NCBI GenBank assembly: GCA_035482455.1
Contig: DATHQS010000357.1
Span: forward strand, 28,654 to 92,653
DNA length: 64,000 nucleotides
From: Candidatus Acidiferrales bacterium
GTDB lineage: Bacteria > Verrucomicrobiota > Verrucomicrobiia > Limisphaerales > UBA11358
Direction of reading: 5' to 3'
The notes below the pieces were generated by a model that saw only the letters and a list, made by a program, of their open reading frames with translations, was not told the origin of the DNA and did not search any database. Below are positions 1 through 64,000 of the stretch, in pieces. The position numbers and the translations under genes were made by a program. Each line of letters starts with the position of its first letter. The stretch's first letter is position 1.

Positions 1-364
1 GTTCGAGCAGCGCCTGTTCGTCCTCGGCGGTCAGCGAACGGTAGCCAGGCACCCGTTCGTAGTAATCATGGGCGACGAGGTTGAAAACGTCCTCCTCCAG
101 GTTCGCGCCGGTGCAGGTGATGAGTTGAACCTTGTCCTGGCGGATCATCTCGGCGAGCGAGAGGCCGAGTTCCGCCGTGCTCATGGCCCCGCCGAGCGTG
201 ATCATCATCTTGCCGCCCTTGTCCAGGTGGGCGACGTAGCCCTTCGCGGCGTCCACGAGCGACGCGGCGTTGAAGTGGCGATAATGATGCTGGATGAAGC
301 GGGAGACAGGACCACCGGAAATCGGTCCGCCAGTGGTTTTCTTGGTGTGCTTTTTCTTGGCCAT
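1..364 (-). CDS. deoxyhypusine synthase family protein (homospermidine-synthase-like); N-terminal ~121 codons, gene continues beyond the left window edge
   Basis: My own reverse-strand translation from ATG 364..362 gives MAKKKHTKKTTGGPISGGPVSRFIQHHYRHFNAASLVDAAKGYVAHLDKGGKMMITLGGAMSTAELGLSLAEMIRQDKVQLITCTGANLEEDVFNLVAHDYYERVP. The frame stays open to position 1. The ITCTGANLEED block is typical of DHS-like proteins. The gene is absent from the ORF track because it is truncated by the window edge. Confidence 0.7.
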   Translation of the reverse strand, partial: MAKKKHTKKTTGGPISGGPVSRFIQHHYRHFNAASLVDAAKGYVAHLDKGGKMMITLGGAMSTAELGLSLAEMIRQDKVQLITCTGANLEEDVFNLVAHDYYERVPGYRSLTAEDEQALLE

Positions 365-547
365 ATAAATGTAAAAATTTTCTCCGACACACGATACGCG
401 AGCGGTGCGGAAAACCAATCTCAAATTAAAAGGGCGCGCGGTGTGCTTGCGTGTTCATCGCCCTGCGTACCACTCGCGCTTGGTGGCATAAGCCACCCTT
501 GGCAAATGTTAAAGCCCAGTTAAGCCTCATCGGATACCGATGAACTA

Positions 548-1459
548 TCAAACCTCCATCTGTGCCCGAATCTGGCTTGCGGCGGCTCTCAAATCATCTA
601 AAAACGCGGCAACGATGGGGCTCTTGTCGGACTTCCGCCAGGCAACGCACAAAGGTATCCGTCCTGATTTTGGCGAGATCGGGCGGATGGCGACGTGAAC
701 CCGGTTCAGGGTGCGCACGCAACGGGGGATGAGCGATACCCCCAGTCCGCTTTCCACCAGGGTCATCACCGTCGCCATGAAATTGGGCTCGTTGATGATG
801 CGGGGCGAGAAGCCCGCCCGGCGGCAGGTGGCGATCACCTCATCAAACAGGCCGGGGGCGCCCCGGCGATGGAATTGCACAAACGGTTCCCCGGCCAGGC
901 TTTTCAAGCGGATGACCTTTTGCTTGGCGAGCGGATGTTTTTCCGAAAGTGCAATAACAAGCTGGTCGGTATAGACGACTTCTTCCTCGAATTCCGCACG
1001 CCGGTTTGCGGGCAGCAGGCGGGAAAAACCCAACTGGATGCGGCCGTCATCGAAGGCGGCCAGCTGCTGGTCGGGATTCAACTCGTACAGTTGCAGTTCC
1101 ACATCCGGAAACTTGCGCCGGTAGGCCTGCACGAGCGGGGGCAAAATCGGCGCGGATGCCGCCCCGAAAAAGCCGATTCCCAGGCTGCCAACCTCACCAC
1201 GTGCCGCCCGCAGGGCCAGCCGCTTGGCTTCACCGGCGCGCAATAAAATGTCCTCGGCTTCACGCAGGAAGGTGCTTCCCCCCGCGGTGAGCTGGACGCT
1301 GCGATTGTTGCGGAGCAACAGCTTGACGCCCAGTTCCTCTTCGAGGTCAAGAATGGTCTGGCTGATCGCCGGCTGCGCCACATGCAAACGGCGCGCGGCC
1401 TCGCTGTAGTTCAGATGCCGGGCAACCGCGACAAAATAACGCAGGTGACGCAGTTCCAT
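548..1459 (-). CDS. LysR family transcriptional regulator
   Basis: N-terminus MELRHLRYFVAVARHLNYSEAARRLHVAQPAISQTILDLEEELGVKLL is a classic LysR wHTH, followed by a substrate-binding domain. I prefer the ATG at 1459; the ORF is open to 1489. It is divergent from the SDR gene. Confidence 0.9.
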   Translation of the reverse strand: MELRHLRYFVAVARHLNYSEAARRLHVAQPAISQTILDLEEELGVKLLLRNNRSVQLTAGGSTFLREAEDILLRAGEAKRLALRAARGEVGSLGIGFFGAASAPILPPLVQAYRRKFPDVELQLYELNPDQQLAAFDDGRIQLGFSRLLPANRRAEFEEEVVYTDQLVIALSEKHPLAKQKVIRLKSLAGEPFVQFHRRGAPGLFDEVIATCRRAGFSPRIINEPNFMATVMTLVESGLGVSLIPRCVRTLNRVHVAIRPISPKSGRIPLCVAWRKSDKSPIVAAFLDDLRAAASQIRAQMEV

Positions 1460-1603
1460 GCGCGGCATGCTATCGTAAAATACTATCACTGCAAGAAATT
1501 CATACGATTTTCACGATTTATGGAAGCGTGCGATAAAAGAGATGTCAACGGCACGAAGCCGGTGGCACAAACAAAAAATAAAAAATTAAATGAAAGGCTG
1601 AAT

Positions 1604-2371
1604 ATGAATACCTCACTCGAAAACAAGGTTGCCCTGGTTACCGGCGGAACTTCAGGCATCGGCAAGGCGGCGGCGCTGGCGCTCGCCCGGGCAGGCGCAA
1701 AAGTGGTCGTTTCCGGCCGGCGTGAAGAAGAAGGCCGCGCCGTGGAATTGGCCATCAAAAAGGCCGGCGGCAACGCCATTTTTGTGCGGGCGGACGTCAG
1801 CCGGGAGGCCGATGTGCAGGCGCTCGTGGACAAGACCGTGGCTGCTTTCGGACACCTGGACATCGCGTTTAACAATGCCGGGATCGAAGGCCAGATGGGG
1901 CTTACCACCGATGTGCAGACGGCCGAAAACTTCGATTCGATTTTCAACATCAACGTCAAAGGCATCCTGCTCTCCATGAAGCACGAAGCGGCGGCCATGT
2001 TGCGTAACGGCGGCGGGTCCATCATCAATACCTCGTCCATCGCGGGCCAGGTTGGTTTTGCGGGAGGCGGAGTCTATGTCGCCAGCAAGCATGCGGTGAA
2101 CGGATTGAGCAAGACCGCCGCCCTCGAATTTGCCCGGAAGGGCATCCGCGTAAACACCGTTTCGCCGGGAACGATCCAGACGGACATGATCACGCGCATG
2201 GTGGGTGAAGGCGAGAGTGAGACCCGGAAATGGTGGGAAAACCAGCATCCCGTGGGACGTTTTGGGACGGCCGATGAAGTGGCCGCCGCCGTGGTATGGC
2301 TCGCCTCGCCGGCGTCATCCTTTGTCACCGGAACCGACATCGCCGTGGACGGCGGTTATACGGCCCAATAA
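1604..2371 (+). CDS. SDR family oxidoreductase (short-chain dehydrogenase/reductase)
   Basis: Contains TGGTSGIGKA (TGxxxGxG), NNAG and YVASKHAV (YxxxK). I chose the ATG at 1604 (MNTSLENKVALVTGG); the track ORF begins earlier at 1382. Confidence 0.9.
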   Translation: MNTSLENKVALVTGGTSGIGKAAALALARAGAKVVVSGRREEEGRAVELAIKKAGGNAIFVRADVSREADVQALVDKTVAAFGHLDIAFNNAGIEGQMGLTTDVQTAENFDSIFNINVKGILLSMKHEAAAMLRNGGGSIINTSSIAGQVGFAGGGVYVASKHAVNGLSKTAALEFARKGIRVNTVSPGTIQTDMITRMVGEGESETRKWWENQHPVGRFGTADEVAAAVVWLASPASSFVTGTDIAVDGGYTAQ

Positions 2372-2402
2372 TAAAATCATCAATCGACCCATAAAGAAGA
2401 TT

Positions 2403-3083
2403 ATGATCGACTACCAAACCACCCGTGAACTCAAGGCAGCCCGCGCGAAATACCGCGGGCAAATCATCCCGAAACCGGCCTTGGCCGTCATGGATGCGGA
2501 AACCTCGCGGTTGGCCGCATCCGGTCTCGCCACGCACGCCCTCGAAGCCGGCGATGCCGCCCCTGATTTCATCCTGCCAGATGTGCACGGTGAGCCGGTG
2601 CGGTTGCAGGCGCTGCTTGATAAAGGTCCCGTGGTGGTTGTTTTCTATCGGGGCGGCTGGTGCCCTTACTGCAACCTCCACCTGCGGGGCTTCCAGCGTC
2701 GCTTGCCGGAGTTTCACGAACTTGGGGCAACGGTTGTCGCCATATCTCCGCAGTTACCCGACAATTCACTGTCCACCAGGGAAAAAGACGAACTTGCGTT
2801 TCCCGTACTCAGCGATGTCGGCAATAAGGTGGCCCGCCAATTCGGCATCGTGTTTGAATTGAGTGACGGGTTGGTTGAACTATACCGCAAGTCCGGCCAC
2901 GCGCTGGAAGATTTTAACGGTGCCGACGGCAGCAGAGAATTACCCGTCCCCGCCACCTTCCTGCTGGATGGTGAAGGCATCATTCATCTCGCCCATGTGG
3001 ATGTGGATTACACCCGCCGTATCGACCCCGACGATGTGATCGGGGTGCTGAGAGCATTCAAACCATCGAAGGTGGCTGTTTAA
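2403..3083 (+). CDS. peroxiredoxin-like / AhpC-TSA (redoxin) family thioredoxin-fold protein
   Basis: APDFILPDVHGEPVRLQALLDKGPVVVVFYRGGWCPYCNLHL carries the WCPYC redox motif. The ATG at 2403 lies 32 bp after the SDR stop. Confidence 0.8.
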   Translation: MIDYQTTRELKAARAKYRGQIIPKPALAVMDAETSRLAASGLATHALEAGDAAPDFILPDVHGEPVRLQALLDKGPVVVVFYRGGWCPYCNLHLRGFQRRLPEFHELGATVVAISPQLPDNSLSTREKDELAFPVLSDVGNKVARQFGIVFELSDGLVELYRKSGHALEDFNGADGSRELPVPATFLLDGEGIIHLAHVDVDYTRRIDPDDVIGVLRAFKPSKVAV

Positions 3084-3165
3084 AAGCGCCCCATACGCGT
3101 CAACTTGCGATTTCCATTGGAACAGTGTTAACGTCAGTTTTGTTTTCAAAACCAAATCATTATTT

Positions 3166-4605
3166 ATGACCACAAAAACCAACCAACCAAAAAAGTCACA
3201 AAATACCGCATCGCAACCGGAAGAATACGATTTGCTGGTATTGGGCAGTGGAGCAGCCGGGAAGCTTCTTTCCTGGACCCTGGCTCCCCAAGGAATGAAG
3301 ACGGCCGTCATTGAGCGAAAATATGTCGGCGGTGCCTGCCCTAATATCGCCTGCCTGCCCAGCAAAAATATCATCCACAGCGCCAAGGTCGCCTCCCTGT
3401 TCTTCCGCAGCCGGGAATTCGGCATCAGCAAAGATAATTGCCATATCAATATGGAGGCGGTACGCCAACGTAAACGCGACATGGTTCAGGGCCTCATCGA
3501 AGCGCATCTGGCCAATTACAAGGCCAGTGGGGCGGAACTGATCATGGGCTCCGGCCGTTTCGTCGGACCCAAGACCATTGAGGTTACCGGAGCCGGTGGG
3601 ACGAAGCGCCTCCTGCGCGGAAAGCACATCGTCATCAATACTGGAACTCATGCCACGATTGAACCCCTGCCGGGTCTGGCTGAGGCCAAACCCATGAGCC
3701 ATATCGAGGCGCTCGAATTGGATCACATTCCGGAACATCTGCTCGTCATCGGCGGCGGCTACGTCGGTCTTGAACTGGCGCAGGCCATGCGCCGGTTTGG
3801 CAGCCGCGTGACCGTGATCGAACGTAACTCCCGCCTCATTCACCGCGAGGATCAGGATGTCTCAGAAGCCGTGCAGCAACTGTTCAAGGATGAGGGTATT
3901 GATGTATTGACCAATGCCCGAATCGCTCGGGTCGAAGGCCAGTCCGGCCAACGGGTGAAACTGCATGTGAACCGGGATGGGGCGGATATCGTCCTTGAAG
4001 GTTCACACATCCTGGTTGCCACGGGTCGCACCCCGAATACGAAAGATATCGGCCTGGAGTTGGCGGGCGTGGAATTGACCGGTCGCGGCCATGTGAAAGT
4101 GAACGGGCGATTGGAAACCACCGCCCCGGGTGTCTGGGCGGCGGGAGACTGTGCCGGCAGCCCCCATTTCACCCACATCTCTGAAAATGACTTTCACATT
4201 GTCTGCGACAATATCCTTGGTGGCCAGCGCGTGACGACCGGGCGGCAGGTGCCATTTTGCATGTTCACGGATCCCGAGTTTGCCCGGATTGGTTTGAGCG
4301 AAACGGAGGCCAAGGAACGCGGCATTGCCTATCGCCTGGCAAAAGTCCCCATGGCCGCCGTGTTTCGGGCCAAAACATTGTCCGAGACCCGCGGCTTCTT
4401 GAAGGTTCTCGTTGATGCCAAGAGCGACCATGTATTGGGTTTGACCGCGTTCGGCTGGGATGCCGGAGAAATCATGGCGGTCGTGCAGGTCGCGATGATT
4501 GCCGGCCTGCCTTATACCGCCCTTCGTGACGCCATTTTTGCGCATCCCACCATGGCCGAAGGGCTGATACCATTGCTGTCAAATGTTCCCCCCACAGCCA
4601 AATAG
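3166..4605 (+). CDS. FAD-dependent pyridine nucleotide-disulfide oxidoreductase (Lpd/MerA-like class I flavoprotein reductase)
   Basis: YDLLVLGSGAAGK (FAD GxGxxG), redox-active GGACPNIACLPSK, a second dinucleotide fold at VIGGGYVGLE, and a C-terminal dimerisation HP motif (AHPTMAEG). There is no C-terminal Cys pair, so I do not call it MerA. Confidence 0.85.
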   Translation: MTTKTNQPKKSQNTASQPEEYDLLVLGSGAAGKLLSWTLAPQGMKTAVIERKYVGGACPNIACLPSKNIIHSAKVASLFFRSREFGISKDNCHINMEAVRQRKRDMVQGLIEAHLANYKASGAELIMGSGRFVGPKTIEVTGAGGTKRLLRGKHIVINTGTHATIEPLPGLAEAKPMSHIEALELDHIPEHLLVIGGGYVGLELAQAMRRFGSRVTVIERNSRLIHREDQDVSEAVQQLFKDEGIDVLTNARIARVEGQSGQRVKLHVNRDGADIVLEGSHILVATGRTPNTKDIGLELAGVELTGRGHVKVNGRLETTAPGVWAAGDCAGSPHFTHISENDFHIVCDNILGGQRVTTGRQVPFCMFTDPEFARIGLSETEAKERGIAYRLAKVPMAAVFRAKTLSETRGFLKVLVDAKSDHVLGLTAFGWDAGEIMAVVQVAMIAGLPYTALRDAIFAHPTMAEGLIPLLSNVPPTAK

Positions 4606-4756
4606 AATGATCAATAAACATAAACAGGTTCCTATTTGGCAGGCGTCTTCGTGAAAGGGTCAGGCCTGGAAAACTGACACCTGCCCCGGGTAATGCGGAA
4701 ATCCAATCTCAAATTAACTTTCCGTTGCACCCGGCGTGACGCCTCGCAATACTCCG

Positions 4757-6268
4757 ATGATGCACGGCCCCATAAAATTTCTCGCGCTGCCCGTCCTCAT
4801 GTTTGGGCTCATCTCCCAAGCTCCGGCCGCAACTTCGGCACTCTGGGGCACCAACGGCGAATTGTGGAGCGCCAGCAGCCGGCTGCCGGATTTTTCCTTT
4901 GCCGGCTATCATTGCGGCGAGGCGCTCCTGCCGGATGTCCCGCGCGGGGTGAGCGTGAAGGAATTCGGTGCGAAGGGCGACGGCGTGACCGATGACACCC
5001 AGGCTTTCCTCGCGGTGCTGGCCAAAGCCAAAGGGGCGGTTGAGGTTCCGCCCGGACGCTATATCATCAACAACATCTTGGAGATCAACCGCGGCGGCGT
5101 GGTGTTGCGCGGGGCGGGCGCCGACCGGACCGTTCTGTTCTTCCCCAAGCCGCTGCAGGAAATCAAGCCCCTCTGGAGCGCCACCACGGAAGGCCGAAAG
5201 ACCTCGGAATATTCTTGGGCGGGAGGTCTGGTCTGGTTCAAGGGCGGCTTCGGTGAACGCGTATTGGCCGAGGTCACGGACGAAGCGAAGCGCGGGGCAA
5301 AAACCTTGCAGCTTTCCACGACAAAAAATCTGCACCCCGGCCAGCGCGTTGAGATTTTTGAGCACGACAACGCCGATAATTCCCTCGCCACCAACCTGTA
5401 TTCCGGCGACCCCGGCAACCCGTCCAAGCTGCTCGGCAGCACCCACGCCTCGCTGGTATGCCGCATCACCAAGATTGAAGGCAACGGGATTTCCGTGGAC
5501 CGACCGTTGCGTTTTGACGTGGGCCTCCGGTGGCACCCGCAGATCCGTGCCTTTGAGCCGACCGTTTCGGAATCCGGCGTGGAAAATCTCCGGTTTGAAT
5601 TTCCCAACCAGCCTTACGGCGGGCATTTCACGGAGCCCGGCTACAACGCCGTGGCCTTTTCCGGCGTGGCCGATTGCTGGGCGCGCAACCTGGTCATCTC
5701 CAACGCGGACAGCGGCATCTTTCCCGGCGGCGTCTTTTGCACGATGCAAAACATCACGTATGAATCCGCCCGCCAGCCGGATGCCGCGCTGCATTGCACC
5801 GGGCATCACGGCCTGAACATCGAGGGCAATGACAACCTGTTCACGGGTTTTGACTACCGCACCCGCTTCGTGCATGACCTCTCCGTGGATCACAACGCCT
5901 CCGGCAATGTCATCGCCCACGGCAAGGGCGTGGACCTTTGCTTCGATCATCACGAACGCGCGCCCTGCGAGAACCTGTTCACGGACATCGATGCCGGCGC
6001 GGGCACCCGGCTGTGGACCTGCGGGGGCGGGGCGGACCTGGGCAAACATTGCGCGGCGCGCGGGACGTTTTGGAACATCCGCGCCGCGAAGCCGCAAAAA
6101 TATCCGCCCGCGGCCTTCGGCCCGCCTTCGATGAACCTGGTCGCCGTGCAAACGGACCAGCCGTCCGTTAAAAAAATGGATGGCAAATGGTTTGAAGCGA
6201 TTGCGCCGGGGGAGATTTTTCCGCAAGACCTGCACGCCGCCCAGCTGGCCAGACGGCTGGGGAAATGA
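4757..6268 (+). CDS. secreted right-handed beta-helix protein, pectate-lyase-superfamily / glycoside-hydrolase-like
   Basis: Signal-peptide-like MMHGPIKFLALPVLMFGLISQAPAA. The block VKEFGAKGDGVTDDTQAFLAVL is typical of the Pectate_lyase_3-type N-terminus. Confidence 0.75.
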   Translation: MMHGPIKFLALPVLMFGLISQAPAATSALWGTNGELWSASSRLPDFSFAGYHCGEALLPDVPRGVSVKEFGAKGDGVTDDTQAFLAVLAKAKGAVEVPPGRYIINNILEINRGGVVLRGAGADRTVLFFPKPLQEIKPLWSATTEGRKTSEYSWAGGLVWFKGGFGERVLAEVTDEAKRGAKTLQLSTTKNLHPGQRVEIFEHDNADNSLATNLYSGDPGNPSKLLGSTHASLVCRITKIEGNGISVDRPLRFDVGLRWHPQIRAFEPTVSESGVENLRFEFPNQPYGGHFTEPGYNAVAFSGVADCWARNLVISNADSGIFPGGVFCTMQNITYESARQPDAALHCTGHHGLNIEGNDNLFTGFDYRTRFVHDLSVDHNASGNVIAHGKGVDLCFDHHERAPCENLFTDIDAGAGTRLWTCGGGADLGKHCAARGTFWNIRAAKPQKYPPAAFGPPSMNLVAVQTDQPSVKKMDGKWFEAIAPGEIFPQDLHAAQLARRLGK

Positions 6269-7327
6269 TCACCGCATCATCACCAAATCCGGCTGCGCCT
6301 CGGAAACACCGGTGCGGGTGCCGTCAAACTTGGCGCGGATGAGGGTGTTGTTGGTGCAGGTGGTGTCATTCACCCGGAAGGCCGCGCCACCGCAGTTGAC
6401 GGCGATGAGGTTGGTGAAAGCGTTGTAGGTGCATTCCGTCTTCGGCGCCGGTTGCGGGCCATGGTCGGTGTCCATCACGGCATGGGCCATGAAGACGCCG
6501 TTGTTACGGCTGTTCTGGATGGAGACAAAGAAAAACTGGTTGTCGCTGCTCGAACGCATGAACACACCCAGGTCATTCGCGTTCAGGACGGCATTGCTGA
6601 TGACATTATGGTTGAAGCCAAGATCGACGGAGATGCCCGCGCCGGGGTTGTCATGCAGGTTCAAATTAACAAAAAGGCAGTCCTCGGTCTGGTAGCAGGC
6701 CAGGCCGTCAAATTGATTATCGTAGGATTCCAGCCCGCTGACCGTCAGGTGCCGGTCGTTGCGCGTGGTGACCAGCCCGCCGGAGCGGCATTGGGTGGTG
6801 GTGACATTTTTGACCACCGAATCGCTCACGTCCTGGATGGTGATGCCGTTGTTGCGGATCTCATTGCCTTCGCCGGCCAGGTGCCACAGTTCACGCTGCT
6901 GATGGGTGCGGTTGCCATCAATGAACAGGTCGCGCACGCAGAGCCCGTGGACGGCCTGTTTGGGGTTGTTGACCGGTTCGCCCAGGATGAGCACCGGGCA
7001 GTTAGCGTCATCCGCCAGCCGCAGGACAGTGGCCGCGCCGGAACCGCGCAAGGTCTGAAAATCGCGGCGCAACACGATGGGCTGGCGGACTGAAATGGGT
7101 CCCGGCGGCAATACCACCTCACCGCCGCTTTCGGGCAAGGAGTTGAGTGCGTCTTGGATCTCGCCGCCGGTCACGCCCGGTTGCAACATCACCACGACCG
7201 GTTCCACAGTGGATTTGACCGGGGCGGCGGCGCCGAGCATGGGAAAGTATAGTAAACAGATGCAACTGGCGGTAACTCTGACCGCCCTTTCAACACCTAA
7301 TCCTCTCTGATTGAAGTTCGTTTTCAT
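6269..7327 (-). CDS. secreted right-handed parallel beta-helix repeat protein
   Basis: N-terminal hydrophobic leader (CICLLYFPMLGAAAP) followed by repetitive NxG/DN-rich beta-helix-like repeats. The gene is convergent with the previous gene and their stop codons abut. Confidence 0.65.
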   Translation of the reverse strand: MKTNFNQRGLGVERAVRVTASCICLLYFPMLGAAAPVKSTVEPVVVMLQPGVTGGEIQDALNSLPESGGEVVLPPGPISVRQPIVLRRDFQTLRGSGAATVLRLADDANCPVLILGEPVNNPKQAVHGLCVRDLFIDGNRTHQQRELWHLAGEGNEIRNNGITIQDVSDSVVKNVTTTQCRSGGLVTTRNDRHLTVSGLESYDNQFDGLACYQTEDCLFVNLNLHDNPGAGISVDLGFNHNVISNAVLNANDLGVFMRSSSDNQFFFVSIQNSRNNGVFMAHAVMDTDHGPQPAPKTECTYNAFTNLIAVNCGGAAFRVNDTTCTNNTLIRAKFDGTRTGVSEAQPDLVMMR

Positions 7328-7515
7328 GACGACCAAGTCCTGATAAACTTTTGCTTCTTCTATATCTACTATCGTCCATTCGACGATTTATTCCACTGGA
7401 ATCTTCAGTTTTTTCAAAATATTTTTACTTTCACCCCGTCAGACGGACGGGCCCGGACGGAGGTTCCACTTTTTTACACGCGGAAATTTGATCGGCACTT
7501 TTTTAAAAACCGTTT

Positions 7516-8619
7516 ATGCTGCGCCTGACTTTTATGCCGACAGAGAAAACATCCACGCCCACGCCCGCCGGACTCGGTTACACCATGCCAGCCGAATGGG
7601 AACCGCACGCGGCCACCTGGCTGGGCTGGCCGCACAACGCGTCGGACTGGCCGGGAAAATTCGAGGTCATCCCGTGGGTCTATGGCGAGATGGCGCGAAA
7701 GATTTCCGCCGGGGAAAGGATCAACCTCATCATCCGGCACCAGCAGGACGCGGCGTTTGCACGGCGTGTGTTCCGGCACGCCGGCGTGGACCTGCGGAAG
7801 ATCCGGTTCGTCACGCACCCGACCAACCGCGGCTGGACCCGCGACACCGGGCCCATTTTTGTAAAGCGGAAAGCGAAAAGCGGGAAAGCGGAAACAGCGA
7901 TTGTTCATTTCCATTTCAACGGCTGGGCCAAGTACGGCAACTGGCGCAAGGACACCCAGGTGCCCCAGACCGCCGCCAAGCTGCTCGGCAAGAAACTTTT
8001 CCACGCGGAGCACAACGGCAAGCCGTTCGTCATCGAGGGCGGCGGCATGGAATTGAACGGCCGCGGCACGCTCCTCTCCACCGAACAATGCTACCTCGAC
8101 CCCAAAATCCAGGTCCGCAATCCCGGCCTGCGCAAAAAAGACATCGAGGGCGCGCTGAAAAATTATCTCGGCGTTACCAACATCTTCTGGCTCCGGGAAG
8201 GACCGGTCGGTGATGACACCCATGGTCATATCGATGACATCTGCCGTTTTGTGAACCGCAAGACGCTGGTGCTCGTCCGCGAGCGGAACGGCAAGGACAT
8301 CAACCATCGTCCGCTGGAAAAAAACTGGGACCGCATCAAGGATTTGCGGCTGGAAGACGGCAGCAAGCCGATCGTCGTGGAACTGCCCATGCCTTCGCCG
8401 CTCTATTGCGACGGCGTGCGCCTGCCGGCCAGCTACGCCAATTTCTACATCTGCAACGCCGGGGTCATCGTCCCCACCTTCAACGACCCGAACGACCGCG
8501 TGGCGCTGGGCATTCTTGGCGAACTGTTCAAGGACCGTCCAGTCATGGGCATCCATGCGGTGGACCTGGTCTGGGGTTTCGGCTCGCTGCACTGCCTGAC
8601 ACAGCAGCAGCCGGCTTGA
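7516..8619 (+). CDS. aguA: agmatine deiminase
   Basis: GYTMPAEWEPHAATWLGWPH, GGGMELNGRGTLLSTEQC, THGHIDDICRFV and the C-terminal GFGSLHCLTQQQP (catalytic Cys) match the agmatine deiminase / PAD_porph family. Confidence 0.9.
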   Translation: MLRLTFMPTEKTSTPTPAGLGYTMPAEWEPHAATWLGWPHNASDWPGKFEVIPWVYGEMARKISAGERINLIIRHQQDAAFARRVFRHAGVDLRKIRFVTHPTNRGWTRDTGPIFVKRKAKSGKAETAIVHFHFNGWAKYGNWRKDTQVPQTAAKLLGKKLFHAEHNGKPFVIEGGGMELNGRGTLLSTEQCYLDPKIQVRNPGLRKKDIEGALKNYLGVTNIFWLREGPVGDDTHGHIDDICRFVNRKTLVLVRERNGKDINHRPLEKNWDRIKDLRLEDGSKPIVVELPMPSPLYCDGVRLPASYANFYICNAGVIVPTFNDPNDRVALGILGELFKDRPVMGIHAVDLVWGFGSLHCLTQQQPA

Positions 8620-8669
8620 GCCCTCATCCGGGTGCCCGGCAATTGTGACAAATAATTAATTTTAAAGGC

Positions 8670-10106
8670 TTGGCGGCCTCCGATGAATGTCCTCTATGCT
8701 TGCCGCACCCTGAAGTTGTGCCGCGGGAAAGCCCCTTGAATCAGAAGCAGAAATTCTTGCCGACCGGCGGCCTGTCCCGTTTGGAACAGGCCGCCATTTC
8801 CCTGTTGCTGTTGGGAGCCCTGATCTTTGGGGTGGTCACCGAATGCCGGGCCACGTTGACCAAAAAGCACAACACGGACCTGGGCGTTTATCTGGCCGCC
8901 GCCCAAGCGGTGCGGGAAGGCGGCGATCTTTATTCCGCGAGCTACAATTTCGACCACTACATGTACCCGCCCTTTCTGGCGATGCTGTTGGCGCATGTTG
9001 TGCCCGCACCGGTCAAATATGGCGTGCCGGCCACGGTCGCTTTCGCGGCCGCCGTCAGCGTCTGGTATATTCTGAGCCTGCTCGCGCTGGCCTGGGCGAT
9101 TTCAGTGCTGGCGCGAACGTGGTTACGGCCGGCACCGGACGCGGCCACGCCAGCCGGCTCTGGTTGGCGGCCAATCTGGACAATTCGCCTCCTGCCGGTT
9201 GTGATCTGCCTTCATTGCCTCGGCCGGGAATTGCAATTGGGGCAGGTGGATCTCTTTTTGCTCGCCTTGCTGGCGCTGGTGATCGCCTGTGCGGCGGGGG
9301 GCCGCAGCGGTTGGGCCGGCTTCTGGCTCGCCATCGCGATCTGCCTCAAGGTCATGCCGGTGGTGCTCCTGGTCTACCCGCTATGGCGACGCGACTGGCG
9401 CTGGCTGCTGACTTGTGCGGGCGGCATGGTGGCCGGCCTGGTAATCCTGCCCATGCTCATGTTTGGCCCGGCCAAGACCTTCAAATATACCCAGGAGTAC
9501 AGCCAGACGCTGGTTCTGCCGGCACTCACGGGCAAAGTCACCGACCACTCGCGGGACGGCGAGTTGCTGGATCAAAACGCCGTCTACAACTACTCCATCC
9601 TGGGCGTCATTCATAATTTGGAGCATCTCTCCCTGGACCGGGATGACCGGCCCAAAGTCGCCTCGCTGCAAAACCGCCATCTGGCGGCGCTCATCGGTTT
9701 GACGTTGTTGCTGGTAACCCTGCTGGCGTCAGGTTTCCGGCGACAGGTTTCCCGCACATCCACGGTGCTTTGCCTGTCGATGCTGACGGTGGTCATGCTG
9801 GTCATCAGCCCGGTCTGCCAATCGTATTATTTTGTCCTGTTGATTCCCGTGATCATGGCGGTGATCGCCGTGGATTTGCGCCGAACCGGAACCGCCTTTC
9901 CGGGCGCAGGGATTTTGGCTGTCTGTGCGGCTTATCCGATTGCCCAGGCCATCTCGAGCTTTTCACCCCTGCTGCGGGACAGCGGCCTGGTGCTGGCGAC
10001 GGTGCTGGCGCTTTGGCTGTTGGCGTTGAAAGCGCTCAACCAAAGCCGGCAGACGGAAACGACTGTTGAAGCCTTGCCTGCGGCTCCCAATCCGCTGACA
10101 GTTTAA
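8670..10106 (+). CDS. polytopic membrane glycosyltransferase, GT87/DUF2029-like
   Basis: Many predicted TM helices. The GDLYSASYNFDHYMYPPFLAMLL block is typical of DUF2029 mannosyltransferase-like proteins. The start is uncertain (TTG at 8670). Confidence 0.6.
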   Translation: MAASDECPLCLPHPEVVPRESPLNQKQKFLPTGGLSRLEQAAISLLLLGALIFGVVTECRATLTKKHNTDLGVYLAAAQAVREGGDLYSASYNFDHYMYPPFLAMLLAHVVPAPVKYGVPATVAFAAAVSVWYILSLLALAWAISVLARTWLRPAPDAATPAGSGWRPIWTIRLLPVVICLHCLGRELQLGQVDLFLLALLALVIACAAGGRSGWAGFWLAIAICLKVMPVVLLVYPLWRRDWRWLLTCAGGMVAGLVILPMLMFGPAKTFKYTQEYSQTLVLPALTGKVTDHSRDGELLDQNAVYNYSILGVIHNLEHLSLDRDDRPKVASLQNRHLAALIGLTLLLVTLLASGFRRQVSRTSTVLCLSMLTVVMLVISPVCQSYYFVLLIPVIMAVIAVDLRRTGTAFPGAGILAVCAAYPIAQAISSFSPLLRDSGLVLATVLALWLLALKALNQSRQTETTVEALPAAPNPLTV

Positions 10107-10271
10107 TCGCCTGCCCGTCATATTTTTGGGCCGGGTAGTACAAACAGACTACGGTGCAGGGTCTTTACAGCTTCCGCATTCTACTCTAGTGTCGGTCTGA
10201 AACCCGATATTAACCACTGGCAAGCAGGCTTCCTCATTCTGCCTGCTTCTCCCGGTGGGCCCTGACAACCC

Positions 10272-11141
10272 ATGAAAACCAACTCCGGTCACCCGCCCGG
10301 CTTCACCCTGATCGAATTGCTGGTGGTCATCGCCATCATCGCCATTCTGGCCGCCATGCTCCTCCCGGCGCTGGCCAAAGCCAAGGCCAAGGCGCAAAGC
10401 ACGCGTTGCGTCAACAATCTGAAGCAGTTGGGCGTGGCCAACCGCATGTATGTGGATGATTTCAACGATCGCCTGGCCTATCCCAACTGGGACGGCAACA
10501 CCCTCGGCACCGCACCGGCGGGCTGGCTCTACTGGGCAGGCAACCCGATATTGAACGGAACGATTCCGGATCCCTACGACACCGGCACCACCTGGTATCA
10601 AAAAACTGCCGCCGCCTATGGAACCGGGTTGTGGTATAGATACGTCAATAACCCAAACACCTACCTTTGCCCGGTGGACATCGCCAGCCTGACTTTCCTC
10701 GCGGCTCCGGGAACATCAGTGACTTTGGGCGGCAAGACATACCCGGCCCGGCTTAACAAACTTTCCACCTACGTCATGGACGGTGCGGTGACAGGCTTCC
10801 CGAATGGCAACAATCCCCCGTTTAATCCGCCCAATATCGGCCAAACCATCAAGATGACCGCCGTCTGGAGTCCGATGTGTTATCTGATTTGGGAGCCAAA
10901 TGAATTTTCAGTCACGGGCAATACCGGTGAATACAATGACGGAGCCAACAACCCGACCACTACCGGTGAAGGCATCGGTTTGCTGCATAGCAAACATGGC
11001 GGCAATGCGCTGGCCTTGGATGGCCATGTCGACTTCGTGACGACCCTGCTGTACACACAGTATAGCACTGTCGGCAGCGGGCCGGGACCGGGTGGAAAAA
11101 CCTTTCTGTTATGGGATACCATAAATTCCAACGGGCATTGA
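10272..11141 (+). CDS. prepilin-type N-terminal cleavage/methylation domain protein (type II secretion pseudopilin-like, H-X9-DG type)
   Basis: [33 protein letters not shown] at the N-terminus and [15 protein letters not shown] near the C-terminus. Confidence 0.9.
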
Positions 11142-11177
11142 AATCCCATCATCGGATCCGGGCATATCCGTGTTCAG

Positions 11178-11777
11178 CTAGTCCCATTCACCCGTCTGCA
11201 GATACGGCTTCAGCTTTTCCTTGAGCGTCTCGCGCCCGCGATGGATGAGCGATTTCGTGGCAGACAGCGAACACTCCAGGATTTCCGCGATCTCCTCGTA
11301 GCTCAGTTCGTCCTGGCGGCAGAGCAGGATGGCCGTGCGCTGGTTCTCGGGCAGTTCCGCCAGCGCCTCCTCGATCTTTTTGGCCAGCTCGCCCTGCAAC
11401 ACGTTGTCCGTGGGCAGGGTGACCTTCTTGTCCTCGTATTGCCGCGACGGCTGGTCGTCGTGTTCCGCGTGCGTCTCTTCCAACGACTCGGCGGGATGGC
11501 GTGAGCGGCGGCGGATTTCGTTCAGGCAGAGGTTCCGGGCGATGGTGAACAGCCAGGTGGAGAATTTGGCGGTGCGCTCGTAGCGGGCGCGGGATTTATA
11601 GACCTGCAGGAAGACATTCTGCGCCAGATCCTCGGCCTCGGTCTCGTCCCGCAGGGTGCGGAAGACGAAATTCATCACCGGCTGCTTGTATTTCTCGACC
11701 AGTTCGGCAAACGCCGCGCGGTCGCCGCGCTTTACGCGCAGCATCAGCGTGGCATCCGGGTCGGGGACTTCTGGCAT
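11178..11777 (-). CDS. RNA polymerase ECF-type sigma-70 factor
   Basis: Region 2 (FAELVEKYKQPVMNFVFRTLRDETEAEDLAQNVFLQVY) and region 4 (ENQRTAILLCRQDELSYEEIAEILECSLSATKSLIHRGRETL). Confidence 0.9.
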   Translation of the reverse strand: MPEVPDPDATLMLRVKRGDRAAFAELVEKYKQPVMNFVFRTLRDETEAEDLAQNVFLQVYKSRARYERTAKFSTWLFTIARNLCLNEIRRRSRHPAESLEETHAEHDDQPSRQYEDKKVTLPTDNVLQGELAKKIEEALAELPENQRTAILLCRQDELSYEEIAEILECSLSATKSLIHRGRETLKEKLKPYLQTGEWD

Positions 11778-11859
11778 TGTCTGACAAGTCTAACTAACAC
11801 CGCTCCGGCGACAAGGTTTCGCTGGCGGCAACCCCGCTAAAGCTCTAACTTTTGCGCCC

Positions 11860-14652
11860 GTGCAGGATCTCCTGAAAAAAATCGAGGCCGCCGCCGCCGC
11901 GCGGCTGTCCTTTTCGCCCAACGCCACCCCGGCGGAAAAGCTCGCGCGCTACAAGAATTTCCTCAAGGTCGAGACCCACCGCCTGAAGCTGCTGCACCGC
12001 GCCGGCGCGGACGGAATCGTGGTCTGCCGGGGCCGGGCGGCCATCCTGGACGTGCTGCTCCAGCATTTTTGGGAGGCGGCCGTCAGCACGTTGTCGCTCC
12101 AGGCGCAGAAGGAATTTCCGCCGATCGCGCTGGTGGCCATCGGCGGCTATGGCCGGGCGGAACTCAACCCGCACAGCGACATCGATTTCATGTTCCTGCA
12201 CGAGAACCAGGTCGTGGCCGGCAAGCCGCTGCCGCACCTGGCCCGGCTGATCGACGGCGTGTTGTATCCGTTGTGGGACATCGGGCTGAAGGTCGGCTAC
12301 TCCGTCCGCAACATCGACGATTGCATCAAGGTGGCCAACACAGACATGCAGTCCAAAACCTCGCTCATCGAGTCGCGGTTCGTCATCGGCAACGAACCGC
12401 TGTTCAAAAAATATCAAAAAGCGGTCGTGGCGAGCTGCGTGGTGGGCTATGAACAGAAATATATCGCGGCGCGCATCGAGGACCAGACCTCGCGCCGGAC
12501 CAAGCACGGGAATTCCGCGTGCATGCAGGAGCCGAACATCAAGAACGGCTGCGGCGGCCTGCGCGACTTCCAGAACCTGCTGTGGATGTCCTTCTTCAAA
12601 TACCGTACCCGCTCGGTGCGCGACCTGCAGGAGCGCGAATTCGTGACCCCGGCCGAGCGCAAGCAGCTGGAGGCCGCGTATGATTTTCTCCTGCGCGTGC
12701 GAACAGAGCTGCACTACCACGCCAACCGCCCGCTCGATGTGCTGGGCAAGAACGTGCAACCCGCCGTGGCGACCAACCTCGGTTACAGCGACCGTTCCCC
12801 GAGCAAGCGCATCGAGAAATTCATGCGCGACCTGTACACGCACATGCGGAACGTTTTCCTCACCACCCGCACGCTGGAACAGCGCATGGCGCTGCTCTCG
12901 CCCCAGCAAACAGGCCGGATCGCCAAGCTGCGCCGGCTGGTGACCGGGTCCAGGCCGCGGAAGATGCCGGAGCCGGTGGACGGCTTCATCTTCGTGGCCG
13001 GCGAGATCCGGGCCGCGCACAACCGCATTTTCCGGGATTCGCCGCGCCGGCTCATGCGCGTCTTCCTGCATGCGCAGCAACGGCAGTTGCTGCTGCATCC
13101 CGACCTCGCACAGCTCATCCGCAGCCAGCTCTCGCTGGTAGACCGGGATTTTTTGAACGACGAGCACGTGCGCGAAACGTTCCTGACCATCGTCGAGCGG
13201 CGCGGCGAGGTGGCCTCCACGCTGCGTTCCATGCATGAGGTGAACCTGCTCGGCAAATACATCCCTGAATTCGGCAAGCTGACCTGCCTGGTGCAGCATG
13301 AGTTTTATCACCAGTATGCCGCCGACGAGCACACGCTGGTCTGCCTCGAACAGCTCGACAAGATCTGGGAGGCCAAGGACCAGCCCTACCAGCATTATGC
13401 GCCGCTGCTGCAAGGCCTGGAACGGCCCGGCGTGCTGTACCTCGCGCTCCTGCTGCATGATGTCGGCAAGGCGGCCGAGCACGCCCAGGGCAAACATGCG
13501 GATGCCAGCGCCGTCATGGCGATGCGCGCCGCGAAACGGCTGCAACTTGACGGCCCGGCGGCAAACACCCTGCGGCTGCTGGTCGAACAGCATTTGCTGA
13601 TGGCCAGCCTCTCGCAGCGCCGCGACCTCGATGACCCGATGGTCATCAAGAATTTTGCGCGGCAGATCGGCTCTCCAGAAAACCTGAACTTGCTGACATT
13701 GCTCACCTTTGCGGATTCGCAGGGCACCAGCGACAAGCTCTGGAACGGTTTCAAGGATTCGCTGCTCTGGCAGCTGCATTCCCGCGCGATGACCATCCTG
13801 ACCGGCGGCACCGAGTTTGTCCGCGTCGAACAGGAACAGCGCGAGACGTTGCTGAAGGAGGTCCGCAAGCTGGCACCCGAAACCATCAGCGACGAGGAAC
13901 TGGCCGTGCATTTCGGGTCGTTGCCCCCGCGCTATTTCCAGATCCACCTGGCCGGGGAAATCGATGCGGACGTGGAGGTGGTGCATCGCTTCATCCAGCG
14001 GCAGGTGCTGGAGGAGGAGGGCACGCTCACCCCCATCACCCACTGGCGCGATGAACGCGACCGCGGCTACAACCTCGTCAAGATCTGCACCTGGGACCGC
14101 GCCGGGCTGTTCGGCAAGATCGCGGGCACCTTCAGCGCCGCCGGGTTGAACATCTTGAGCGCCCAGATCTTCACGCGCACCGACGGCATCGTGCTGGACG
14201 AATTTTTTGTGAACGACGCGCGCACCGGCGGCCTGGCCACGCGCGAACAGCATGAAAAGTTTGACCATCTGCTCGCCAAGGTGCTGACCGGCGATGACGT
14301 GAACCTGCACACGCTTATCGACCGCCAGCGGGAGCGCAGCACGGCTTACCAGGCCTATGCCGGCGAACGTATGGAGACCCAGATCCGGTTCGACAACGAG
14401 GCGTCCGAACTGCGCACGCTGATTGAAATCGAGACCGAGGACCGGCTGGGCCTGCTTTATGCCATCTCTGAAACCTTCGCGGAACTGGCGCTGGACATCT
14501 CCGCGGCACGCATCGTCACCGAACGCGGCGCGGCGATCGACAGCTTCTACGTGTGCGAACTGGATGGCCTGAAACTGCTCACGCCCGAGCGGCAGGCGGA
14601 GATCCGGAAAAAACTGTGCGCCGCCATCGGCACCTTGGAAGCCGTGCCATGA
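11860..14652 (+). CDS. glnD: [protein-PII] uridylyltransferase / uridylyl-removing enzyme
   Basis: 930 aa. Nucleotidyltransferase block (LVAIGGYGRAELNPHSDIDFMFL), HD domain (HQYAADEHTL ... LLLHDVGK) and two C-terminal ACT-like repeats. GTG start at 11860. Confidence 0.9.
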   Translation: MQDLLKKIEAAAAARLSFSPNATPAEKLARYKNFLKVETHRLKLLHRAGADGIVVCRGRAAILDVLLQHFWEAAVSTLSLQAQKEFPPIALVAIGGYGRAELNPHSDIDFMFLHENQVVAGKPLPHLARLIDGVLYPLWDIGLKVGYSVRNIDDCIKVANTDMQSKTSLIESRFVIGNEPLFKKYQKAVVASCVVGYEQKYIAARIEDQTSRRTKHGNSACMQEPNIKNGCGGLRDFQNLLWMSFFKYRTRSVRDLQEREFVTPAERKQLEAAYDFLLRVRTELHYHANRPLDVLGKNVQPAVATNLGYSDRSPSKRIEKFMRDLYTHMRNVFLTTRTLEQRMALLSPQQTGRIAKLRRLVTGSRPRKMPEPVDGFIFVAGEIRAAHNRIFRDSPRRLMRVFLHAQQRQLLLHPDLAQLIRSQLSLVDRDFLNDEHVRETFLTIVERRGEVASTLRSMHEVNLLGKYIPEFGKLTCLVQHEFYHQYAADEHTLVCLEQLDKIWEAKDQPYQHYAPLLQGLERPGVLYLALLLHDVGKAAEHAQGKHADASAVMAMRAAKRLQLDGPAANTLRLLVEQHLLMASLSQRRDLDDPMVIKNFARQIGSPENLNLLTLLTFADSQGTSDKLWNGFKDSLLWQLHSRAMTILTGGTEFVRVEQEQRETLLKEVRKLAPETISDEELAVHFGSLPPRYFQIHLAGEIDADVEVVHRFIQRQVLEEEGTLTPITHWRDERDRGYNLVKICTWDRAGLFGKIAGTFSAAGLNILSAQIFTRTDGIVLDEFFVNDARTGGLATREQHEKFDHLLAKVLTGDDVNLHTLIDRQRERSTAYQAYAGERMETQIRFDNEASELRTLIEIETEDRLGLLYAISETFAELALDISAARIVTERGAAIDSFYVCELDGLKLLTPERQAEIRKKLCAAIGTLEAVP

Positions 14653-14711
14653 AACTTAAAGCGGTTGCCAGTGCCCCGGCAGTCTGGTAGAAACTGTTCT
14701 CAACAGAGCAG

Positions 14712-14785
14712 GCGGGTGTGGTTCAATGGTAGAATGTGGCCTTCCCAAGGCTGAGACGAGGGTTCGATTCCCTTCACCCGCTCCA
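14712..14785 (+). tRNA. tRNA-Gly (anticodon CCC)
   Basis: Cloverleaf read by eye: acceptor GCGGGTG/CACCCGC, D arm GTTC..GAAT, anticodon stem TGGCC/GGCTG with loop TTCCCAA, T arm GAGGG TTCGATT CCCTT, and an encoded CCA. Confidence 0.9.
14755..14785 (+). repeat. attL: 31-bp core (3' end of tRNA-Gly), identical to 45328..45358
   Basis: gacgagggttcgattcccttcacccgctcca occurs exactly twice in the window, in direct orientation. Confidence 0.9.
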
Positions 14786-14810
14786 TTCATAATCAACGAC
14801 TTATGAATGT

Positions 14811-14830
14811 GTGCAGTAAAAGTGCAGTAA
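14811..14830 (+). promoter_or_regulatory. tandem GTGCAGTAA repeats (putative integrase/excisionase arm-type sites, left arm)
   Basis: gtgcagtaaaagtgcagtaa lies 26 bp inside attL. The same 9-mer recurs near attR at 45239-45267. Confidence 0.5.
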
Positions 14831-14932
14831 ATTAACCCTCCAATACAAAGTTTTTTCTCATGCAATTCCCCTGTAAAACGAGGTGCGTTATTGAGGCGGT
14901 GTGGGGAACAGAACCGTTAAACCCAAAAAAAT

Positions 14933-15241
14933 TCAGGCTTGTTGAAGAATTTGCGCAGCGCGCGGAGGCAGGCTTGATGGGGTAGTAGCAGTATCGCCGT
15001 TGCGATGCGGGAACTTTTCGGAATGAAATCCATTTTGGTCAGTCCGCCACCTGACGAAATCCTGCCAGAAGATCACGCCGCGAAATACGGGAAAACTAGG
15101 TAGCCGAAACCACTCCCGTGCCGTCGAATATGAGATGCCGGCGGCAACGGCAAATTCCTTGGCATTCAGCGCCTGGTCCAAGCGGCGTTTCTCCATGACA
15201 TCCTTTAGCTTGATGCTGCGAAGCTGTTTATCCTGCGGCAT
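14933..15241 (-). CDS. small HTH DNA-binding protein (excisionase/AlpA-like candidate)
   Basis: 102 aa. LNAKEFAVAAGISYSTAREWFRLPSFP is an HTH-like segment. The gene is the first one inside attL. Confidence 0.5.
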   Translation of the reverse strand: MPQDKQLRSIKLKDVMEKRRLDQALNAKEFAVAAGISYSTAREWFRLPSFPVFRGVIFWQDFVRWRTDQNGFHSEKFPHRNGDTATTPSSLPPRAAQILQQA

Positions 15242-15262
15242 ATTTACCTCCGGCGTTCATAT

Positions 15263-15640
15263 CTACTGCTTGGTAAAATTGACTGCAACGGCGGTAACGT
15301 GAGTTTTTAGCGAGGCCGCGAACCGCCGGTCAACCGCCTTCACAAAATTTAAGTCACATTTCTGAATCTTCCGCGCGACGGCTTGGAGGCCACTGCCCAA
15401 CAACGTGACTTCTGCCGCGGCAAAACAGATCACCAGCTTTTCGGGTGGTGCATCGGCATTCTTTTCCAGTGCCGGATTGGGAATTGTCTCCGCATACAGC
15501 AATTGCGCGTAGGGCAGAAGATAGCTGTGTGCGTCGTCGGCATACACGTTGAGCGATGCCACGTTCGGATCAATGCCGTAACAGGGATTGTCACGCGTGC
15601 TAGACACCGATGCTTCGTCCGGGTTGGGGTTTGTGTTCAT
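15263..15640 (-). CDS. hypothetical protein (downstream of the relaxase, overlaps its 3' end by 41 nt)
   Basis: 125-aa ORF with no recognisable motif. It is co-oriented with the relaxase. Confidence 0.4.
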   Translation of the reverse strand: MNTNPNPDEASVSSTRDNPCYGIDPNVASLNVYADDAHSYLLPYAQLLYAETIPNPALEKNADAPPEKLVICFAAAEVTLLGSGLQAVARKIQKCDLNFVKAVDRRFAASLKTHVTAVAVNFTKQ

Positions 15641-18323
15641 AGGATATTTTACGTGTTTGTTCGATGCGTTTGCGGGGCGAATGGGATTGCGTTATGCGCT
15701 GGCGGAATTGTTTCAGGAAACGATGGCCGAGTTCCATGACCCGCAAGATGAATTTCTGTCGGCTGACATGCGGGACCACTTCCACGGCTGCCAGTCGCTC
15801 GCTGGAATGGGTGATATGCGAACGCAGCCGCTCGGTATCATCGGTAAAAACCTGGCAGCGTTCGCGACCGCGCGAGATGCTGACGTAAAATTGCTGCTGA
15901 TGGACGGCGGCCAGCGAACGGGACGACGCCACAACCAAAACCTCATCCACCGTCTTGCCCTGGGCGGCGTGCGACGTGACGGCGTAGCCATGCGTGAATG
16001 TGCGGTAATTTTGAGGAATCACGCGGCCATCGGCCAACACCACGGAATCGCCCTGAATCGCCCGCACCTCGACAAGTTCGCCATTGATAAACCGCTTGCC
16101 GACCGTGTTGGCTTGCAGCAACAGCTTGTCACCAGCGGCGACTTTCAATTTCCGTTTCTCCCCCACATCAAACGAGGCGAAGCCTCGACCCAATGGAAGA
16201 AAACTTTCAGAGCCATCGTCACGCTGAACTTTGATCGAATCATTTTCGACTGCGACCACCGCGACCGTTTCATCTTTGGCGAAACCAGCCTTCCGCTGGT
16301 GAAACCGTATCGCCATGCCGGGATGAAATTGCCGCGCATCTTGTTTTTGGGCTTCCGTCCACGATAACGAATCGAAAACCTCAAATTCTTTTTCTTCACC
16401 GGCCAGACGGCCGGACGTTTTCATTGCTGCCCGCACTTTCTCCGTTACCGCCTCGATTTCATTCCAAGTCGGTGCGACCAGCAATGCAGATCGGTTTTGT
16501 TCCAACGCCTTTAGGTATGACTGCGCGACCTTGTCATGCAGATTATCGTTGGAAGATTCAGTGATCGCTCCGATGCGTTCCAGTTGGACGAACGCCTCCA
16601 GCGTCCGTTTTTGTGCCGCCAGTTCGACCGCCTTGCGATACTCAGCTTTGCGCTGGCGACGGATGCGGGTCAATTGGCCGGATTGAAAATTGGAATGTTG
16701 CTCCAGAATCCGCAACGCATCACCACGCACCACCGATGCGTGCTGGCCGGTGTCGCCCGAAAGCACCACACGGGCGTCACGAGCCAGGTCAAACAGCCGC
16801 TTCATATCGTCAATGCCGACCGCCCCGGCTTCGTCCAGCACCACCAACCACCGTTCGTCCAGTTTGGGTTTCGTCAGCAGCAAACTTTGCAGTGTCTTCG
16901 CCTCGAATCCTTCCTTGCGAAGCACATCCGTCGCCGCTGCCGTCGGCGCGCAAAATAGCGGTTCGATTTTCACTTCGGCGCAGGCGGCAACCAACTCGCG
17001 TAACGCCGTGGTCTTGCCCGTGCCTGCCAGACCTCGCAGGCCGGTGATCCGGTCATGCGTGCGGAGGACATGATAAATGGCCCGTTGTTGATCCTCGCCC
17101 AGCCAGTCGGCGGGCCGGTAGCTGGGGTGAATCGGCGCAACGGTATCGCAGGCCGCATTGACCGTCTGAATCAAATCCAGTTCCGTTGCCAAAATCTGTG
17201 GCGTGGATAATCCACGCTCGGTTTTGACCAGTTGATCCGAATACTTTGCCGCTTCTTTCAACGCCGGCAAATCCAATTCACCCGGATGCTGCGCCAGCGC
17301 CACGCCCAACAGTTCATGCTCCGGCACGACCGACTTGCGCTCGAAGACATGGGCGACGGCATAATTCAGGGCTTGGTTTTCCGGTTCAAACCGGCGGACT
17401 TGCCGGACAGGTTGAACCGCCGTGGAGAGTTTTTGCAACGCCAGCAATTCATCGGGCTGTAGTTGTGCCAACTGCAGCTCGCGAACCTGAGCAGTCGAAA
17501 TGCCTTTGATCTTTTTCGCCCGGCTCTGATGCACCGCCAGGGCGATGGCATTATTCGACAATTTGCGCCCCAGTTTTTGTTCCAGTTCCCGAACCACCGC
17601 GTCACGTTGCTGGGAGCGTTTGGAAAACCGTTTTAATATCGCATCACTCACGCCCTCGATTTCAAAGCCGTGTTTCGCGGGACGAATGCGATAGCCGATC
17701 TGTTGGACGCGCTTCGCCAATTCATTGCGATAAACTGCCGTGCCGTAACGAATCGCGTCATACATTCCGCCCGCCTGTAAAGCCTTCCAGCGCTTTTCCG
17801 TTTCATCGAAGGTGGCGTTGAACACGGTGAGATGCGTGTGCAACAGCGGGTCGAGCGCCCGGCTGCTCGTGTGCGTGAACGCGGCGGCGACCAGATTGCT
17901 GGTGTTGCGGTCACGTTGATTGCCCTGCTTGCGAACTCTGGTCGCGGCGAAGGTTTCAAGTTCGCGGAACGCTATGCGCGTCGCTTCCTCATGTGCTGAC
18001 ACGAGCCGGTCGTCATCCATCGTCACCGCCAGCACCGAAACCGATTTTGGCGCGGAACAGGTGAAATCGTAAAACACGCGCCGTTGATTGGTTTTTTCCT
18101 GACGCAGTGTCAGGCGGTTATCGTCATTCGGATTTTTGTTTTCACACAGCGCGTGAAATTGATCGCGGGTTACTGCCTTGTTTAGGCCAAGGCGTTCCGC
18201 GCCCGCGCCGATCCACTGGCCGGGCCGGATTTCACCGGCGGCGTAGTAGTCGTTCTGCGCCAGATGCTCGTCGAAGTAGCTCTCGGCTCTGGCCAGCTTT
18301 TTTTGCGCGACGGCTGTGAACAT
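15600..18323 (-). CDS. MobF-family conjugative relaxase (TrwC/TraI-like) fused to a RecD-like SF1 helicase
   Basis: N-terminal AESYFDEHLAQNDYYAAG, CSAPKSVSVLA and a histidine triad (LLHTHLTVFNATF). P-loop LRGLAGTGKTTAL in the middle, and a C-terminal helicase block (YAVTSHAAQGKTVDEVLVV). Confidence 0.9.
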   Translation of the reverse strand: MFTAVAQKKLARAESYFDEHLAQNDYYAAGEIRPGQWIGAGAERLGLNKAVTRDQFHALCENKNPNDDNRLTLRQEKTNQRRVFYDFTCSAPKSVSVLAVTMDDDRLVSAHEEATRIAFRELETFAATRVRKQGNQRDRNTSNLVAAAFTHTSSRALDPLLHTHLTVFNATFDETEKRWKALQAGGMYDAIRYGTAVYRNELAKRVQQIGYRIRPAKHGFEIEGVSDAILKRFSKRSQQRDAVVRELEQKLGRKLSNNAIALAVHQSRAKKIKGISTAQVRELQLAQLQPDELLALQKLSTAVQPVRQVRRFEPENQALNYAVAHVFERKSVVPEHELLGVALAQHPGELDLPALKEAAKYSDQLVKTERGLSTPQILATELDLIQTVNAACDTVAPIHPSYRPADWLGEDQQRAIYHVLRTHDRITGLRGLAGTGKTTALRELVAACAEVKIEPLFCAPTAAATDVLRKEGFEAKTLQSLLLTKPKLDERWLVVLDEAGAVGIDDMKRLFDLARDARVVLSGDTGQHASVVRGDALRILEQHSNFQSGQLTRIRRQRKAEYRKAVELAAQKRTLEAFVQLERIGAITESSNDNLHDKVAQSYLKALEQNRSALLVAPTWNEIEAVTEKVRAAMKTSGRLAGEEKEFEVFDSLSWTEAQKQDARQFHPGMAIRFHQRKAGFAKDETVAVVAVENDSIKVQRDDGSESFLPLGRGFASFDVGEKRKLKVAAGDKLLLQANTVGKRFINGELVEVRAIQGDSVVLADGRVIPQNYRTFTHGYAVTSHAAQGKTVDEVLVVASSRSLAAVHQQQFYVSISRGRERCQVFTDDTERLRSHITHSSERLAAVEVVPHVSRQKFILRVMELGHRFLKQFRQRITQSHSPRKRIEQTRKISYEHKPQPGRSIGV

Positions 18324-18659
18324 AAAACGCGATGTTAGCGGTTTTTAAAATGGCTTCATGCCTCGTTGGCACAATCGTTAATTTTTCTACCGGTTTTCAT
18401 TTCCTATTGGCCATTTTGCCTGAACTTTCTCCCGTTGAGTTGTATGTGATACACTATATGCACTTGGCCGATGTTTTTTTCATTCGGCAACCAGTTTGGC
18501 TCAGAAAAAGCCCGCTTTTGTGTAATCTTTACATAAAATGAAAAATCTCTTTTTGGCTGAAAAAACGCGTATGTCCGTTGGTTTTATTGAGGATTATCAC
18601 TTTCCATCCGGCTGAACCTGAAATTTTTTGCAGTTTTCGCATCGAAATTATGCTTGCCT

Positions 18660-18821
18660 GGCGCTTTGACTGGCCGGGTTTCCTCCGGGCACTCGGAAAC
18701 CGGCCAGACAAATCGCCGGCAATGCGAACCTAGACGGTCGAGCACTCGACGGGCGTTTTGAAAATCCCGCGACTCCACACCGTTCCGTTCGCTCCGATTT
18801 TCAAAACGCCCGTCCAGTGCT
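18660..18821. other. structured element copy A (three stem-loops); paralogue of 19228..19415
   Basis: P1 is ctggccgggtttcc/ggaaaccggccag (18670-18707). P3 is a perfect 16-bp stem cgggcgttttgaaaat/attttcaaaacgcccg (18750-18812) with a 31-nt loop. The conserved single-stranded blocks ggcgctttga, acaaatcgccg, gaaacctag and cagtgct are shared with copy B. Confidence 0.6.
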
Positions 18822-18876
18822 GTCCCAAACTTGATTCCGCACCCGGATTATCATATCTATTTCTTGAGTGAAAAAG

Positions 18877-19062
18877 ATGTCCTTCAATCAAATAAAACGG
18901 CAGGAGGCGCAAAGCCGCATGGCCGCAATTCGCAGGGCACGCCGCAGTCCGGCGGCAGCCGCAGCAGAACAAAGACGGGCATCACTCGTCGGCAATGGAG
19001 CCAAATGGCGCATCACCAATCTCAATGAAGCCGTCCGCGCGATGGCCAAACATTGGGGATGA
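18877..19062 (+). CDS. small basic Arg/Ala-rich protein (possible relaxosome/DNA-binding accessory)
   Basis: 61 aa: MSFNQIKRQEAQSRMAAIRRARRSPAAAAAEQRRASLVGNGAKWRITNLNEAVRAMAKHWG. It lies between the two structured copies and is preceded by gagtgaaaaag. Coding status is uncertain. Confidence 0.3.
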   Translation: MSFNQIKRQEAQSRMAAIRRARRSPAAAAAEQRRASLVGNGAKWRITNLNEAVRAMAKHWG

Positions 19063-19227
19063 CTTGGAAAGGCCGCAGATCATCACCTGATTTTGACGGT
19101 CAAATAGCCTGTTCGCTTGGCAGGAGAAAACCATTCGATGGCGTAGCGTAGCATGGGGCGCGGCCTGGCATCATGATGCTGCTGGAGAAAACCCTCCAGC
19201 ACAGACTGATTCCGTTTGGAATGAATC

Positions 19228-19415
19228 GGCGCTTTGACTGGCCGGCTTGCTTCCAGGTATTCAGCAACCGACCAGACAAATCGCCGTGATGGAAACCTAG
19301 GCGGTCACGCACTCACCGGTCGTTCTAAAACCGCGCTCAACTCCGCCGTCGTCCGTTCATGCCACTTCCGACCTGCTCCGTTTCGCTGCCGGTTTCAGAA
19401 CGCCCGGTCAGTGCT
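19228..19415. other. structured element copy B (diverged paralogue of 18660..18821)
   Basis: Same block order as copy A, with P1 ctggccggcttgc/gcaaccgaccag and P3 accggtcgttctaaaaccg/cggtttcagaacgcccggt. The stems differ in sequence from copy A but remain complementary. Confidence 0.6.
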
Positions 19416-19554
19416 TGGCTATTTGCTCATGGACGCATCAATTTGAGGTGTTCAGTCGAACGGAATCTTTGGCGGCTTTCTGGAATTGGAAAGCCGGTCA
19501 TTTTGGTTAGACACCATCCCCTTATCAAAAAATAAGGGCGGAAGACGAGCAACG

Positions 19555-20400
19555 GCCGCGCAATTTCCGGGCAATTTCCGCGCAACGTCCGACGCAACAT
19601 CCGGTGAATCATCCGCGCAATTACCGAGCAACTGCCGAGACGTGTCCGGGCAGTTGGCGGGAAACGTCTCACCAAACTCCGGTGAATGTTCGCGCCAAAG
19701 TTCGCACCAAAGTTGGCACGATGGTTCGCAAATGACTTGGTAATTACCGCCGCAGTCCACGCCGCAGTCCGCGCTGCATCCAGCGTGGTATCCGGCGCAG
19801 TATCCGCTGAATCATCCGGGCAATTGCCGGGTAACTTCCGAGCAGTGTCCGAGCAGTTGGCGGGAAACGTCTCACACAACGCCGGTGAATGTCCGCACCA
19901 TGGTTGCCGCAACGGCTCGCAGGCGACTTGGCAATTGCCATAGCAGTCCGCGCCGTAGATCACGCAGCAGACAGGTTGGCATCCACTGAGCAGTCCGCGC
20001 AGTGTCCGGCTTGGCGTCCGGGCAACATCCGATGAATCATCCAGAGAATTTCCGGGCAATTTCCGGGCAGCGTCTGGGCGATTTTTGCATGAAACGCGCA
20101 CCGGCCTGGAACTTTCCAGAGATTTTTCCAGTTTTTCCAATGGCAACGGCTTTTCCGTGGCAAGACACATTCCACGTTCGCGACGAGTCCACAAACATGT
20201 CTGCGTCCAGTCCGTGACCGAGACCCCATTTTGTCCGTGTCCGCACATAATCCGCGTTAACGATTTCTCCGCGACCTGACGGTGTCCAGTCCTCAAATTG
20301 ACCGCGAACACGGTTTACCCATGTCCAGCCTGGACCGCGCACAGTCCGAATTTTTGGTCAGTCCATGGCCTCATCCAGTCCGCGACCGCGACCGCAGTTT
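19555..20400. repeat. ~850 bp array of degenerate 11-bp phased repeats (consensus about gCAnTnTCCGn / cAGTCCG), organised in ~2.5 higher-order ~200-bp units
   Basis: One run reads caatttccggg caatttccgcg caacgtccgac gcaacatccgg tgaatcatccg cgcaattaccg agcaactgccg agacgtgtccg ggcagttggcg. A second run reads cgcagtccacg ccgcagtccgc gctgcatccag cgtggtatccg gcgcagtatcc gctgaatcatc cgggcaattgc. Long-range repeat 19601-19790 vs 19795-19960 vs 20025-20100. ORFs are open in several frames on both strands. Confidence 0.7.
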
Positions 20401-20499
20401 AGGACAAATACGGTCCAACCCCCCTCGCCATGTTAAAAAACTTATTCACAGGCTTGGCGTTGGCAGCCAGGGACGGGACCAACTTCGGGCAAGGATGGG

Positions 20500-20520
20500 A
20501 TGAATTTTCGGAAAATTCAT
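20500..20520. promoter_or_regulatory. perfect 9-bp inverted repeat atgaatttt-cgg-aaaattcat (operator/hairpin candidate)
   Basis: Read directly from the sequence. It sits in the intergenic AT-rich stretch between the repeat array and the protease operon. Confidence 0.25.
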
Positions 20521-20720
20521 TTTGTGAATCTTCCGATAGAAATTTAACGTTGAATTTTTCCGGCTTGAAGTAGTAGAAATCTGTTTGCTTTTAACAAACA
20601 TCCCGGTCACCGCCAAGCGCGTCTGGTGAACGCAGTTTTAAAATGAAATTGCCACTGCGCGACAAATGCTGAATTTTGCCCTCCTTCGCAGGTTTGTGAC
20701 CGACTCTGGCGATGGGGGGA

Positions 20721-20936
20721 TTAATTGGCGTCGGGACCTTGGACGAAATCATTAGTCTTTTTGGCCTGAAATAATTTTGCTGGGACGAAAGGTTCAGACG
20801 TCGGTGAGAACGAGGTGTTTTCGATCTGCTTAATCAAGCTGTCAGAGCAGGAAGAATCGCTGCTCCAACCAGCTGATTTTGATGAATCGGAATAGTCCAC
20901 ATAGGACACATTGTCGGCTGAATTTTTTTTATGCAT
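20721..20936 (-). CDS. small acidic Ser/Asp-rich protein (71 aa), 8-nt overlap with the upstream protease gene
   Basis: MHKKNSADNVSYVDYSDSSKSAGWSSDSSCSDSLIKQIENTSFSPTSEPFVPAKLFQAKKTNDFVQGPDAN. No known domain. The alternative start at 20957 would also overlap the protease gene. Confidence 0.45.
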   Translation of the reverse strand: MHKKNSADNVSYVDYSDSSKSAGWSSDSSCSDSLIKQIENTSFSPTSEPFVPAKLFQAKKTNDFVQGPDAN

Positions 20937-21963
20937 TTTCGTGCCTCCATCCATCAAATGAACGCTGGTCTTGAATTTGATTTAACGGTGCTCCAGGCAT
21001 GTTGATTCGGTTCAACGTCCCTTCGGTGGCAAAATAGTCGCTGCCGCCAGTTGTGCTCTCAATCAAGCCGCGTTTCAGGTTGTAGTTCACTGTAGGTTTG
21101 ACTCCCAAATAGGTGTTCGGATCAAATTTTGTCTTAAAATCTAACTCGACGGCTATGTCGTCGTAAATCGTTTTTATCAGTTTGTACAACTCATCGCTCG
21201 GCTTTTCGGCCGGTAATCCCATGGCTACGGATTCACGGCGATGCAGTGTGTAGTCATGGCTGCCAGACTCACTGCATAAAAACTTAACGATGGCCTCGAT
21301 TTTAGGCTTATCCTGCATCTGGTTGGAAAGCAACTTCCGGGCCAGCATTTGGATTTGGCTCTTGGTGCGATGGACTTGCCCCAGGACCAAGGGATGAACG
21401 TGGTCTGCCAATTTCATGATCACCGAAGTCAACCCTTCGGCTGATTTTATGCCGGCCCCTTCTTTGCAAAGCTCAATGAATCCATTCACTGATTCAACAC
21501 TGACCGGAAATTTTGCGTTGTTGGAGGCGGCGGGAATTATGGGGTTGAGAGCCGTGGTAATGCTGGGGTCGATGGGGCCAATGGTGGCCTGCTTGGTCAT
21601 CACAATCCTGTTCGCGCCCAAGCAGATCAGCGTCCCCGCACTGTGCGCCTTAGAGGGGACAACGACTTCAAACTCGTCGCAAAATTGCCGGATTAGATTG
21701 ACCAAGCTCCACGCCGTCAGCGTAGAGCCCCCACGCGTATATAAATAAAGGGAAATCTTCTTCTGGACACCAATCAAATCCAAATGATTCGTGAACAAAT
21801 CATAGACTTCAGGATGAATCTCGGTTTCTAATCCCGGCCGGTCACTTGTGATGTATGCAATGACGCGGGAACTTCTGTCTTTTTCCAACTCGGCATATTT
21901 TGCCTTCCGATGTGTATACATTTTTACCCTTAAATGCTTTTGTGGTTTGGAACGCCCGGACAT
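20929..21963 (-). CDS. SDH-family Clp-fold (ClpP/SppA-like) serine protease
   Basis: RVIAYITSDRPGL ... ISLYLYTRGGSTLTAWSLVNLIR ... VVVPSKAHSAGTLICLGANRIVMTKQATIGPIDPS is the pattern of the serine dehydrogenase proteinase (Clp fold) family. I chose the ATG at 21963. Confidence 0.7.
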   Translation of the reverse strand: MSGRSKPQKHLRVKMYTHRKAKYAELEKDRSSRVIAYITSDRPGLETEIHPEVYDLFTNHLDLIGVQKKISLYLYTRGGSTLTAWSLVNLIRQFCDEFEVVVPSKAHSAGTLICLGANRIVMTKQATIGPIDPSITTALNPIIPAASNNAKFPVSVESVNGFIELCKEGAGIKSAEGLTSVIMKLADHVHPLVLGQVHRTKSQIQMLARKLLSNQMQDKPKIEAIVKFLCSESGSHDYTLHRRESVAMGLPAEKPSDELYKLIKTIYDDIAVELDFKTKFDPNTYLGVKPTVNYNLKRGLIESTTGGSDYFATEGTLNRINMPGAPLNQIQDQRSFDGWRHENA

Positions 21964-22068
21964 AACTATCAATTTTATTAATCATGCGCAAGGTTTTTCA
22001 AACTCTGCCGCGCCACTCCACCACATAGATTGACGCGCCGCAAATTCCCAAGCAAACTGCCACGCACA

Positions 22069-25000
22069 ATGTCCAAACGGTTTTTCACCAATGAAGGCGA
22101 GAACACGCTGCTGAAAAAATTTGCCGGCGTGTTCACCCATAACCCTGACATTGAAAGGTTTGACGCGCTTGTTGGTTATCTGCGCGCGTCCGGTTATTTT
22201 GCTCTCCGGCCCCATCTGGAAAAAGTCCCGCTCATCCGCATCATCGTCGGGATTGACGTGGACACCGAACTGGCCCGCCACCATCGCAAGGGGCTGCTCA
22301 TGCTGGGTGACGCCGATAAGACCTTGTCATTCGTTCGCGCCAAACTCGCGGAGGACGTGCAAGGAGCGCCCTACCGGCGCGAGATTGAGGAGGGCATCCG
22401 CCAGTTTGTTGCTGATGTAGCGTCGAAGCGCGTCGAAATCCGGGCGCACTCCACCAAAAAGCTCCACGCCAAGCTCTACATATTTCTGCCGACCGGCTTT
22501 TGCGAACACAAGCCGGGCGCGGTCATCACAGGCTCGTCTAACCTTACTGCCGCCGGTTTGGGTGTCGAGGATGCCGCCAGCAACTACGAGTTCAACGTCG
22601 TGCTGCATGACTACGACGAGGTTGTGTTTGCCAAAAATGAATTCGAAAAGCTCTGGGGCGAAGGTGTCTCTGTTCTGCCGGAGGCGGTCAAGGGTGTTGT
22701 GCGCGAAAGCTACTTGCGCGAAGACCTCACGCCGTTTGAACTTTACATCAAATTTCTCATCGAATACTTCGGCCCGGCCATTGATTACGACCCTAATTCC
22801 GAACGTGATATGCCCAAGGGCCGCAAGGCGTTGAGCTATCAGGGGGACGCCGTCAATGACGGCTGGCTCAAATTGCAAAAACACGGCGGTTTTTTTCTCG
22901 CCGACGTTGTCGGCTTGGGCAAAACCGTTGTGGCGACGCGCATCGCCAAGAAATTTTATTATCATAACGGGTTTCCCAATCATCGCTCCCGTATTTTGAT
23001 CATCACGCCGCCGGCCTTGCGCGAAAATTGGGAAACAGAAATGGAGATGTTCGGTCTGGATGATGCCGTCAAGATCATCAACAACGGCAGCCTGCATAAA
23101 ATCCGCGACCCGGAGAAATACGACCTCATCATCATCGACGAGGCGCACAAGTTTCGCAATGACACCGCCGACGGTTACGACCTGCTCCAGAAATTGTGCA
23201 AGACCCGCACCAAACATCGTTTGCCTGATGACGAGTTTGCCCGGAAAAAAGTTATCCTGATCTCCGCCACGCCATTGAATAATCGCCCCGCTGACATCCG
23301 CAACCAGGTCTTGCTGTTTCAGGACGGCAAGGATTCCACCGTCATCGGCAACCTCCAGCATTTTTTCGCGCAGCGCATCAAGGAATATCAGGTCGCAACC
23401 AATCCGTTGAAGACGCCCGACCGGCAGGTGGCTCATGCCGCTGTCGCACGCATCTACGAACTCATCCGCGAGCAGGTCGTGCAACCGCTCACCGTCCGCC
23501 GCACGCGGACCGACCTCGTCGAGGATAAACGCTGGAAGGCCGATCTGGACGCGCAGGGCATCATTTTTCCCAAGGTGGAAAAACCCACGCCGATTCTTTA
23601 CCAGCTTGATGATGGCCTCGGTGTGCTATACGACCGCACCATTCAACTGTTGGCCTTCCCTGACTCCGGCGGTCTAACCTACAACCGCTACCGCGCAATC
23701 GCGTTTCTCTCCACCCTAGAGCTGAAGCAGAAATACGAACGTGCCGACCTTGTTGCTACGCAGTTGGCGCGCATCATGAAGACGATGCTGGTTAAGCGTC
23801 TGGACAGCAGTTTTATCGCGTTCAAAAAAAGTCTTGGCCGGTTCCGCGATGCCACGCAGGCGATGCTCACCATGTTCGAGCGCGGTAATATTTACATCGC
23901 GCCCAGCCTGCATGTCTCGGATTATATTTTAGAAGACCGCGAAGACGAACTTATCGCGGCCATCGCCGAAGCCAGCGAAACCGACCCAACGATCACCGCT
24001 TGCACGCCCAAAGATTTCAAACCCGAATTTCTCGACGGTTTGAAACACGACGGTAAAATTCTCGACGAGTTGGTTGCAGCCTGGGAACAAGTCCAAGCCG
24101 ATCCAAAATTGGATGAATTTCTTTCCTGCTTACGCGGCGAGGGCAGCCGTCCCAATCTGCTCACCAAGCCGTTCAATGAAACCGGCAAGCTGGTCATTTT
24201 TTCTGAGGCACGTGACACCACGCGCTATTTGACGGAAAAACTCAACGCTGCCGGTTTCGGCCCGGTGCTGACCGTGGATTCCCACAACCGCAAAGACGAA
24301 ATGCCCAAGGTCCGCGCGAATTTTGACGCGAACGTCGCCATTGGCGATGCCTCCAACCGTAGGGATGATTTCCACATCCTCATTTCCACAGAAGTCCTTG
24401 CCGAAGGAGTGAACCTCCATCGCGCCCATGTTATTGTGAATTATGATACGCCGTGGAACTCCACGCGCCTCATGCAGCGCATTGGCCGCGTCAACCGCAT
24501 TGGCAGCACTGCCAAGGCCGTCCACATTTTCAATTTCTACCCCACCACCCAGGTCGATGATGACATTGATCTCCAGCGCAAGGCGTTTCTGAAATTGCAG
24601 GCGTTCCACACCGCGCTCGGTGAGGACAGCCAGATTTATTCGCCCGACGAGGAAGTCGACAACTTCGGCCTGTTTGACCGCGCCATTGAGGAGGAGCGTG
24701 ACGAACGCCTCCGGTTCCTGTCCGAGTTGCGGGATTTCAAGGACGCGAACGAGGATGATTTCCGCAGGATTCGCAATCTCCCGCTTCGTGCCCGTTGCGG
24801 TCGGTGTGACGCAACCCAGACCGGCCACACGCTTGCTTTCATCCGCGATGACCGTCGTGATGCTTTTTATCGCATTGCTGCTGAACTTCAGGAGATTGGT
24901 TTCGTCGAAATGGCCCGGGCTTTCCGTGCCGAAGTTTCCGAATCGGCGGCCCCGTTGCCCGCCACGCACCATGAACAGGTGCTAGACGCGTTGGAGGATT

Positions 25001-25386
25001 TCCGCACCAAGCTCGCCGCCGATGCCGTGCGTGAACGGGCCGTGGACCACACCGCCGGTCCCAATGAGCAAAAGGCCATGCGTCTGCTGGCTGCCGCGCA
25101 GGGGATGCCCAACGTCTCCGCTGCCGAAAAAGCCCTGCTCGTCGCCGCCCAGCACGCCATCCGCGTTGCCAAATTTCAAGATCTGTCGCGCAAGCTCAAC
25201 GCGCTCCAAAAAGCTGTCGTCAAAAAACCGGTCACCACCGCCGCGCTCCTGGACAAGCTTTTGGAGATCATTCGCTCATACCCGCTTGATGTGGCCGAAC
25301 CGGATGCCGATGCGTCCGAAACACCTGTCGTTGACCATCGGTTTATACCGCATATCATACTGTCGGAATCTTTCACCACGAAATGA
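22069..25386 (+). CDS. PLD (single HKD) nuclease domain fused to an SNF2-family helicase/ATPase
   Basis: LHAKLYIFLP...VITGSSNLTAAGLG (HKD/GSxN, about 22456-22560). SNF2 motifs LADVVGLGKTVVA, LIIIDEAHKFRN (about 23127-23160), LISATPLNNRPADIRNQ, STEVLAEGVNLHRAHVIVNYDTPWNSTRLMQRIGRVNRIGS. The stop overlaps the next start (ATGA at 25383-25386). Confidence 0.9.
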   Translation: MSKRFFTNEGENTLLKKFAGVFTHNPDIERFDALVGYLRASGYFALRPHLEKVPLIRIIVGIDVDTELARHHRKGLLMLGDADKTLSFVRAKLAEDVQGAPYRREIEEGIRQFVADVASKRVEIRAHSTKKLHAKLYIFLPTGFCEHKPGAVITGSSNLTAAGLGVEDAASNYEFNVVLHDYDEVVFAKNEFEKLWGEGVSVLPEAVKGVVRESYLREDLTPFELYIKFLIEYFGPAIDYDPNSERDMPKGRKALSYQGDAVNDGWLKLQKHGGFFLADVVGLGKTVVATRIAKKFYYHNGFPNHRSRILIITPPALRENWETEMEMFGLDDAVKIINNGSLHKIRDPEKYDLIIIDEAHKFRNDTADGYDLLQKLCKTRTKHRLPDDEFARKKVILISATPLNNRPADIRNQVLLFQDGKDSTVIGNLQHFFAQRIKEYQVATNPLKTPDRQVAHAAVARIYELIREQVVQPLTVRRTRTDLVEDKRWKADLDAQGIIFPKVEKPTPILYQLDDGLGVLYDRTIQLLAFPDSGGLTYNRYRAIAFLSTLELKQKYERADLVATQLARIMKTMLVKRLDSSFIAFKKSLGRFRDATQAMLTMFERGNIYIAPSLHVSDYILEDREDELIAAIAEASETDPTITACTPKDFKPEFLDGLKHDGKILDELVAAWEQVQADPKLDEFLSCLRGEGSRPNLLTKPFNETGKLVIFSEARDTTRYLTEKLNAAGFGPVLTVDSHNRKDEMPKVRANFDANVAIGDASNRRDDFHILISTEVLAEGVNLHRAHVIVNYDTPWNSTRLMQRIGRVNRIGSTAKAVHIFNFYPTTQVDDDIDLQRKAFLKLQAFHTALGEDSQIYSPDEEVDNFGLFDRAIEEERDERLRFLSELRDFKDANEDDFRRIRNLPLRARCGRCDATQTGHTLAFIRDDRRDAFYRIAAELQEIGFVEMARAFRAEVSESAAPLPATHHEQVLDALEDFRTKLAADAVRERAVDHTAGPNEQKAMRLLAAAQGMPNVSAAEKALLVAAQHAIRVAKFQDLSRKLNALQKAVVKKPVTTAALLDKLLEIIRSYPLDVAEPDADASETPVVDHRFIPHIILSESFTTK

Positions 25387-28300
25387 ATTTAGCCGACTGC
25401 CAGGCCCAGTTTCAAAAAAAGTATTCACTGGAAAACTGGCGCGTCCTGTTGCCGCAATTGTTGCCCGGCGTCGCGCTCTTTGCGCAACCCCAGGATTATC
25501 CGTTGACCAATGACCGTGAGCGTAGCATCGCCACTGCCCGCCGCCAGTTCGGCGCGGCCACGCTCGCCGATGGCAAGCGCATTGCTTTTTACGAGATTGA
25601 TGTCGCCGCCAAGGTGGACTTGCTCCGCAACCGCGTCGCCCTTCGCGAGATCGTCGCCCGCTGTATTGACGAAGTCAGCGCGCACACCGTGCTCGCGTTT
25701 TTTGTCCATCCCGACAAGCCCGTTTACCGCCTGACCTATGCCGCCAAGGAAAGTCGGGTCGGTGACGACCTCAAAATCCACACCGGACAGACCGCCACGC
25801 GCCGGTACACCTACGTGCTGGGGCCGGGTGAAAGGCGCCGCACCGCCGCGTTGCGGTTGACTGCGTTATCCGAAAAGCGCGACACGACCGGGCTGAAGGA
25901 GGTCACCGACGCCTTTTCCGTCGAGAAGATCAACCGCGAATTTTTCGACACTTACAAGTCGCACTACCAGAAATTTTGCGACCATCTGCTCGCTGGCGAC
26001 GCACCGGCCAAGGTTTTCAAACTGCCACTGCGGGGTCTGGCGGATGAAGCCCGCGACCACACGCTGAAGCCGGTGCGCGACTTCGTCAAAAAGCTGTTGG
26101 GCCGCCTTGTCTTTCTTCATTTCCTCCAGAAGAAAGGCTGGTTGGGTTGTCCCGCTAATGTGACCCCTTGGAAAAACGGTGATCCTGATTTTCTCCGCCA
26201 GCTTTACACCACCGCGCCCGTCACCGACCTGCAACGGTTCCATTCCCGCCGCCTCGTGCCATTGTTCTTTGACACGCTGAACCGGCGGCGAAAAGATGAT
26301 TTATTTTCCATCACCGGCACCCGCGTCCCGTATCTTAACGGCGGTTTGTTTGAGCGCGATTTTGACGGCGTGGAGCAGATTGATTTCCCCGCGGAATTGT
26401 TCCACGACGTGCTGGAATTTTTCGGCCAATACAATTTTACCATTGATGAGAACGATCCTGATGACCACGAGATCGGCATTGACCCCGAGATGCTCGGGCA
26501 CATCTTTGAAAACTTGCTGGAAGATAACAAGGACAAGGGCGCTTACTACACGCCCAAGGCCGTCGTCCAATACATGTGCCAGCAGAGCCTCATCCATGCG
26601 CTCATCGGCCATTTTCCAAGTGACCCCGTCGCCCGCACCGAAATCGAAAAGCTCATCCGCACCAAGGAACCCATTGATGCCCGTCAGGATTCCTGGCTCG
26701 CCCGGCATGCCACGCAGTTGACCAAGGTTCTTGAAGATCTTCGCATCTGCGACCCCGCCATTGGTTCCGGCGCGTTTCCCATCGGCCTGCTTCAGGAGAT
26801 TTATTGGACCAAGCTCGCCATAAATTCCGGCCTCGACCGCGCCAAGGCCAAGCGCGATATCATCCAAAATTCCATTTTTGGCGTGGATATTGACGCTGGC
26901 GCCGTGGAAATCGCCCGGTTGCGTTTCTGGTTGGCGCTCATCGTTGAGGAAAAGAGCCCCGTGCCGTTGCCCAACCTCGATTACAAGATCATGCAGGGTA
27001 ATTCCCTGCTGGAAAGTTTTGAGGGCATTGACCTGAGCAATCTTACTGGCAAACAGCGCAAAGCCATCCAGTTGATCGGCACGGAGCAGACGGAACTGGG
27101 CCTCAAGACCGTCTCCACCGAACTGACCATCGAGTTCGCCGAGGGCAAGCAAGCCGAGATCACCAGCCTCATCGGCGGCTACTTTGGTCAGGACGATCTG
27201 GAGCTGAAACAAAAGTTGCATGGCGAGATTGATGACCTCGTGCTTGGCCACATTGAATACAATCTGGATTTGCATGAGGAACGGATTGAGGCGGCGCTCG
27301 ATAATGCCCGCAAGGAACTCAAACGCAAGCAGGCACGCGCCCGTGGCTACGAACCTACCAAGCGGGAGGCCGGCCGCATTGCCGAACTGGAAGCACAACT
27401 GGCTGAGGTGGACCGCAAGCGGGCGGCACTGGCGGAATTGCAGGAAAAACCGGAACGACCATTCTTTCTCTGGCACCTGTATTTCCAAAATGTGTTTGCT
27501 CGCGGCGGGTTCGATATCGTCGTAGCCAATCCGCCTTACGTCCGGCACGAGGCAATCAAGGATCAAAAGGCCGCGTTGCAAGCCGCGCCTTACGAATGTT
27601 ACGACGGCTTCGCCGACCTGCTGGTTTATTTTTACGAGCGTTCGGTAAAACTACTGCGTCCCGGTGGCGTGCTGACTTTCATCACCTCAAATAAATTTTA
27701 CCGCGCCGGTTATGGCGAGAAACTGCGCGGTTTTCTTGCCCGTGAACTAACCCTGCACCGGCTGATTGATTTTGGCGACGCACCCGTGTTCGAGGCCATC
27801 GCCTATGCCTCCATTCTCGAAGGAACACGCGCCGCGCCGTCTACTGACGCCTCGGCACGGATTTACACTTGGGGAAAGGGAATGCCCCTCGACAGTATTG
27901 CCTCCGTAATTGGGTCGCACGGCCAGCCAATTCGCCAAGACGAGCTCAAGCCAGACGGCTGGCGGCTTGAATCACCAATAGTGCTTCGTCTTCTCGCCAA
28001 ACTCCGCGCAAACGGCACGCCGTTAGGTGAGTATGTGAAAGGGTGTTTGTATTATGGAATCAAGACCGGCCTCAACGCAGCATTTATTGTAGATCGCGCC
28101 ACGCGCGACCAGCTCATTGCCGAGCACTCCTCGTCGGCACAGCTTTTGAAGCCTTGGCTTAGGGGACAAGATATTGACCGCTGGCAGATTTCCCCCTCAG
28201 ACCTTTGGCTGATTTTTCCGCCCCGAGGAACGGACATCAACAAATACCCTGCTATCAAAGGCTATTTAAATAAATTTAAGGAACAACTTTCACCAGGAGT

Positions 28301-29570
28301 TGACGGTGGCCGAAAGCCTGGCGATTATGAATGGTTCGAGATACAAGACAATGTTGCATATTGGCGTGAGTTCAAAACGCCAAAAATTGTCTTCCCAGAT
28401 ATTGCCAAGAGTTCTGAATTTGCTTGGGACAGTGGTGGCCATTTTGTCGGCAACACCGGCTATATACTTCCAACGCAAGATAAGTGGCTGCTCGCTGTTC
28501 TCAACTCATCGGCAGTTTTCTGGTTTTACCTCAATGTTAGCAACTTCATCCGGGGCGGGTATGTGCGGTTTATTAGGCAATATGTTGAAACCATTCCCAT
28601 CCCCACCACGACCGCTGCGGACCATACGGAGTTAAGCGCCCTCGTTGACCATATCCTTACGGCGAAGCGCGCCGGAGACGAGGAGACGGTGCATCAGTTA
28701 GAACACGAAATTGACGCGCACGTTTTCCGGCTCTACGCCCTCACGCCGGAAGAGATAAAGCTGGTGCAGTCCGTCCATGTCGAATCGGTTTCCGACAACC
28801 CGAAGTCCAACCTGTTCAACCGCGAGCAGCCCGAACTCAAAGCGGTGTCACCTTACTTCACCAACGCTGATCGCACCGCAATTTACGACCGGGTACTGAC
28901 CGAACTCAAAGCGTCGTCCCCCTATTTCACCACCACCGCCATCACCCGCCGCGCACAGGAGTTGGATCCTGAAATCAACCTCGACTCTTTGGCTGTGTAT
29001 CTCTCTGGGGTTACGGCCAATGGTTTGGTTCATGATGCTGGTCGCGGCTGGTATTCCGGATTGAGCAATCCCGTGCCGCTGGATGCCAAGCCGGTCGTCA
29101 AACTCATCCGTGCCGTCGAAAAGGCGTTCCCGCTGCTGGAGTTCACCGTCTGGTCCACCGCGCAAATCAATCCCTGGATGCACCACCTGCTCGCTCAGCC
29201 TGTCACGTTCCTTTACGCCCCGGCGGACACCCTTGAATCCGTCGGCGACACCCTCCGTGAACAAGGCTGGGAAATCGCCCTCGACCCCGGCAAGAAGGAG
29301 GGATCGAAACTGGTTCGCCCCGGCGAGAAAATGCTGGTCTTGCGCCCCACCCATTCCAAACAGCCCGCCCCGGCTGGGCGGCAGGCCAAAATCGAGCAAA
29401 TCTTGGTGGATTTGCAGCTCGAAGCCGGGCGCTTGGCGCTCATGGATACCTCCGAAGCCCAAGGTGTCATTCGGGCAATTTTGGGCCAATATCTTGTGCA
29501 AGTGGCTGAAATGAAGACCTATGCAGACTTTAGAACACTTAAGTTAAATGATTTAGAAGCACTTAACTAA
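25383..29570 (+). CDS. 1395-aa N6-adenine DNA methyltransferase (Eco57I/type IIG-like, TaqI-type C-terminal specificity domain) with an extra C-terminal ~250-aa AbiEi-like module
   Basis: Motif I ICDPAIGSGAFPIG, motif IV VVANPPYVRHE (NPPY at 27528-27539), TRD-like GTPLGEYVKGCLYYGIKTGLNAAFIVD. The C-terminal tail (about 28800-29567) contains FTTTAITRRAQEL..SLAVYLSGVTANGLVHDAGRGWYS and IEQILVDLQLE. Confidence 0.85.
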   Translation: MNLADCQAQFQKKYSLENWRVLLPQLLPGVALFAQPQDYPLTNDRERSIATARRQFGAATLADGKRIAFYEIDVAAKVDLLRNRVALREIVARCIDEVSAHTVLAFFVHPDKPVYRLTYAAKESRVGDDLKIHTGQTATRRYTYVLGPGERRRTAALRLTALSEKRDTTGLKEVTDAFSVEKINREFFDTYKSHYQKFCDHLLAGDAPAKVFKLPLRGLADEARDHTLKPVRDFVKKLLGRLVFLHFLQKKGWLGCPANVTPWKNGDPDFLRQLYTTAPVTDLQRFHSRRLVPLFFDTLNRRRKDDLFSITGTRVPYLNGGLFERDFDGVEQIDFPAELFHDVLEFFGQYNFTIDENDPDDHEIGIDPEMLGHIFENLLEDNKDKGAYYTPKAVVQYMCQQSLIHALIGHFPSDPVARTEIEKLIRTKEPIDARQDSWLARHATQLTKVLEDLRICDPAIGSGAFPIGLLQEIYWTKLAINSGLDRAKAKRDIIQNSIFGVDIDAGAVEIARLRFWLALIVEEKSPVPLPNLDYKIMQGNSLLESFEGIDLSNLTGKQRKAIQLIGTEQTELGLKTVSTELTIEFAEGKQAEITSLIGGYFGQDDLELKQKLHGEIDDLVLGHIEYNLDLHEERIEAALDNARKELKRKQARARGYEPTKREAGRIAELEAQLAEVDRKRAALAELQEKPERPFFLWHLYFQNVFARGGFDIVVANPPYVRHEAIKDQKAALQAAPYECYDGFADLLVYFYERSVKLLRPGGVLTFITSNKFYRAGYGEKLRGFLARELTLHRLIDFGDAPVFEAIAYASILEGTRAAPSTDASARIYTWGKGMPLDSIASVIGSHGQPIRQDELKPDGWRLESPIVLRLLAKLRANGTPLGEYVKGCLYYGIKTGLNAAFIVDRATRDQLIAEHSSSAQLLKPWLRGQDIDRWQISPSDLWLIFPPRGTDINKYPAIKGYLNKFKEQLSPGVDGGRKPGDYEWFEIQDNVAYWREFKTPKIVFPDIAKSSEFAWDSGGHFVGNTGYILPTQDKWLLAVLNSSAVFWFYLNVSNFIRGGYVRFIRQYVETIPIPTTTAADHTELSALVDHILTAKRAGDEETVHQLEHEIDAHVFRLYALTPEEIKLVQSVHVESVSDNPKSNLFNREQPELKAVSPYFTNADRTAIYDRVLTELKASSPYFTTTAITRRAQELDPEINLDSLAVYLSGVTANGLVHDAGRGWYSGLSNPVPLDAKPVVKLIRAVEKAFPLLEFTVWSTAQINPWMHHLLAQPVTFLYAPADTLESVGDTLREQGWEIALDPGKKEGSKLVRPGEKMLVLRPTHSKQPAPAGRQAKIEQILVDLQLEAGRLALMDTSEAQGVIRAILGQYLVQVAEMKTYADFRTLKLNDLEALN

Positions 29571-29616
29571 ATCCAATTAGTTTAATAATTTGGAGATGAT
29601 TAATAGGTAAAAATCT

Positions 29617-30726
29617 ATGTTTTCACCGGGGCTATTGACGGCGGGGGCACTGCAAAAGCAGGCGAAAACTCTGGGCGGTTGCAACCAGGATATCTTGGAA
29701 CGCAGCCTTTACGCCCTCACCCTTCTGGGGCATCTGGCAGATACCAAAATCCCCTTCATTTTTAAGGGCGGCACCAGCCTGCTCCTGCACCTGCCCGAAG
29801 TGCGCCGTCTTTCGATTGATATTGATATCGTCTGCGGTGAAAAGCCGGCGGTGATCGATGCGGCAGTGGCGCAGATTGGCAAAAAAACACCGTTCATCCG
29901 GTCCGAGGAACACGTTCGAGATCATTTTATCAAGCTGCCGCAGCGCCGGCACTTCAAGTTTTTTTATCGTTCTGCGATCGGCGGCCAGGAAGTTCCCATC
30001 TTGTTGGATGTGGTGGAGGAGTCGCGGATCCACCACCAGCTGACAACCCGCCCGATTCAAACGTCATTCATCAAGCCGGACCGCGAGATCATGGTTCAGC
30101 TCCCCACCTTGGAGAGCTTGTTGGGGGACAAGTTGACGGCTTTCGCGCCCACGACCGTCGGTGTGCCGCTACGTAAATCTGATGGTCAGCCCGGCGATGT
30201 CATGCAGGTCACCAAACAGTTGTTCGACATCGGCGTGTTGTTCGGGGCGGCCACAAATTTCAATGAAGTCGCCTCCACCTATGACGCCGTACAGAGACTG
30301 GAATCGGAATATCGTCCGACCAAACCCAGCCGCGAGGCTTCGCTGGCGGATACCTTTCAGGCATGCCTGGCGACGACCGCATCAAAGACACGCGACGTGG
30401 CGGCTTACGCGGATGCGCCGCTGTTGCAGAGCGGATTCCAAAGTTTGCGCGGGCATTTGACGTGGCCCGGATTTGCGGCGACTCAAGAACCGAAGCGTAT
30501 CATTGCCGCTCGAACCGCTGTTTTGGTTGCTCATCTGCGTGCTGGTGTTCCATTTGATTTTGCCGCCCATCGCTTCACCGGCAGCACCGAACAAATCGAG
30601 ACCGTCCGTGGTCTCACACTAAACGGGACGTCATTGGCTTGGCTAGACGGAATGCGGGCCGTCAATCCGGAAGCTTATTATTATTGGCATCGTGCCATCC
30701 AGCTAACCCCGCCTCCGGCCGCTTGA
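29617..30726 (+). CDS. AbiEii/AbiGii-family nucleotidyltransferase (type IV TA toxin-like)
   Basis: IPFIFKGGTSLLLHLPEVRRLSIDIDIVC (about 29755-29840) matches the KGGTAL...R.S.DlD signature of DUF1814/AbiEii NTases. The gene starts 46 bp after the methyltransferase stop. Confidence 0.75.
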   Translation: MFSPGLLTAGALQKQAKTLGGCNQDILERSLYALTLLGHLADTKIPFIFKGGTSLLLHLPEVRRLSIDIDIVCGEKPAVIDAAVAQIGKKTPFIRSEEHVRDHFIKLPQRRHFKFFYRSAIGGQEVPILLDVVEESRIHHQLTTRPIQTSFIKPDREIMVQLPTLESLLGDKLTAFAPTTVGVPLRKSDGQPGDVMQVTKQLFDIGVLFGAATNFNEVASTYDAVQRLESEYRPTKPSREASLADTFQACLATTASKTRDVAAYADAPLLQSGFQSLRGHLTWPGFAATQEPKRIIAARTAVLVAHLRAGVPFDFAAHRFTGSTEQIETVRGLTLNGTSLAWLDGMRAVNPEAYYYWHRAIQLTPPPAA

Positions 30727-30854
30727 TGCTGAGCATGACAACGACAACAATGACGATGATGATGACCACCACCACCACCACCGCCGCCGCCGCCACCAAG
30801 ACGATAACGAACAGGAGTCAGTGTGCGGTAACAATTTCAAAAATAAGGGATTAA
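30726..30854 (+). CDS. 42-codon Thr/Met/Ala-rich mini-ORF bridging two genes (leader-peptide-like)
   Basis: MLSMTTTTMTMMMTTTTTTAAAATKTITNRSQCAVTISKIRD. Its ATG overlaps the AbiEii stop (tgATG) and its TAA lies 4 nt before the next ATG at 30859. It contains (ACC)6 and (GCC)4 runs. Whether it is translated is unproven. Confidence 0.35.
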   Translation: MLSMTTTTMTMMMTTTTTTAAAATKTITNRSQCAVTISKIRD

Positions 30855-30858
30855 AATC

Positions 30859-33180
30859 ATGTTCACCGTCAAGGCTACGAAAGAGTTCATCGGCGGATTA
30901 GAAAAACTTCGGGACGCCGAAGCGCGGAAAGTTAAGGCGGCAATGGTAGATGCAAGTGTGTCGGGCAAAATTTATTTGCCACCGTCGCGCCATGGGGAAG
31001 ATCGTATTCCCAATGTGGAAAAATATATGGTCAGCGACGGTGACCGGTTGGTGGTGCAGATGATTGATCCCAAAAACAAGGTTCGCATTTTTTTATTCGT
31101 TGGCACTCACGACGAAACCCAAAGATGGTTGGATAGTCATGGTGGCTATCAGTGGGTGGAAAAAAAGTCAGACTCAAAAATTGAGTTTGTCCAAGTGACC
31201 GATGCTATGCCTCAAATACCTCAATCGAACACGCCGGCACCGGTCGCCAAACCGGACCCAGCTTCATGCCCAGTGAATGCGATGGAAACGCCACCACATA
31301 AGCCCGGCCCGCTGCTGGGATTTTTGGAATCAGAAGATTGGGGTGGCTTGGCGCTCCGAAACGAGACCAAGGATTTCCTCACCACCGTGGATCAGCAATT
31401 CATGCTGACCCGCGAGCAGGAGGTCTTCGATAAATTGCCAACCTTGGAACCCGACAAGCGGGCCAATCTGATTTATGACATGCTCTGCCTGGCCGCGAAG
31501 GGTGATTATGAGGGTGCGAAACAACGGCTGGCGCTGCATAAAAACGAAGCTCGCGTGGTCGAGGGTGAGCAGTTGGCGGCCGCCATGGAGCAGCCAATTA
31601 ACAGCGAGGACATAATCACTTTCGACGACGCAAACACCCTTCAAGAATTTGTGAAAAAGGGTGGGACCATCTCGGAATGGATGTATTTTCTCCATCCCAG
31701 CCAGAGCGATTTGGTAAAACGTGATTTTAATGGCCCAGCCCGACTTCGTGGCATATCCGGCAGCGGAAAGACTTGTGTGCTACTGCATCGTGCTCGCCGC
31801 CTTACCAAGCTCTATCATGAGCCGGTTCTAGTGGTTACCCTCACTGAAAGTATGCGGAAACTTTTGGATTCTCTTCTCGACGATCTGTGTGGTGTGGAGC
31901 GGCATTTGATTGCCGTGGCCACAGTTAATTCTACGATCCGGGCCGTGCTTGAATCGTCGTATGGTGAGCGGATGGAAATCATTCGGCTCACGGATTCACA
32001 AGAAGACAAGCTGCTGGCGGACAGTGTGAAGTTTATTCGCAGCAATGCTGGTTTTGCCGAAACACCGTTCCGTCATTTTAATTCGATTGATCTGAATCGC
32101 TTTATCCGGGACGAATTTGCATTTGTTCGCAGTCGCCTGATTCCGGCCGATTACCAGAAGTATATCGAAACGGATACCTTCCCGAGACGAGGACGGGGTC
32201 TGGCGTTAATCCGAAAAGCCCGTGAAGTGGTTTTGCAAGGATTATACTATTTTGAAACCGAACTGGATAAGCTGAAGGCTGCGGACGGTGAGGCCATCAC
32301 GCAGGCTGCGCGCAGCCTTGTTGCCGACCCTAACAACAAAACGAAACGTTACCGTTCGGTCTTGGTTGACGAGGTTCAGGATTTGAGCCAGTTGGAACTG
32401 GAAATCATGGCCAACCTGCTGACCAATCAGGGTGAGCCTGTCCGGTCAGTCCCAAATGGATTTTTCCTGGTGGGTGACGGCACGCAGACAATCTACCGCC
32501 GCGGATTTCGGTTGGTGAATGCCGGGGTTGCGATTATCGGGCGAAGTTATTATCTGAAGAAGAATTATCGCAACACCATGGAAATCCTTCAGGCGGGCTA
32601 CGCTTTGGTTTCACACTATGAATTTGCCGACTCTGATGAAAGCGAACTGGTTCGGCCATTGGAACCTGACTATGCGTCACGACGCGGTGCCAAACCGACA
32701 TTGGTTAAATGCCGCGATACGGATGATGAAGCCGCCTATGTTGTGGCCACTATTTGTTTGCTCTGCGCCAATTCAGTCAAACCTGGACAGATTTGTGTCA
32801 TTGGTTGCAATAAAACAGTTCGGGATGCCGTAAAACAGCTCTTGAGTGATACCGAGCTGCCCTTTATTGAGCTGCGTGAGGACGTTAAAGTGGATAGTCA
32901 GAACATCAAGATTTCCACGATTGAATCCGCCAAGGGGCATGAGTTTCACACAGTTTTCATCGCCGGCCTGGTCGAGGGAGTGATGCCACCCAAGGGCACT
33001 GATGAGGCCGAAATTCCCCGTGAAGTTGCACGCCTTTATGTCGCCATGACCAGGGCACAGGATTTTCTGCATCTTTCTTATTCCTTTACACCGGCCTTCC
33101 CAGCCTCGCGTTTTTTGCTCCACTTTCAAGAACATTGCGAAGAAAAAGCATATTTTAACGGCCAACTTCGCGATCTATAG
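30859..33180 (+). CDS. UvrD/Rep-like SF1 helicase with an N-terminal ~280-aa extension (first ~95 aa RelE/ParE-fold-like)
   Basis: Walker A LRGISGSGKTCVLLHRA (about 31750), Walker B SVLVDEVQDLSQLE, NYRNT, and C-terminal STIESAKGHEFHTVFIAGL...LYVAMTRAQDFLHLSY. The N-terminus ends ...YMVSDGDRLVVQMIDPKNKVRIFLFVGTHDETQRWL. Confidence 0.8.
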   Translation: MFTVKATKEFIGGLEKLRDAEARKVKAAMVDASVSGKIYLPPSRHGEDRIPNVEKYMVSDGDRLVVQMIDPKNKVRIFLFVGTHDETQRWLDSHGGYQWVEKKSDSKIEFVQVTDAMPQIPQSNTPAPVAKPDPASCPVNAMETPPHKPGPLLGFLESEDWGGLALRNETKDFLTTVDQQFMLTREQEVFDKLPTLEPDKRANLIYDMLCLAAKGDYEGAKQRLALHKNEARVVEGEQLAAAMEQPINSEDIITFDDANTLQEFVKKGGTISEWMYFLHPSQSDLVKRDFNGPARLRGISGSGKTCVLLHRARRLTKLYHEPVLVVTLTESMRKLLDSLLDDLCGVERHLIAVATVNSTIRAVLESSYGERMEIIRLTDSQEDKLLADSVKFIRSNAGFAETPFRHFNSIDLNRFIRDEFAFVRSRLIPADYQKYIETDTFPRRGRGLALIRKAREVVLQGLYYFETELDKLKAADGEAITQAARSLVADPNNKTKRYRSVLVDEVQDLSQLELEIMANLLTNQGEPVRSVPNGFFLVGDGTQTIYRRGFRLVNAGVAIIGRSYYLKKNYRNTMEILQAGYALVSHYEFADSDESELVRPLEPDYASRRGAKPTLVKCRDTDDEAAYVVATICLLCANSVKPGQICVIGCNKTVRDAVKQLLSDTELPFIELREDVKVDSQNIKISTIESAKGHEFHTVFIAGLVEGVMPPKGTDEAEIPREVARLYVAMTRAQDFLHLSYSFTPAFPASRFLLHFQEHCEEKAYFNGQLRDL

Positions 33181-33205
33181 CCCACCACCAAAGCCAAACT
33201 AATCT

Positions 33206-34516
33206 ATGCAACGTAACGCTGCCATCACGCATAAGACCACCACCAAAAGTATTTTGGACCTCCAAAACCTTTTTGACCATGGTCACCTGAATCTGGAACC
33301 GGGGTTTCAGCGTCAATCCGTCTGGAACGAGAGGGATCGCGCCAAGTTGATAGACAGCATTTTGCGCAATTATCCGTTGCCCGCCATTTTTCTCTATAAG
33401 CGCGAAGAGGAAGGCAACCTGGTTTTTGACGTGATCGATGGCAAACAGCGGCTCGAATCCATTTTCATGTTCATGGGCGCGATGCGGGGGAAGTATTGGA
33501 CCCGTACGCAGTTGCCCGACATGGAATCTGTGGAATGGATTGATTGGGCGCATTTGCGCCGACGTGGCAAACAGCACCTCATCACCGGCTATGAAATTCC
33601 CGTCATCGAGGTGGATGGGGAGATGGGTGACATCGTTAGTGTGTTCGTCCGGATCAATTCCACTGGTAAGGCTCTGACGCAACAGGAGAAACGGCACGCC
33701 CGCTATTGCGACAGTCAGTTTTTGAAGGAGGCTTCCCGTTTGGCCAACCGGTTCGAGCATTATTTTACCACGAACGGTATTTTCAGCAGCGGCCAACTGA
33801 GCCGGATGAAGCACGTCGAGTTCATATGCGAACTCATGCTGTCACTGGTGCAGGGCGATGTGTTGAACAAAAAGACCGCGCTGGACCGGGTCATGGCCAC
33901 GTCCTCATTTGACGGCCGGCAGCTGAACAAAGCCTCGCGCATGGTCACCACCACGCTGAACCGTATCCGCCGCATGTTTCCGCACCTCAAGGCGACGCGG
34001 CTGCGCCAGGTAACAGATTTTTACAGCTTGGCGGTGTTGATTGGGAAATTTGAATCGGAGGGGATGATCCTCACCGACCGGCGCCGCAATCGCCTCGCAT
34101 GGGATCTGTTGCAAGCCTTCGTGACCCGGGTAGATGAGGTACGGGAGTTGCAACGCAAGGCCAAGGGGGCGCGGCCGGATCAGGAGCTTTACCGGGATTA
34201 TTTGCTGACGGTGTCACAGATGACCGACGACGTAAGCCAGCGCCGTAAGCGCGAGCTCATTCTGCGCGGGATATTGGAAAGCCTGTTCACCAAGCGGGAT
34301 GGCCAACGCGGGTTCACTGCCGAACAGCGCCGCATCATTTGGAATACGTCTGTCAACCGTACCTGCTCCCATCCGGGCTGCAATCGCAAGCTATCTTGGG
34401 ACGATTTTACAATCGACCATATCAATCCGCACAGCAAAGGTGGCCGGAGCCAGTTGGAAAATGCGGCGCTCATGTGCCGGGAGCACAATTCCGCCAAGGG
34501 CAACCGCCGCAGATAA
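33206..34516 (+). CDS. DUF262 (ParB/GmrSD-N-like) domain fused to a C-terminal HNH nuclease
   Basis: LEPGFQRQSVWNERDRAKLIDSILRNYPLPAIFLY...VIDGKQRLESI (DGQQR-type motif about 33436-33450). C-terminal CSHPGCNRKLSWDDFTIDHINPHSKGGRSQLENAALMCREHNSAKGNR (HNH). Confidence 0.85.
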   Translation: MQRNAAITHKTTTKSILDLQNLFDHGHLNLEPGFQRQSVWNERDRAKLIDSILRNYPLPAIFLYKREEEGNLVFDVIDGKQRLESIFMFMGAMRGKYWTRTQLPDMESVEWIDWAHLRRRGKQHLITGYEIPVIEVDGEMGDIVSVFVRINSTGKALTQQEKRHARYCDSQFLKEASRLANRFEHYFTTNGIFSSGQLSRMKHVEFICELMLSLVQGDVLNKKTALDRVMATSSFDGRQLNKASRMVTTTLNRIRRMFPHLKATRLRQVTDFYSLAVLIGKFESEGMILTDRRRNRLAWDLLQAFVTRVDEVRELQRKAKGARPDQELYRDYLLTVSQMTDDVSQRRKRELILRGILESLFTKRDGQRGFTAEQRRIIWNTSVNRTCSHPGCNRKLSWDDFTIDHINPHSKGGRSQLENAALMCREHNSAKGNRRR

Positions 34517-34743
34517 GAAGCCGGCGAGAAGGGCATTCTCATGCCGCCCACCTTACCGGTCGCGGGGTTGTTGGGGATTGCTTTTTTCATAAAACTGCAC
34601 GAGAAAAGTGGCGGCGTGACAGATTTAGGTCGTTTTTTTTGGAAAACTGCGGGAATCAAGTTTCTTAAACTGCTTAACATCAAACGCTTGTAGACATAGC
34701 GCTTTTTCCGGCGTTCCTTGATAAAGGATAGGTTTAATATACT

Positions 34744-36261
34744 ATGGGCAGCGTGACATTACCCTTGGATTTAAAGCAGTATATCGGCCCTGAAGAGATT
34801 CTGACTTCCAGCCAGCTGGTGGAACGGGTCACCGCCAATAAAATGGCACCGCCTAGTGCACGTCAGCTGATCCGCCGTAATTCCGAAGCTCAAGGTATCT
34901 GGCGGTCCCAACACCTTGTTTTGCCCGGAGGCGGTCGGTTGTTTTGTCATGCTGGATTTAGACGGAATGACAGGTTTTTTACTACCATTTTGCCGGTCCT
35001 CGATGAGTTCCGGCCCGGAATCGCCCGGCTGGTTCGTGCTGTGATGGCTGAAAGCGTTGTTCTATATCCCCGTGCCGAACAGCTGTTGGCCTCACCGGTG
35101 ATTCCAGACAATTCAAGTTACCCCTATTCCGGTCATGACATCGATGCTCTGACCGAACTGGGTTTGGGACGTCTGGAAGCCGATGACAGCGTCCTGAAAC
35201 GCTTCTCTGCTGACAGCCTTGATCTCGCCACCTCACACGCTCTGGCCATCCGGTCCAACGCAAGGTTTTTGGCTGAAGTCGCCTTAGCTAGAATCTTGTT
35301 TGAACAATTGCGGCATCAAAACGTGATCTCCTGGAATAAAAAGGCCATGCCGGATAAGGCCGCCAGCCTGGTCAGTTTTAATAATTTCCTTTTTTCCGCC
35401 ACGGGTTTTTCGTGGTTGCGGCCGATGTTGCGTTTTAACAAATCAGAAAAGCCCAAGGCGACTCCGGCCGTGCTGGATGTCATCGCCAAGCTTTGTGAGG
35501 TTTATGATGTCGATTCTTTCGCTGAGCGGATTCAGCGCGCCGGGCAGAATAAAAATTCCAAATTGGCCATTTTAGGGATTATTGCCGCATTTGATTTTAC
35601 CAAAGCAGCCTGGAAAAAGGCCAAGGCAGAGGGGTATGTCGCGATCAATCTCCGGCAACATTTTGGAGACGCGGCGTTTGAAGCATTGGTGGTGGTTCAA
35701 GAAATATTGAAGAATGTTGCCGGCGAGCCGGCAAAAGCAAAAGACGAGGATTATCAAAAATTGGCCGACACGTTGGAGCAGCTGAAATGCAATCCGTATG
35801 TGGTGGACTTGAGATCGCTGGGCTTTGAATCTGTTTCTGGACTGCTCCTGCGAACCAAGGGCTATGAAAATGTTCAGCTGAATCTTAAGGTTGCCCACGA
35901 CTCCGGCGAAGAACGGGAGGTCGATGTTTGCGGCGATCGGAACGGTCGGTCGGAACTGTTCGTGGTTGAATGTAAGGCCGAATCATCAAACAAAATGCTG
36001 GCCGGTGAGTTCGTCCAAAAATTTTATACGGAGACCGTTCCCGCCTATCTGAAATCTATGTCAGCTGGTGGCCCTAAAGAATGTCGGGCGGAAATCTGGA
36101 CCACTGGCCAGGTTGGCGATGAGGCTAAATCGGCATTGTCTCAAATCAAAATGAGCGCACTGATTAAGCCCGCGATGCTCGGTCACGAGGACGTGAAAAG
36201 TTTGGTTCCGAAGTCGCTGGGTTCCTGCAAGCGCCTTTTGGAGGCAATTTCAGCCCACTGA
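34744..36261 (+). CDS. 505-aa hypothetical protein with C-terminal PD-(D/E)xK-like nuclease motif
   Basis: No recognisable N-terminal domain. The C-terminus EEREVDVCGDRNGRSELFVVECKAESS (about 35917-35980) fits D-x(n)-E-x-K. Confidence 0.55.
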   Translation: MGSVTLPLDLKQYIGPEEILTSSQLVERVTANKMAPPSARQLIRRNSEAQGIWRSQHLVLPGGGRLFCHAGFRRNDRFFTTILPVLDEFRPGIARLVRAVMAESVVLYPRAEQLLASPVIPDNSSYPYSGHDIDALTELGLGRLEADDSVLKRFSADSLDLATSHALAIRSNARFLAEVALARILFEQLRHQNVISWNKKAMPDKAASLVSFNNFLFSATGFSWLRPMLRFNKSEKPKATPAVLDVIAKLCEVYDVDSFAERIQRAGQNKNSKLAILGIIAAFDFTKAAWKKAKAEGYVAINLRQHFGDAAFEALVVVQEILKNVAGEPAKAKDEDYQKLADTLEQLKCNPYVVDLRSLGFESVSGLLLRTKGYENVQLNLKVAHDSGEEREVDVCGDRNGRSELFVVECKAESSNKMLAGEFVQKFYTETVPAYLKSMSAGGPKECRAEIWTTGQVGDEAKSALSQIKMSALIKPAMLGHEDVKSLVPKSLGSCKRLLEAISAH

Positions 36262-36284
36262 GTCGCGGTCTGGTTTTGGGTCAA

Positions 36285-36316
36285 GCTGCCCCTGCCACCG
36301 GCAGCATTTCTTTTCC
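36285..36316 (+). terminator. weak rho-independent terminator candidate after the 505-aa gene
   Basis: gctgcc-cctgccacc-ggcagc followed by atttcttttcc. Confidence 0.35.
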
Positions 36317-36500
36317 AACGAGTTACCTGCTGGGTGGCGGCATCGTGGAAAAACTTGGGATTGAACGCTTTATGCCCTGATTCGATTTTTTGGCGCGGCT
36401 CAATTATCTTTGAATGGCTATGGTGGGTTGGACAGCCTTTGTCCAACCGGCTTTGAGATGATTGTCAAAAAGCTTTAAAAGCACGAAATGCGGCAATAGA

Positions 36501-37538
36501 ATGAAAACCATGACAAAATCGGACCCAGACACGGCGAACTTATTTTCCGAGCACGGAACTGGGACGACGATTCTGCTGAGTGACGATATTTTCACGATGG
36601 TGCAAAACCAGCGGCTGATTGTGGACGGCTTTGAAAAAGGCTGCCTGCAATCGACGTCATATGACTTTCGTATTGGGAAAAAGGCTGTTGTTGGCGGGCA
36701 GGGCTGCGAGGTGGATTTGGAGTCCAAGCCTTTGGTTATCGATCCAGGGTCATACGCGGGCGTCATCTCCTATGAAAAAGTCAAATTGCCAAACAACGTT
36801 TTCGCCCAGATCGGATCGAAACGGAAATTCTCTTACGATGGTCTGATTCTCCTCACGGGCTCTGTAATTGATCCGGGATATGAAGGCTATTTATTGTTCG
36901 GCCTTTATAACGCCTCAACTAAAAAGGTCGTTTTGCCCAAGGGAACCAAAATTTGCAACGTGATTTTTACACGGCTTCCGCGGGATGTGAGTCCGGTGTC
37001 TCCTGACCCGTATCTCCTGATGGGAAATTGTCCGCCTGATTTTTTAACCCGGATGGCCAATGTCGAAGTTCTCCCCTGGAATAAAATCAGCGAGGAAGTG
37101 CGGCGTATCCAGGAACTCGCGCAGGCCATCCTCGACTTGAAAGTTCAATACAACGACGTTCTGGAGCCGATCAAAGACTTGACCAAAAATGTCAACAAGG
37201 TGAATTCAGATGTTGCGCTACTGACTGAACAAATCAGGGCGGTTGGAACACAAGTGAGCAAGCTTGATCAGTTCAGTGAGAAAAACGCCCAGCTCGTCAA
37301 CGAAATCGCCGTCAATGTTAAGACGCTCAGCACCAAGGTTGGCGACCAGGACAAAGAATTGAGGGACGTCAGCACCAAGCTTGGAAGTTATGGCCTTCTT
37401 GTGAAAATTGCTTGGGCCATCGGATTGGTGATGGCGGGCATTTTGATAAAACAATATCTGGATAAACCAGCAGTCAGTCCAAAGGAAGCGCCAAAAGTTT
37501 CGGCTCCTGCCTCAGCTCCCGTCCCGTCGAAACCATGA
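36501..37538 (+). CDS. dCTP deaminase/dUTPase-fold domain fused to a coiled coil and a C-terminal transmembrane anchor
   Basis: STSYDFRIG, VIDPGSYAGVISYEKVKLP, GSVIDPGYEGYLLFGLYNASTKKVVLPKGTKICNVIF (about 36864-36960) align by eye with Dcd/Dut motif III. A heptad-like region follows (NVNKVNSDVALLTEQIRAVGTQVSKLDQFSEKNAQLVNEIAVNVKTL), then a TM helix LLVKIAWAIGLVMAGILIKQYL (about 37393-37460) and a Pro/Ala/Ser tail. Confidence 0.7.
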   Translation: MKTMTKSDPDTANLFSEHGTGTTILLSDDIFTMVQNQRLIVDGFEKGCLQSTSYDFRIGKKAVVGGQGCEVDLESKPLVIDPGSYAGVISYEKVKLPNNVFAQIGSKRKFSYDGLILLTGSVIDPGYEGYLLFGLYNASTKKVVLPKGTKICNVIFTRLPRDVSPVSPDPYLLMGNCPPDFLTRMANVEVLPWNKISEEVRRIQELAQAILDLKVQYNDVLEPIKDLTKNVNKVNSDVALLTEQIRAVGTQVSKLDQFSEKNAQLVNEIAVNVKTLSTKVGDQDKELRDVSTKLGSYGLLVKIAWAIGLVMAGILIKQYLDKPAVSPKEAPKVSAPASAPVPSKP

Positions 37539-37650
37539 ATCAATGCGTTTGGTGTCCCTGCTCGAATACTGGCCCAAGCAGCCTCCATCGTCGGGATGGC
37601 TTGGATGTCATTGACACTGGCCCACCAATTCCCTGACCCTGGCCTTGTCC

Positions 37651-38631
37651 ATGCGCTATTGGTGGGTCAATCATAAGCAGACCTTCAAACACGAATTCGA
37701 AGGTCATTATATTTGGTCGCCCAAACGCAAGCGCGACGGCACCCGCAACCGTTTTTACGATTTTCTCAGGGAGGTCACTCCAGGTGATGTTGTTTTTTCC
37801 TACGCTTCCGGCGAGATTCGTGGCGCTGGCTTCGCCAAATCCTGCTGTTACACCTGCCCGCGCCCGGCTGAATTTGGCCATATCGGCGAGGCTTGGGACG
37901 TCGTCGGGTGGCGGGTCGATGTCGAGTTTCATCCTTTTACCAACCGCCCCCGTCCGAAGCAGCATCTGTCCCTGCTTCGTCCGTTATTGGAACGCGAAAA
38001 ATATTCCCCGTTGCAACTGACTGGCGACGGACTGCAACACATCTACCTCACCTCAATTTCGGAAACCGTTGCCCAGGTCATCCTTGGTTTGGCCGGTCCC
38101 GAAGCTCGCGTGTTCGATGGCTCCATGTTGAATGATGCTGCCGCTCCCTTGACGGAGCGTGAACTCACCGGCCAGCAGGAGTGGGAGGATATCGAGCAGC
38201 GTCGTATCATCGACGCTGAAATTCCCAACACCACGCGCCAATCGCTGATTAAGGCTCGTATCGGGCAGGGGCTGTTCAAAGAACGCGTCACCCGCATTGA
38301 ACGTTCCTGCCGGATTACCTTCGTGGACAATCCCGCCCACTTAATCGGCAGTCACATCAAACCTTGGCGTGAATCCACGAATGAAGAACGCCTTGCAGGC
38401 AGTAACGGGTTGCTGCTCACGCCCACGGCTGACCATCTTTTTGACCGGGGCTTTATCAGCTTCGAAGATAGCGGCGAAGTATTAATTTCCCCGGTTGCGG
38501 ATGTCACCTCTCTGAAACGGATGGGGCTTGATCCTCAACGCCCGCCTCGGCCGCAGGCTTTTAATACCGATCAGAAATATTTCCTCAACCATCATCGTCG
38601 GGAAATATTTCTCGCCGCCGCCAACTCCTGA
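37651..38631 (+). CDS. PUA/EVE-like N-terminal domain fused to an HNH_2-type nuclease (type IV, modification-dependent restriction enzyme candidate)
   Basis: N-terminus MRYWWVNHKQTFKHEFEGHYIWSPKRKRDGTRNRFYDFLREVTPGDVVFSY. C-terminus CRITFVDNPAHLIGSHIKPWRESTNEERLAGSNGLLLTPTADHLFDRGFISF (HNH_2 pattern). Confidence 0.65.
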   Translation: MRYWWVNHKQTFKHEFEGHYIWSPKRKRDGTRNRFYDFLREVTPGDVVFSYASGEIRGAGFAKSCCYTCPRPAEFGHIGEAWDVVGWRVDVEFHPFTNRPRPKQHLSLLRPLLEREKYSPLQLTGDGLQHIYLTSISETVAQVILGLAGPEARVFDGSMLNDAAAPLTERELTGQQEWEDIEQRRIIDAEIPNTTRQSLIKARIGQGLFKERVTRIERSCRITFVDNPAHLIGSHIKPWRESTNEERLAGSNGLLLTPTADHLFDRGFISFEDSGEVLISPVADVTSLKRMGLDPQRPPRPQAFNTDQKYFLNHHRREIFLAAANS

Positions 38632-38648
38632 TTCTGGCCTTGGATTCT

Positions 38649-39524
38649 TCACAACGATTCCGCCATGGCGATGGTTTCAAACTCCGAACAGATTTCCGGA
38701 TGGTTGGCGTTCAGATACCGGACGACCTTCCCGTTCTTGAGCAGGTTTTTGACATAGGTTTGCGCCGTTTGCAGGGTGAACATGTTTTCCGTGTAGGTAT
38801 CCGTGACGGCTTTTAATTCCCGTTCCAGCGATTCCATTTCACTTTCCATCCGGGCGATGTCCTCCGCCGACATGCCGGCTTTTCGCTTCGGCTCATCCGG
38901 GTTCACTAACTGATGCTTGGGCGTGCCCAGGACCATGGCCTCGGCGTAGCCGACAACGTAGTTGTTCATCGCGACCATCATTTCCGCCATTTCAATCTGC
39001 CGGTTTCCATTCACGCTCTTGAACAGCCTCAGGGCTTTCGGACAGATGTTTTTGTCTTTCAATAATTCGGCCGCGTCCGGATGAATCCCTTTGAGCAGGT
39101 TGATGGAGGCTTGCACCACCCGCAGCGGCATGTTCAAAACCACGGCCAGCCGCTCCGGGCTGACGCCGTTGTTCACAGCTTTGACGATCATCTTGTGCTC
39201 CTGGATCGGCGGCAACCGGCTAATGCGGGCGTTGTAGGTGTAGCACTCGTCATCCGTGGCGATGATGCAGTCGGCTTCGGTTTTGCCCAAATCTTTCAGG
39301 GCAAAATAACGGAGGTGCCCGTTTTTCAGCATATACTTTCCCGGCGCATCTTTTTGCGGATAGACCACCAACGGTTCCACCAGACCCATGTCTGGAATGG
39401 AGCCAAGAATCGCCTTGAACCGATAGGTCTCCTTATCCACCTCTTTAACTAGGCGCATTGGTAGGATGTCATCCAGCGGCAACTGGATTTTCCGCAGTTC
39501 AAAGGCAATTTTCGGTTCACTCAT
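38649..39524 (-). CDS. ParB/Srx N-terminal-domain protein (ParB-like 1)
   Basis: GLVEPLVVYPQKDAPGKYMLKNGHLRYFALKDLG (ParB box with GxxR). The start overlaps the upstream gene's stop (ATGA at 39521-39524). Confidence 0.75.
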   Translation of the reverse strand: MSEPKIAFELRKIQLPLDDILPMRLVKEVDKETYRFKAILGSIPDMGLVEPLVVYPQKDAPGKYMLKNGHLRYFALKDLGKTEADCIIATDDECYTYNARISRLPPIQEHKMIVKAVNNGVSPERLAVVLNMPLRVVQASINLLKGIHPDAAELLKDKNICPKALRLFKSVNGNRQIEMAEMMVAMNNYVVGYAEAMVLGTPKHQLVNPDEPKRKAGMSAEDIARMESEMESLERELKAVTDTYTENMFTLQTAQTYVKNLLKNGKVVRYLNANHPEICSEFETIAMAESL

Positions 39525-40408
39525 GCTGTTTGTTTGATTTGGGGTGAAAGTTTGACCGACAAATATTTTGGCATCGTCGCCAGGCCTTCGGCTCGTAACA
39601 GCGTGCCGAAATTTTCATCCGCCAGCAGCTTGTTGAAGCCCGTCACAATAAAACCCAGCTTGGCATCACACACCTTCGCCTTTTTGATCATCAACTTCTG
39701 TCGCTGGCTCTCCTTGCGGTACGAATTGACCATGCTTTCCATGCTGGTCTTGGGTTTGGCGTCGGATGACTTGCCGCCACGCTGCTTGCCAATCAGTCGC
39801 CGGCTCTCGATTAGCCCTTTGACGTATTTCAGGGATTTGTAGTCGAGCTGCTTTTCCTCGTAGGCTTTCAGCAGTTCGCGCTGGGTCTCCAGCGTGTCGG
39901 TCTTGGCAATGTCCACCGCGATCCACAGGGGAATCTTTCCGGTGACGGCGGCCTCCAGCAACCGCTCCTCGCCCGCGTTGCTCAGGCTCGAATAGGCCCG
40001 GACCAGGCTGTCGCTCACGTCCAACTTTTCGCTGATTTCTTTGATTGTATTGCCCAAAGCCTGCAACCGTTCGATTTCCCGGATCAAATCCATTGGCTTT
40101 GGATAACGCCGGGCGATGTTTTCCACGAGGCTGCGGACCAGCAGTTCCTGCTTTGTAATTTCCGAAACAATGGCCGGTATTTCTTTATGCCCGAGCGCCC
40201 GGAAGGCTTCCATCCGTCCCTGTCCGCAAATTAAATCATATCCGGCCACTTCATGCTCGCTCGCGTGGCGGCGGCTGACTTGAATCGGCATTTTCAGGCC
40301 AACATTTCTGATGCTCTTGATGATGATCTCAAACTTTTTCGGGTCTCGATGACGTGGATTGACCACGCGGATTTTCTCAATGCGTATCAATTCGATTACC
40401 TCACTCAT
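39521..40408 (-). CDS. ParB/Srx N-terminal-domain protein (ParB-like 2) with HTH
   Basis: IRVVNPRHRDPKKFEIIIKSIRNVGLKMPIQV...YDLICGQGRMEAFRALGHKEIPAIV. The preferred ATG at 40408 overlaps the recombinase stop (ATGA at 40405-40408). Confidence 0.75.
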   Translation of the reverse strand: MSEVIELIRIEKIRVVNPRHRDPKKFEIIIKSIRNVGLKMPIQVSRRHASEHEVAGYDLICGQGRMEAFRALGHKEIPAIVSEITKQELLVRSLVENIARRYPKPMDLIREIERLQALGNTIKEISEKLDVSDSLVRAYSSLSNAGEERLLEAAVTGKIPLWIAVDIAKTDTLETQRELLKAYEEKQLDYKSLKYVKGLIESRRLIGKQRGGKSSDAKPKTSMESMVNSYRKESQRQKLMIKKAKVCDAKLGFIVTGFNKLLADENFGTLLRAEGLATMPKYLSVKLSPQIKQTA

Positions 40409-41952
40409 GCGAGTTCCTCCAGCTTCACGCGTTCCGCCATGCCGAAGAAACAATCCAATGTGTCAAACCGGTAGGTATCCAGACAAATGCCGTTGGCCTC
40501 CGCCACCCGGAGGTTTTCCCAGGTCATATCCAGCCCCGGCAGCACATAGTAATCGCGGATGCCCTCATTCGCGGCATCCATCCGCACGGCAATGGTGACG
40601 TCGGGTCGGGCGCTGGCATCCAGCCGGATAAGCCAGCGCGACGAACCAGTGCCCGTTTCCGTATGCCGGCACAGCACGATCGACACGCGCATTTCACCGT
40701 TTAGCTCCAGCAATTCAGTTGCGTCGTTCCAGACAGCTTGCGCTCCCAGGTCAGAAATCTTCTGGACCACTTCGGCCACCAACTCCGGGTGACGTTTCCG
40801 CAGCCGCCGGTTTTCTTCGATGAAGCTGAAATCAATCCCGGGGTCGTAGCCGATAAGTTTGTAAGCGCTGACGAGGGTTCCGAAGCGATGCCGAAACGCC
40901 GTGCTCGATGGCAGGCCTTCCGCTTCGTCTATCAGGATGCCCGAGATGCGTCCGTGTTTTAATAACACGGCACGCAGTTTTTCCAGCATCTCTTCATCGG
41001 TCAGCTTCTGGCTTCTTGCCAGGATGATTTCATGTGCCCGCCAGAACAGGTCCGGCTCCACGACGCCCTCAAAAGCGCCATCCGCCCGGATCCATTTGTC
41101 CGGCGGGTTGTTCACGTGCTTTTTCTTCAACTTGCACGAGGTCCGGTGATACACGTTGTTGCCGATGTATTTCTCATTGGTCAGGATTTGATGCACCGTT
41201 CCCCGGTTCCATTCCCGCCCAAAATCAGTCTTCACGCCCTGCCCATTGAGGATGGTTGCGATCTCGGATTCCATCTTCCCTTCATTGATAAATGACTCGA
41301 AAATCCACCGGACGATGATTGTTTCTTCTTCCGGCCCACGCACCAACACCACGCGGTCGGTCTGGATGCTTTTTTGTTCACCCATCTTGAGCGTCGCCTT
41401 CCGTTCTCCGCTCTGGTCGATCAGCATCCGGCGCAAGCCGAACCCCGCCGTCCCGCCTTGCTTGTAACCGAGTTGGATCAACCGGCACGCGCCTTGAAAC
41501 ACCTTTGAGGACAGCTCACGGCTGTATTCGCCCGCCATGGCCCGCTTCACGCCCTTGACGATGGTGGACACCGGACTGCCGTCATTCTCAAATTGCTCCG
41601 CACAGTAGTGGACCGAAACGCCCGCCCGGCGGCAGATGTATTCGTAATAAGCGCTTTCATCGGCATCCTGAAACCTACCCCACCGGCTCACGTCATAGAC
41701 GAGGATGTTGGCAAACTCCGCTCGTCCTTCCTGGACATCTCGCAGTATTTGCGCCAGCGAGTCGCGACCTTGTATGTTTAGCCCGCTTTTGCCCTCGTCC
41801 GAATATTCCTTCACAATATTCAACTCGCGCCGCTTGGCGTATTCGCGGATCACGTCCATCTGGTTGCTGGTTGAATACTGCTGATGCTCCGTGGACATGC
41901 GCACATACACGGCGGTGCAGTTCGTCCATCGCTCTTGATTGGCCCGGCTCAT
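40405..41952 (-). CDS. large serine recombinase (resolvase/invertase N-domain plus recombinase domain)
   Basis: AVYVRMSTEHQQYSTSNQ (catalytic Ser block), ILVYDVSRWGRF, GVKRAMAGEYSRELSSKV, then a large C-terminal extension. Confidence 0.9.
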   Translation of the reverse strand: MSRANQERWTNCTAVYVRMSTEHQQYSTSNQMDVIREYAKRRELNIVKEYSDEGKSGLNIQGRDSLAQILRDVQEGRAEFANILVYDVSRWGRFQDADESAYYEYICRRAGVSVHYCAEQFENDGSPVSTIVKGVKRAMAGEYSRELSSKVFQGACRLIQLGYKQGGTAGFGLRRMLIDQSGERKATLKMGEQKSIQTDRVVLVRGPEEETIIVRWIFESFINEGKMESEIATILNGQGVKTDFGREWNRGTVHQILTNEKYIGNNVYHRTSCKLKKKHVNNPPDKWIRADGAFEGVVEPDLFWRAHEIILARSQKLTDEEMLEKLRAVLLKHGRISGILIDEAEGLPSSTAFRHRFGTLVSAYKLIGYDPGIDFSFIEENRRLRKRHPELVAEVVQKISDLGAQAVWNDATELLELNGEMRVSIVLCRHTETGTGSSRWLIRLDASARPDVTIAVRMDAANEGIRDYYVLPGLDMTWENLRVAEANGICLDTYRFDTLDCFFGMAERVKLEELA

Positions 41953-42068
41953 GTCATTTGTTTCGGTATTGTTTCAAGTTTTTGTGAAGCCTCCGGCCCA
42001 AAGCCGGCAGGCATTTTCATGATGGCAGAAGTGCGCGAGCGGTAACGATGAAATCTTTGTAGCGCAAT

Positions 42069-42341
42069 TTAGCATCGGCGGAATAAGGGGAATGTGCGTT
42101 TCCAATAGTAGGGATTGGCCTTGCGCCATATCCGGACTCGCTCCACCTCACCTGGTCCGCCCCCCAGTTTCCGATTCCCAGGTTTTGCCAGCCATTGCTT
42201 CTGGCTCAAAATCTTGCTGGCCTTGCGACAACGTGCCCGCGTGCAGAACCGTTGGTGGTGATGATTACGCGGATCGGTGGTGAACAAATGTTTGCAAGAT
42301 AAACATCTGCGACTGCTGCCGTTGCGGTGTGTGTGTTTCAT
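42069..42341 (-). CDS. small Cys/His-rich zinc-ribbon-like basic protein
   Basis: MKHTHRNGSSRRCLSCKHLFTTDPRNHHHQRFCTRARCRKASKILSQKQWLAKPGNRK... has a CxxC...C..C pattern. I prefer the internal ATG at 42341 over the track start at 42497. Confidence 0.45.
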   Translation of the reverse strand: MKHTHRNGSSRRCLSCKHLFTTDPRNHHHQRFCTRARCRKASKILSQKQWLAKPGNRKLGGGPGEVERVRIWRKANPYYWKRTFPLFRRC

Positions 42342-42490
42342 ATTACACACCACCGCGCGTCTCAACGCGACGAACCGGCAGGGGAAATGGCTCTCAACCG
42401 CAGGAAGATTTTTGCAGCCGCGCCGGGCGCGGCTCAAATTACGCCCCATTGGGCCGTTCTGGTCAATGATGAATTGCGCCCTAATAGGGC

Positions 42491-42715
42491 GTGCCACGGG
42501 ACGCCAAAATTCACGCTCAACTGAAGAAATTCGGCGCGAGTATCCGTCGCGAACGGACCGCCAAGGGCATTACACAGGAGAAACTTGCCGAACTGGTTGA
42601 TTTGAACATCCGGTCGGTGCAGAAAATCGAAGCCGGACAAATTAACGTTCTAGTGACAACGACGATGCGGATTCAGAACGCGTTGGACTGTCCTTGGGGC
42701 AAGTTGATGTCATGA
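42491..42715 (+). CDS. XRE-family HTH transcriptional regulator
   Basis: LKKFGASIRRERTAKGITQEKLAELVDLNIRSVQKIEAGQ. GTG start. Confidence 0.8.
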   Translation: MPRDAKIHAQLKKFGASIRRERTAKGITQEKLAELVDLNIRSVQKIEAGQINVLVTTTMRIQNALDCPWGKLMS

Positions 42716-42948
42716 GCAAAGTTTGGCTGTTTGCATTTGCATACCGAGCGTGCCTCGTGCCTCCATTATATGGCTCGCTCACGCCGTCAATGTAGTGCGC
42801 CCTGTCGCCCGTCGCCTCCACATTGACTGCGTTCGCTTCGCCAAGGGATGGCACTTAGGATTCACGCTCGGAGTCTGCATGTCTGGTTTTGAGAAATGGA
42901 TGGCGTAATGCTGCACCAGCAATTGCGGAAGTGGAAAGTCGGTCAAAT

Positions 42949-44100
42949 TTATTCGGCTGGCTTCAAGCGTGCTGGTTCTTCAAGAATGTCGAGCAATGCC
43001 TTGGCACAATAAACCCGGTCGCGTTTCGCATCACCCGATTGCTTTACAATTCCAAGTCGTTCCAGCCGCTCAATGGCGCGTTGCGCTGTGGTAAAAGCCA
43101 CACCGAGTTTTTCAGCCGCGCCTTTGGCGGTGATGAAAGGATTCGCGGCCAGGAGTTCCACCACGCGCAGTGGTGCATTCGTCGAATCACCGGCAACTTT
43201 CTTTTGCCATTCAATCAGCTTGCTATTGATGCGCGCCGCCCGGCTCAGCGCATCTTCGGACATCCGGGCCACGCCTTGCAAAAAGTATTCAAGCCATTCA
43301 TTCCACTCGCCACGTTCGCTGACGCCACGCAGCCCGTCATAATAATCCCGGCGCGCGGCTTCAAAAAATGCGGACAGATATAGCAGCGGTGTCGGCAAAA
43401 TCTCTCGCTCAATCAAGAATAAGGTAATCAGCAAACGGCCGACGCGCCCGTTGCCGTCCAAAAAAGGGTGAATTGCCTCGAACTGGTAATGCGCCAGCGC
43501 AATCGTGACCAGCGGCGGCAGGTCTGATTCATGCAGAAACTTTTCCCAGGCCGCCAGGCACGTTTCAACATCATCAGGCGGTGGCGGGATGAACGACGCG
43601 GTTGCCAGCGTGCTACCGGGCTTGCCGATCCAGTTCTGAATTTTGCGAAAGCGTCCCGGCGAAGCTTGTTGCCCCCGCACATCGGTCATGAGTTTCTCGT
43701 GCAATTCGCGGATGATGCGGACACAAAGCGGAAGTTCCTTGAGACGGACAATGCCATGTTCAAGTGCCACGACATAATTGCCAACCTCCCGCAGGTCATC
43801 GGGGCTGCGATCCACGGCTACACCGGCCTCCGCCGCCAGCAATTCGCCCAATGTCGCTTGCGTGCCCTCAATCTTGCTGGACAGCACGGCCTCGCGTTGC
43901 AGAAACGGACGCATCAATATGTGCGGATTGGGCAGGCGCCCGCCTTCGCCGGCCAATTTGCCGATTAAACGGTCGGCGTCTGACAGCACGCGGATCAACC
44001 GGGGCGTCCAATCGAGCTTCGGCGGCAGAGGCGCAGGCATAAAGGCCGCGTAGGTGCCTTGCGGCACTTTCTTGCCCGGAATGTTTGATTTGCTGGCCAT
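42949..44100 (-). CDS. Fic/DOC family protein (AMPylase-type) with N-terminal Fic_N and C-terminal wHTH
   Basis: Fic motif HPFLDGNGRVGR (about 43440-43478) and an inhibitory-helix-like SSKIEGT ([ST]xxxE[GN]) in the N-terminal region. Confidence 0.9.
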   Translation of the reverse strand: MASKSNIPGKKVPQGTYAAFMPAPLPPKLDWTPRLIRVLSDADRLIGKLAGEGGRLPNPHILMRPFLQREAVLSSKIEGTQATLGELLAAEAGVAVDRSPDDLREVGNYVVALEHGIVRLKELPLCVRIIRELHEKLMTDVRGQQASPGRFRKIQNWIGKPGSTLATASFIPPPPDDVETCLAAWEKFLHESDLPPLVTIALAHYQFEAIHPFLDGNGRVGRLLITLFLIEREILPTPLLYLSAFFEAARRDYYDGLRGVSERGEWNEWLEYFLQGVARMSEDALSRAARINSKLIEWQKKVAGDSTNAPLRVVELLAANPFITAKGAAEKLGVAFTTAQRAIERLERLGIVKQSGDAKRDRVYCAKALLDILEEPARLKPAE

Positions 44101-44198
44101 CGGTTACTTTCGATAATGAAAATACCACACGCCGTTATTTTCACAAAAGCTAAAAAACGATAATAGCGCACTTTGCTATTTTCGCAGTTGAAACCGTG

Positions 44199-45233
44199 TT
44201 AAGCCGCAAATTGAACCGCGTCCCGCCATTGCGCCACGTCCTCGACCTTCTCACGCTGGTAGATTTGATGAATCAATTCCGAGGCGTGATTGACCAGACG
44301 CATGGCCGCTTCACGCGGCACGCCCGCGCGACGCAACCGATTGACGTAGGTAACGCGCAGGCAATGGAATGTCAGATGCGTTTTCTTGATCTTGATGAAA
44401 AATTGCTGCCACCGCCGCGACGGTTGAAATGGGAATTCGACGGTAAATTTTTGTTTCGATTTGCGGATGCGTTCCAACAGCGGACGCAAAGCCGTCGGCA
44501 TCGGCACGGAGAACGCCCGATCTTCGCCGCCCTTGGGCGATGGGAACGTGATTTTATTTTCCACAAAATCAATGCAGTTGACCGGAATCCGCGTTTCACG
44601 CAACCGGCAACCGGTGTGCAGGGAAATATCAAAAGCCGTCTGCATCCATTCCGGTTCATCTTTCAACGCGGCCCGAATCTCGCTGATCTCGGCATCGGTC
44701 AATTCCGGCTTTTTAGCCGCCTTGTCCCGTTTCAATTTCATGCTCATCAGTGGATTGGCGTCGGCATGGCCAAGTCGCACCGCTTCACCCATGATCAGGG
44801 CAAATGTTTTTATTTCAAAAATCGCCGTGTTGCGACCAACAGTTTTGCCGGTTTTTTTCTTGTAGCTCGTGCGCCAGTCCAGATATTCAAGGGTGTTGCG
44901 GTAGGTGATGGCACGAGGCGAATGGTAGTGCTTTTCTTGCAGCCAGAACGCCAGCCATTTCCACGCATCAAGGTAACGCTCCAATGTGAGCGGGCTTTCG
45001 CAGTGCCGTTCCAAGTATTGCGGCACCCAGGAATCCCAATTGCCGCCCGTGATTTCGCCGGCAGTGCGATTGAGTTCTTTGGCTTCAAGCTGCGCCCGCA
45101 GGGCGCGCGCCTTGACGGTTTCGCCGGGATTGTCCGCCCGGAAGCCGGTGGATTTGTTGCGTCGTGTGCCGTCGGCGTCAATGAATTGAACAAACCAAAA
45201 CGGCGAGTTTTGCTTTTTATAAATGGATGCCAT
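44199..45233 (-). CDS. tyrosine-type site-specific integrase
   Basis: MASIYKKQNSPFWFVQFIDADGTRRNKSTG (phage-integrase SAM-like N-terminus), C-terminal FHCLRVTYVNRLRRAGV...LVNHASELIHQIYQR (H-x-x-R ... Y). The gene lies 95 bp from attR. Confidence 0.9.
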   Translation of the reverse strand: MASIYKKQNSPFWFVQFIDADGTRRNKSTGFRADNPGETVKARALRAQLEAKELNRTAGEITGGNWDSWVPQYLERHCESPLTLERYLDAWKWLAFWLQEKHYHSPRAITYRNTLEYLDWRTSYKKKTGKTVGRNTAIFEIKTFALIMGEAVRLGHADANPLMSMKLKRDKAAKKPELTDAEISEIRAALKDEPEWMQTAFDISLHTGCRLRETRIPVNCIDFVENKITFPSPKGGEDRAFSVPMPTALRPLLERIRKSKQKFTVEFPFQPSRRWQQFFIKIKKTHLTFHCLRVTYVNRLRRAGVPREAAMRLVNHASELIHQIYQREKVEDVAQWRDAVQFAA

Positions 45234-45238
45234 AGCCA

Positions 45239-45267
45239 GTGCAGTTTGTGCAGTAAGCTTACTGCAC
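45239..45267. promoter_or_regulatory. GTGCAGT(AA) repeats, two direct plus one inverted (arm-type site candidates, right arm / int promoter region)
   Basis: gtgcagtttgtgcagtaagcttactgcac sits immediately upstream of the integrase ATG. The same 9-mer occurs at 14811-14830. Confidence 0.5.
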
Positions 45268-45327
45268 AACATCGCGAAATGCCAGCAAATAAGGCTATTC
45301 CACACCACTTTACACCACTATGCCCGT

Positions 45328-45358
45328 GACGAGGGTTCGATTCCCTTCACCCGCTCCA
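45328..45358 (+). repeat. attR: 31-bp copy of the tRNA-Gly 3' end
   Basis: Exact match to 14755..14785. No upstream tRNA body is present, so it is a remnant or duplication created by integration. Confidence 0.9.
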
Positions 45359-45680
45359 ATTTCAGAATCCCCTGAATCTGCGCGGCGAAATCGTGCAGCC
45401 ACGCAAGAACAAGCGAAACTGCGCATAACCGCGCAAAATAAACCACTTACGAGGTTTTAAACGGCCCTTGCACCCCCATTTGCACATGGCTTAAAAACAT
45501 GCGAAAAGGCCAATAAAACCGCATTGCAGTTTCGGCATAGGGGGTGCAAGGTGCAAAGGATGCGTGGTGATTTCGTGCAAACCAGTGGTGGGGGGTGCAA
45601 AGACTTTTTAGGCACGTTCAAGCGGATCAGGCCGTCCTCTTTAAGAAAGCTTTAAAGGCGTCTATAAGCCGCTAGGGGAA

Positions 45681-45709
45681 ACAAAAAACCGGCCAGGGTT
45701 GCTGGCCGG
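45681..45709 (-). terminator. rho-independent terminator for the leftward operon
   Basis: ccggccag-ggttg-ctggccgg is an 8-bp GC stem followed on the minus strand by TTTTTT. It lies 27 nt downstream of the stop at 45736. Confidence 0.65.
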
Positions 45710-45735
45710 CTGATCTGTCCGCCTGGCTGTGCGTG

Positions 45736-46098
45736 TCAGCCTTCGGGCGCTGGCGTTGCAGACAGTGGCGGCGGTGGCGGAAACACTTTCTTCAGTGCGG
45801 CTGTAACCGCAGCTAAACGGTCAGAATAGGATTCAATGGATGCCACCTTATCTAAAATCCCCTGGCGATCCGCTTCAGCAATGAATGCGGGTTTGTCGCA
45901 CAAATACCGAACCAAGGCCACTTGTGTATCGCCTTGCGATTGCATAACTGTAATCACTTCGGCAACCAGTGCACCGAAGCCTTTTAACTGGTCAAAACCA
46001 AGCCGCTGGCACTCGCCAACAGTTCTAACTTGTGTGTTCAAAAGTTCGACCATTGTTTCTAGCCGCTGGATTTTTTCGCCGTCACTTTCGTAGCTCAC
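45736..46098 (-). CDS. hypothetical protein (120 aa)
   Basis: ORF with a plausible start, co-oriented with the repressor-side operon. No recognisable motif. Confidence 0.5.
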   Translation of the reverse strand: MSYESDGEKIQRLETMVELLNTQVRTVGECQRLGFDQLKGFGALVAEVITVMQSQGDTQVALVRYLCDKPAFIAEADRQGILDKVASIESYSDRLAAVTAALKKVFPPPPPLSATPAPEG

Positions 46099-46109
46099 AA
46101 CATTCCCTT

Positions 46110-46814
46110 TCAGTTATGTGCCGTGGCCGGCGCGGGTTTGGGCATCAGTCCAAGTGAAGGAGCCACGCACAAAAATGCGGTGTGCATTTTGTTCTGGGCT
46201 GCATGGAACGATTTAAACGCCGCGTCAAGCTTGTCACAAAACCGCGCCGGGGCCGTGTGTTCAACCTGAAGCCCAATATGGGTGCATAACATCACACTTT
46301 GCAGATCAACAATGTTCCGCAAACCGCAAACGGCATCTTCCAAATCCCAAGATTTGTTGCGGGAGCTGTAGTAAGCCAGGACCGGCGAAAAATTGAGGCG
46401 GCGCGGATCAACGCTCACCGGCTCGTTAATGCCTTTGATTTTGGCGGCGATGCTCGCCAGGCCAGCGGCCTCATTTGAAATCGCCCGTTTAAAATCACTG
46501 AAGAGGGAGCGCCCCAATTCCACCGCGCCTTCGCAAAAGCCCGGCACATCCAACGATTCCCAACCCGCATGATGATTCACATCGGTGTTGATCCTGTGGG
46601 CGTTCATCATCACCAGTGCCCCGGCCGCGTTCCCCGCGCTTTCCAATAGGGCCAGGGCATCTTCTGCCTCCAGCACGACTTCGGCGGGGATCATTGTTGG
46701 TATTTCAGGCGCAGGCGTATTTTCAGCCGGCGTGGGCTGCCGGCGGGTGGTTTTACGTTGAGAAGTAGCGGGCTTTATGGCACCGTTACGGCGGACTCGA
46801 ATTGTGTTTTTCAT
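46110..46814 (-). CDS. hypothetical protein (234 aa)
   Basis: ORF 11 bp upstream of the next gene. Basic N-terminus, no recognisable motif. Confidence 0.5.
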   Translation of the reverse strand: MKNTIRVRRNGAIKPATSQRKTTRRQPTPAENTPAPEIPTMIPAEVVLEAEDALALLESAGNAAGALVMMNAHRINTDVNHHAGWESLDVPGFCEGAVELGRSLFSDFKRAISNEAAGLASIAAKIKGINEPVSVDPRRLNFSPVLAYYSSRNKSWDLEDAVCGLRNIVDLQSVMLCTHIGLQVEHTAPARFCDKLDAAFKSFHAAQNKMHTAFLCVAPSLGLMPKPAPATAHN

Positions 46815-46875
46815 AACTGATTTGCATGGTTTGGGTCTTTCGGCTCTGGCGATGCGTCAACATCGCCAGGGCCAT

Positions 46876-47772
46876 TTATTTTTGACGCTTCGGATCTGTG
46901 ACCCATGCTTGCATCTGAAGCGTGTATTCGGCTCCAGGCTCCCGCGCAGAATCAGAATCAGTTAGCCACTTTGATAACTGGGTTAAGTCCACGCCTAGAA
47001 ATTTTGCCAGCATGGATTTTGAACCCGAATCAGACGTTGCCTGCTGAATCCGCTTCTTGAGTTTGGGCCATTCGCCTTTCACGCCCTGGACATTGGCTGA
47101 ACTTGTCGCATTAGTCAAGTCCATTAATTCAGGATTAACCGACGTTGCGAACCAAAGCCCCGCTTTCCAGTTTATGAATTCTATTGCCAATGCTGTGCTT
47201 CGTGCCTGTTCCGTTTCTGCACCATCTCCCGGATATTGCTTTAAAAAAGATTCTGCTGCGCCGTCGATGGCAAGCGCAAACTCTGATATTTTATTATCTG
47301 GCACTCGGGCCATCCATTTTTCAATCCACAGTTTTATTTTGGCTGCGACGCCAGCTCTCAGCCTAATTTTGCTCGCATCAAGTTTGATTTTTTCACCGAG
47401 ATTGGCATCTAAACCGAAATGGGATGCCTTTTTATAGCGATCCGCATTCCTGCGACAAACATCAGATAAAAGGGCGTTTTTTGGGAGTCCAGTGTTTTCA
47501 GGAAACGGGAAATATGGGAATTTGCTAAACAATGCTCCAATCTTTCCAGAGGCCAGATATTCCAGGGGAAGTTCGAACTGTGTGTATATACGATAGGCGA
47601 CCTCGTAGCGCAATGGTGTACGGCCGTATTCGATGCTCGCGAGCTGGTCCAGCTTTACCCCAATGTGATCGGCAAAATCGGGCTGCGACCATTTGATACT
47701 CTCTCGAAACCGCTTCACGCGGCCGCAGATCGCGAGTTCTATGGGGTTAATTTTTCCGCTCGGATTTGGCAC
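46876..47772 (-). CDS. XRE/cI-like HTH repressor candidate with a large C-terminal domain
   Basis: ICGRVKRFRESIKWSQPDFADHIGVKLDQLASIEYGRTPL. It is divergent from the rightward ner-like gene. Confidence 0.7.
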   Translation of the reverse strand: MPNPSGKINPIELAICGRVKRFRESIKWSQPDFADHIGVKLDQLASIEYGRTPLRYEVAYRIYTQFELPLEYLASGKIGALFSKFPYFPFPENTGLPKNALLSDVCRRNADRYKKASHFGLDANLGEKIKLDASKIRLRAGVAAKIKLWIEKWMARVPDNKISEFALAIDGAAESFLKQYPGDGAETEQARSTALAIEFINWKAGLWFATSVNPELMDLTNATSSANVQGVKGEWPKLKKRIQQATSDSGSKSMLAKFLGVDLTQLSKWLTDSDSAREPGAEYTLQMQAWVTDPKRQK

Positions 47773-47839
47773 TGCGACATTTTAGCGTAAAAAAAACACA
47801 GCACAAATTTATTGACTCCCAGCGTTTCATGGGATTATT

Positions 47840-48061
47840 TTGCAACAAATGGCTGTTGCCCGCAAGTCAGAGAATCGAGCTAGGCCGCTGGATTTAGACC
47901 GGCGGGCGGCGTTGCTTGGCTGTACGCCCGGACACCTTTCGCGGGTCCTGGCCGGCAAGCGCGAGAGCGCCAGCCTGTTGGCCCGTTTCGCCAAGCTGAT
48001 TGAATCTGAATCCGGTCCCCAAAACAAATCCACCACCACCAAACCCCCGAAAAAATTATGA
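47840..48061 (+). CDS. small Ner-like HTH DNA-binding protein
   Basis: RRAALLGCTPGHLSRVLAGKRESASLLARF. It is the first gene of the rightward operon and its stop overlaps the next start (ATGA). Confidence 0.55.
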   Translation: MQQMAVARKSENRARPLDLDRRAALLGCTPGHLSRVLAGKRESASLLARFAKLIESESGPQNKSTTTKPPKKL

Positions 48062-48537
48062 CCAATCCCCTGCTAGGTTGTGATCCCAAAGAAGTATCGC
48101 CCGCCCGTGCGGGAGCGGTCTTCAGCGAGTTCGCAAAAAATTTATGTACCAAAGACGGTATTGATTTCACCGCCGCCTGGAACAAGGCCAAGGAATTGCA
48201 CCCTGATTTGCACGCCCGCATGTGCGAAGGTTCAGCCAAGCCTTCGACTTTGGACAACGATGAAACCCCGCCGGCCCGGCCTGCGCCGCTCGCCCAAAAG
48301 GCGTTTTTGCTGCCGGCGTTTTATCTGCCGCCAGTCACCAGCGATGAGATTTTTTCCGTTGCGTGGGCTGCCAATGGCAATCAGTCCGTAGCTGTTGATC
48401 CCAAAAAGGTTTTTTTAAAGCTCGTAGCCTACACGATGCAAACGAACGGCCTGAATGCCGCCGATGCCCGCCGCCAGCTTCAAGATAATTTCCCCCAACT
48501 CGCCCGAGCCGCTGGCCAGATGCCGGACCAACAGTGA
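48058..48537 (+). CDS. hypothetical protein (159 aa)
   Basis: Translationally coupled ORF with no motif. Confidence 0.5.
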   Translation: MTNPLLGCDPKEVSPARAGAVFSEFAKNLCTKDGIDFTAAWNKAKELHPDLHARMCEGSAKPSTLDNDETPPARPAPLAQKAFLLPAFYLPPVTSDEIFSVAWAANGNQSVAVDPKKVFLKLVAYTMQTNGLNAADARRQLQDNFPQLARAAGQMPDQQ

Positions 48538-48584
48538 ACCGGCGCTAATCGTCAACGTAATCACCATAACCCACACACACGAAT

Positions 48585-49277
48585 ATGAAACAAAACAAAT
48601 CCATCACCCCGTCGCATCCCTCCGCCCCGACCCGCGCCGAGTTTCTGGCCGGCATGAAGTTGCCGGCAGACACCACCGAAGCGGAATTGACAGCCATTCT
48701 CCAGGCCAACCTTGGCACGCATTTGCCGCTTAAATCCGCCGTTTACACCGCGCTGTTACAGCAGGCTATAACCTACAAGCAGCTTCCCGAAAATGAGGCG
48801 CGGGAATACCTCGCGAAAAAGTTTCCCGATATCAAGCCGCCGGCCCATGGCCGCTCCTTGGATGACGCAGCGGACGCACTGCGCGGGCAGCTCATCAAGA
48901 TTTACGATTTGGCAGCCGATGCGACTGAAGCGGACATCGCCGCCGCCGCCGCCGCCGCGAAGGATCACATCACAAAAACGGAGGCCGAGCGGGCGCAGCA
49001 GGAAGCCGACGAAGCGGTGATCGCCAAAAAAATGAGCGTCGGCCTTACCCGTGAGCAGGCCGTCAATGTCATCCGGCGCCAGCGCGAGCATGATGCGGAA
49101 TTGAAGAGGGGCCAGGATGAACGCCGCCCGCGCCTGCTGGAAATCATCGGAGGATGCCGGGCATTTTCGCTGGAAGAGCTGAAGCAGGCTCGCAAGCAGG
49201 CCCGCGACCTGTACCCCTTCCTGGATAGCAGTGAATTCACCCAGGCTCTCGACGAAGTAAAGGCCGCCCGCGCCTGA
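48585..49277 (+). CDS. hypothetical protein (230 aa, Ala/Glu-rich helical)
   Basis: ORF in the rightward operon with no motif. Confidence 0.5.
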   Translation: MKQNKSITPSHPSAPTRAEFLAGMKLPADTTEAELTAILQANLGTHLPLKSAVYTALLQQAITYKQLPENEAREYLAKKFPDIKPPAHGRSLDDAADALRGQLIKIYDLAADATEADIAAAAAAAKDHITKTEAERAQQEADEAVIAKKMSVGLTREQAVNVIRRQREHDAELKRGQDERRPRLLEIIGGCRAFSLEELKQARKQARDLYPFLDSSEFTQALDEVKAARA

Positions 49278-49537
49278 AATTTTATGGATGTGACGAACGC
49301 TCTGTTTCACGGCCGGTTGGGTCTATCGAATTCGGGACCCAAGGGCTGCTTCTTTGTGTTCGCCGGCCGCCCGGCACCTGCTAGGGGTGGCTGCTGGCCG
49401 TGGCCGGTGAGCGCGGCCAGCGCAATTTATTTAGTCGCATTAACAATTTTGGATGCCTGGAGGAGGTCGTCCAAAACACGGCGGGGAGGTCCGGGTATTT
49501 ATCCGGCTTCCCCGCCACTTTGAATCTTAACGAAGCT

Positions 49538-50137
49538 ATGAAAACCCTCCCCGCTTCCAATTCAATTCCCGCCTGGCAAATCGAGCGCGCCGCCAAGTTG
49601 CAACGCGCCTGCCTCTGCATCAAGGGCGCGATCCAGCGCGGCGAGAAAATCCGGAAAGCCATCCGCCGCACTTCGCGCCGCTATCATGGCCGGCCCTTTA
49701 AGGCCGGTTTAAAGCATCGCATGGCGCTCACGCCGGCAACGCTTCGCCGTTTATATGACGCCTGGCAACAGGCCGGGGAAAAGCCCTCAGCGTTCAGACT
49801 GGGTTATAGCGCCCGTCCGCCGTATCTGCCGCGCAAGCTGATGCTGCGCTTTGCTGCTTACTGCGCGGCCAACCGGCTGCCGTCCGTTCGCGTGGCCTGG
49901 CTGAAATTTTCCAGCCGTCCACAAAACGGCCGGGCGCAGGAATTCACCTATGGCCAGGTGACATATAGTTTCACCGCCGCCAATTTTTACCGGATGCAAG
50001 AGCAACTGCGGTTGATCGAGCAGGCGCAGGCCGAGCTGGACCGGATCAGGCTGCTGGCCGGCGCGGAGATCACGGATCGTCTGCCACTGAACCCACCGCG
50101 CCGGCGCATCGAGCCGGGGAACGGTTTTCAAATATGA
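49538..50137 (+). CDS. hypothetical basic protein (about 199 aa)
   Basis: I prefer the ATG at 49538 (MKTLPASNSIPAWQIER...); the track ORF opens at 49400. The stop overlaps the next start. Confidence 0.45.
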   Translation: MKTLPASNSIPAWQIERAAKLQRACLCIKGAIQRGEKIRKAIRRTSRRYHGRPFKAGLKHRMALTPATLRRLYDAWQQAGEKPSAFRLGYSARPPYLPRKLMLRFAAYCAANRLPSVRVAWLKFSSRPQNGRAQEFTYGQVTYSFTAANFYRMQEQLRLIEQAQAELDRIRLLAGAEITDRLPLNPPRRRIEPGNGFQI

Positions 50138-50592
50138 TGCGCGCCAGCCCCCAACCATCATTCGATGCGATCCTGACAGCCATCGCAGTAAAATCCGCGA
50201 TGGTGCGCACGGATAGCGTGCAGACGTTTTGCGGATTGAACGTGGAAAAAATCAGCCACGGGATTCAAGAGGGCCGTTTCCAATGGGTCTGGGATTTAAA
50301 CCTTGGGGACAATCGCCGGCGCGAGCTGCGTTTTTTGGCCCTGGAGGTTTTCCGGCCGGAAATCACCAAGTCCTTTACGCTGGAAGATGCCATCCGGGTG
50401 GTATTGGGGGAAACCCGCCAAAGCTTCGTTAGCGGGGATATTGTTCGGCGCTTCCGTATATCCCGCGTCTCTTTAAGCCGCCTGCATCGCGGTGGCTACC
50501 TGGTTGGCACCATTTCGGGCGGCGGATTCACTACAACCCGCCCGGCCCTGGAAACCTTCCTGCGCCAGCGGTGGATCGGAGGGGGACAATGA
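50134..50592 (+). CDS. hypothetical protein with C-terminal excisionase/MerR-like HTH candidate
   Basis: GDIVRRFRISRVSLSRLHRGGYLVG. Confidence 0.45.
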   Translation: MMRASPQPSFDAILTAIAVKSAMVRTDSVQTFCGLNVEKISHGIQEGRFQWVWDLNLGDNRRRELRFLALEVFRPEITKSFTLEDAIRVVLGETRQSFVSGDIVRRFRISRVSLSRLHRGGYLVGTISGGGFTTTRPALETFLRQRWIGGGQ

Positions 50593-50766
50593 ACTTTCCC
50601 GGTTTTACCAGTTTGCCCGCCAGCCTGCGCAAAACCGGCCGGGGGGCGTCGAGACACCTCCAAAGCCCCAAGGGCGGCTTAAATGGCTTAAATGAGGGCA
50701 AGGCGTCGATTCTGGCACCGAGCCTGACTGTCCCAAAACCGCAAACTTTAACCACCCCCTGAATTT

Positions 50767-52383
50767 ATGGGAGATCACCTTTTTAAAATTAAACTCGAGG
50801 CCACCGGGAACGCCGCCGATGAGGTTAAGGCTTTAAACAAGGAAATGGGGGTAGTGATCGTGACTGCCGAGGATGTCAGCAAAGCCACGGGAAAAACGGG
50901 CGAGGCCGCCGAAATGTCCCACCGGTCATTCCGACACCTGGCCCATACTCTTGGCCATGAAATCCCCGGGGCGGCCGCGCTGATGGAGGCGGGCTTTGAA
51001 GGCAGCACCGAGCCGATGATGGGCGCAACCTTTCTCCTGATCGCCGGCATCGAAATGCTGCGCACGGCCATTGAGAAAGTTAATAAAGAACAGGCGGAAT
51101 CCAAAAAAATCGGCGAGGCGTTGAATGATTTGGATGGGGAACGATCCAAGGCCGTGGAGAAAACCCGCGACGCTTTGGACGAGGCGGAAACGGCGGAAGC
51201 GGTTTTTTATCATAACTTCATCCGCAACACCGAAGATGCCATCGGCAAGGCGTCCGCCCTGGCTCAAGCCATCCTTAAAACCAGGACCGGAACCGGGGAG
51301 GCAAATGACAGCGCCAGCAAGGGCATCGCGGAAAAGAACATTGAGGACATGGAGCAGCACGGCGTGATAAGCCACGCATCCGCGCTCAAGATGAAAGAGC
51401 AGCTTGATATTGAATATGAGCAGCGAAAGCTGGTGCGGATGATTGCCCAAGATGCGGTGGAGCGCGAAATTTTGATCAATCAGTTCCAGAACAAAAGCCT
51501 GGATGTGGACAAGGATGGAAGGGCTGAAAAATCCGCCGAAGAGCGGTTCAAGGCCGCCACGGCCGCGAAGGTGCAGAGCGACACCAAGCTAGAAGAGGCA
51601 CAGCATAAAATCGCCGGGGGTGAAGGCATCATCAAAGATTTGCGCGCCACAGGGGTCACGGATGAGAACATTGACAAGCTCCGCACATCTTATGAAAGAG
51701 TTTCCGGCAAGCCGGCCATGGGAAAAGGTGCGGCATCATTAGAAGATCAATTTCACTATCTCTCGACGCACTGGATCGGAACCGAAACCGCTCCGCAGGA
51801 TTATTTGGGCACCCAGGGCGATGCCAACCTTGCGATGTACGAAGGCGCTCAAATTGACGTTGCTTCTGGAAAATTTGACCTGGCCAGGCTTCAGAAAAAT
51901 AAGCCTGACTTGGATACCGGGGCGGCCCTGGCAAAATCCGATCTTGAAGCCGCCCGGCAGAGGATGGAAGCGGACCGAAAAGAGGCGCAGGCACTCAAGG
52001 ATAAGATTGCCGAGTCAGATGCAACGAACGCACTCAAGGAGGGTGGTGCTAAATCAGATTTGGGCATGCGCCGGGCGAGCGGTGAATTGATGGCAGACCG
52101 TGGCATTGCCGACCGGGTACAGGCCGGCGGGGCGGTATCGGGTGCCGAGCAGCAAAAGATAATTGCCGATGCCAGCCGCATTGCCGGGCATACCGTTGAT
52201 CTTAAAACTGCCGCGCAAATCATTGAGCATGGCGCAAAAAATATCGGTGCTTTCATGGAACAGGTTTCCCGCCTTTCGGCTGTTTTAGGCCAATTCGGCC
52301 CGGCGCAGACAGAGAATTTGCAACGCCAGATCGATGAGCTGCGCGGAAAAATCAAAACCTCCCGAAATGATTTTACGGGATAG
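50767..52383 (+). CDS. 538-aa coiled-coil protein, function unknown
   Basis: Long Ala/Glu/Lys/Gln-rich helical sequence lying immediately upstream (3-nt gap) of the transposase gene. Confidence 0.55.
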   Translation: MGDHLFKIKLEATGNAADEVKALNKEMGVVIVTAEDVSKATGKTGEAAEMSHRSFRHLAHTLGHEIPGAAALMEAGFEGSTEPMMGATFLLIAGIEMLRTAIEKVNKEQAESKKIGEALNDLDGERSKAVEKTRDALDEAETAEAVFYHNFIRNTEDAIGKASALAQAILKTRTGTGEANDSASKGIAEKNIEDMEQHGVISHASALKMKEQLDIEYEQRKLVRMIAQDAVEREILINQFQNKSLDVDKDGRAEKSAEERFKAATAAKVQSDTKLEEAQHKIAGGEGIIKDLRATGVTDENIDKLRTSYERVSGKPAMGKGAASLEDQFHYLSTHWIGTETAPQDYLGTQGDANLAMYEGAQIDVASGKFDLARLQKNKPDLDTGAALAKSDLEAARQRMEADRKEAQALKDKIAESDATNALKEGGAKSDLGMRRASGELMADRGIADRVQAGGAVSGAEQQKIIADASRIAGHTVDLKTAAQIIEHGAKNIGAFMEQVSRLSAVLGQFGPAQTENLQRQIDELRGKIKTSRNDFTG

Positions 52384-52386
52384 CCA

Positions 52387-54867
52387 ATGTCTAAAGCACT
52401 AAACACATTCACCGCCGCGCAGATCGCCGCCGCCCTGGGCGTCAAGCGCCAGGCCGTGCAATGGCATCTGCGCGATGTGTTGCCGGCCGGCGTGCAGATC
52501 GTCGCCGGCAATGAGGCCGCCGCGTGGACGGTGGATCAGTTGCCGGCATCACTGGACGCTGTTGCCCGCGAGAAGGGATTTCGAGATGCCGGCGCTGCCG
52601 TCATGGCAAGCCAGGCACTTAAAGAAGGAGGGGGAAAAGCTGGCGCTCTCTGCCGCTGCCAGTTGCCGTCGCCCTTGCCCTTGGAAAAAATCTGCGACGA
52701 AGATATTCAGGCGGCTTGCAAGTTGCGCGAGGCTCTGCGCCCCTGGCTGATTGATTATGCGCGGCACGATTTGACACGCGGCGCGGCCGAGCAACGCGGC
52801 GTTCAAGATTATCGAAGGATTTTCGGGCATGAAATTTCTCCACGCTATTGGCGGGAGCTGCTTGAGCGTGGCCGCCAGCGTGACAATGGATTGGAACAAT
52901 GGGACACACTATCTCTCTACTTGCCGGGCCGTGTGCGCCCCAAGGTGACTGCTGCCGATGTGGTGTCTGAAGCGCTGGCGTCTGATTTTAACGATCTGCA
53001 AAAGTTCATTGATGGATGCAGCAACCCGGCAAACTTGTCTGAACAGGAGCGCGAAGGATTATGGGTGCTGGCCATGCGAAAACATTTTGAATTGATCCGT
53101 GCCGGCGCTTGCGAATCATCCTCCAGCCGGCGCGTCCGTGAATTTCTTTTTGCCCGCGTGAAGTGCCTGGCTCCAACATCAAACGCATTGCGCATGGCCT
53201 TTGAACGCCGGCGGGCGGCGTGGAATCCGGAACAGCCTGACTCAATCCAGGATGGCCGGAAGCAGAATGGAATCCGTTTTAACTATTCTCCAAAAGACGT
53301 GCGCCGGGTGAGGCATTCGGCCGCGACAAAAAACGGGGGTCGCATCGATGCCGCCTGGCGTGAGGAATATAACCGGCTGTCAGCGGAAACCCGCCAGCGG
53401 CATCCGTATTCAAGGCGCTGTCCCCATGCGTTTTTAAAGCAGGTCAACCGCGAGAAGGTGGATGCGCTGTATCTGCTGTCAGAAAAAGGCAAACGCGCAT
53501 TGCGCGGCTCCATCGGCGGCGTTGAGCGCTCTGCCGAGTCTGTCAAATCGATGGATCGCTGGGCGGTGGATGATTGGACATCTAACGTGGTGGTGCGATT
53601 CAAAAACGCAGACGGAACCGAATCGTTGATCCAACCCCAAATTATAACAGTGATGGATTTTGCCAGCCGCAAATGGGTTGCCTGCATTATGTCAAATGAC
53701 AAAGGCCCAAACACGCGCCTGGTGAATACTGCAATCCTGAACGGTTTCAAGCGCCACGGAGTGCCGAGGCAGCTTTGGCTGGAAAATGGATTCGTGTTCG
53801 GAAAGTCACTTGAGATCAATGGCAAGGTGGATGAACAAGGCCGCACCGTTACCGCCGGCCTGGCACAATACGGCTGCACGGTCCATCATTTCGACAAGAT
53901 GAGTCCAACCAGCAAGGGGGAGTTGGAAAAATCTTTTGACCTGGTGCAACGCCAGATGGAGCGGCATCCCGGTTATGGTGGCCGCCTGCAAATGACGGAC
54001 GCATCCGAGACATTTAAACGCGAACAGCGCCTGATTCAGTCAGGCAAAATGGATGCGCAAAAATGCCGCTATACGTTTGATGAGTTTGTCCTCGCCATGC
54101 GTGACCTGGTGAAACAATACAACTCCACGCCCCAATATGGCCTGCTTGATGGGATGACTCCGGACGAAGCTTTTCAGGCCAAGGCCAGAGCCGATGATCC
54201 GCCGATCCGGTTTGATGGGCAACTTGAATGGATGCTGGTGAACAAGCGGGAACTGGTCACGGTTGAAGCCGGGGGCGTCAAAATTCCCCGCCTAAAAATT
54301 ACCGTGCGTGGCGGCGAGCTGCTGAATCATATTGGCGAGGAACTTTGGGCGCTGATAGATCGCGAGGATGATTCAATGGTAACATTCATGTCGCAGGATT
54401 ATTTATCAGCATTCACGGTCGAGACCTGCCAACGGCCCGCTGCGAACGCTTCCACCATGGCCGATTGTGCCGTCATGGCAGCAGAGCTAAAAAAGAGAAG
54501 CGCGCACGAACGCGCAGTTGGCGATGAATTAAAAAACCTCCGCACGGAGTTTGGAAATCCGCGGGTGGATTTGCTCAACCATTACCGGCTGAAATCCGGA
54601 GGAATGACGCAAGCCGTTCGTGAGCCGGAAAGTGGCAAAGAACCTTCCCGGCTGGTTCTCATCGACCCTGTTGTGCAATCCAGCGCGAATATGATGGAAG
54701 CGCAAAGAGAAGCCATCCGCGCCGGACGGAAAGTTAAGGAGCACAAGCAGCGCCGGGCATCGAAGGTCACCCAAGAGACCGGGCTTAGTTATTCGCCCGA
54801 TGGATTGTCCAATCTCTCCCCGGAGCATATTCGCAAACTGATTGCCGCAACCAAAAAAAGCATATGA
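52387..54867 (+). CDS. Mu A-like DDE (rve-type) transposase
   Basis: N-terminal HTH (FTAAQIAAALGVKRQAVQWHL). Integrase core WAVDDWTSNV...ITVMDFASRKWV...SPTSKGELEKSF (D, D, E). 826 aa. Confidence 0.75.
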   Translation: MSKALNTFTAAQIAAALGVKRQAVQWHLRDVLPAGVQIVAGNEAAAWTVDQLPASLDAVAREKGFRDAGAAVMASQALKEGGGKAGALCRCQLPSPLPLEKICDEDIQAACKLREALRPWLIDYARHDLTRGAAEQRGVQDYRRIFGHEISPRYWRELLERGRQRDNGLEQWDTLSLYLPGRVRPKVTAADVVSEALASDFNDLQKFIDGCSNPANLSEQEREGLWVLAMRKHFELIRAGACESSSSRRVREFLFARVKCLAPTSNALRMAFERRRAAWNPEQPDSIQDGRKQNGIRFNYSPKDVRRVRHSAATKNGGRIDAAWREEYNRLSAETRQRHPYSRRCPHAFLKQVNREKVDALYLLSEKGKRALRGSIGGVERSAESVKSMDRWAVDDWTSNVVVRFKNADGTESLIQPQIITVMDFASRKWVACIMSNDKGPNTRLVNTAILNGFKRHGVPRQLWLENGFVFGKSLEINGKVDEQGRTVTAGLAQYGCTVHHFDKMSPTSKGELEKSFDLVQRQMERHPGYGGRLQMTDASETFKREQRLIQSGKMDAQKCRYTFDEFVLAMRDLVKQYNSTPQYGLLDGMTPDEAFQAKARADDPPIRFDGQLEWMLVNKRELVTVEAGGVKIPRLKITVRGGELLNHIGEELWALIDREDDSMVTFMSQDYLSAFTVETCQRPAANASTMADCAVMAAELKKRSAHERAVGDELKNLRTEFGNPRVDLLNHYRLKSGGMTQAVREPESGKEPSRLVLIDPVVQSSANMMEAQREAIRAGRKVKEHKQRRASKVTQETGLSYSPDGLSNLSPEHIRKLIAATKKSI

Positions 54868-56366
54868 ACACACGACGCGCCACTGACGGATCGTTTCACC
54901 AGAGCCGCTTCGCCAGCTCGCCGGAATTCAATCACGGCCTGGCTGTGAACCTTGTAGAAATGCGGGTTGCCGTCCTGGATGACCCGGCCATGCGCGAACT
55001 GATCTGGTGGGTTCAATACCAGTCACACCAGCCTGGCGGCCTCGCTGCGTTTGCAAGAGAGTTGATCGCTAAATATCCCGCCAGGATTCAAACGCAGGGA
55101 ATGTTGGATCTCGGATTAAAGCCGGGAGAACTTCACACCTCAACAACAGTAAAAAAACTCCGGCACCATATGCCGCTGGAGGCAAGGTGCCAATTTTATC
55201 TAGCGGGTGAACGTGATTTGGATTATTGGGGAGCCCCTTCTGAGCCGCCCGATGATTATCCTTCAGAAAAATTCATAGAGGTTTGCCATGCGGCCGCCCG
55301 GCAAAATTTGGAAAAGGATTTGAAGGAATTGTGTTTGAACCCGGATGGAGCAGGCTTGTCGCCATGGTATTTCCCGCGCTTGGTAGAGACTTTGATGGAG
55401 GTCAAGCGCTTGTCCGAGTCAGAATCTTCCGGCCTGGTGAAAACATCCGCCACCAGCATGGTGCACGATTTTCTTGATTACACGCAGAACACTGGCGGCC
55501 TTACCCTGCTCACCGGCCCGTCAAATGTTGGTGCGAAATTCGCCGCCCGTGAGTGGTGTCAGCGCCGGCCCGGCCGTGCGCGGTTTGTTGAAGTGCCGCC
55601 ATCGAATGACGAAGCCAGTTTTTTCCGCACTATCGGCAAGGCTTTGGGTGGGAACTTTACCAATTACAAAAATGTGCAGATACGCGAACGGGTTGAATCC
55701 GTTTTGCAATCCGCGGACATCATGCTCGTTTTGTTCGCCGCGCAGAATCTCTGGCCGCAAAAAAATCTCCGCGAGGCTTTCCCGACAAGGCTTGCCTGGC
55801 TCATTGATCAAACTGAAAAAGGCGCGGCGGTTGGCATGATTTCCGGCCCGCAATTTTTCATGCAGAAGCGTTCGTGCGACAAATCCGCATGGGATACAGA
55901 GGAACTGCAAGGTGTGTTCGCCCATGTTGCCGCCCTGCCAGTGGCTCTGACGGTGGAAGAAATGACCAGCATAGCCCGCGCCGTGCTGCCCGCTGCCACT
56001 GATGATGATTGCGAATTGATAGCGATCAGCGCCGTGGGTTCAGAGCGCTATTTGGCCAACCTGGATGCCACCGCCAAACGCGCCCAATTCTTGGCTGACA
56101 GGACCGGCCGTGGAGAAATGACCACGGGTCACATCGGCCAGGCCATCGCGATTGTGAACCAGTCCGAAACACTGCTTAAAGCGGCCTTGGCTGATAATCC
56201 GAAGGCTCGCAAACGTCAGCCGGCCGCATCGGCCGCCCGTCCAGGATCGGAAGAGATCACGCCCGCGCCCGGCCGGAATTTTGCAGCCGCGCAAGATTCA
56301 GCCCCGGCCATCGCGCCCAGATCGGCGCGGGGAGGTGTTTTAATACACCAGGCCAATGCCGTTTAA
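54864..56366 (+). CDS. MuB/TniB-like AAA+ target-selection protein, NTP-binding motifs apparently degenerate
   Basis: LTLLTGPSNVGAKFAAREW sits where the P-loop is expected (G-x4-G-A-K-F, not GK[ST]). ADIMLVLFAAQNLW sits where Walker B is expected. The start overlaps the transposase stop (ATGA). Confidence 0.55.
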   Translation: MNTRRATDGSFHQSRFASSPEFNHGLAVNLVEMRVAVLDDPAMRELIWWVQYQSHQPGGLAAFARELIAKYPARIQTQGMLDLGLKPGELHTSTTVKKLRHHMPLEARCQFYLAGERDLDYWGAPSEPPDDYPSEKFIEVCHAAARQNLEKDLKELCLNPDGAGLSPWYFPRLVETLMEVKRLSESESSGLVKTSATSMVHDFLDYTQNTGGLTLLTGPSNVGAKFAAREWCQRRPGRARFVEVPPSNDEASFFRTIGKALGGNFTNYKNVQIRERVESVLQSADIMLVLFAAQNLWPQKNLREAFPTRLAWLIDQTEKGAAVGMISGPQFFMQKRSCDKSAWDTEELQGVFAHVAALPVALTVEEMTSIARAVLPAATDDDCELIAISAVGSERYLANLDATAKRAQFLADRTGRGEMTTGHIGQAIAIVNQSETLLKAALADNPKARKRQPAASAARPGSEEITPAPGRNFAAAQDSAPAIAPRSARGGVLIHQANAV

Positions 56367-56724
56367 CGGCCCTTAAAAGACCCTTTTACCGGGTTTAACC
56401 CGGAGACATTTAGAACCTGCTTTTACACCCGCTGAATGGGTGCGTGATTCGTCTTGCCAAAAGTTTCGGAACAGATTCAAAGGTTTTTGCACGAAATTAA
56501 CGGCCTTTTACACCGGATGCGCCCCGAAACTTGGGATGGTTTGCATCCGCATCAAATCATTTATTATTAAATCATTGCAAAAACAATTTCTTAAGTAACT
56601 ATTTGGTTATTTATGAAACCGCCCGCCGGCTTGGACAGTCTGTTGCTATTGTCCGGAAGTTGATTGATAGTGTGCGGCAGGACATTTTTACGAACGGAAA
56701 AATTGAGATTGAAAGGAACTAAAA

Positions 56725-58008
56725 ATGCCAGATTCCACATCCCATCCCCAGTCCCCCGGGCAACCTTCAGGTCCGCTGCCGCCGCCCGCATCCGCCGGGA
56801 AGAAAAAACATCGGGTTTGGATTGTGGTTTTGCTCCTGCTCATGGCCGGTGGTCTCCTGTTTTGGCGCAGCCGGGCCCATTCGCCGGCAGAAGCGCAGCC
56901 GGACCGGGGTGGCCGGGGTGGTGCCGGTCTGGGCCCCACCATGGTCAGCACGGCGACGGCGCAAACGGGCGACATCGGAATTTACGTCAACGCGCTGGGC
57001 GTGGTGACGCCGCTCAATACGGTGTCGATAAAGAGCCGCGTGGACGGACAACTCGTGAAGGTGAATTATCAGGAAGGCCAGCTGGTTCACGCCGGTGACC
57101 CGCTGGTGGAAATCGACCCGGCACCTTTCCAGGCGGCGCTGGACCAGGCCGCCGCCAAAGAAAACCAGGATCAGGCGTCCTTAAACCTCCAGCAGGTGGA
57201 ATTGAAACGCGAAGCCGCCTTGCTCGCCTCCAAAATCGATTCGCAGGACGCCTACGACCAGGTCGCCGCCCAGGTCAAGGAACTCGAGGCCGTTGTGAAG
57301 TCGGATCAGGCCGCCGTCGCCAGCGCCAGGGTCCAACTGGCTTATTGCCATATCACCTCGCCGATTTCCGGGCGCGCCGGGCTGCGCCTGGTGGACGCCG
57401 GCAACATCATCCAGTCCAGTGACACCACTCCGCTGGTGGTCATCACGGAGCTGCAGCCGGTCGCCGTGGTTTTTAACGTCGCGGAAGATGACCTGCCGAA
57501 GATCCAGGCGCAGTTGAAGGCGGGCCATACGCTGACCGTGGACGCCTTCGACCGGGACCAGACCAAAAAAATTGCGACCGGAACCCTGGAAACCCTGGAT
57601 AACCAGATCGATCCGACCACCGGCACGGTCAAGCTCAAGGCTGTCTTCACCAACGACGACGAATCGCTTTTTCCGAACCAGTTTGTCAACGCGCGGCTGC
57701 TGGTGGACACGTTGGAGGACGCGACGCTGCTGCCAAACACCGTCATCCAGCGCAACGCCGACGGTGCCTTCATTTATCTGATCAAGCCGGACAAGACCGG
57801 CACGAATCAAACCGTTGCGATGCAGGCCGTCACCATCGGCGCGACGGACGGAACGGTTTCGGCGGCGGACGGGATTGATCCGGGCACGGTCGTCGCCGCT
57901 GACAATTTCAACAAGCTGACAGACGGGGCGAAAGTGGTGCTCCGTCCCGCCGGCGGCGGCGGTGGTGGTGCGGGCAAGGGCGGCCGGCGCAAGCAAGGTT
58001 CCCAGTGA
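56725..58008 (+). CDS. mdtA: RND efflux periplasmic adaptor (membrane fusion protein)
   Basis: N-terminal TM segment, then a lipoyl/beta-barrel MFP pattern ([47 protein letters not shown]). It lies upstream of mdtB/mdtC with an ATGA-type overlap. Confidence 0.8.
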
Positions 58009-61000
58009 GCCCGTCACGCCCATTTATCTTACGCCCGGTGGCGACATCGCTGCTGATGCTCGCCGTTTTGCTGGTCGGCTTTATCGCTTACCGGCTGCTC
58101 GCCGTTTCCGCGCTGCCGGAGGTGGATTATCCGACGATCCAAATCGTCACTTTTTATCCGGGCGCGAGCCCGGATGTGGCCGCATCCGCCATCACTGCGC
58201 CGCTGGAACGGCAGTTTGGCGAACTGCCGGGCCTTAACCAGATGACTTCGATCAGCTCCGGCGGCAGTTCCATCATCACGCTGCAGTTTGAACTGAACCT
58301 GAACATTGACGTGGCGGAACAGGAAGTGCAGGCGGCCATCAATGCGGCACAAAGCTACCTGCCCGCGGGCCTGCCCTCGCCGCCGATCTACAGCAAATCC
58401 AATCCCGCTGACGCGCCGATCATGACGCTGGCGGTCACCTCCAAAAGCTATCCGCTCTCGCAGGTCGAGGATTACACGGACACGCGGCTCGCGCAAAAAA
58501 TCTCGCAGGTCACGGGCGTCGGCCTGGTGACCATCAGCGGCGGGCAAAAGCCGGCGGTCCGCATCCAGGCCAACCCGTCCGCCCTGTCGTCGTACGGCAT
58601 CAGCCTGGAAAGCCTGCGCGCCACCCTGCAAACCGCGAGCGTGAACCTGGCGAAGGGAAATTTTGACGGTGCGCACCAGGCCTACGAAATCAACGCCAAC
58701 GACCAGCTTTTGACCAGCAAGGATTACCGGCCGCTCGTCGTGGCGTATCGCAACGGCGCGCCGGTCGTCCTGTCCGACGTGGCCGAGGTGATCGACGATG
58801 TGGAAAACGCCAAGCTCGCCGCGTGGGCCAACAGCACGCCGGCGGTCATCGTGAACATCCAGCGGCAGCCCGGCGCGAACATCATCCAGGTCGTGGACCG
58901 CGTGAAACAATTATTGCCGCAGTTGAAAGCGAACCTTCCGGCGGGCATGGATGTTTCGATCCTGACCGACCGCACGACGACCATCCGCGCGTCGGTGCGC
59001 GACGTGCAATTTTCGCTGATGCTCACCATCGCGCTCGTGGTGCTGGCGATCTTTTTGTTCCTGCGAAATGTCTATGCGACGATCATCCCCAGCGTCGCCG
59101 TGCCGCTGTCGCTGGTCGGCACCCTGGGCATCATGTATCTGCTCGGCTACAGCCTGAACAACCTCACCTTGATGGCGCTGACGATCTCCACCGGCTTCGT
59201 CGTGGACGACGCCATCGTGATGATCGAAAACGTCTTCCGCTTCATCGAACAGGGCGAAAAACCGTTGCAGGCCGCGCTGAAAGGCGCGGAGCAGATCGGC
59301 TTCACGATCATTTCGCTGACGATCTCGCTGATCGCCGGGCTGATTCCGCTCCTGTTCATGGGCGACATCGTCGGCCGGCTTTTCCGCGAATTCGCCGTGA
59401 CCCTGAGCGTGACGATCCTCGTATCCGCCTGCGTTTCGCTGACGCTCACGCCGATGATGTGCTCGCGCCTGCTCAAGGCGAAGGCGGACGAGAAAAAGCC
59501 GGGCCGGCTTTTTGAGGCATCCGAACGCGTCTATGACCGCGTCATCAAATTCTACGGGCGCACGCTGCAAACCATTTTGCGACACCAGACCGCGACGTTA
59601 TTTGTGGCCCTCGGGACATTGGCGCTGACCATCCTGCTCTACGTCATCGTGCCGAAGGGATTTTTCCCGGTGCAGGACACCGGCGTAATCCAGGGCATTT
59701 CCGACGCCGCACAGAACATTTCCTTCACGGCCATGGCGGAACGGCAGCAGGCGCTCGCGGAGGTGATCTTGAAAGACCCGGCGGTCGAAAGCCTGTCGTC
59801 ATTCATCGGCGTGGACGGCATCAACGCGACGCTGAACAGCGGCCGGATTCTCATCAACCTCAAGCCGCTCGAAGACCGGAAGATCAGCGCCAGCGATGTG
59901 ATCCGGCGCCTGCAGCCGCAACTGGCGAACGTGGACGGCATCACGCTCAACATGCAGCCGGTGCAGGATCTGACCGTGGAAGACCGCGTGAGCCGCACGC
60001 AATATCAATACACGCTCGAGGACGCGAATGCGGATGAACTGAACCAGTGGACGACGAAGCTGGTGGATAAATTGCAGACGCTTCCGGAGCTGCGCGATGT
60101 GGCCACGGACCAGCAAACACAAGGCGCGCAGGCGACGCTGGTGGTCGACCGCGTGACGGCCTCGCGGCTCGGCATCACACCGCAGGCGATCGATAACGCC
60201 CTCTACGACGCGTTCGGCCAGCGGCAGATTTCCACGCTTTTCACGCAGTTGAACCAGTATCACGTCATCCTGGAGGCGCTGCCGGAATTCCAGCGCAACC
60301 CGTCAAAGCTGAATGACATCTATGTGCTTTCCGCCTCCGGCACAGCGGTGCCGCTGGGCACGTTCTCGCATTTCGAATCCGGCGTTGCGCCGCTCGCCAT
60401 CAATCATCAGGGCCAGTTTCCCGCGGTGACCATTTCCTTCAACCTCGCACCCGGCGCGGCGCTGGGCCAGGCGACCAAGGCCATCGAGGCCGCGCAAAAG
60501 GAATTGAACATGCCGTTGAGCGTGCAGGCGTCGTTCCAAGGGACGGCGCAGGCGTTCATCGCGTCGCTCGCCAATGAACCGTGGCTCATTCTCGCGGCGA
60601 TCATCACGGTATACATCATCCTCGGCGTCCTGTACGAAAGCTACATCCATCCGATCACGATCCTCTCAACGCTGCCCTCGGCGGGCGCGGGCGCCATTCT
60701 CGCGCTGCTGGTTTCCGGAACGGAACTCGGCGTGGTCGCGCTCATCGGCATCATCCTGCTCATCGGCATCGTGCAAAAGAACGCGATTATGATGATCGAT
60801 TTCGCGCTCGACCTGGAGCGGAAGGAAAACAAGCCGCCGCAAGAGGCCATTTATCAGGCGTGCCTGCTGCGCTTCCGGCCGATCTTGATGACGACCTTTG
60901 CGGCGCTGTTCGGCGGTTTGCCGCTGGCGTTCGGCACCGGCACCGGCTCGGAACTGCGCCAGCCGCTGGGCATCGCCATCGTCGGCGGTTTGATCGTGAG

Positions 61001-61124
61001 CCAGGTGCTCACGCTGTACACGACACCGGTGATCTATCTGTGGTTTGGCCGGCTGGCCGCAAAATTTCCGCGGGCGGATGTGGCGGAGGAGGACAAGGCC
61101 GTTGTTCCGGCCCCGGCTGCATGA
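58005..61124 (+). CDS. mdtB: RND multidrug efflux permease MdtB-like
   Basis: [66 protein letters not shown] closely parallels the E. coli MdtB N-terminus as I recall it. 1039 aa. Confidence 0.85.
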
Positions 61125-64000
61125 ACATTTCCGCGCCATTCATCCGCCGTTCGGTCGGCACCACGCTGCTGACGGCGGCGATCGCGCTGGCGGGGATTGT
61201 GTCGTATCTGCAACTGCCCGTCGCCCCGCTGCCGCAGGTGGATTTCCCGACCATCTCCGTAGGCGCGTCGTTGCCGGGTGCGAGCCCGGAAATCATGGCT
61301 TCGTCCGTCGCGGCGCCGCTGGAACGGCAGCTCGGCCACATCGCGGGCGTGAACGAAATGACGTCATCCAGCACGCTCGGTGCAAGCGGGATCACGTTGC
61401 AGTTTGATTTGAACCGCGACATCAACGGCGCAGCGCGTGATGTGCAGGCCGCGATCAACGCCGCGCGCGCCAATCTGCCGGCGAACCTTCCGAGCAACCC
61501 GACCTATCGCAAGGTCAACCCCGCCGACGCGCCGGTGCTCATCCTCGCACTCACCTCGGACATCTACGACCGCGGACAGCTTTACGATGCGGCCTCGACG
61601 ATCATCGAACAAAAGCTGCTGCAAATCGAAGGCGTCGGCCAGGTCAACATCGGCGGCGGCGCGCTGCCCGCGGTGCGCGTGGATGTCAACCCGGCCTTGT
61701 TGAACAGTTTTGGCCTGACCCTCGGTGATGTCAGCACGATGCTCGGCCAGCAAAATGCGAACCTGGCCAAAGGCCAGCTTTCCGATGACCACATGACGAT
61801 GGACATCCTCGCAAACGACCAGTTGCTCAAGGCCGTCGATTACAAAAAACTTGTCGTCGCCTACCGCAACGGCGCGGCCGTCCGGCTGGCCGATGTGGCC
61901 AATGTGCAGGACAGCGTGGAAAATGTCCGCGCGGCCGGTTTCCTCAACGGCAAACCCTCAATCCCGCTGATCATCCTGCGGCAACCGGGCGCGAACATCA
62001 TTGAGACCGTGGACCGGGTGAAAGCCTCGCTGCCATCCCTCAAGGCTTCAATGCCGGCGGGCATCAACATGAACGTGGTGCTGGACCGCACGACGACCAT
62101 CCGCGCCTCCATCCGCGAAATCGAGCGCACGTTGCTCATCGCCGTCGCGCTCGTCATCCTGGTCGTGTTCGTTTTTCTGCGCAGCCCGCGCGCGACGCTG
62201 ATTCCGGCCGTGGTGGTTCCGGTTTCCCTGATCGCCACCTTTGGCGTGATGTACCTCTTCGGTTACAGCGTGGATAATCTGTCGCTGATGGCACTGACCA
62301 TCTCGACCGGCTTCGTGGTGGACGACGCGATCGTCGTCATCGAGAACGTCACGCGGCATTTGGAAATGGGGTTGCGGCCGGTGGAAGCGGCGCTGAAAGG
62401 AGCCCGCGAGGTCGGGTTCACCGTGCTGTCCATCAGCATTTCGCTTGTGGTGGTGTTCATCCCGATTTTGCTGATGGGCGGGATCGTGGGCCGGCTGTTC
62501 CGCGAATTTGCCGTGGTACTGTCCACGGCCATCCTCGTCTCGCTGGTCGTTTCGCTCACGACCACGCCGATGATGTGCGCGCGCCTGCTGCGGCATCGCA
62601 AACCGGAAGAGCATGGAAAAATTTACCATGTGAGTGAAAAGGTTTTCACCTGGCTGCTCGGCGCCTATGAACGCAGCCTGACTGTCGTGCTGCGGCATCC
62701 GGCGATCACGCTGGTGACCCTTCTGCTGACGATCGCCCTGAACATTTATCTGTTCGTCATCGTTCCGAAGGGATTTTTTCCACAGCAGGACAACGGAACC
62801 ATGCAGGGCGGCGTGCAGGGTTCGCAGGATATTTCCTTTCCGGCGATGCACGCGGCGACCCTGAAGTTTGTGCGGGCCATCACCAACGACCCGGCGGTGC
62901 AAAACGTCGTCGCCTTCACCGGCGGCCAGGGCGCGGCCAACAGCGGGTTCATCTTTCTGGCGCTCAAGCCGCTGGATGAACGCAAGGTCCGGGCGGACCA
63001 GGTCATCGCGCGCCTGCGGCCGAAGCTTGGCGCCGTGCCGGGCGCGTCGCTGTTTTTGCAGGCCGGGCAGGATCTGCGCATCGGCGGACGCCAGAGCAGC
63101 GCACAGTATCAATACACGATCCAAAGTGAAAACCTGGACGACCTCCTGAAATGGGGGCCCATTTTGCTCGCGCAAATGAAAACCCTGCATGGTTTCGGTG
63201 AAGTCAACAGCGACCAGCAGAACAACGGCCTGCAGGCGTCGCTCGTCTATGACCGCGTCACGGCCGCGCGGCTGGGCGTTTCGCCGCAGACCATCGACCA
63301 GACGTTGTACCAGGCGTTCGGCCAGGCGCAGGTTTCGACGATGTATTCGTCATTGAACCAATATCACGTCATCATGGAGGCCGCCCCGCAATTTTTGCAG
63401 GGCCCGCAGGGGCTGGCCGGGATCTATCTGCGCGCGACCAACGGCACCGCGATGGTTCCGCTCAACGCCGTGGCGCATTACGAGCCAACGACCGCACCCA
63501 TCTCCGTGAATCATCAGGGCCAGTTTCCGGCCGTCACGCTCTCGTTCAATCTCACGCCGGGGTTTGCGCTGAGCGACGCGGTGAAGTCGATCCAGCAGAT
63601 GGAACAAAAAATCAAGATGCCCGGGACGATCCACGGCAATTTTGCCGGAACCCTGCAGGCCTTCCAGCAATCGCTGGCGACCGAGCCGTTTCTGATCCTG
63701 GCGGCGCTGGTGGCGGTCTACATCGTGCTGGGGATGCTGTATGAAAGTTACATCCACCCGATCACGATCCTTTCCACGCTGCCATCGGCCGGTGTCGGTG
63801 CGGTGCTGGCGCTGTTGATCTTCAAAACGGACCTGAGCATCATCGCGGTCATCGGCATTTTGCTGCTGATCGGCATCGTGAAAAAGAACGCGATCATGAT
63901 GGTGGACTTCGCGCTCGCGGCCGAACGCGAGGAGGGGAAAAGTTCGCGCGATGCGATTTATCAGGCGTGCCAGTTGCGTTTCCGGCCGATCTTGATGACC
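61121..64000 (+). CDS. mdtC: RND multidrug efflux permease MdtC-like; runs off the right window edge
   Basis: My translation from ATG 61121 gives [84 protein letters not shown]. The frame is open to 64000 (960 codons). The ATGA overlaps the mdtB stop. Confidence 0.85.

Follow-up and report, generated by a model that had tools for sequence, protein, structure and literature searches.

A putative tRNA-targeting transposable element of the Mu/Tn7 type from a Verrucomicrobiota-type metagenome assembly

A 64-kb stretch of DNA (64,000 nucleotides, hereafter the window) contains a set of genes reminiscent of the early region of phage Mu, inserted right next to a sequence that a preliminary description had called attR. 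The same description placed this unit at 45380-56560 and offered two interpretations, a decayed transposable prophage or a compact transposon or satellite. Which kind of mobile element is this, and why does it lie at this position? We consider it quite probable that positions 45373-56512 are a complete copy of a member of a family of compact, tRNA-targeting transposable elements with a Mu/Tn7-type transposase pair. The genes listed earlier were recovered at their coordinates in an ORF check, apart from corrections of starts (Table 1).

Table 1. Features of the element and its left flank (positions in the window)
Feature	Position	Strand	Remarks
tRNA-Gly(CCC) gene	14712-14785		
Integrase gene of the neighbouring island	44199-45308		
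31-bp copy of the tRNA-Gly(CCC) 3' end, T-arm to CCA	45328-45358	+	exact repeat of 14755-14785
Spacer, 14 nt, tRNA 3' end to left terminus	45359-45372	.	relatives' spacers 12-22 nt
Left terminal site L1, 5'-TGAATCTGCGCGGCGAAATCGTGCAG	45373-45398	+	aligns with relatives' left terminus TGAGTCTC...
GCGnAA-type short repeats, ~10 bp spacing, then IHF-consensus-like motif	45399-45450	+	direct sequence reading
Inverted repeat CCCTTGCACCCCC (45465-45477) / GGGGGTGCAAGG (45540-45551)	45465-45551	.	around a reversed end-like site
Internal left-end site L2 (TGCAAAGGATGCGTGGTGATTTCGTGCAAACC)	45552-45583	+	oriented as L1; holds 11-mer TTTCGTGCAAA of the right terminal site
Terminator-like hairpin, 10-pair stem then T run	45687-45711	-	end of leftward operon
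Accessory protein, 120 aa	45736-46098	-	homologues in left arms of L002, L016, L028
Accessory protein, 234 aa	46110-46814	-	homologous to non-RadC part of larger L023, L028 left-arm proteins
Repressor-like regulator, 298 aa	46876-47772	-	N-terminal HTH_3 (Pfam 1e-7); PHROG repressor families
Promoter-like site of rightward operon, TTGACT-18-TATTTT	47812-47841	+	consensus match only
Small helix-turn-helix (HTH) protein, 70 aa	47849-48061	+	ner/cro-like by position only
Conserved protein c7, 159 aa	48058-48537	+	homologues in L020, L026, L028, L030; no family match
Ala/Glu/Lys-rich protein, 230 aa	48585-49277	+	no Pfam/PHROG match
Core protein c4, about 200 aa	49538-50137	+	start from 9-sequence alignment
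Core protein c3, 152 aa	50134-50592	+	alignment
Coiled-coil protein, 538 aa	50767-52383	+	orphan family confined to these elements
Transposase A, 826 aa	52387-54867	+	MuA/TnsB superfamily
B protein, 500 aa	54864-56366	+	MuB/TnsC-type AAA+ fold, helical N-terminal extension of ~190 aa
Right end	56367-56512	-	terminus set by alignment of 13 right ends; L015/L016 agree
Terminal site R1, ...GCACGAAATTAACGGCCTTTTACA-3'	56487-56512		within right end
Two more GTAAAAG-type sites	about 56420-56452 and 56366-56390		in right end
Palindrome CCGGGTTTAACCCGG	56389-56403		in right end

Comparison of about 40 related loci (numbered with the prefix L) put the termini at 45373 and 56512, which gives an element of 11,140 bp with the form 5'-TG...CA-3' and replaces the earlier limits, which this alignment proved wrong. 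The right terminus, 146 bp past the B gene, is the point up to which 13 loci can be aligned (as far as ...CTTTTACA), with divergence immediately beyond; L015 and L016 are 100% identical across 11,441 bp to ...TTTTACA and unrelated from the next base on. The left ends of the relatives open with a conserved TGAGTCTC-type terminus. A left terminus at 45552, where the internal, right-end-like sequence TGCAAAGG... begins, was dropped because the left ends of the relatives align at TGAGTCTC beside tRNAs. L1 and the reverse complement of the right terminus are equal at 16/30 positions, TG and TCGTGCA among them. The short motifs that had been seen in several inverted copies at both extremities are real, with motifs of the GGTGYAAARG type clustered at each end, and the 11-mer TTTCGTGCAAA has just two exact occurrences in the 64-kb window, at 45571-45581 (+) and 56486-56496 (-), where ~0.03 exact copies would be expected by chance. 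End alignments and shared motifs thus confirmed Mu-style TG...CA ends with several internal sites. In the left end, the phased repeats lead to an IHF-consensus-like motif, AAATAAACCACTTAC, at 45436-45450; L009, L016, L026, L028 and L032 likewise have equivalent repeats and a WATCAANNNNTTR-like motif in their left ends, and we infer that they may function there. The inverted-repeat architecture to their right recurs in L004, L016, L020, L042 and L043.

The same comparison revealed where these elements insert. The left terminus lies 12-22 nt past the 3' end of a tRNA, in the form of either a gene or a 3' fragment; the tRNAs are Gly, Val (4 loci), Leu, Arg-ACG, Arg-CCG and Glu, always with the tRNA on the same strand, and three other elements share one position ~90 bp upstream of nrdR. 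One insertion orientation, left end toward the target, is found throughout. Perfect 4-bp target duplications (GAAT, GCAT, TCTA, CTCG, CCGT, TGGT and CAGG) flank 7 of the 12 relatives, against ~0.05 expected by chance, in a set that comes entirely from metagenome assemblies, so that some flank junctions may be assembly joins. A duplication of 5 bp, as had been expected, was discarded in favour of 4 bp on the evidence of every junction inspected, and for the window copy no 4-bp duplication was found (CCCC on the left vs CCGG on the right). A public-sequence look-up via the downstream HlyD-like protein gave solely contigs that carry this element at the identical junction; an empty site was not among them, and the exact window element has one insertion site in these sequences. 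The comparison of loci establishes the ends, target position, orientation and 4-bp duplication of the family as far as these can be read from sequence.

Both ends could be mapped in 12 non-redundant relatives. All of these are compact (8,960-13,719 bp) with an unchanged gene order, even where transposase identity falls to 30%; they are bounded by host genes and have intact ORFs and precise conserved termini. The transposase has 118 homologue clusters at 90% identity. Searches of 50,697 phage genomes and of IMG/VR turned up no relative of the transposase; the elements as such are likewise absent from IMG/VR, and no sequence similarity between the element and the 50,697 phage genomes could be detected. 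So far, the family has been found solely in Verrucomicrobiota-type metagenome assemblies; a description of such elements was not found in the searchable literature, and the family of small mobile elements is apparently undescribed. With defined ends, site- and orientation-specific insertion and compact relatives, the evidence favours the 'compact transposon or satellite' interpretation.

Since single-sequence searches of Pfam, NCBIfam and PDB were uninformative, profiles and structure prediction were needed to characterize A and B. A alone had no match in Pfam (including the rve and Mu-transposase models), NCBIfam or PDB. It matched the PHROG Mu-type transposase family phrog_310 (5e-32), and a profile of 51 A sequences matched ShCAST TnsB (3e-11), the top sequence match of A among solved structures, and MuA (8e-7). 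The AlphaFold model of A (pLDDT 79) contains an RNase-H-like core, and its top Foldseek matches are Mu transpososome and TnsB structures (2e-13). Family, profile and fold matches agree with the earlier assignment of A as a DDE transposase; the term 'Mu-like' is justified for the proteins by their fold only, and A is about equally near Tn7-family TnsB and MuA in both sequence and structure. Residues D395, D396, E466 and E514 are invariant in 51/51 sequences, and we propose the putative catalytic triad D395(/D396)-E466-E514, i.e. D-E-E with Glu as the second residue. We infer catalytic competence with some reserve, because Glu replaces Asp, the model has low confidence between E466 and E514, and HMMER pairs TnsB D287 with N478. 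A literature search for DEE-motif transposases returned an unrelated relaxase paper alone. A would bind several sites in the two imperfectly inverted TG...CA ends.

The model of B (pLDDT 85) gave the MuB filament (4e-7) and TnsC (6e-7) as the first Foldseek matches, and the B sequence matched the PADLOC type V-K TnsC model (1.6e-4). The description of B as MuB/TniB-like therefore holds for its fold and its position after A, but its ATPase motifs are gone: Walker A reads GPSNVGAKF, with the Lys lost, and Walker B reads VLFAAQ, with the Asp-Glu lost. Because of these losses the window copy may be immobile, and it could be a true family member but a dead copy, fixed, non-transposing and kept by chance or domesticated. 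The missing 4-bp duplication, the missing capsid or protease gene of the relatives and the one insertion site found for the exact element would fit such a fate. However, 11/11 ORFs are intact and A retains every invariant residue. The loss of the ATPase motifs is common to at least 14 diverged full-length B homologues from two sub-clades, a conservation that points to a working, ATP-independent B and not to decay; L053 is one of the relatives that share these dead motifs, and there the gene set is complete and the right terminus can be recognised. The duplication is also missing in L016, which has an identical copy elsewhere. We therefore regard a dead copy as rather unlikely, although it is the alternative to be taken most seriously.

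Two natural exchanges between A and B bear on the choice of target. The A cores of L016, inserted at tRNA-Arg, and L020, inserted at nrdR, are 94% identical, whereas their B proteins are just 57% identical, and B of L016 clusters with B of tRNA-inserted elements (66-71%). The A core of L032 is 80% identical to that of the tRNA-Val clade, and its B is 59% identical to B of L042; L032 and L042 are both inserted at tRNA-Arg(CCG). Proteins c3 and c4 track the phylogeny of A and not the target, whereas B tracks the target. Since B, unlike A, groups by insertion target, it is a candidate target selector, in a case made up of two natural A/B swaps with which linked features (right end, small ORFs) could co-vary too. 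B would help to join the ends to a fixed target, the tRNA 3' flank or, in one sub-lineage, the region upstream of nrdR, and the choice of target probably lies with B, by way of its N-terminal extension, rather than with TniQ/TnsD or a guide RNA. Neither TniQ/TnsD nor TnsE nor Cas selectors were matched by the element proteins in Pfam, PHROG, NCBIfam and PADLOC, TnsA was not matched in Pfam and PHROG, and Rfam gave no match in the element. Targeting by a guide RNA was rejected, as the longest match between the tRNA and the element interior is 9-11 nt, which is the chance level.

These results bear on whether the element is an ordinary Tn7-family transposon with a TniQ/TnsD analogue hidden among its unassigned genes (c3, c4 and c7 could include a selector) and with phage-like genes of the relatives as cargo. 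The element resembles the members of this family without TnsA (type V-K CAST, Tn5053-like), in which a TnsB-like transposase is combined with a TnsC-like AAA+ adaptor, insertion is into a fixed attachment site, often a tRNA gene, in one orientation, and multi-site ends close on the right in ...ACA; the V-K CAST and Tn5053 branches lack TnsA as well. The ShCAST TnsB and type V-K TnsC matches point in the same direction. Unlike these transposons, the element has no detected TniQ/TnsD or Cas domain, Cas12k, CRISPR array or guide-like match, its duplication is 4 bp and not the 5 bp of Tn7, and its left terminus is TGA... and not TGT.... The adaptor itself co-varies with the target, whereas c3 and c4 do not. 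The supposed cargo occupies fixed positions, follows the order of phage virion modules and is homologous to real phage genes, and every family member has a repressor switch of the phage type. An ordinary Tn7-family transposon is thus improbable.

The switch is formed by the repressor gene and the small HTH gene divergent from it. The earlier identification of an XRE/cI-like repressor is supported by the Pfam and PHROG matches; an RstR-like NCBIfam match (3e-5) is under the model cutoff. The repressor is present in every relative and is very divergent (14-60% identity). The adjacent gene had been called ner-like from an ORF starting at 47840. This longer ORF does give HTH matches, albeit weak ones (HTH_31, 0.0099; phrog_3642, 0.005), but no Ner-family match was obtained in Pfam, PHROG or NCBIfam, and publicly available gene calls for this element (L040) give a 70-aa protein, whose start maps to 47849; homologues occupy the same position in L019, L026 and L028. 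As judged from the gene layout, the repressor would silence expression, facing the small HTH gene and the rightward operon, in an arrangement that resembles the immunity switch of temperate phages. In the left arm, the 120-aa accessory protein had no family match in Pfam, PHROG, PADLOC or NCBIfam, and none was found for the 234-aa protein itself.

In the rightward operon, the gene called at 49400 (245 aa) exists, but its start is most likely 49538, and the encoded core protein c4 is accordingly shorter. Core protein c3 looks like two excisionase-type winged-helix DNA-binding modules, and its homologues in L042 and L053 have a faint HTH_17 match; neither c3 nor c4 had a match in PDB profiles, PHROGs, Pfam (distant representatives included) or known phages. 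The 230-aa protein takes up a variable position at which relatives encode a capsid or a gpI protease/scaffold protein, and from this location it may have a scaffold-like role. The 538-aa protein has just 20 homologues, none with a Pfam domain; its family gave a PHROG match in 0/17 members and has no relative in IMG/VR, and the family HMM reaches solely L004, L016, L028 and L035. It sits at the position of tape-measure-like proteins of relatives, where the L026 counterpart matches the tape-measure family phrog_24 (2.9e-27), but a tape-measure assignment was rejected, as profile homology to the L026 and L030 tape-measure-like proteins is absent.

Pfam and PHROG searches bore out the earlier statement on missing phage modules: neither capsid nor tail, terminase or lysis genes were detected in the window copy, and tblastn with the capsid proteins of relatives was also negative. 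Relatives carry HK97 capsid (MCP), Mu gpI-like protease/scaffold, neck protein and tape-measure-like genes, some of them homologous to genes of real tailed phages; the homologues are the MCP (50-59% identical), a post-MCP protein and a protein matching the phage tail-completion/Neck1 gene, in the order seen in the phages. Some relatives have faint GemA-like genes after B.

Could the element be what is left of a transposable phage that was formerly full-size, with the late genes lost and only the early region retained? The set of repressor, small HTH protein, A and B does resemble the Mu early region, and the window copy has neither virion genes nor a target duplication and contains an ATPase-dead B. 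Mu-type phages (Mu, D3112/B3-like) share with the family the order of a MuA-fold transposase and a MuB-fold AAA+ gene, TG...CA ends with several internal sites, the divergent XRE-type repressor with a small HTH gene and, in relatives, the gpI-type and GemA-like genes. They differ from it in size (about 37 kb vs 9-14 kb in all 12 mapped relatives, which have no complete virion or lysis module), in the place of the transposition genes (beside ner, near the left end, in Mu vs the right end here), in near-random insertion vs site- and orientation-specific insertion, in a 5-bp vs a 4-bp duplication, and in the second catalytic Asp, which is Glu in A; the window-clade B is ATPase-dead. Moreover, the mapped relatives are all compact and host-bounded, with the same gene order, intact ORFs and conserved termini, no full-size relative was found among 118 A homologues, 50,697 phage genomes and IMG/VR, and the loss of the B motifs is clade-wide in full-length proteins and not a single lesion. 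The decayed-prophage interpretation was therefore not supported, and we consider it very improbable.

The position next to 'attR' was described correctly: the 31 bp in question are the tRNA-Gly 3' end. They form the distal repeat of the integrase island and close it at 45358, on the left side of the element; the island is an integrase-driven relaxase/defence island that entered the same tRNA, not a prophage. Since the tRNA 3' flank is the family's own target, it is no coincidence that the element adjoins this repeat, and the tRNA 3' end is the likely recognition context for its insertion. No integrase was found inside 45373-56512 or in relatives, and on the right, beyond 56512, there is no further repeat derived from the tRNA. 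That tyrosine-integrase recombination produced the tRNA adjacency, with the element as the distal part of the island, is scarcely credible: an integrase gene and the 31-bp repeat do lie directly to the left, but that direct repeat ends the island before the element begins, and relatives lie beside intact tRNA genes, without an integrase or a far-end tRNA repeat and with 4-bp duplications.

Within the preferred reading of a compact tRNA-targeting transposable element, the presence of phage head and tail genes in relatives raises the possibility that these elements are phage satellites moving by transposition. We propose tentatively that a Mu/Tn7-type transposase pair replaces the integrase and primase-replicase of such satellites, a possibility that we rate below an even chance. 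As in P4-like satellites, PICI and capsid-forming PICI, the size is 9-14 kb, the attachment sites are of the tRNA type, the master repressor is divergent, the left arm carries variable accessory genes, and the partial virion gene set of relatives is homologous to that of real phages and in the same order. Unlike them, the element has no integrase, excisionase or primase-replicase, so that the transposase/AAA+ pair would both integrate and replicate it, and homologues of virion genes cannot be recognised in the window copy. The family is tied to tailed phages by the virion genes of relatives, in slots that orphan coiled-coil proteins occupy in the window copy, where these substitutes would stand in for the virion modules. 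A satellite of this kind would be repressed behind the tRNA gene and de-repressed by a helper tailed phage, would replicate or be mobilised by transposition, with the partial virion modules taking over helper particles, and in a new cell would home to the tRNA flank via B as its own target selector, which in the window lineage would act without ATP hydrolysis. No helper phage was found within the window.

The family has been hidden from current annotation although it comprises 118 transposase clusters (90% identity) and, in an exhaustive search, 286 representative clusters of core protein c4; as neither Pfam nor NCBIfam recognises the transposase, the family would have been overlooked in surveys of Tn7-like and Mu-like elements. 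Here transposition is targeted, in a naturally occurring system, without TniQ/TnsD or CRISPR, and the AAA+ adaptor appears to hold the specificity. Natural swaps have retargeted elements between tRNA-Arg, tRNA-Val and nrdR, and the ATPase motifs have been abandoned by an entire clade, which bears on how adaptors of the MuB/TnsC type link the recognition of a target with activation of the transposase, and on the design of compact programmable inserters. The invariant Glu as second catalytic residue would be unusual for an enzyme of the MuA/TnsB fold and is testable. If the satellite proposal is true, these elements would be, to our knowledge, the first satellite type that integrates by DDE transposition.

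Homologues of the 826-aa protein of the element (hereafter A) fell into 118 clusters, every one of metagenome or MAG origin, and the taxonomy-labelled records were mostly from Verrucomicrobiota; neither IMG/VR nor a set of 50,697 deposited phage genomes yielded a relative of A. For comparison, we fetched 39 loci around A homologues and added others later (L numbers below). The right ends of the relatives align through a conserved ...CTTTTACA and diverge at the next base. Two loci from two lake metagenomes, L015 (1-11441) and L016 (2827-14267), share 11,441 bp at 100% identity through ...TTTTACA, have unrelated flanks beyond, and therefore represent one element in two contexts; either the element moved recently or the assembler attached different flanks to two copies. 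This pair and the conserved right-end break place the right terminus of the window element at 56512. The left ends of the relatives share a TGAGTCTC-type terminus, whose window counterpart is TGAATCTG at 45373. The limits of 45380 and 56560 given in the preliminary description were corrected accordingly, and the alignment defined the 5'-TG...CA-3' termini that had been expected, for an element of 11,140 bp.

The terminal 30 nucleotides of the two window ends match at 16 positions in inverted orientation. Further end-like sites lie inside both ends, in agreement with the short motifs noticed there earlier. The exact 11-mer TTTCGTGCAAA occurs in the window only at 45571 (+) and 56486 (-). The left end also contains phased short repeats, an IHF-consensus-like motif and a conserved inverted repeat. 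Just past the stop codon of the last gene, the palindrome CCGGGTTTAACCCGG (56389-56403) is kept in most aligned right ends, even between otherwise diverged elements, and could act as a terminator stem or be bound by a protein.

The ORF listing of the window bore out the gene set already described. The small helix-turn-helix gene called 'ner-like' occupies the position implied by that name, but its weak matches do not extend the likeness to homology.

Genes of the window element (c7, c4 and c3 are conserved protein families of the rightward operon)
Feature	Coordinates	Strand	Evidence
Leftward gene	45736-46098	-	ORF listing
Leftward gene	46110-46814	-	ORF listing
Leftward gene, 298 aa, N-terminal HTH_3	46876-47772	-	Pfam 1e-7; PHROG repressor families matched
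Small HTH gene, rightward operon	47849-48061	+	Weak helix-turn-helix matches
Rightward operon gene (c7)	48058-48537	+	ORF listing
Rightward operon gene, 230-aa protein	48585-49277	+	ORF listing
Rightward operon gene (c4)	49538-50137	+	ORF listing
Rightward operon gene (c3)	50134-50592	+	ORF listing
Rightward operon gene, 538-aa protein	50767-52383	+	ORF listing
Rightward operon gene, A	52387-54867	+	ORF listing
Rightward operon gene, B (500 aa)	54864-56366	+	ORF listing

Protein A had no match in Pfam, NCBIfam or a single-sequence PDB search, and public records therefore label it hypothetical. It matched the PHROG transposase family phrog_310 (5e-32), and a profile of 51 A sequences matched ShCAST TnsB (3e-11) and the Mu transposase (8e-7). 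The AlphaFold model (mean pLDDT 79) contains an RNase-H-like core, a beta-barrel and C-terminal helices, and its top Foldseek matches were the Mu transpososome (2.4e-13) and TnsB complexes. Based on the PHROG, profile, model and Foldseek results, A is a transposase. Residues D395, D396, E466 and E514 are invariant in the 51 sequences (28-57% identity to the window A). Since E466 is invariant and directly follows the beta-4-equivalent strand, inside the canonical h-h-h-[D/E]-N-G motif, we read the predicted catalytic triad as D-E-E, with the caveats that segment 471-510 of the model is of low confidence and that HMMER places the second Asp of TnsB opposite N478, a position never acidic in the family. 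D482, acidic in 48/51 sequences, is the fallback candidate for the second catalytic residue.

The elements of the window, L009, L011/L030, L013/L033, L016, L023, L026, L028, L032, L042 and L043 have their left terminus 12-22 nucleotides downstream of a tRNA gene or tRNA 3' fragment, counted from its 3' end. The target tRNAs are Gly, Val, Leu, Arg-ACG, Arg-CCG and Glu. In each of these loci the tRNA is on the same strand and the left end of the element points toward it, and the T-arm GGTTC was found 37-41 nucleotides from the terminus in eight of the nine cases measured first. Three other elements (L004, L018 and L020) occupy one common position ~90 bp upstream of nrdR. A target duplication had been anticipated at 5 bp. 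Perfect duplications were indeed present at 7 of 12 elements, but they are of 4 bp (GAAT, GCAT, TCTA, CTCG, CCGT, TGGT and CAGG); one further element has a 4-bp duplication with a single mismatched base, and comparison of the junctions revealed none at the window copy, L016, L023 or L028. Joining of copies to different flanks by the assembler could also account for the absent duplications at some loci. In L004, a second, remnant left end (14244-15080), with the same inverted-repeat architecture and a similar terminal site, directly follows the TGGT duplication at the right end; the nrdR site thus took up two elements in tandem, which speaks against a decayed resident conferring strong target immunity.

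The only tRNA gene found in the window is tRNA-Gly(CCC) (14712-14785), the last 31 nucleotides of which are repeated exactly at 45328-45358. Between the two repeats (14786-45327) lies an integrase island encoding a TrwC relaxase, an SNF2/PLD helicase, an Eco57I/MmeI-type methylase, AbiEii, a UvrD-like helicase, GmrSD-HNH, a dCTP-deaminase-like protein, ParB, a large serine recombinase, Fic and a tyrosine integrase. This region is an integrative defence island, probably mobilisable, and not a prophage. An HlyD/AcrB efflux operon is located downstream of the element. Because tRNA flanks are the usual target of the family, the position beside the 31-bp copy, previously noted as insertion next to attR, is explained simply: the position stands, the element occupies the tRNA-Gly flank as a normal target, and a separate integrase island has entered the same tRNA. 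Elements behind a mere tRNA 3' fragment were observed at three loci (window 45328-45358, L028 ~2447-2457 and L042 ~1680-1706), where the tRNA body was displaced by another integrated element. Integrase islands and this transposon family share these tRNA genes as insertion hotspots.

No TniQ/TnsD, TnsA or Cas protein was detectable among the element proteins. Targeting by a guide RNA was rejected, as the longest match between any element and its tRNA was 9-11 nucleotides and no Rfam match was obtained. Pairwise identity tables showed that the MuB/TnsC-like partner of A (hereafter B) groups by target, whereas the other shared proteins do not. The AAA+ part of B is 79-86% identical among the nrdR-site elements. 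L016 (tRNA-Arg) and L020 (nrdR) have A cores that are 94% identical and B proteins that are only 57% identical, and the L016 B falls with the B proteins of elements at tRNA sites. The A core of L032 is 80% identical to the tRNA-Val clade. L042 encodes one of the most distant A homologues (36% identity to the window A), and the B proteins of L032 and L042 are 59% identical; both elements reside at tRNA-Arg(CCG). Therefore, we infer from these sequence comparisons that B carries the target specificity, with the right end, small ORFs or other linked features as possible alternative carriers.

The sequence matches of B are weak (AAA_22, 0.0055; phrog_296, 8.6e-8; PADLOC V-K TnsC model, 1.6e-4), and the best structural matches of its model (pLDDT 85) are the MuB filament (4e-7, TM 0.73 on target) and TnsC. 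In the model, an extra helical region of ~190 aa precedes the AAA+ domain, and the proposed target specificity of B probably resides in this N-terminal extension. Most relatives contain G..R.GK[ST] and [VLI][VLI]DE.[HQ]; the Walker A and B motifs of the window B read GPSNVGAKF and VLFAAQ. The same pattern occurs in five homologues (47-70% identity) and is thus not private to the window. A sister group combines G..S.GQ[ST]F with VLN[HRQ]AE, and more distant members have canonical motifs. Judged by these motifs, the window B is predicted to be ATPase-dead, as is its whole clade.

The window copy belongs to the family with high confidence. All its ORFs are intact and A retains every invariant residue; conversely, it has no target duplication, its B is predicted to be ATPase-dead, and a single insertion context and no empty site were found for it. 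The copy may or may not still be mobile.

The element shares with Mu the folds of A and B, the multi-site TG...CA ends and the repressor layout, but differs in size, virion genes, target randomness and duplication length, and lacks a Ner homologue and the ATPase motifs of B. With the Tn7 family it has in common the TnsB/TnsC-like pair and a fixed attachment site, but not TniQ/TnsD, TnsA or the 5-bp duplication. Such elements were not described in the full-text literature searched, including the main survey of Tn7 target selectors. We place the element among the Mu/Tn7-superfamily transposable elements, as an undescribed variant. In some distant relatives, B is followed by extra small genes (L054 2398-4388, L042 14124-14567 and L053 11725-12225), one of which has a faint GemA match; those of L054 resemble the Mu semi-essential early region more, and a transitional, more Mu-like arrangement may exist among these relatives.

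Gene order is conserved in the family: left-arm accessory genes and the repressor, then divergently the small HTH gene, c7, a variable slot, c4, c3, a second variable slot, A and B. The first slot holds an HK97-fold capsid gene in L002, L004, L007 and L033, a Mu gpI-type protease/scaffold gene in L016, L018, L023 and L053, and small coiled-coil proteins in the window (the 230-aa protein) and L020. The second encodes a tape-measure-like protein in L026 (phrog_24, 2.9e-27) and, weakly, in L030, and elsewhere fast-evolving coiled-coil proteins such as the window 538-aa protein, an orphan family of 20 homologues with no domain or PHROG match. No virion-gene homologue was detectable in the window copy, and no helper phage within the window. 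The L002 capsid is 50-59% identical to capsids of IMG/VR contigs (37-59% across L044, L046, L051 and L052). These four are tailed-phage contigs (GC 0.59-0.62) with homologues of the L002 post-capsid and Neck1-like proteins in the same order as in L002, and a PHROG scan of L051 identified terminase, portal, protease, head-tail adaptor and tail-completion genes. They represent a lineage of candidate helpers for the relatives with capsid genes. Known phage satellites resemble the element in size, residence site and regulatory layout, and its relatives in partial virion modules, but the element lacks an integrase and a replicase. The size of 9-14 kb, the residence at tRNA genes, the universal repressor switch and the phage-derived partial virion modules would fit a phage-satellite lifestyle. 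On these sequence features, the element could plausibly be a transposing phage satellite, in which the adaptor protein would also be the target selector.
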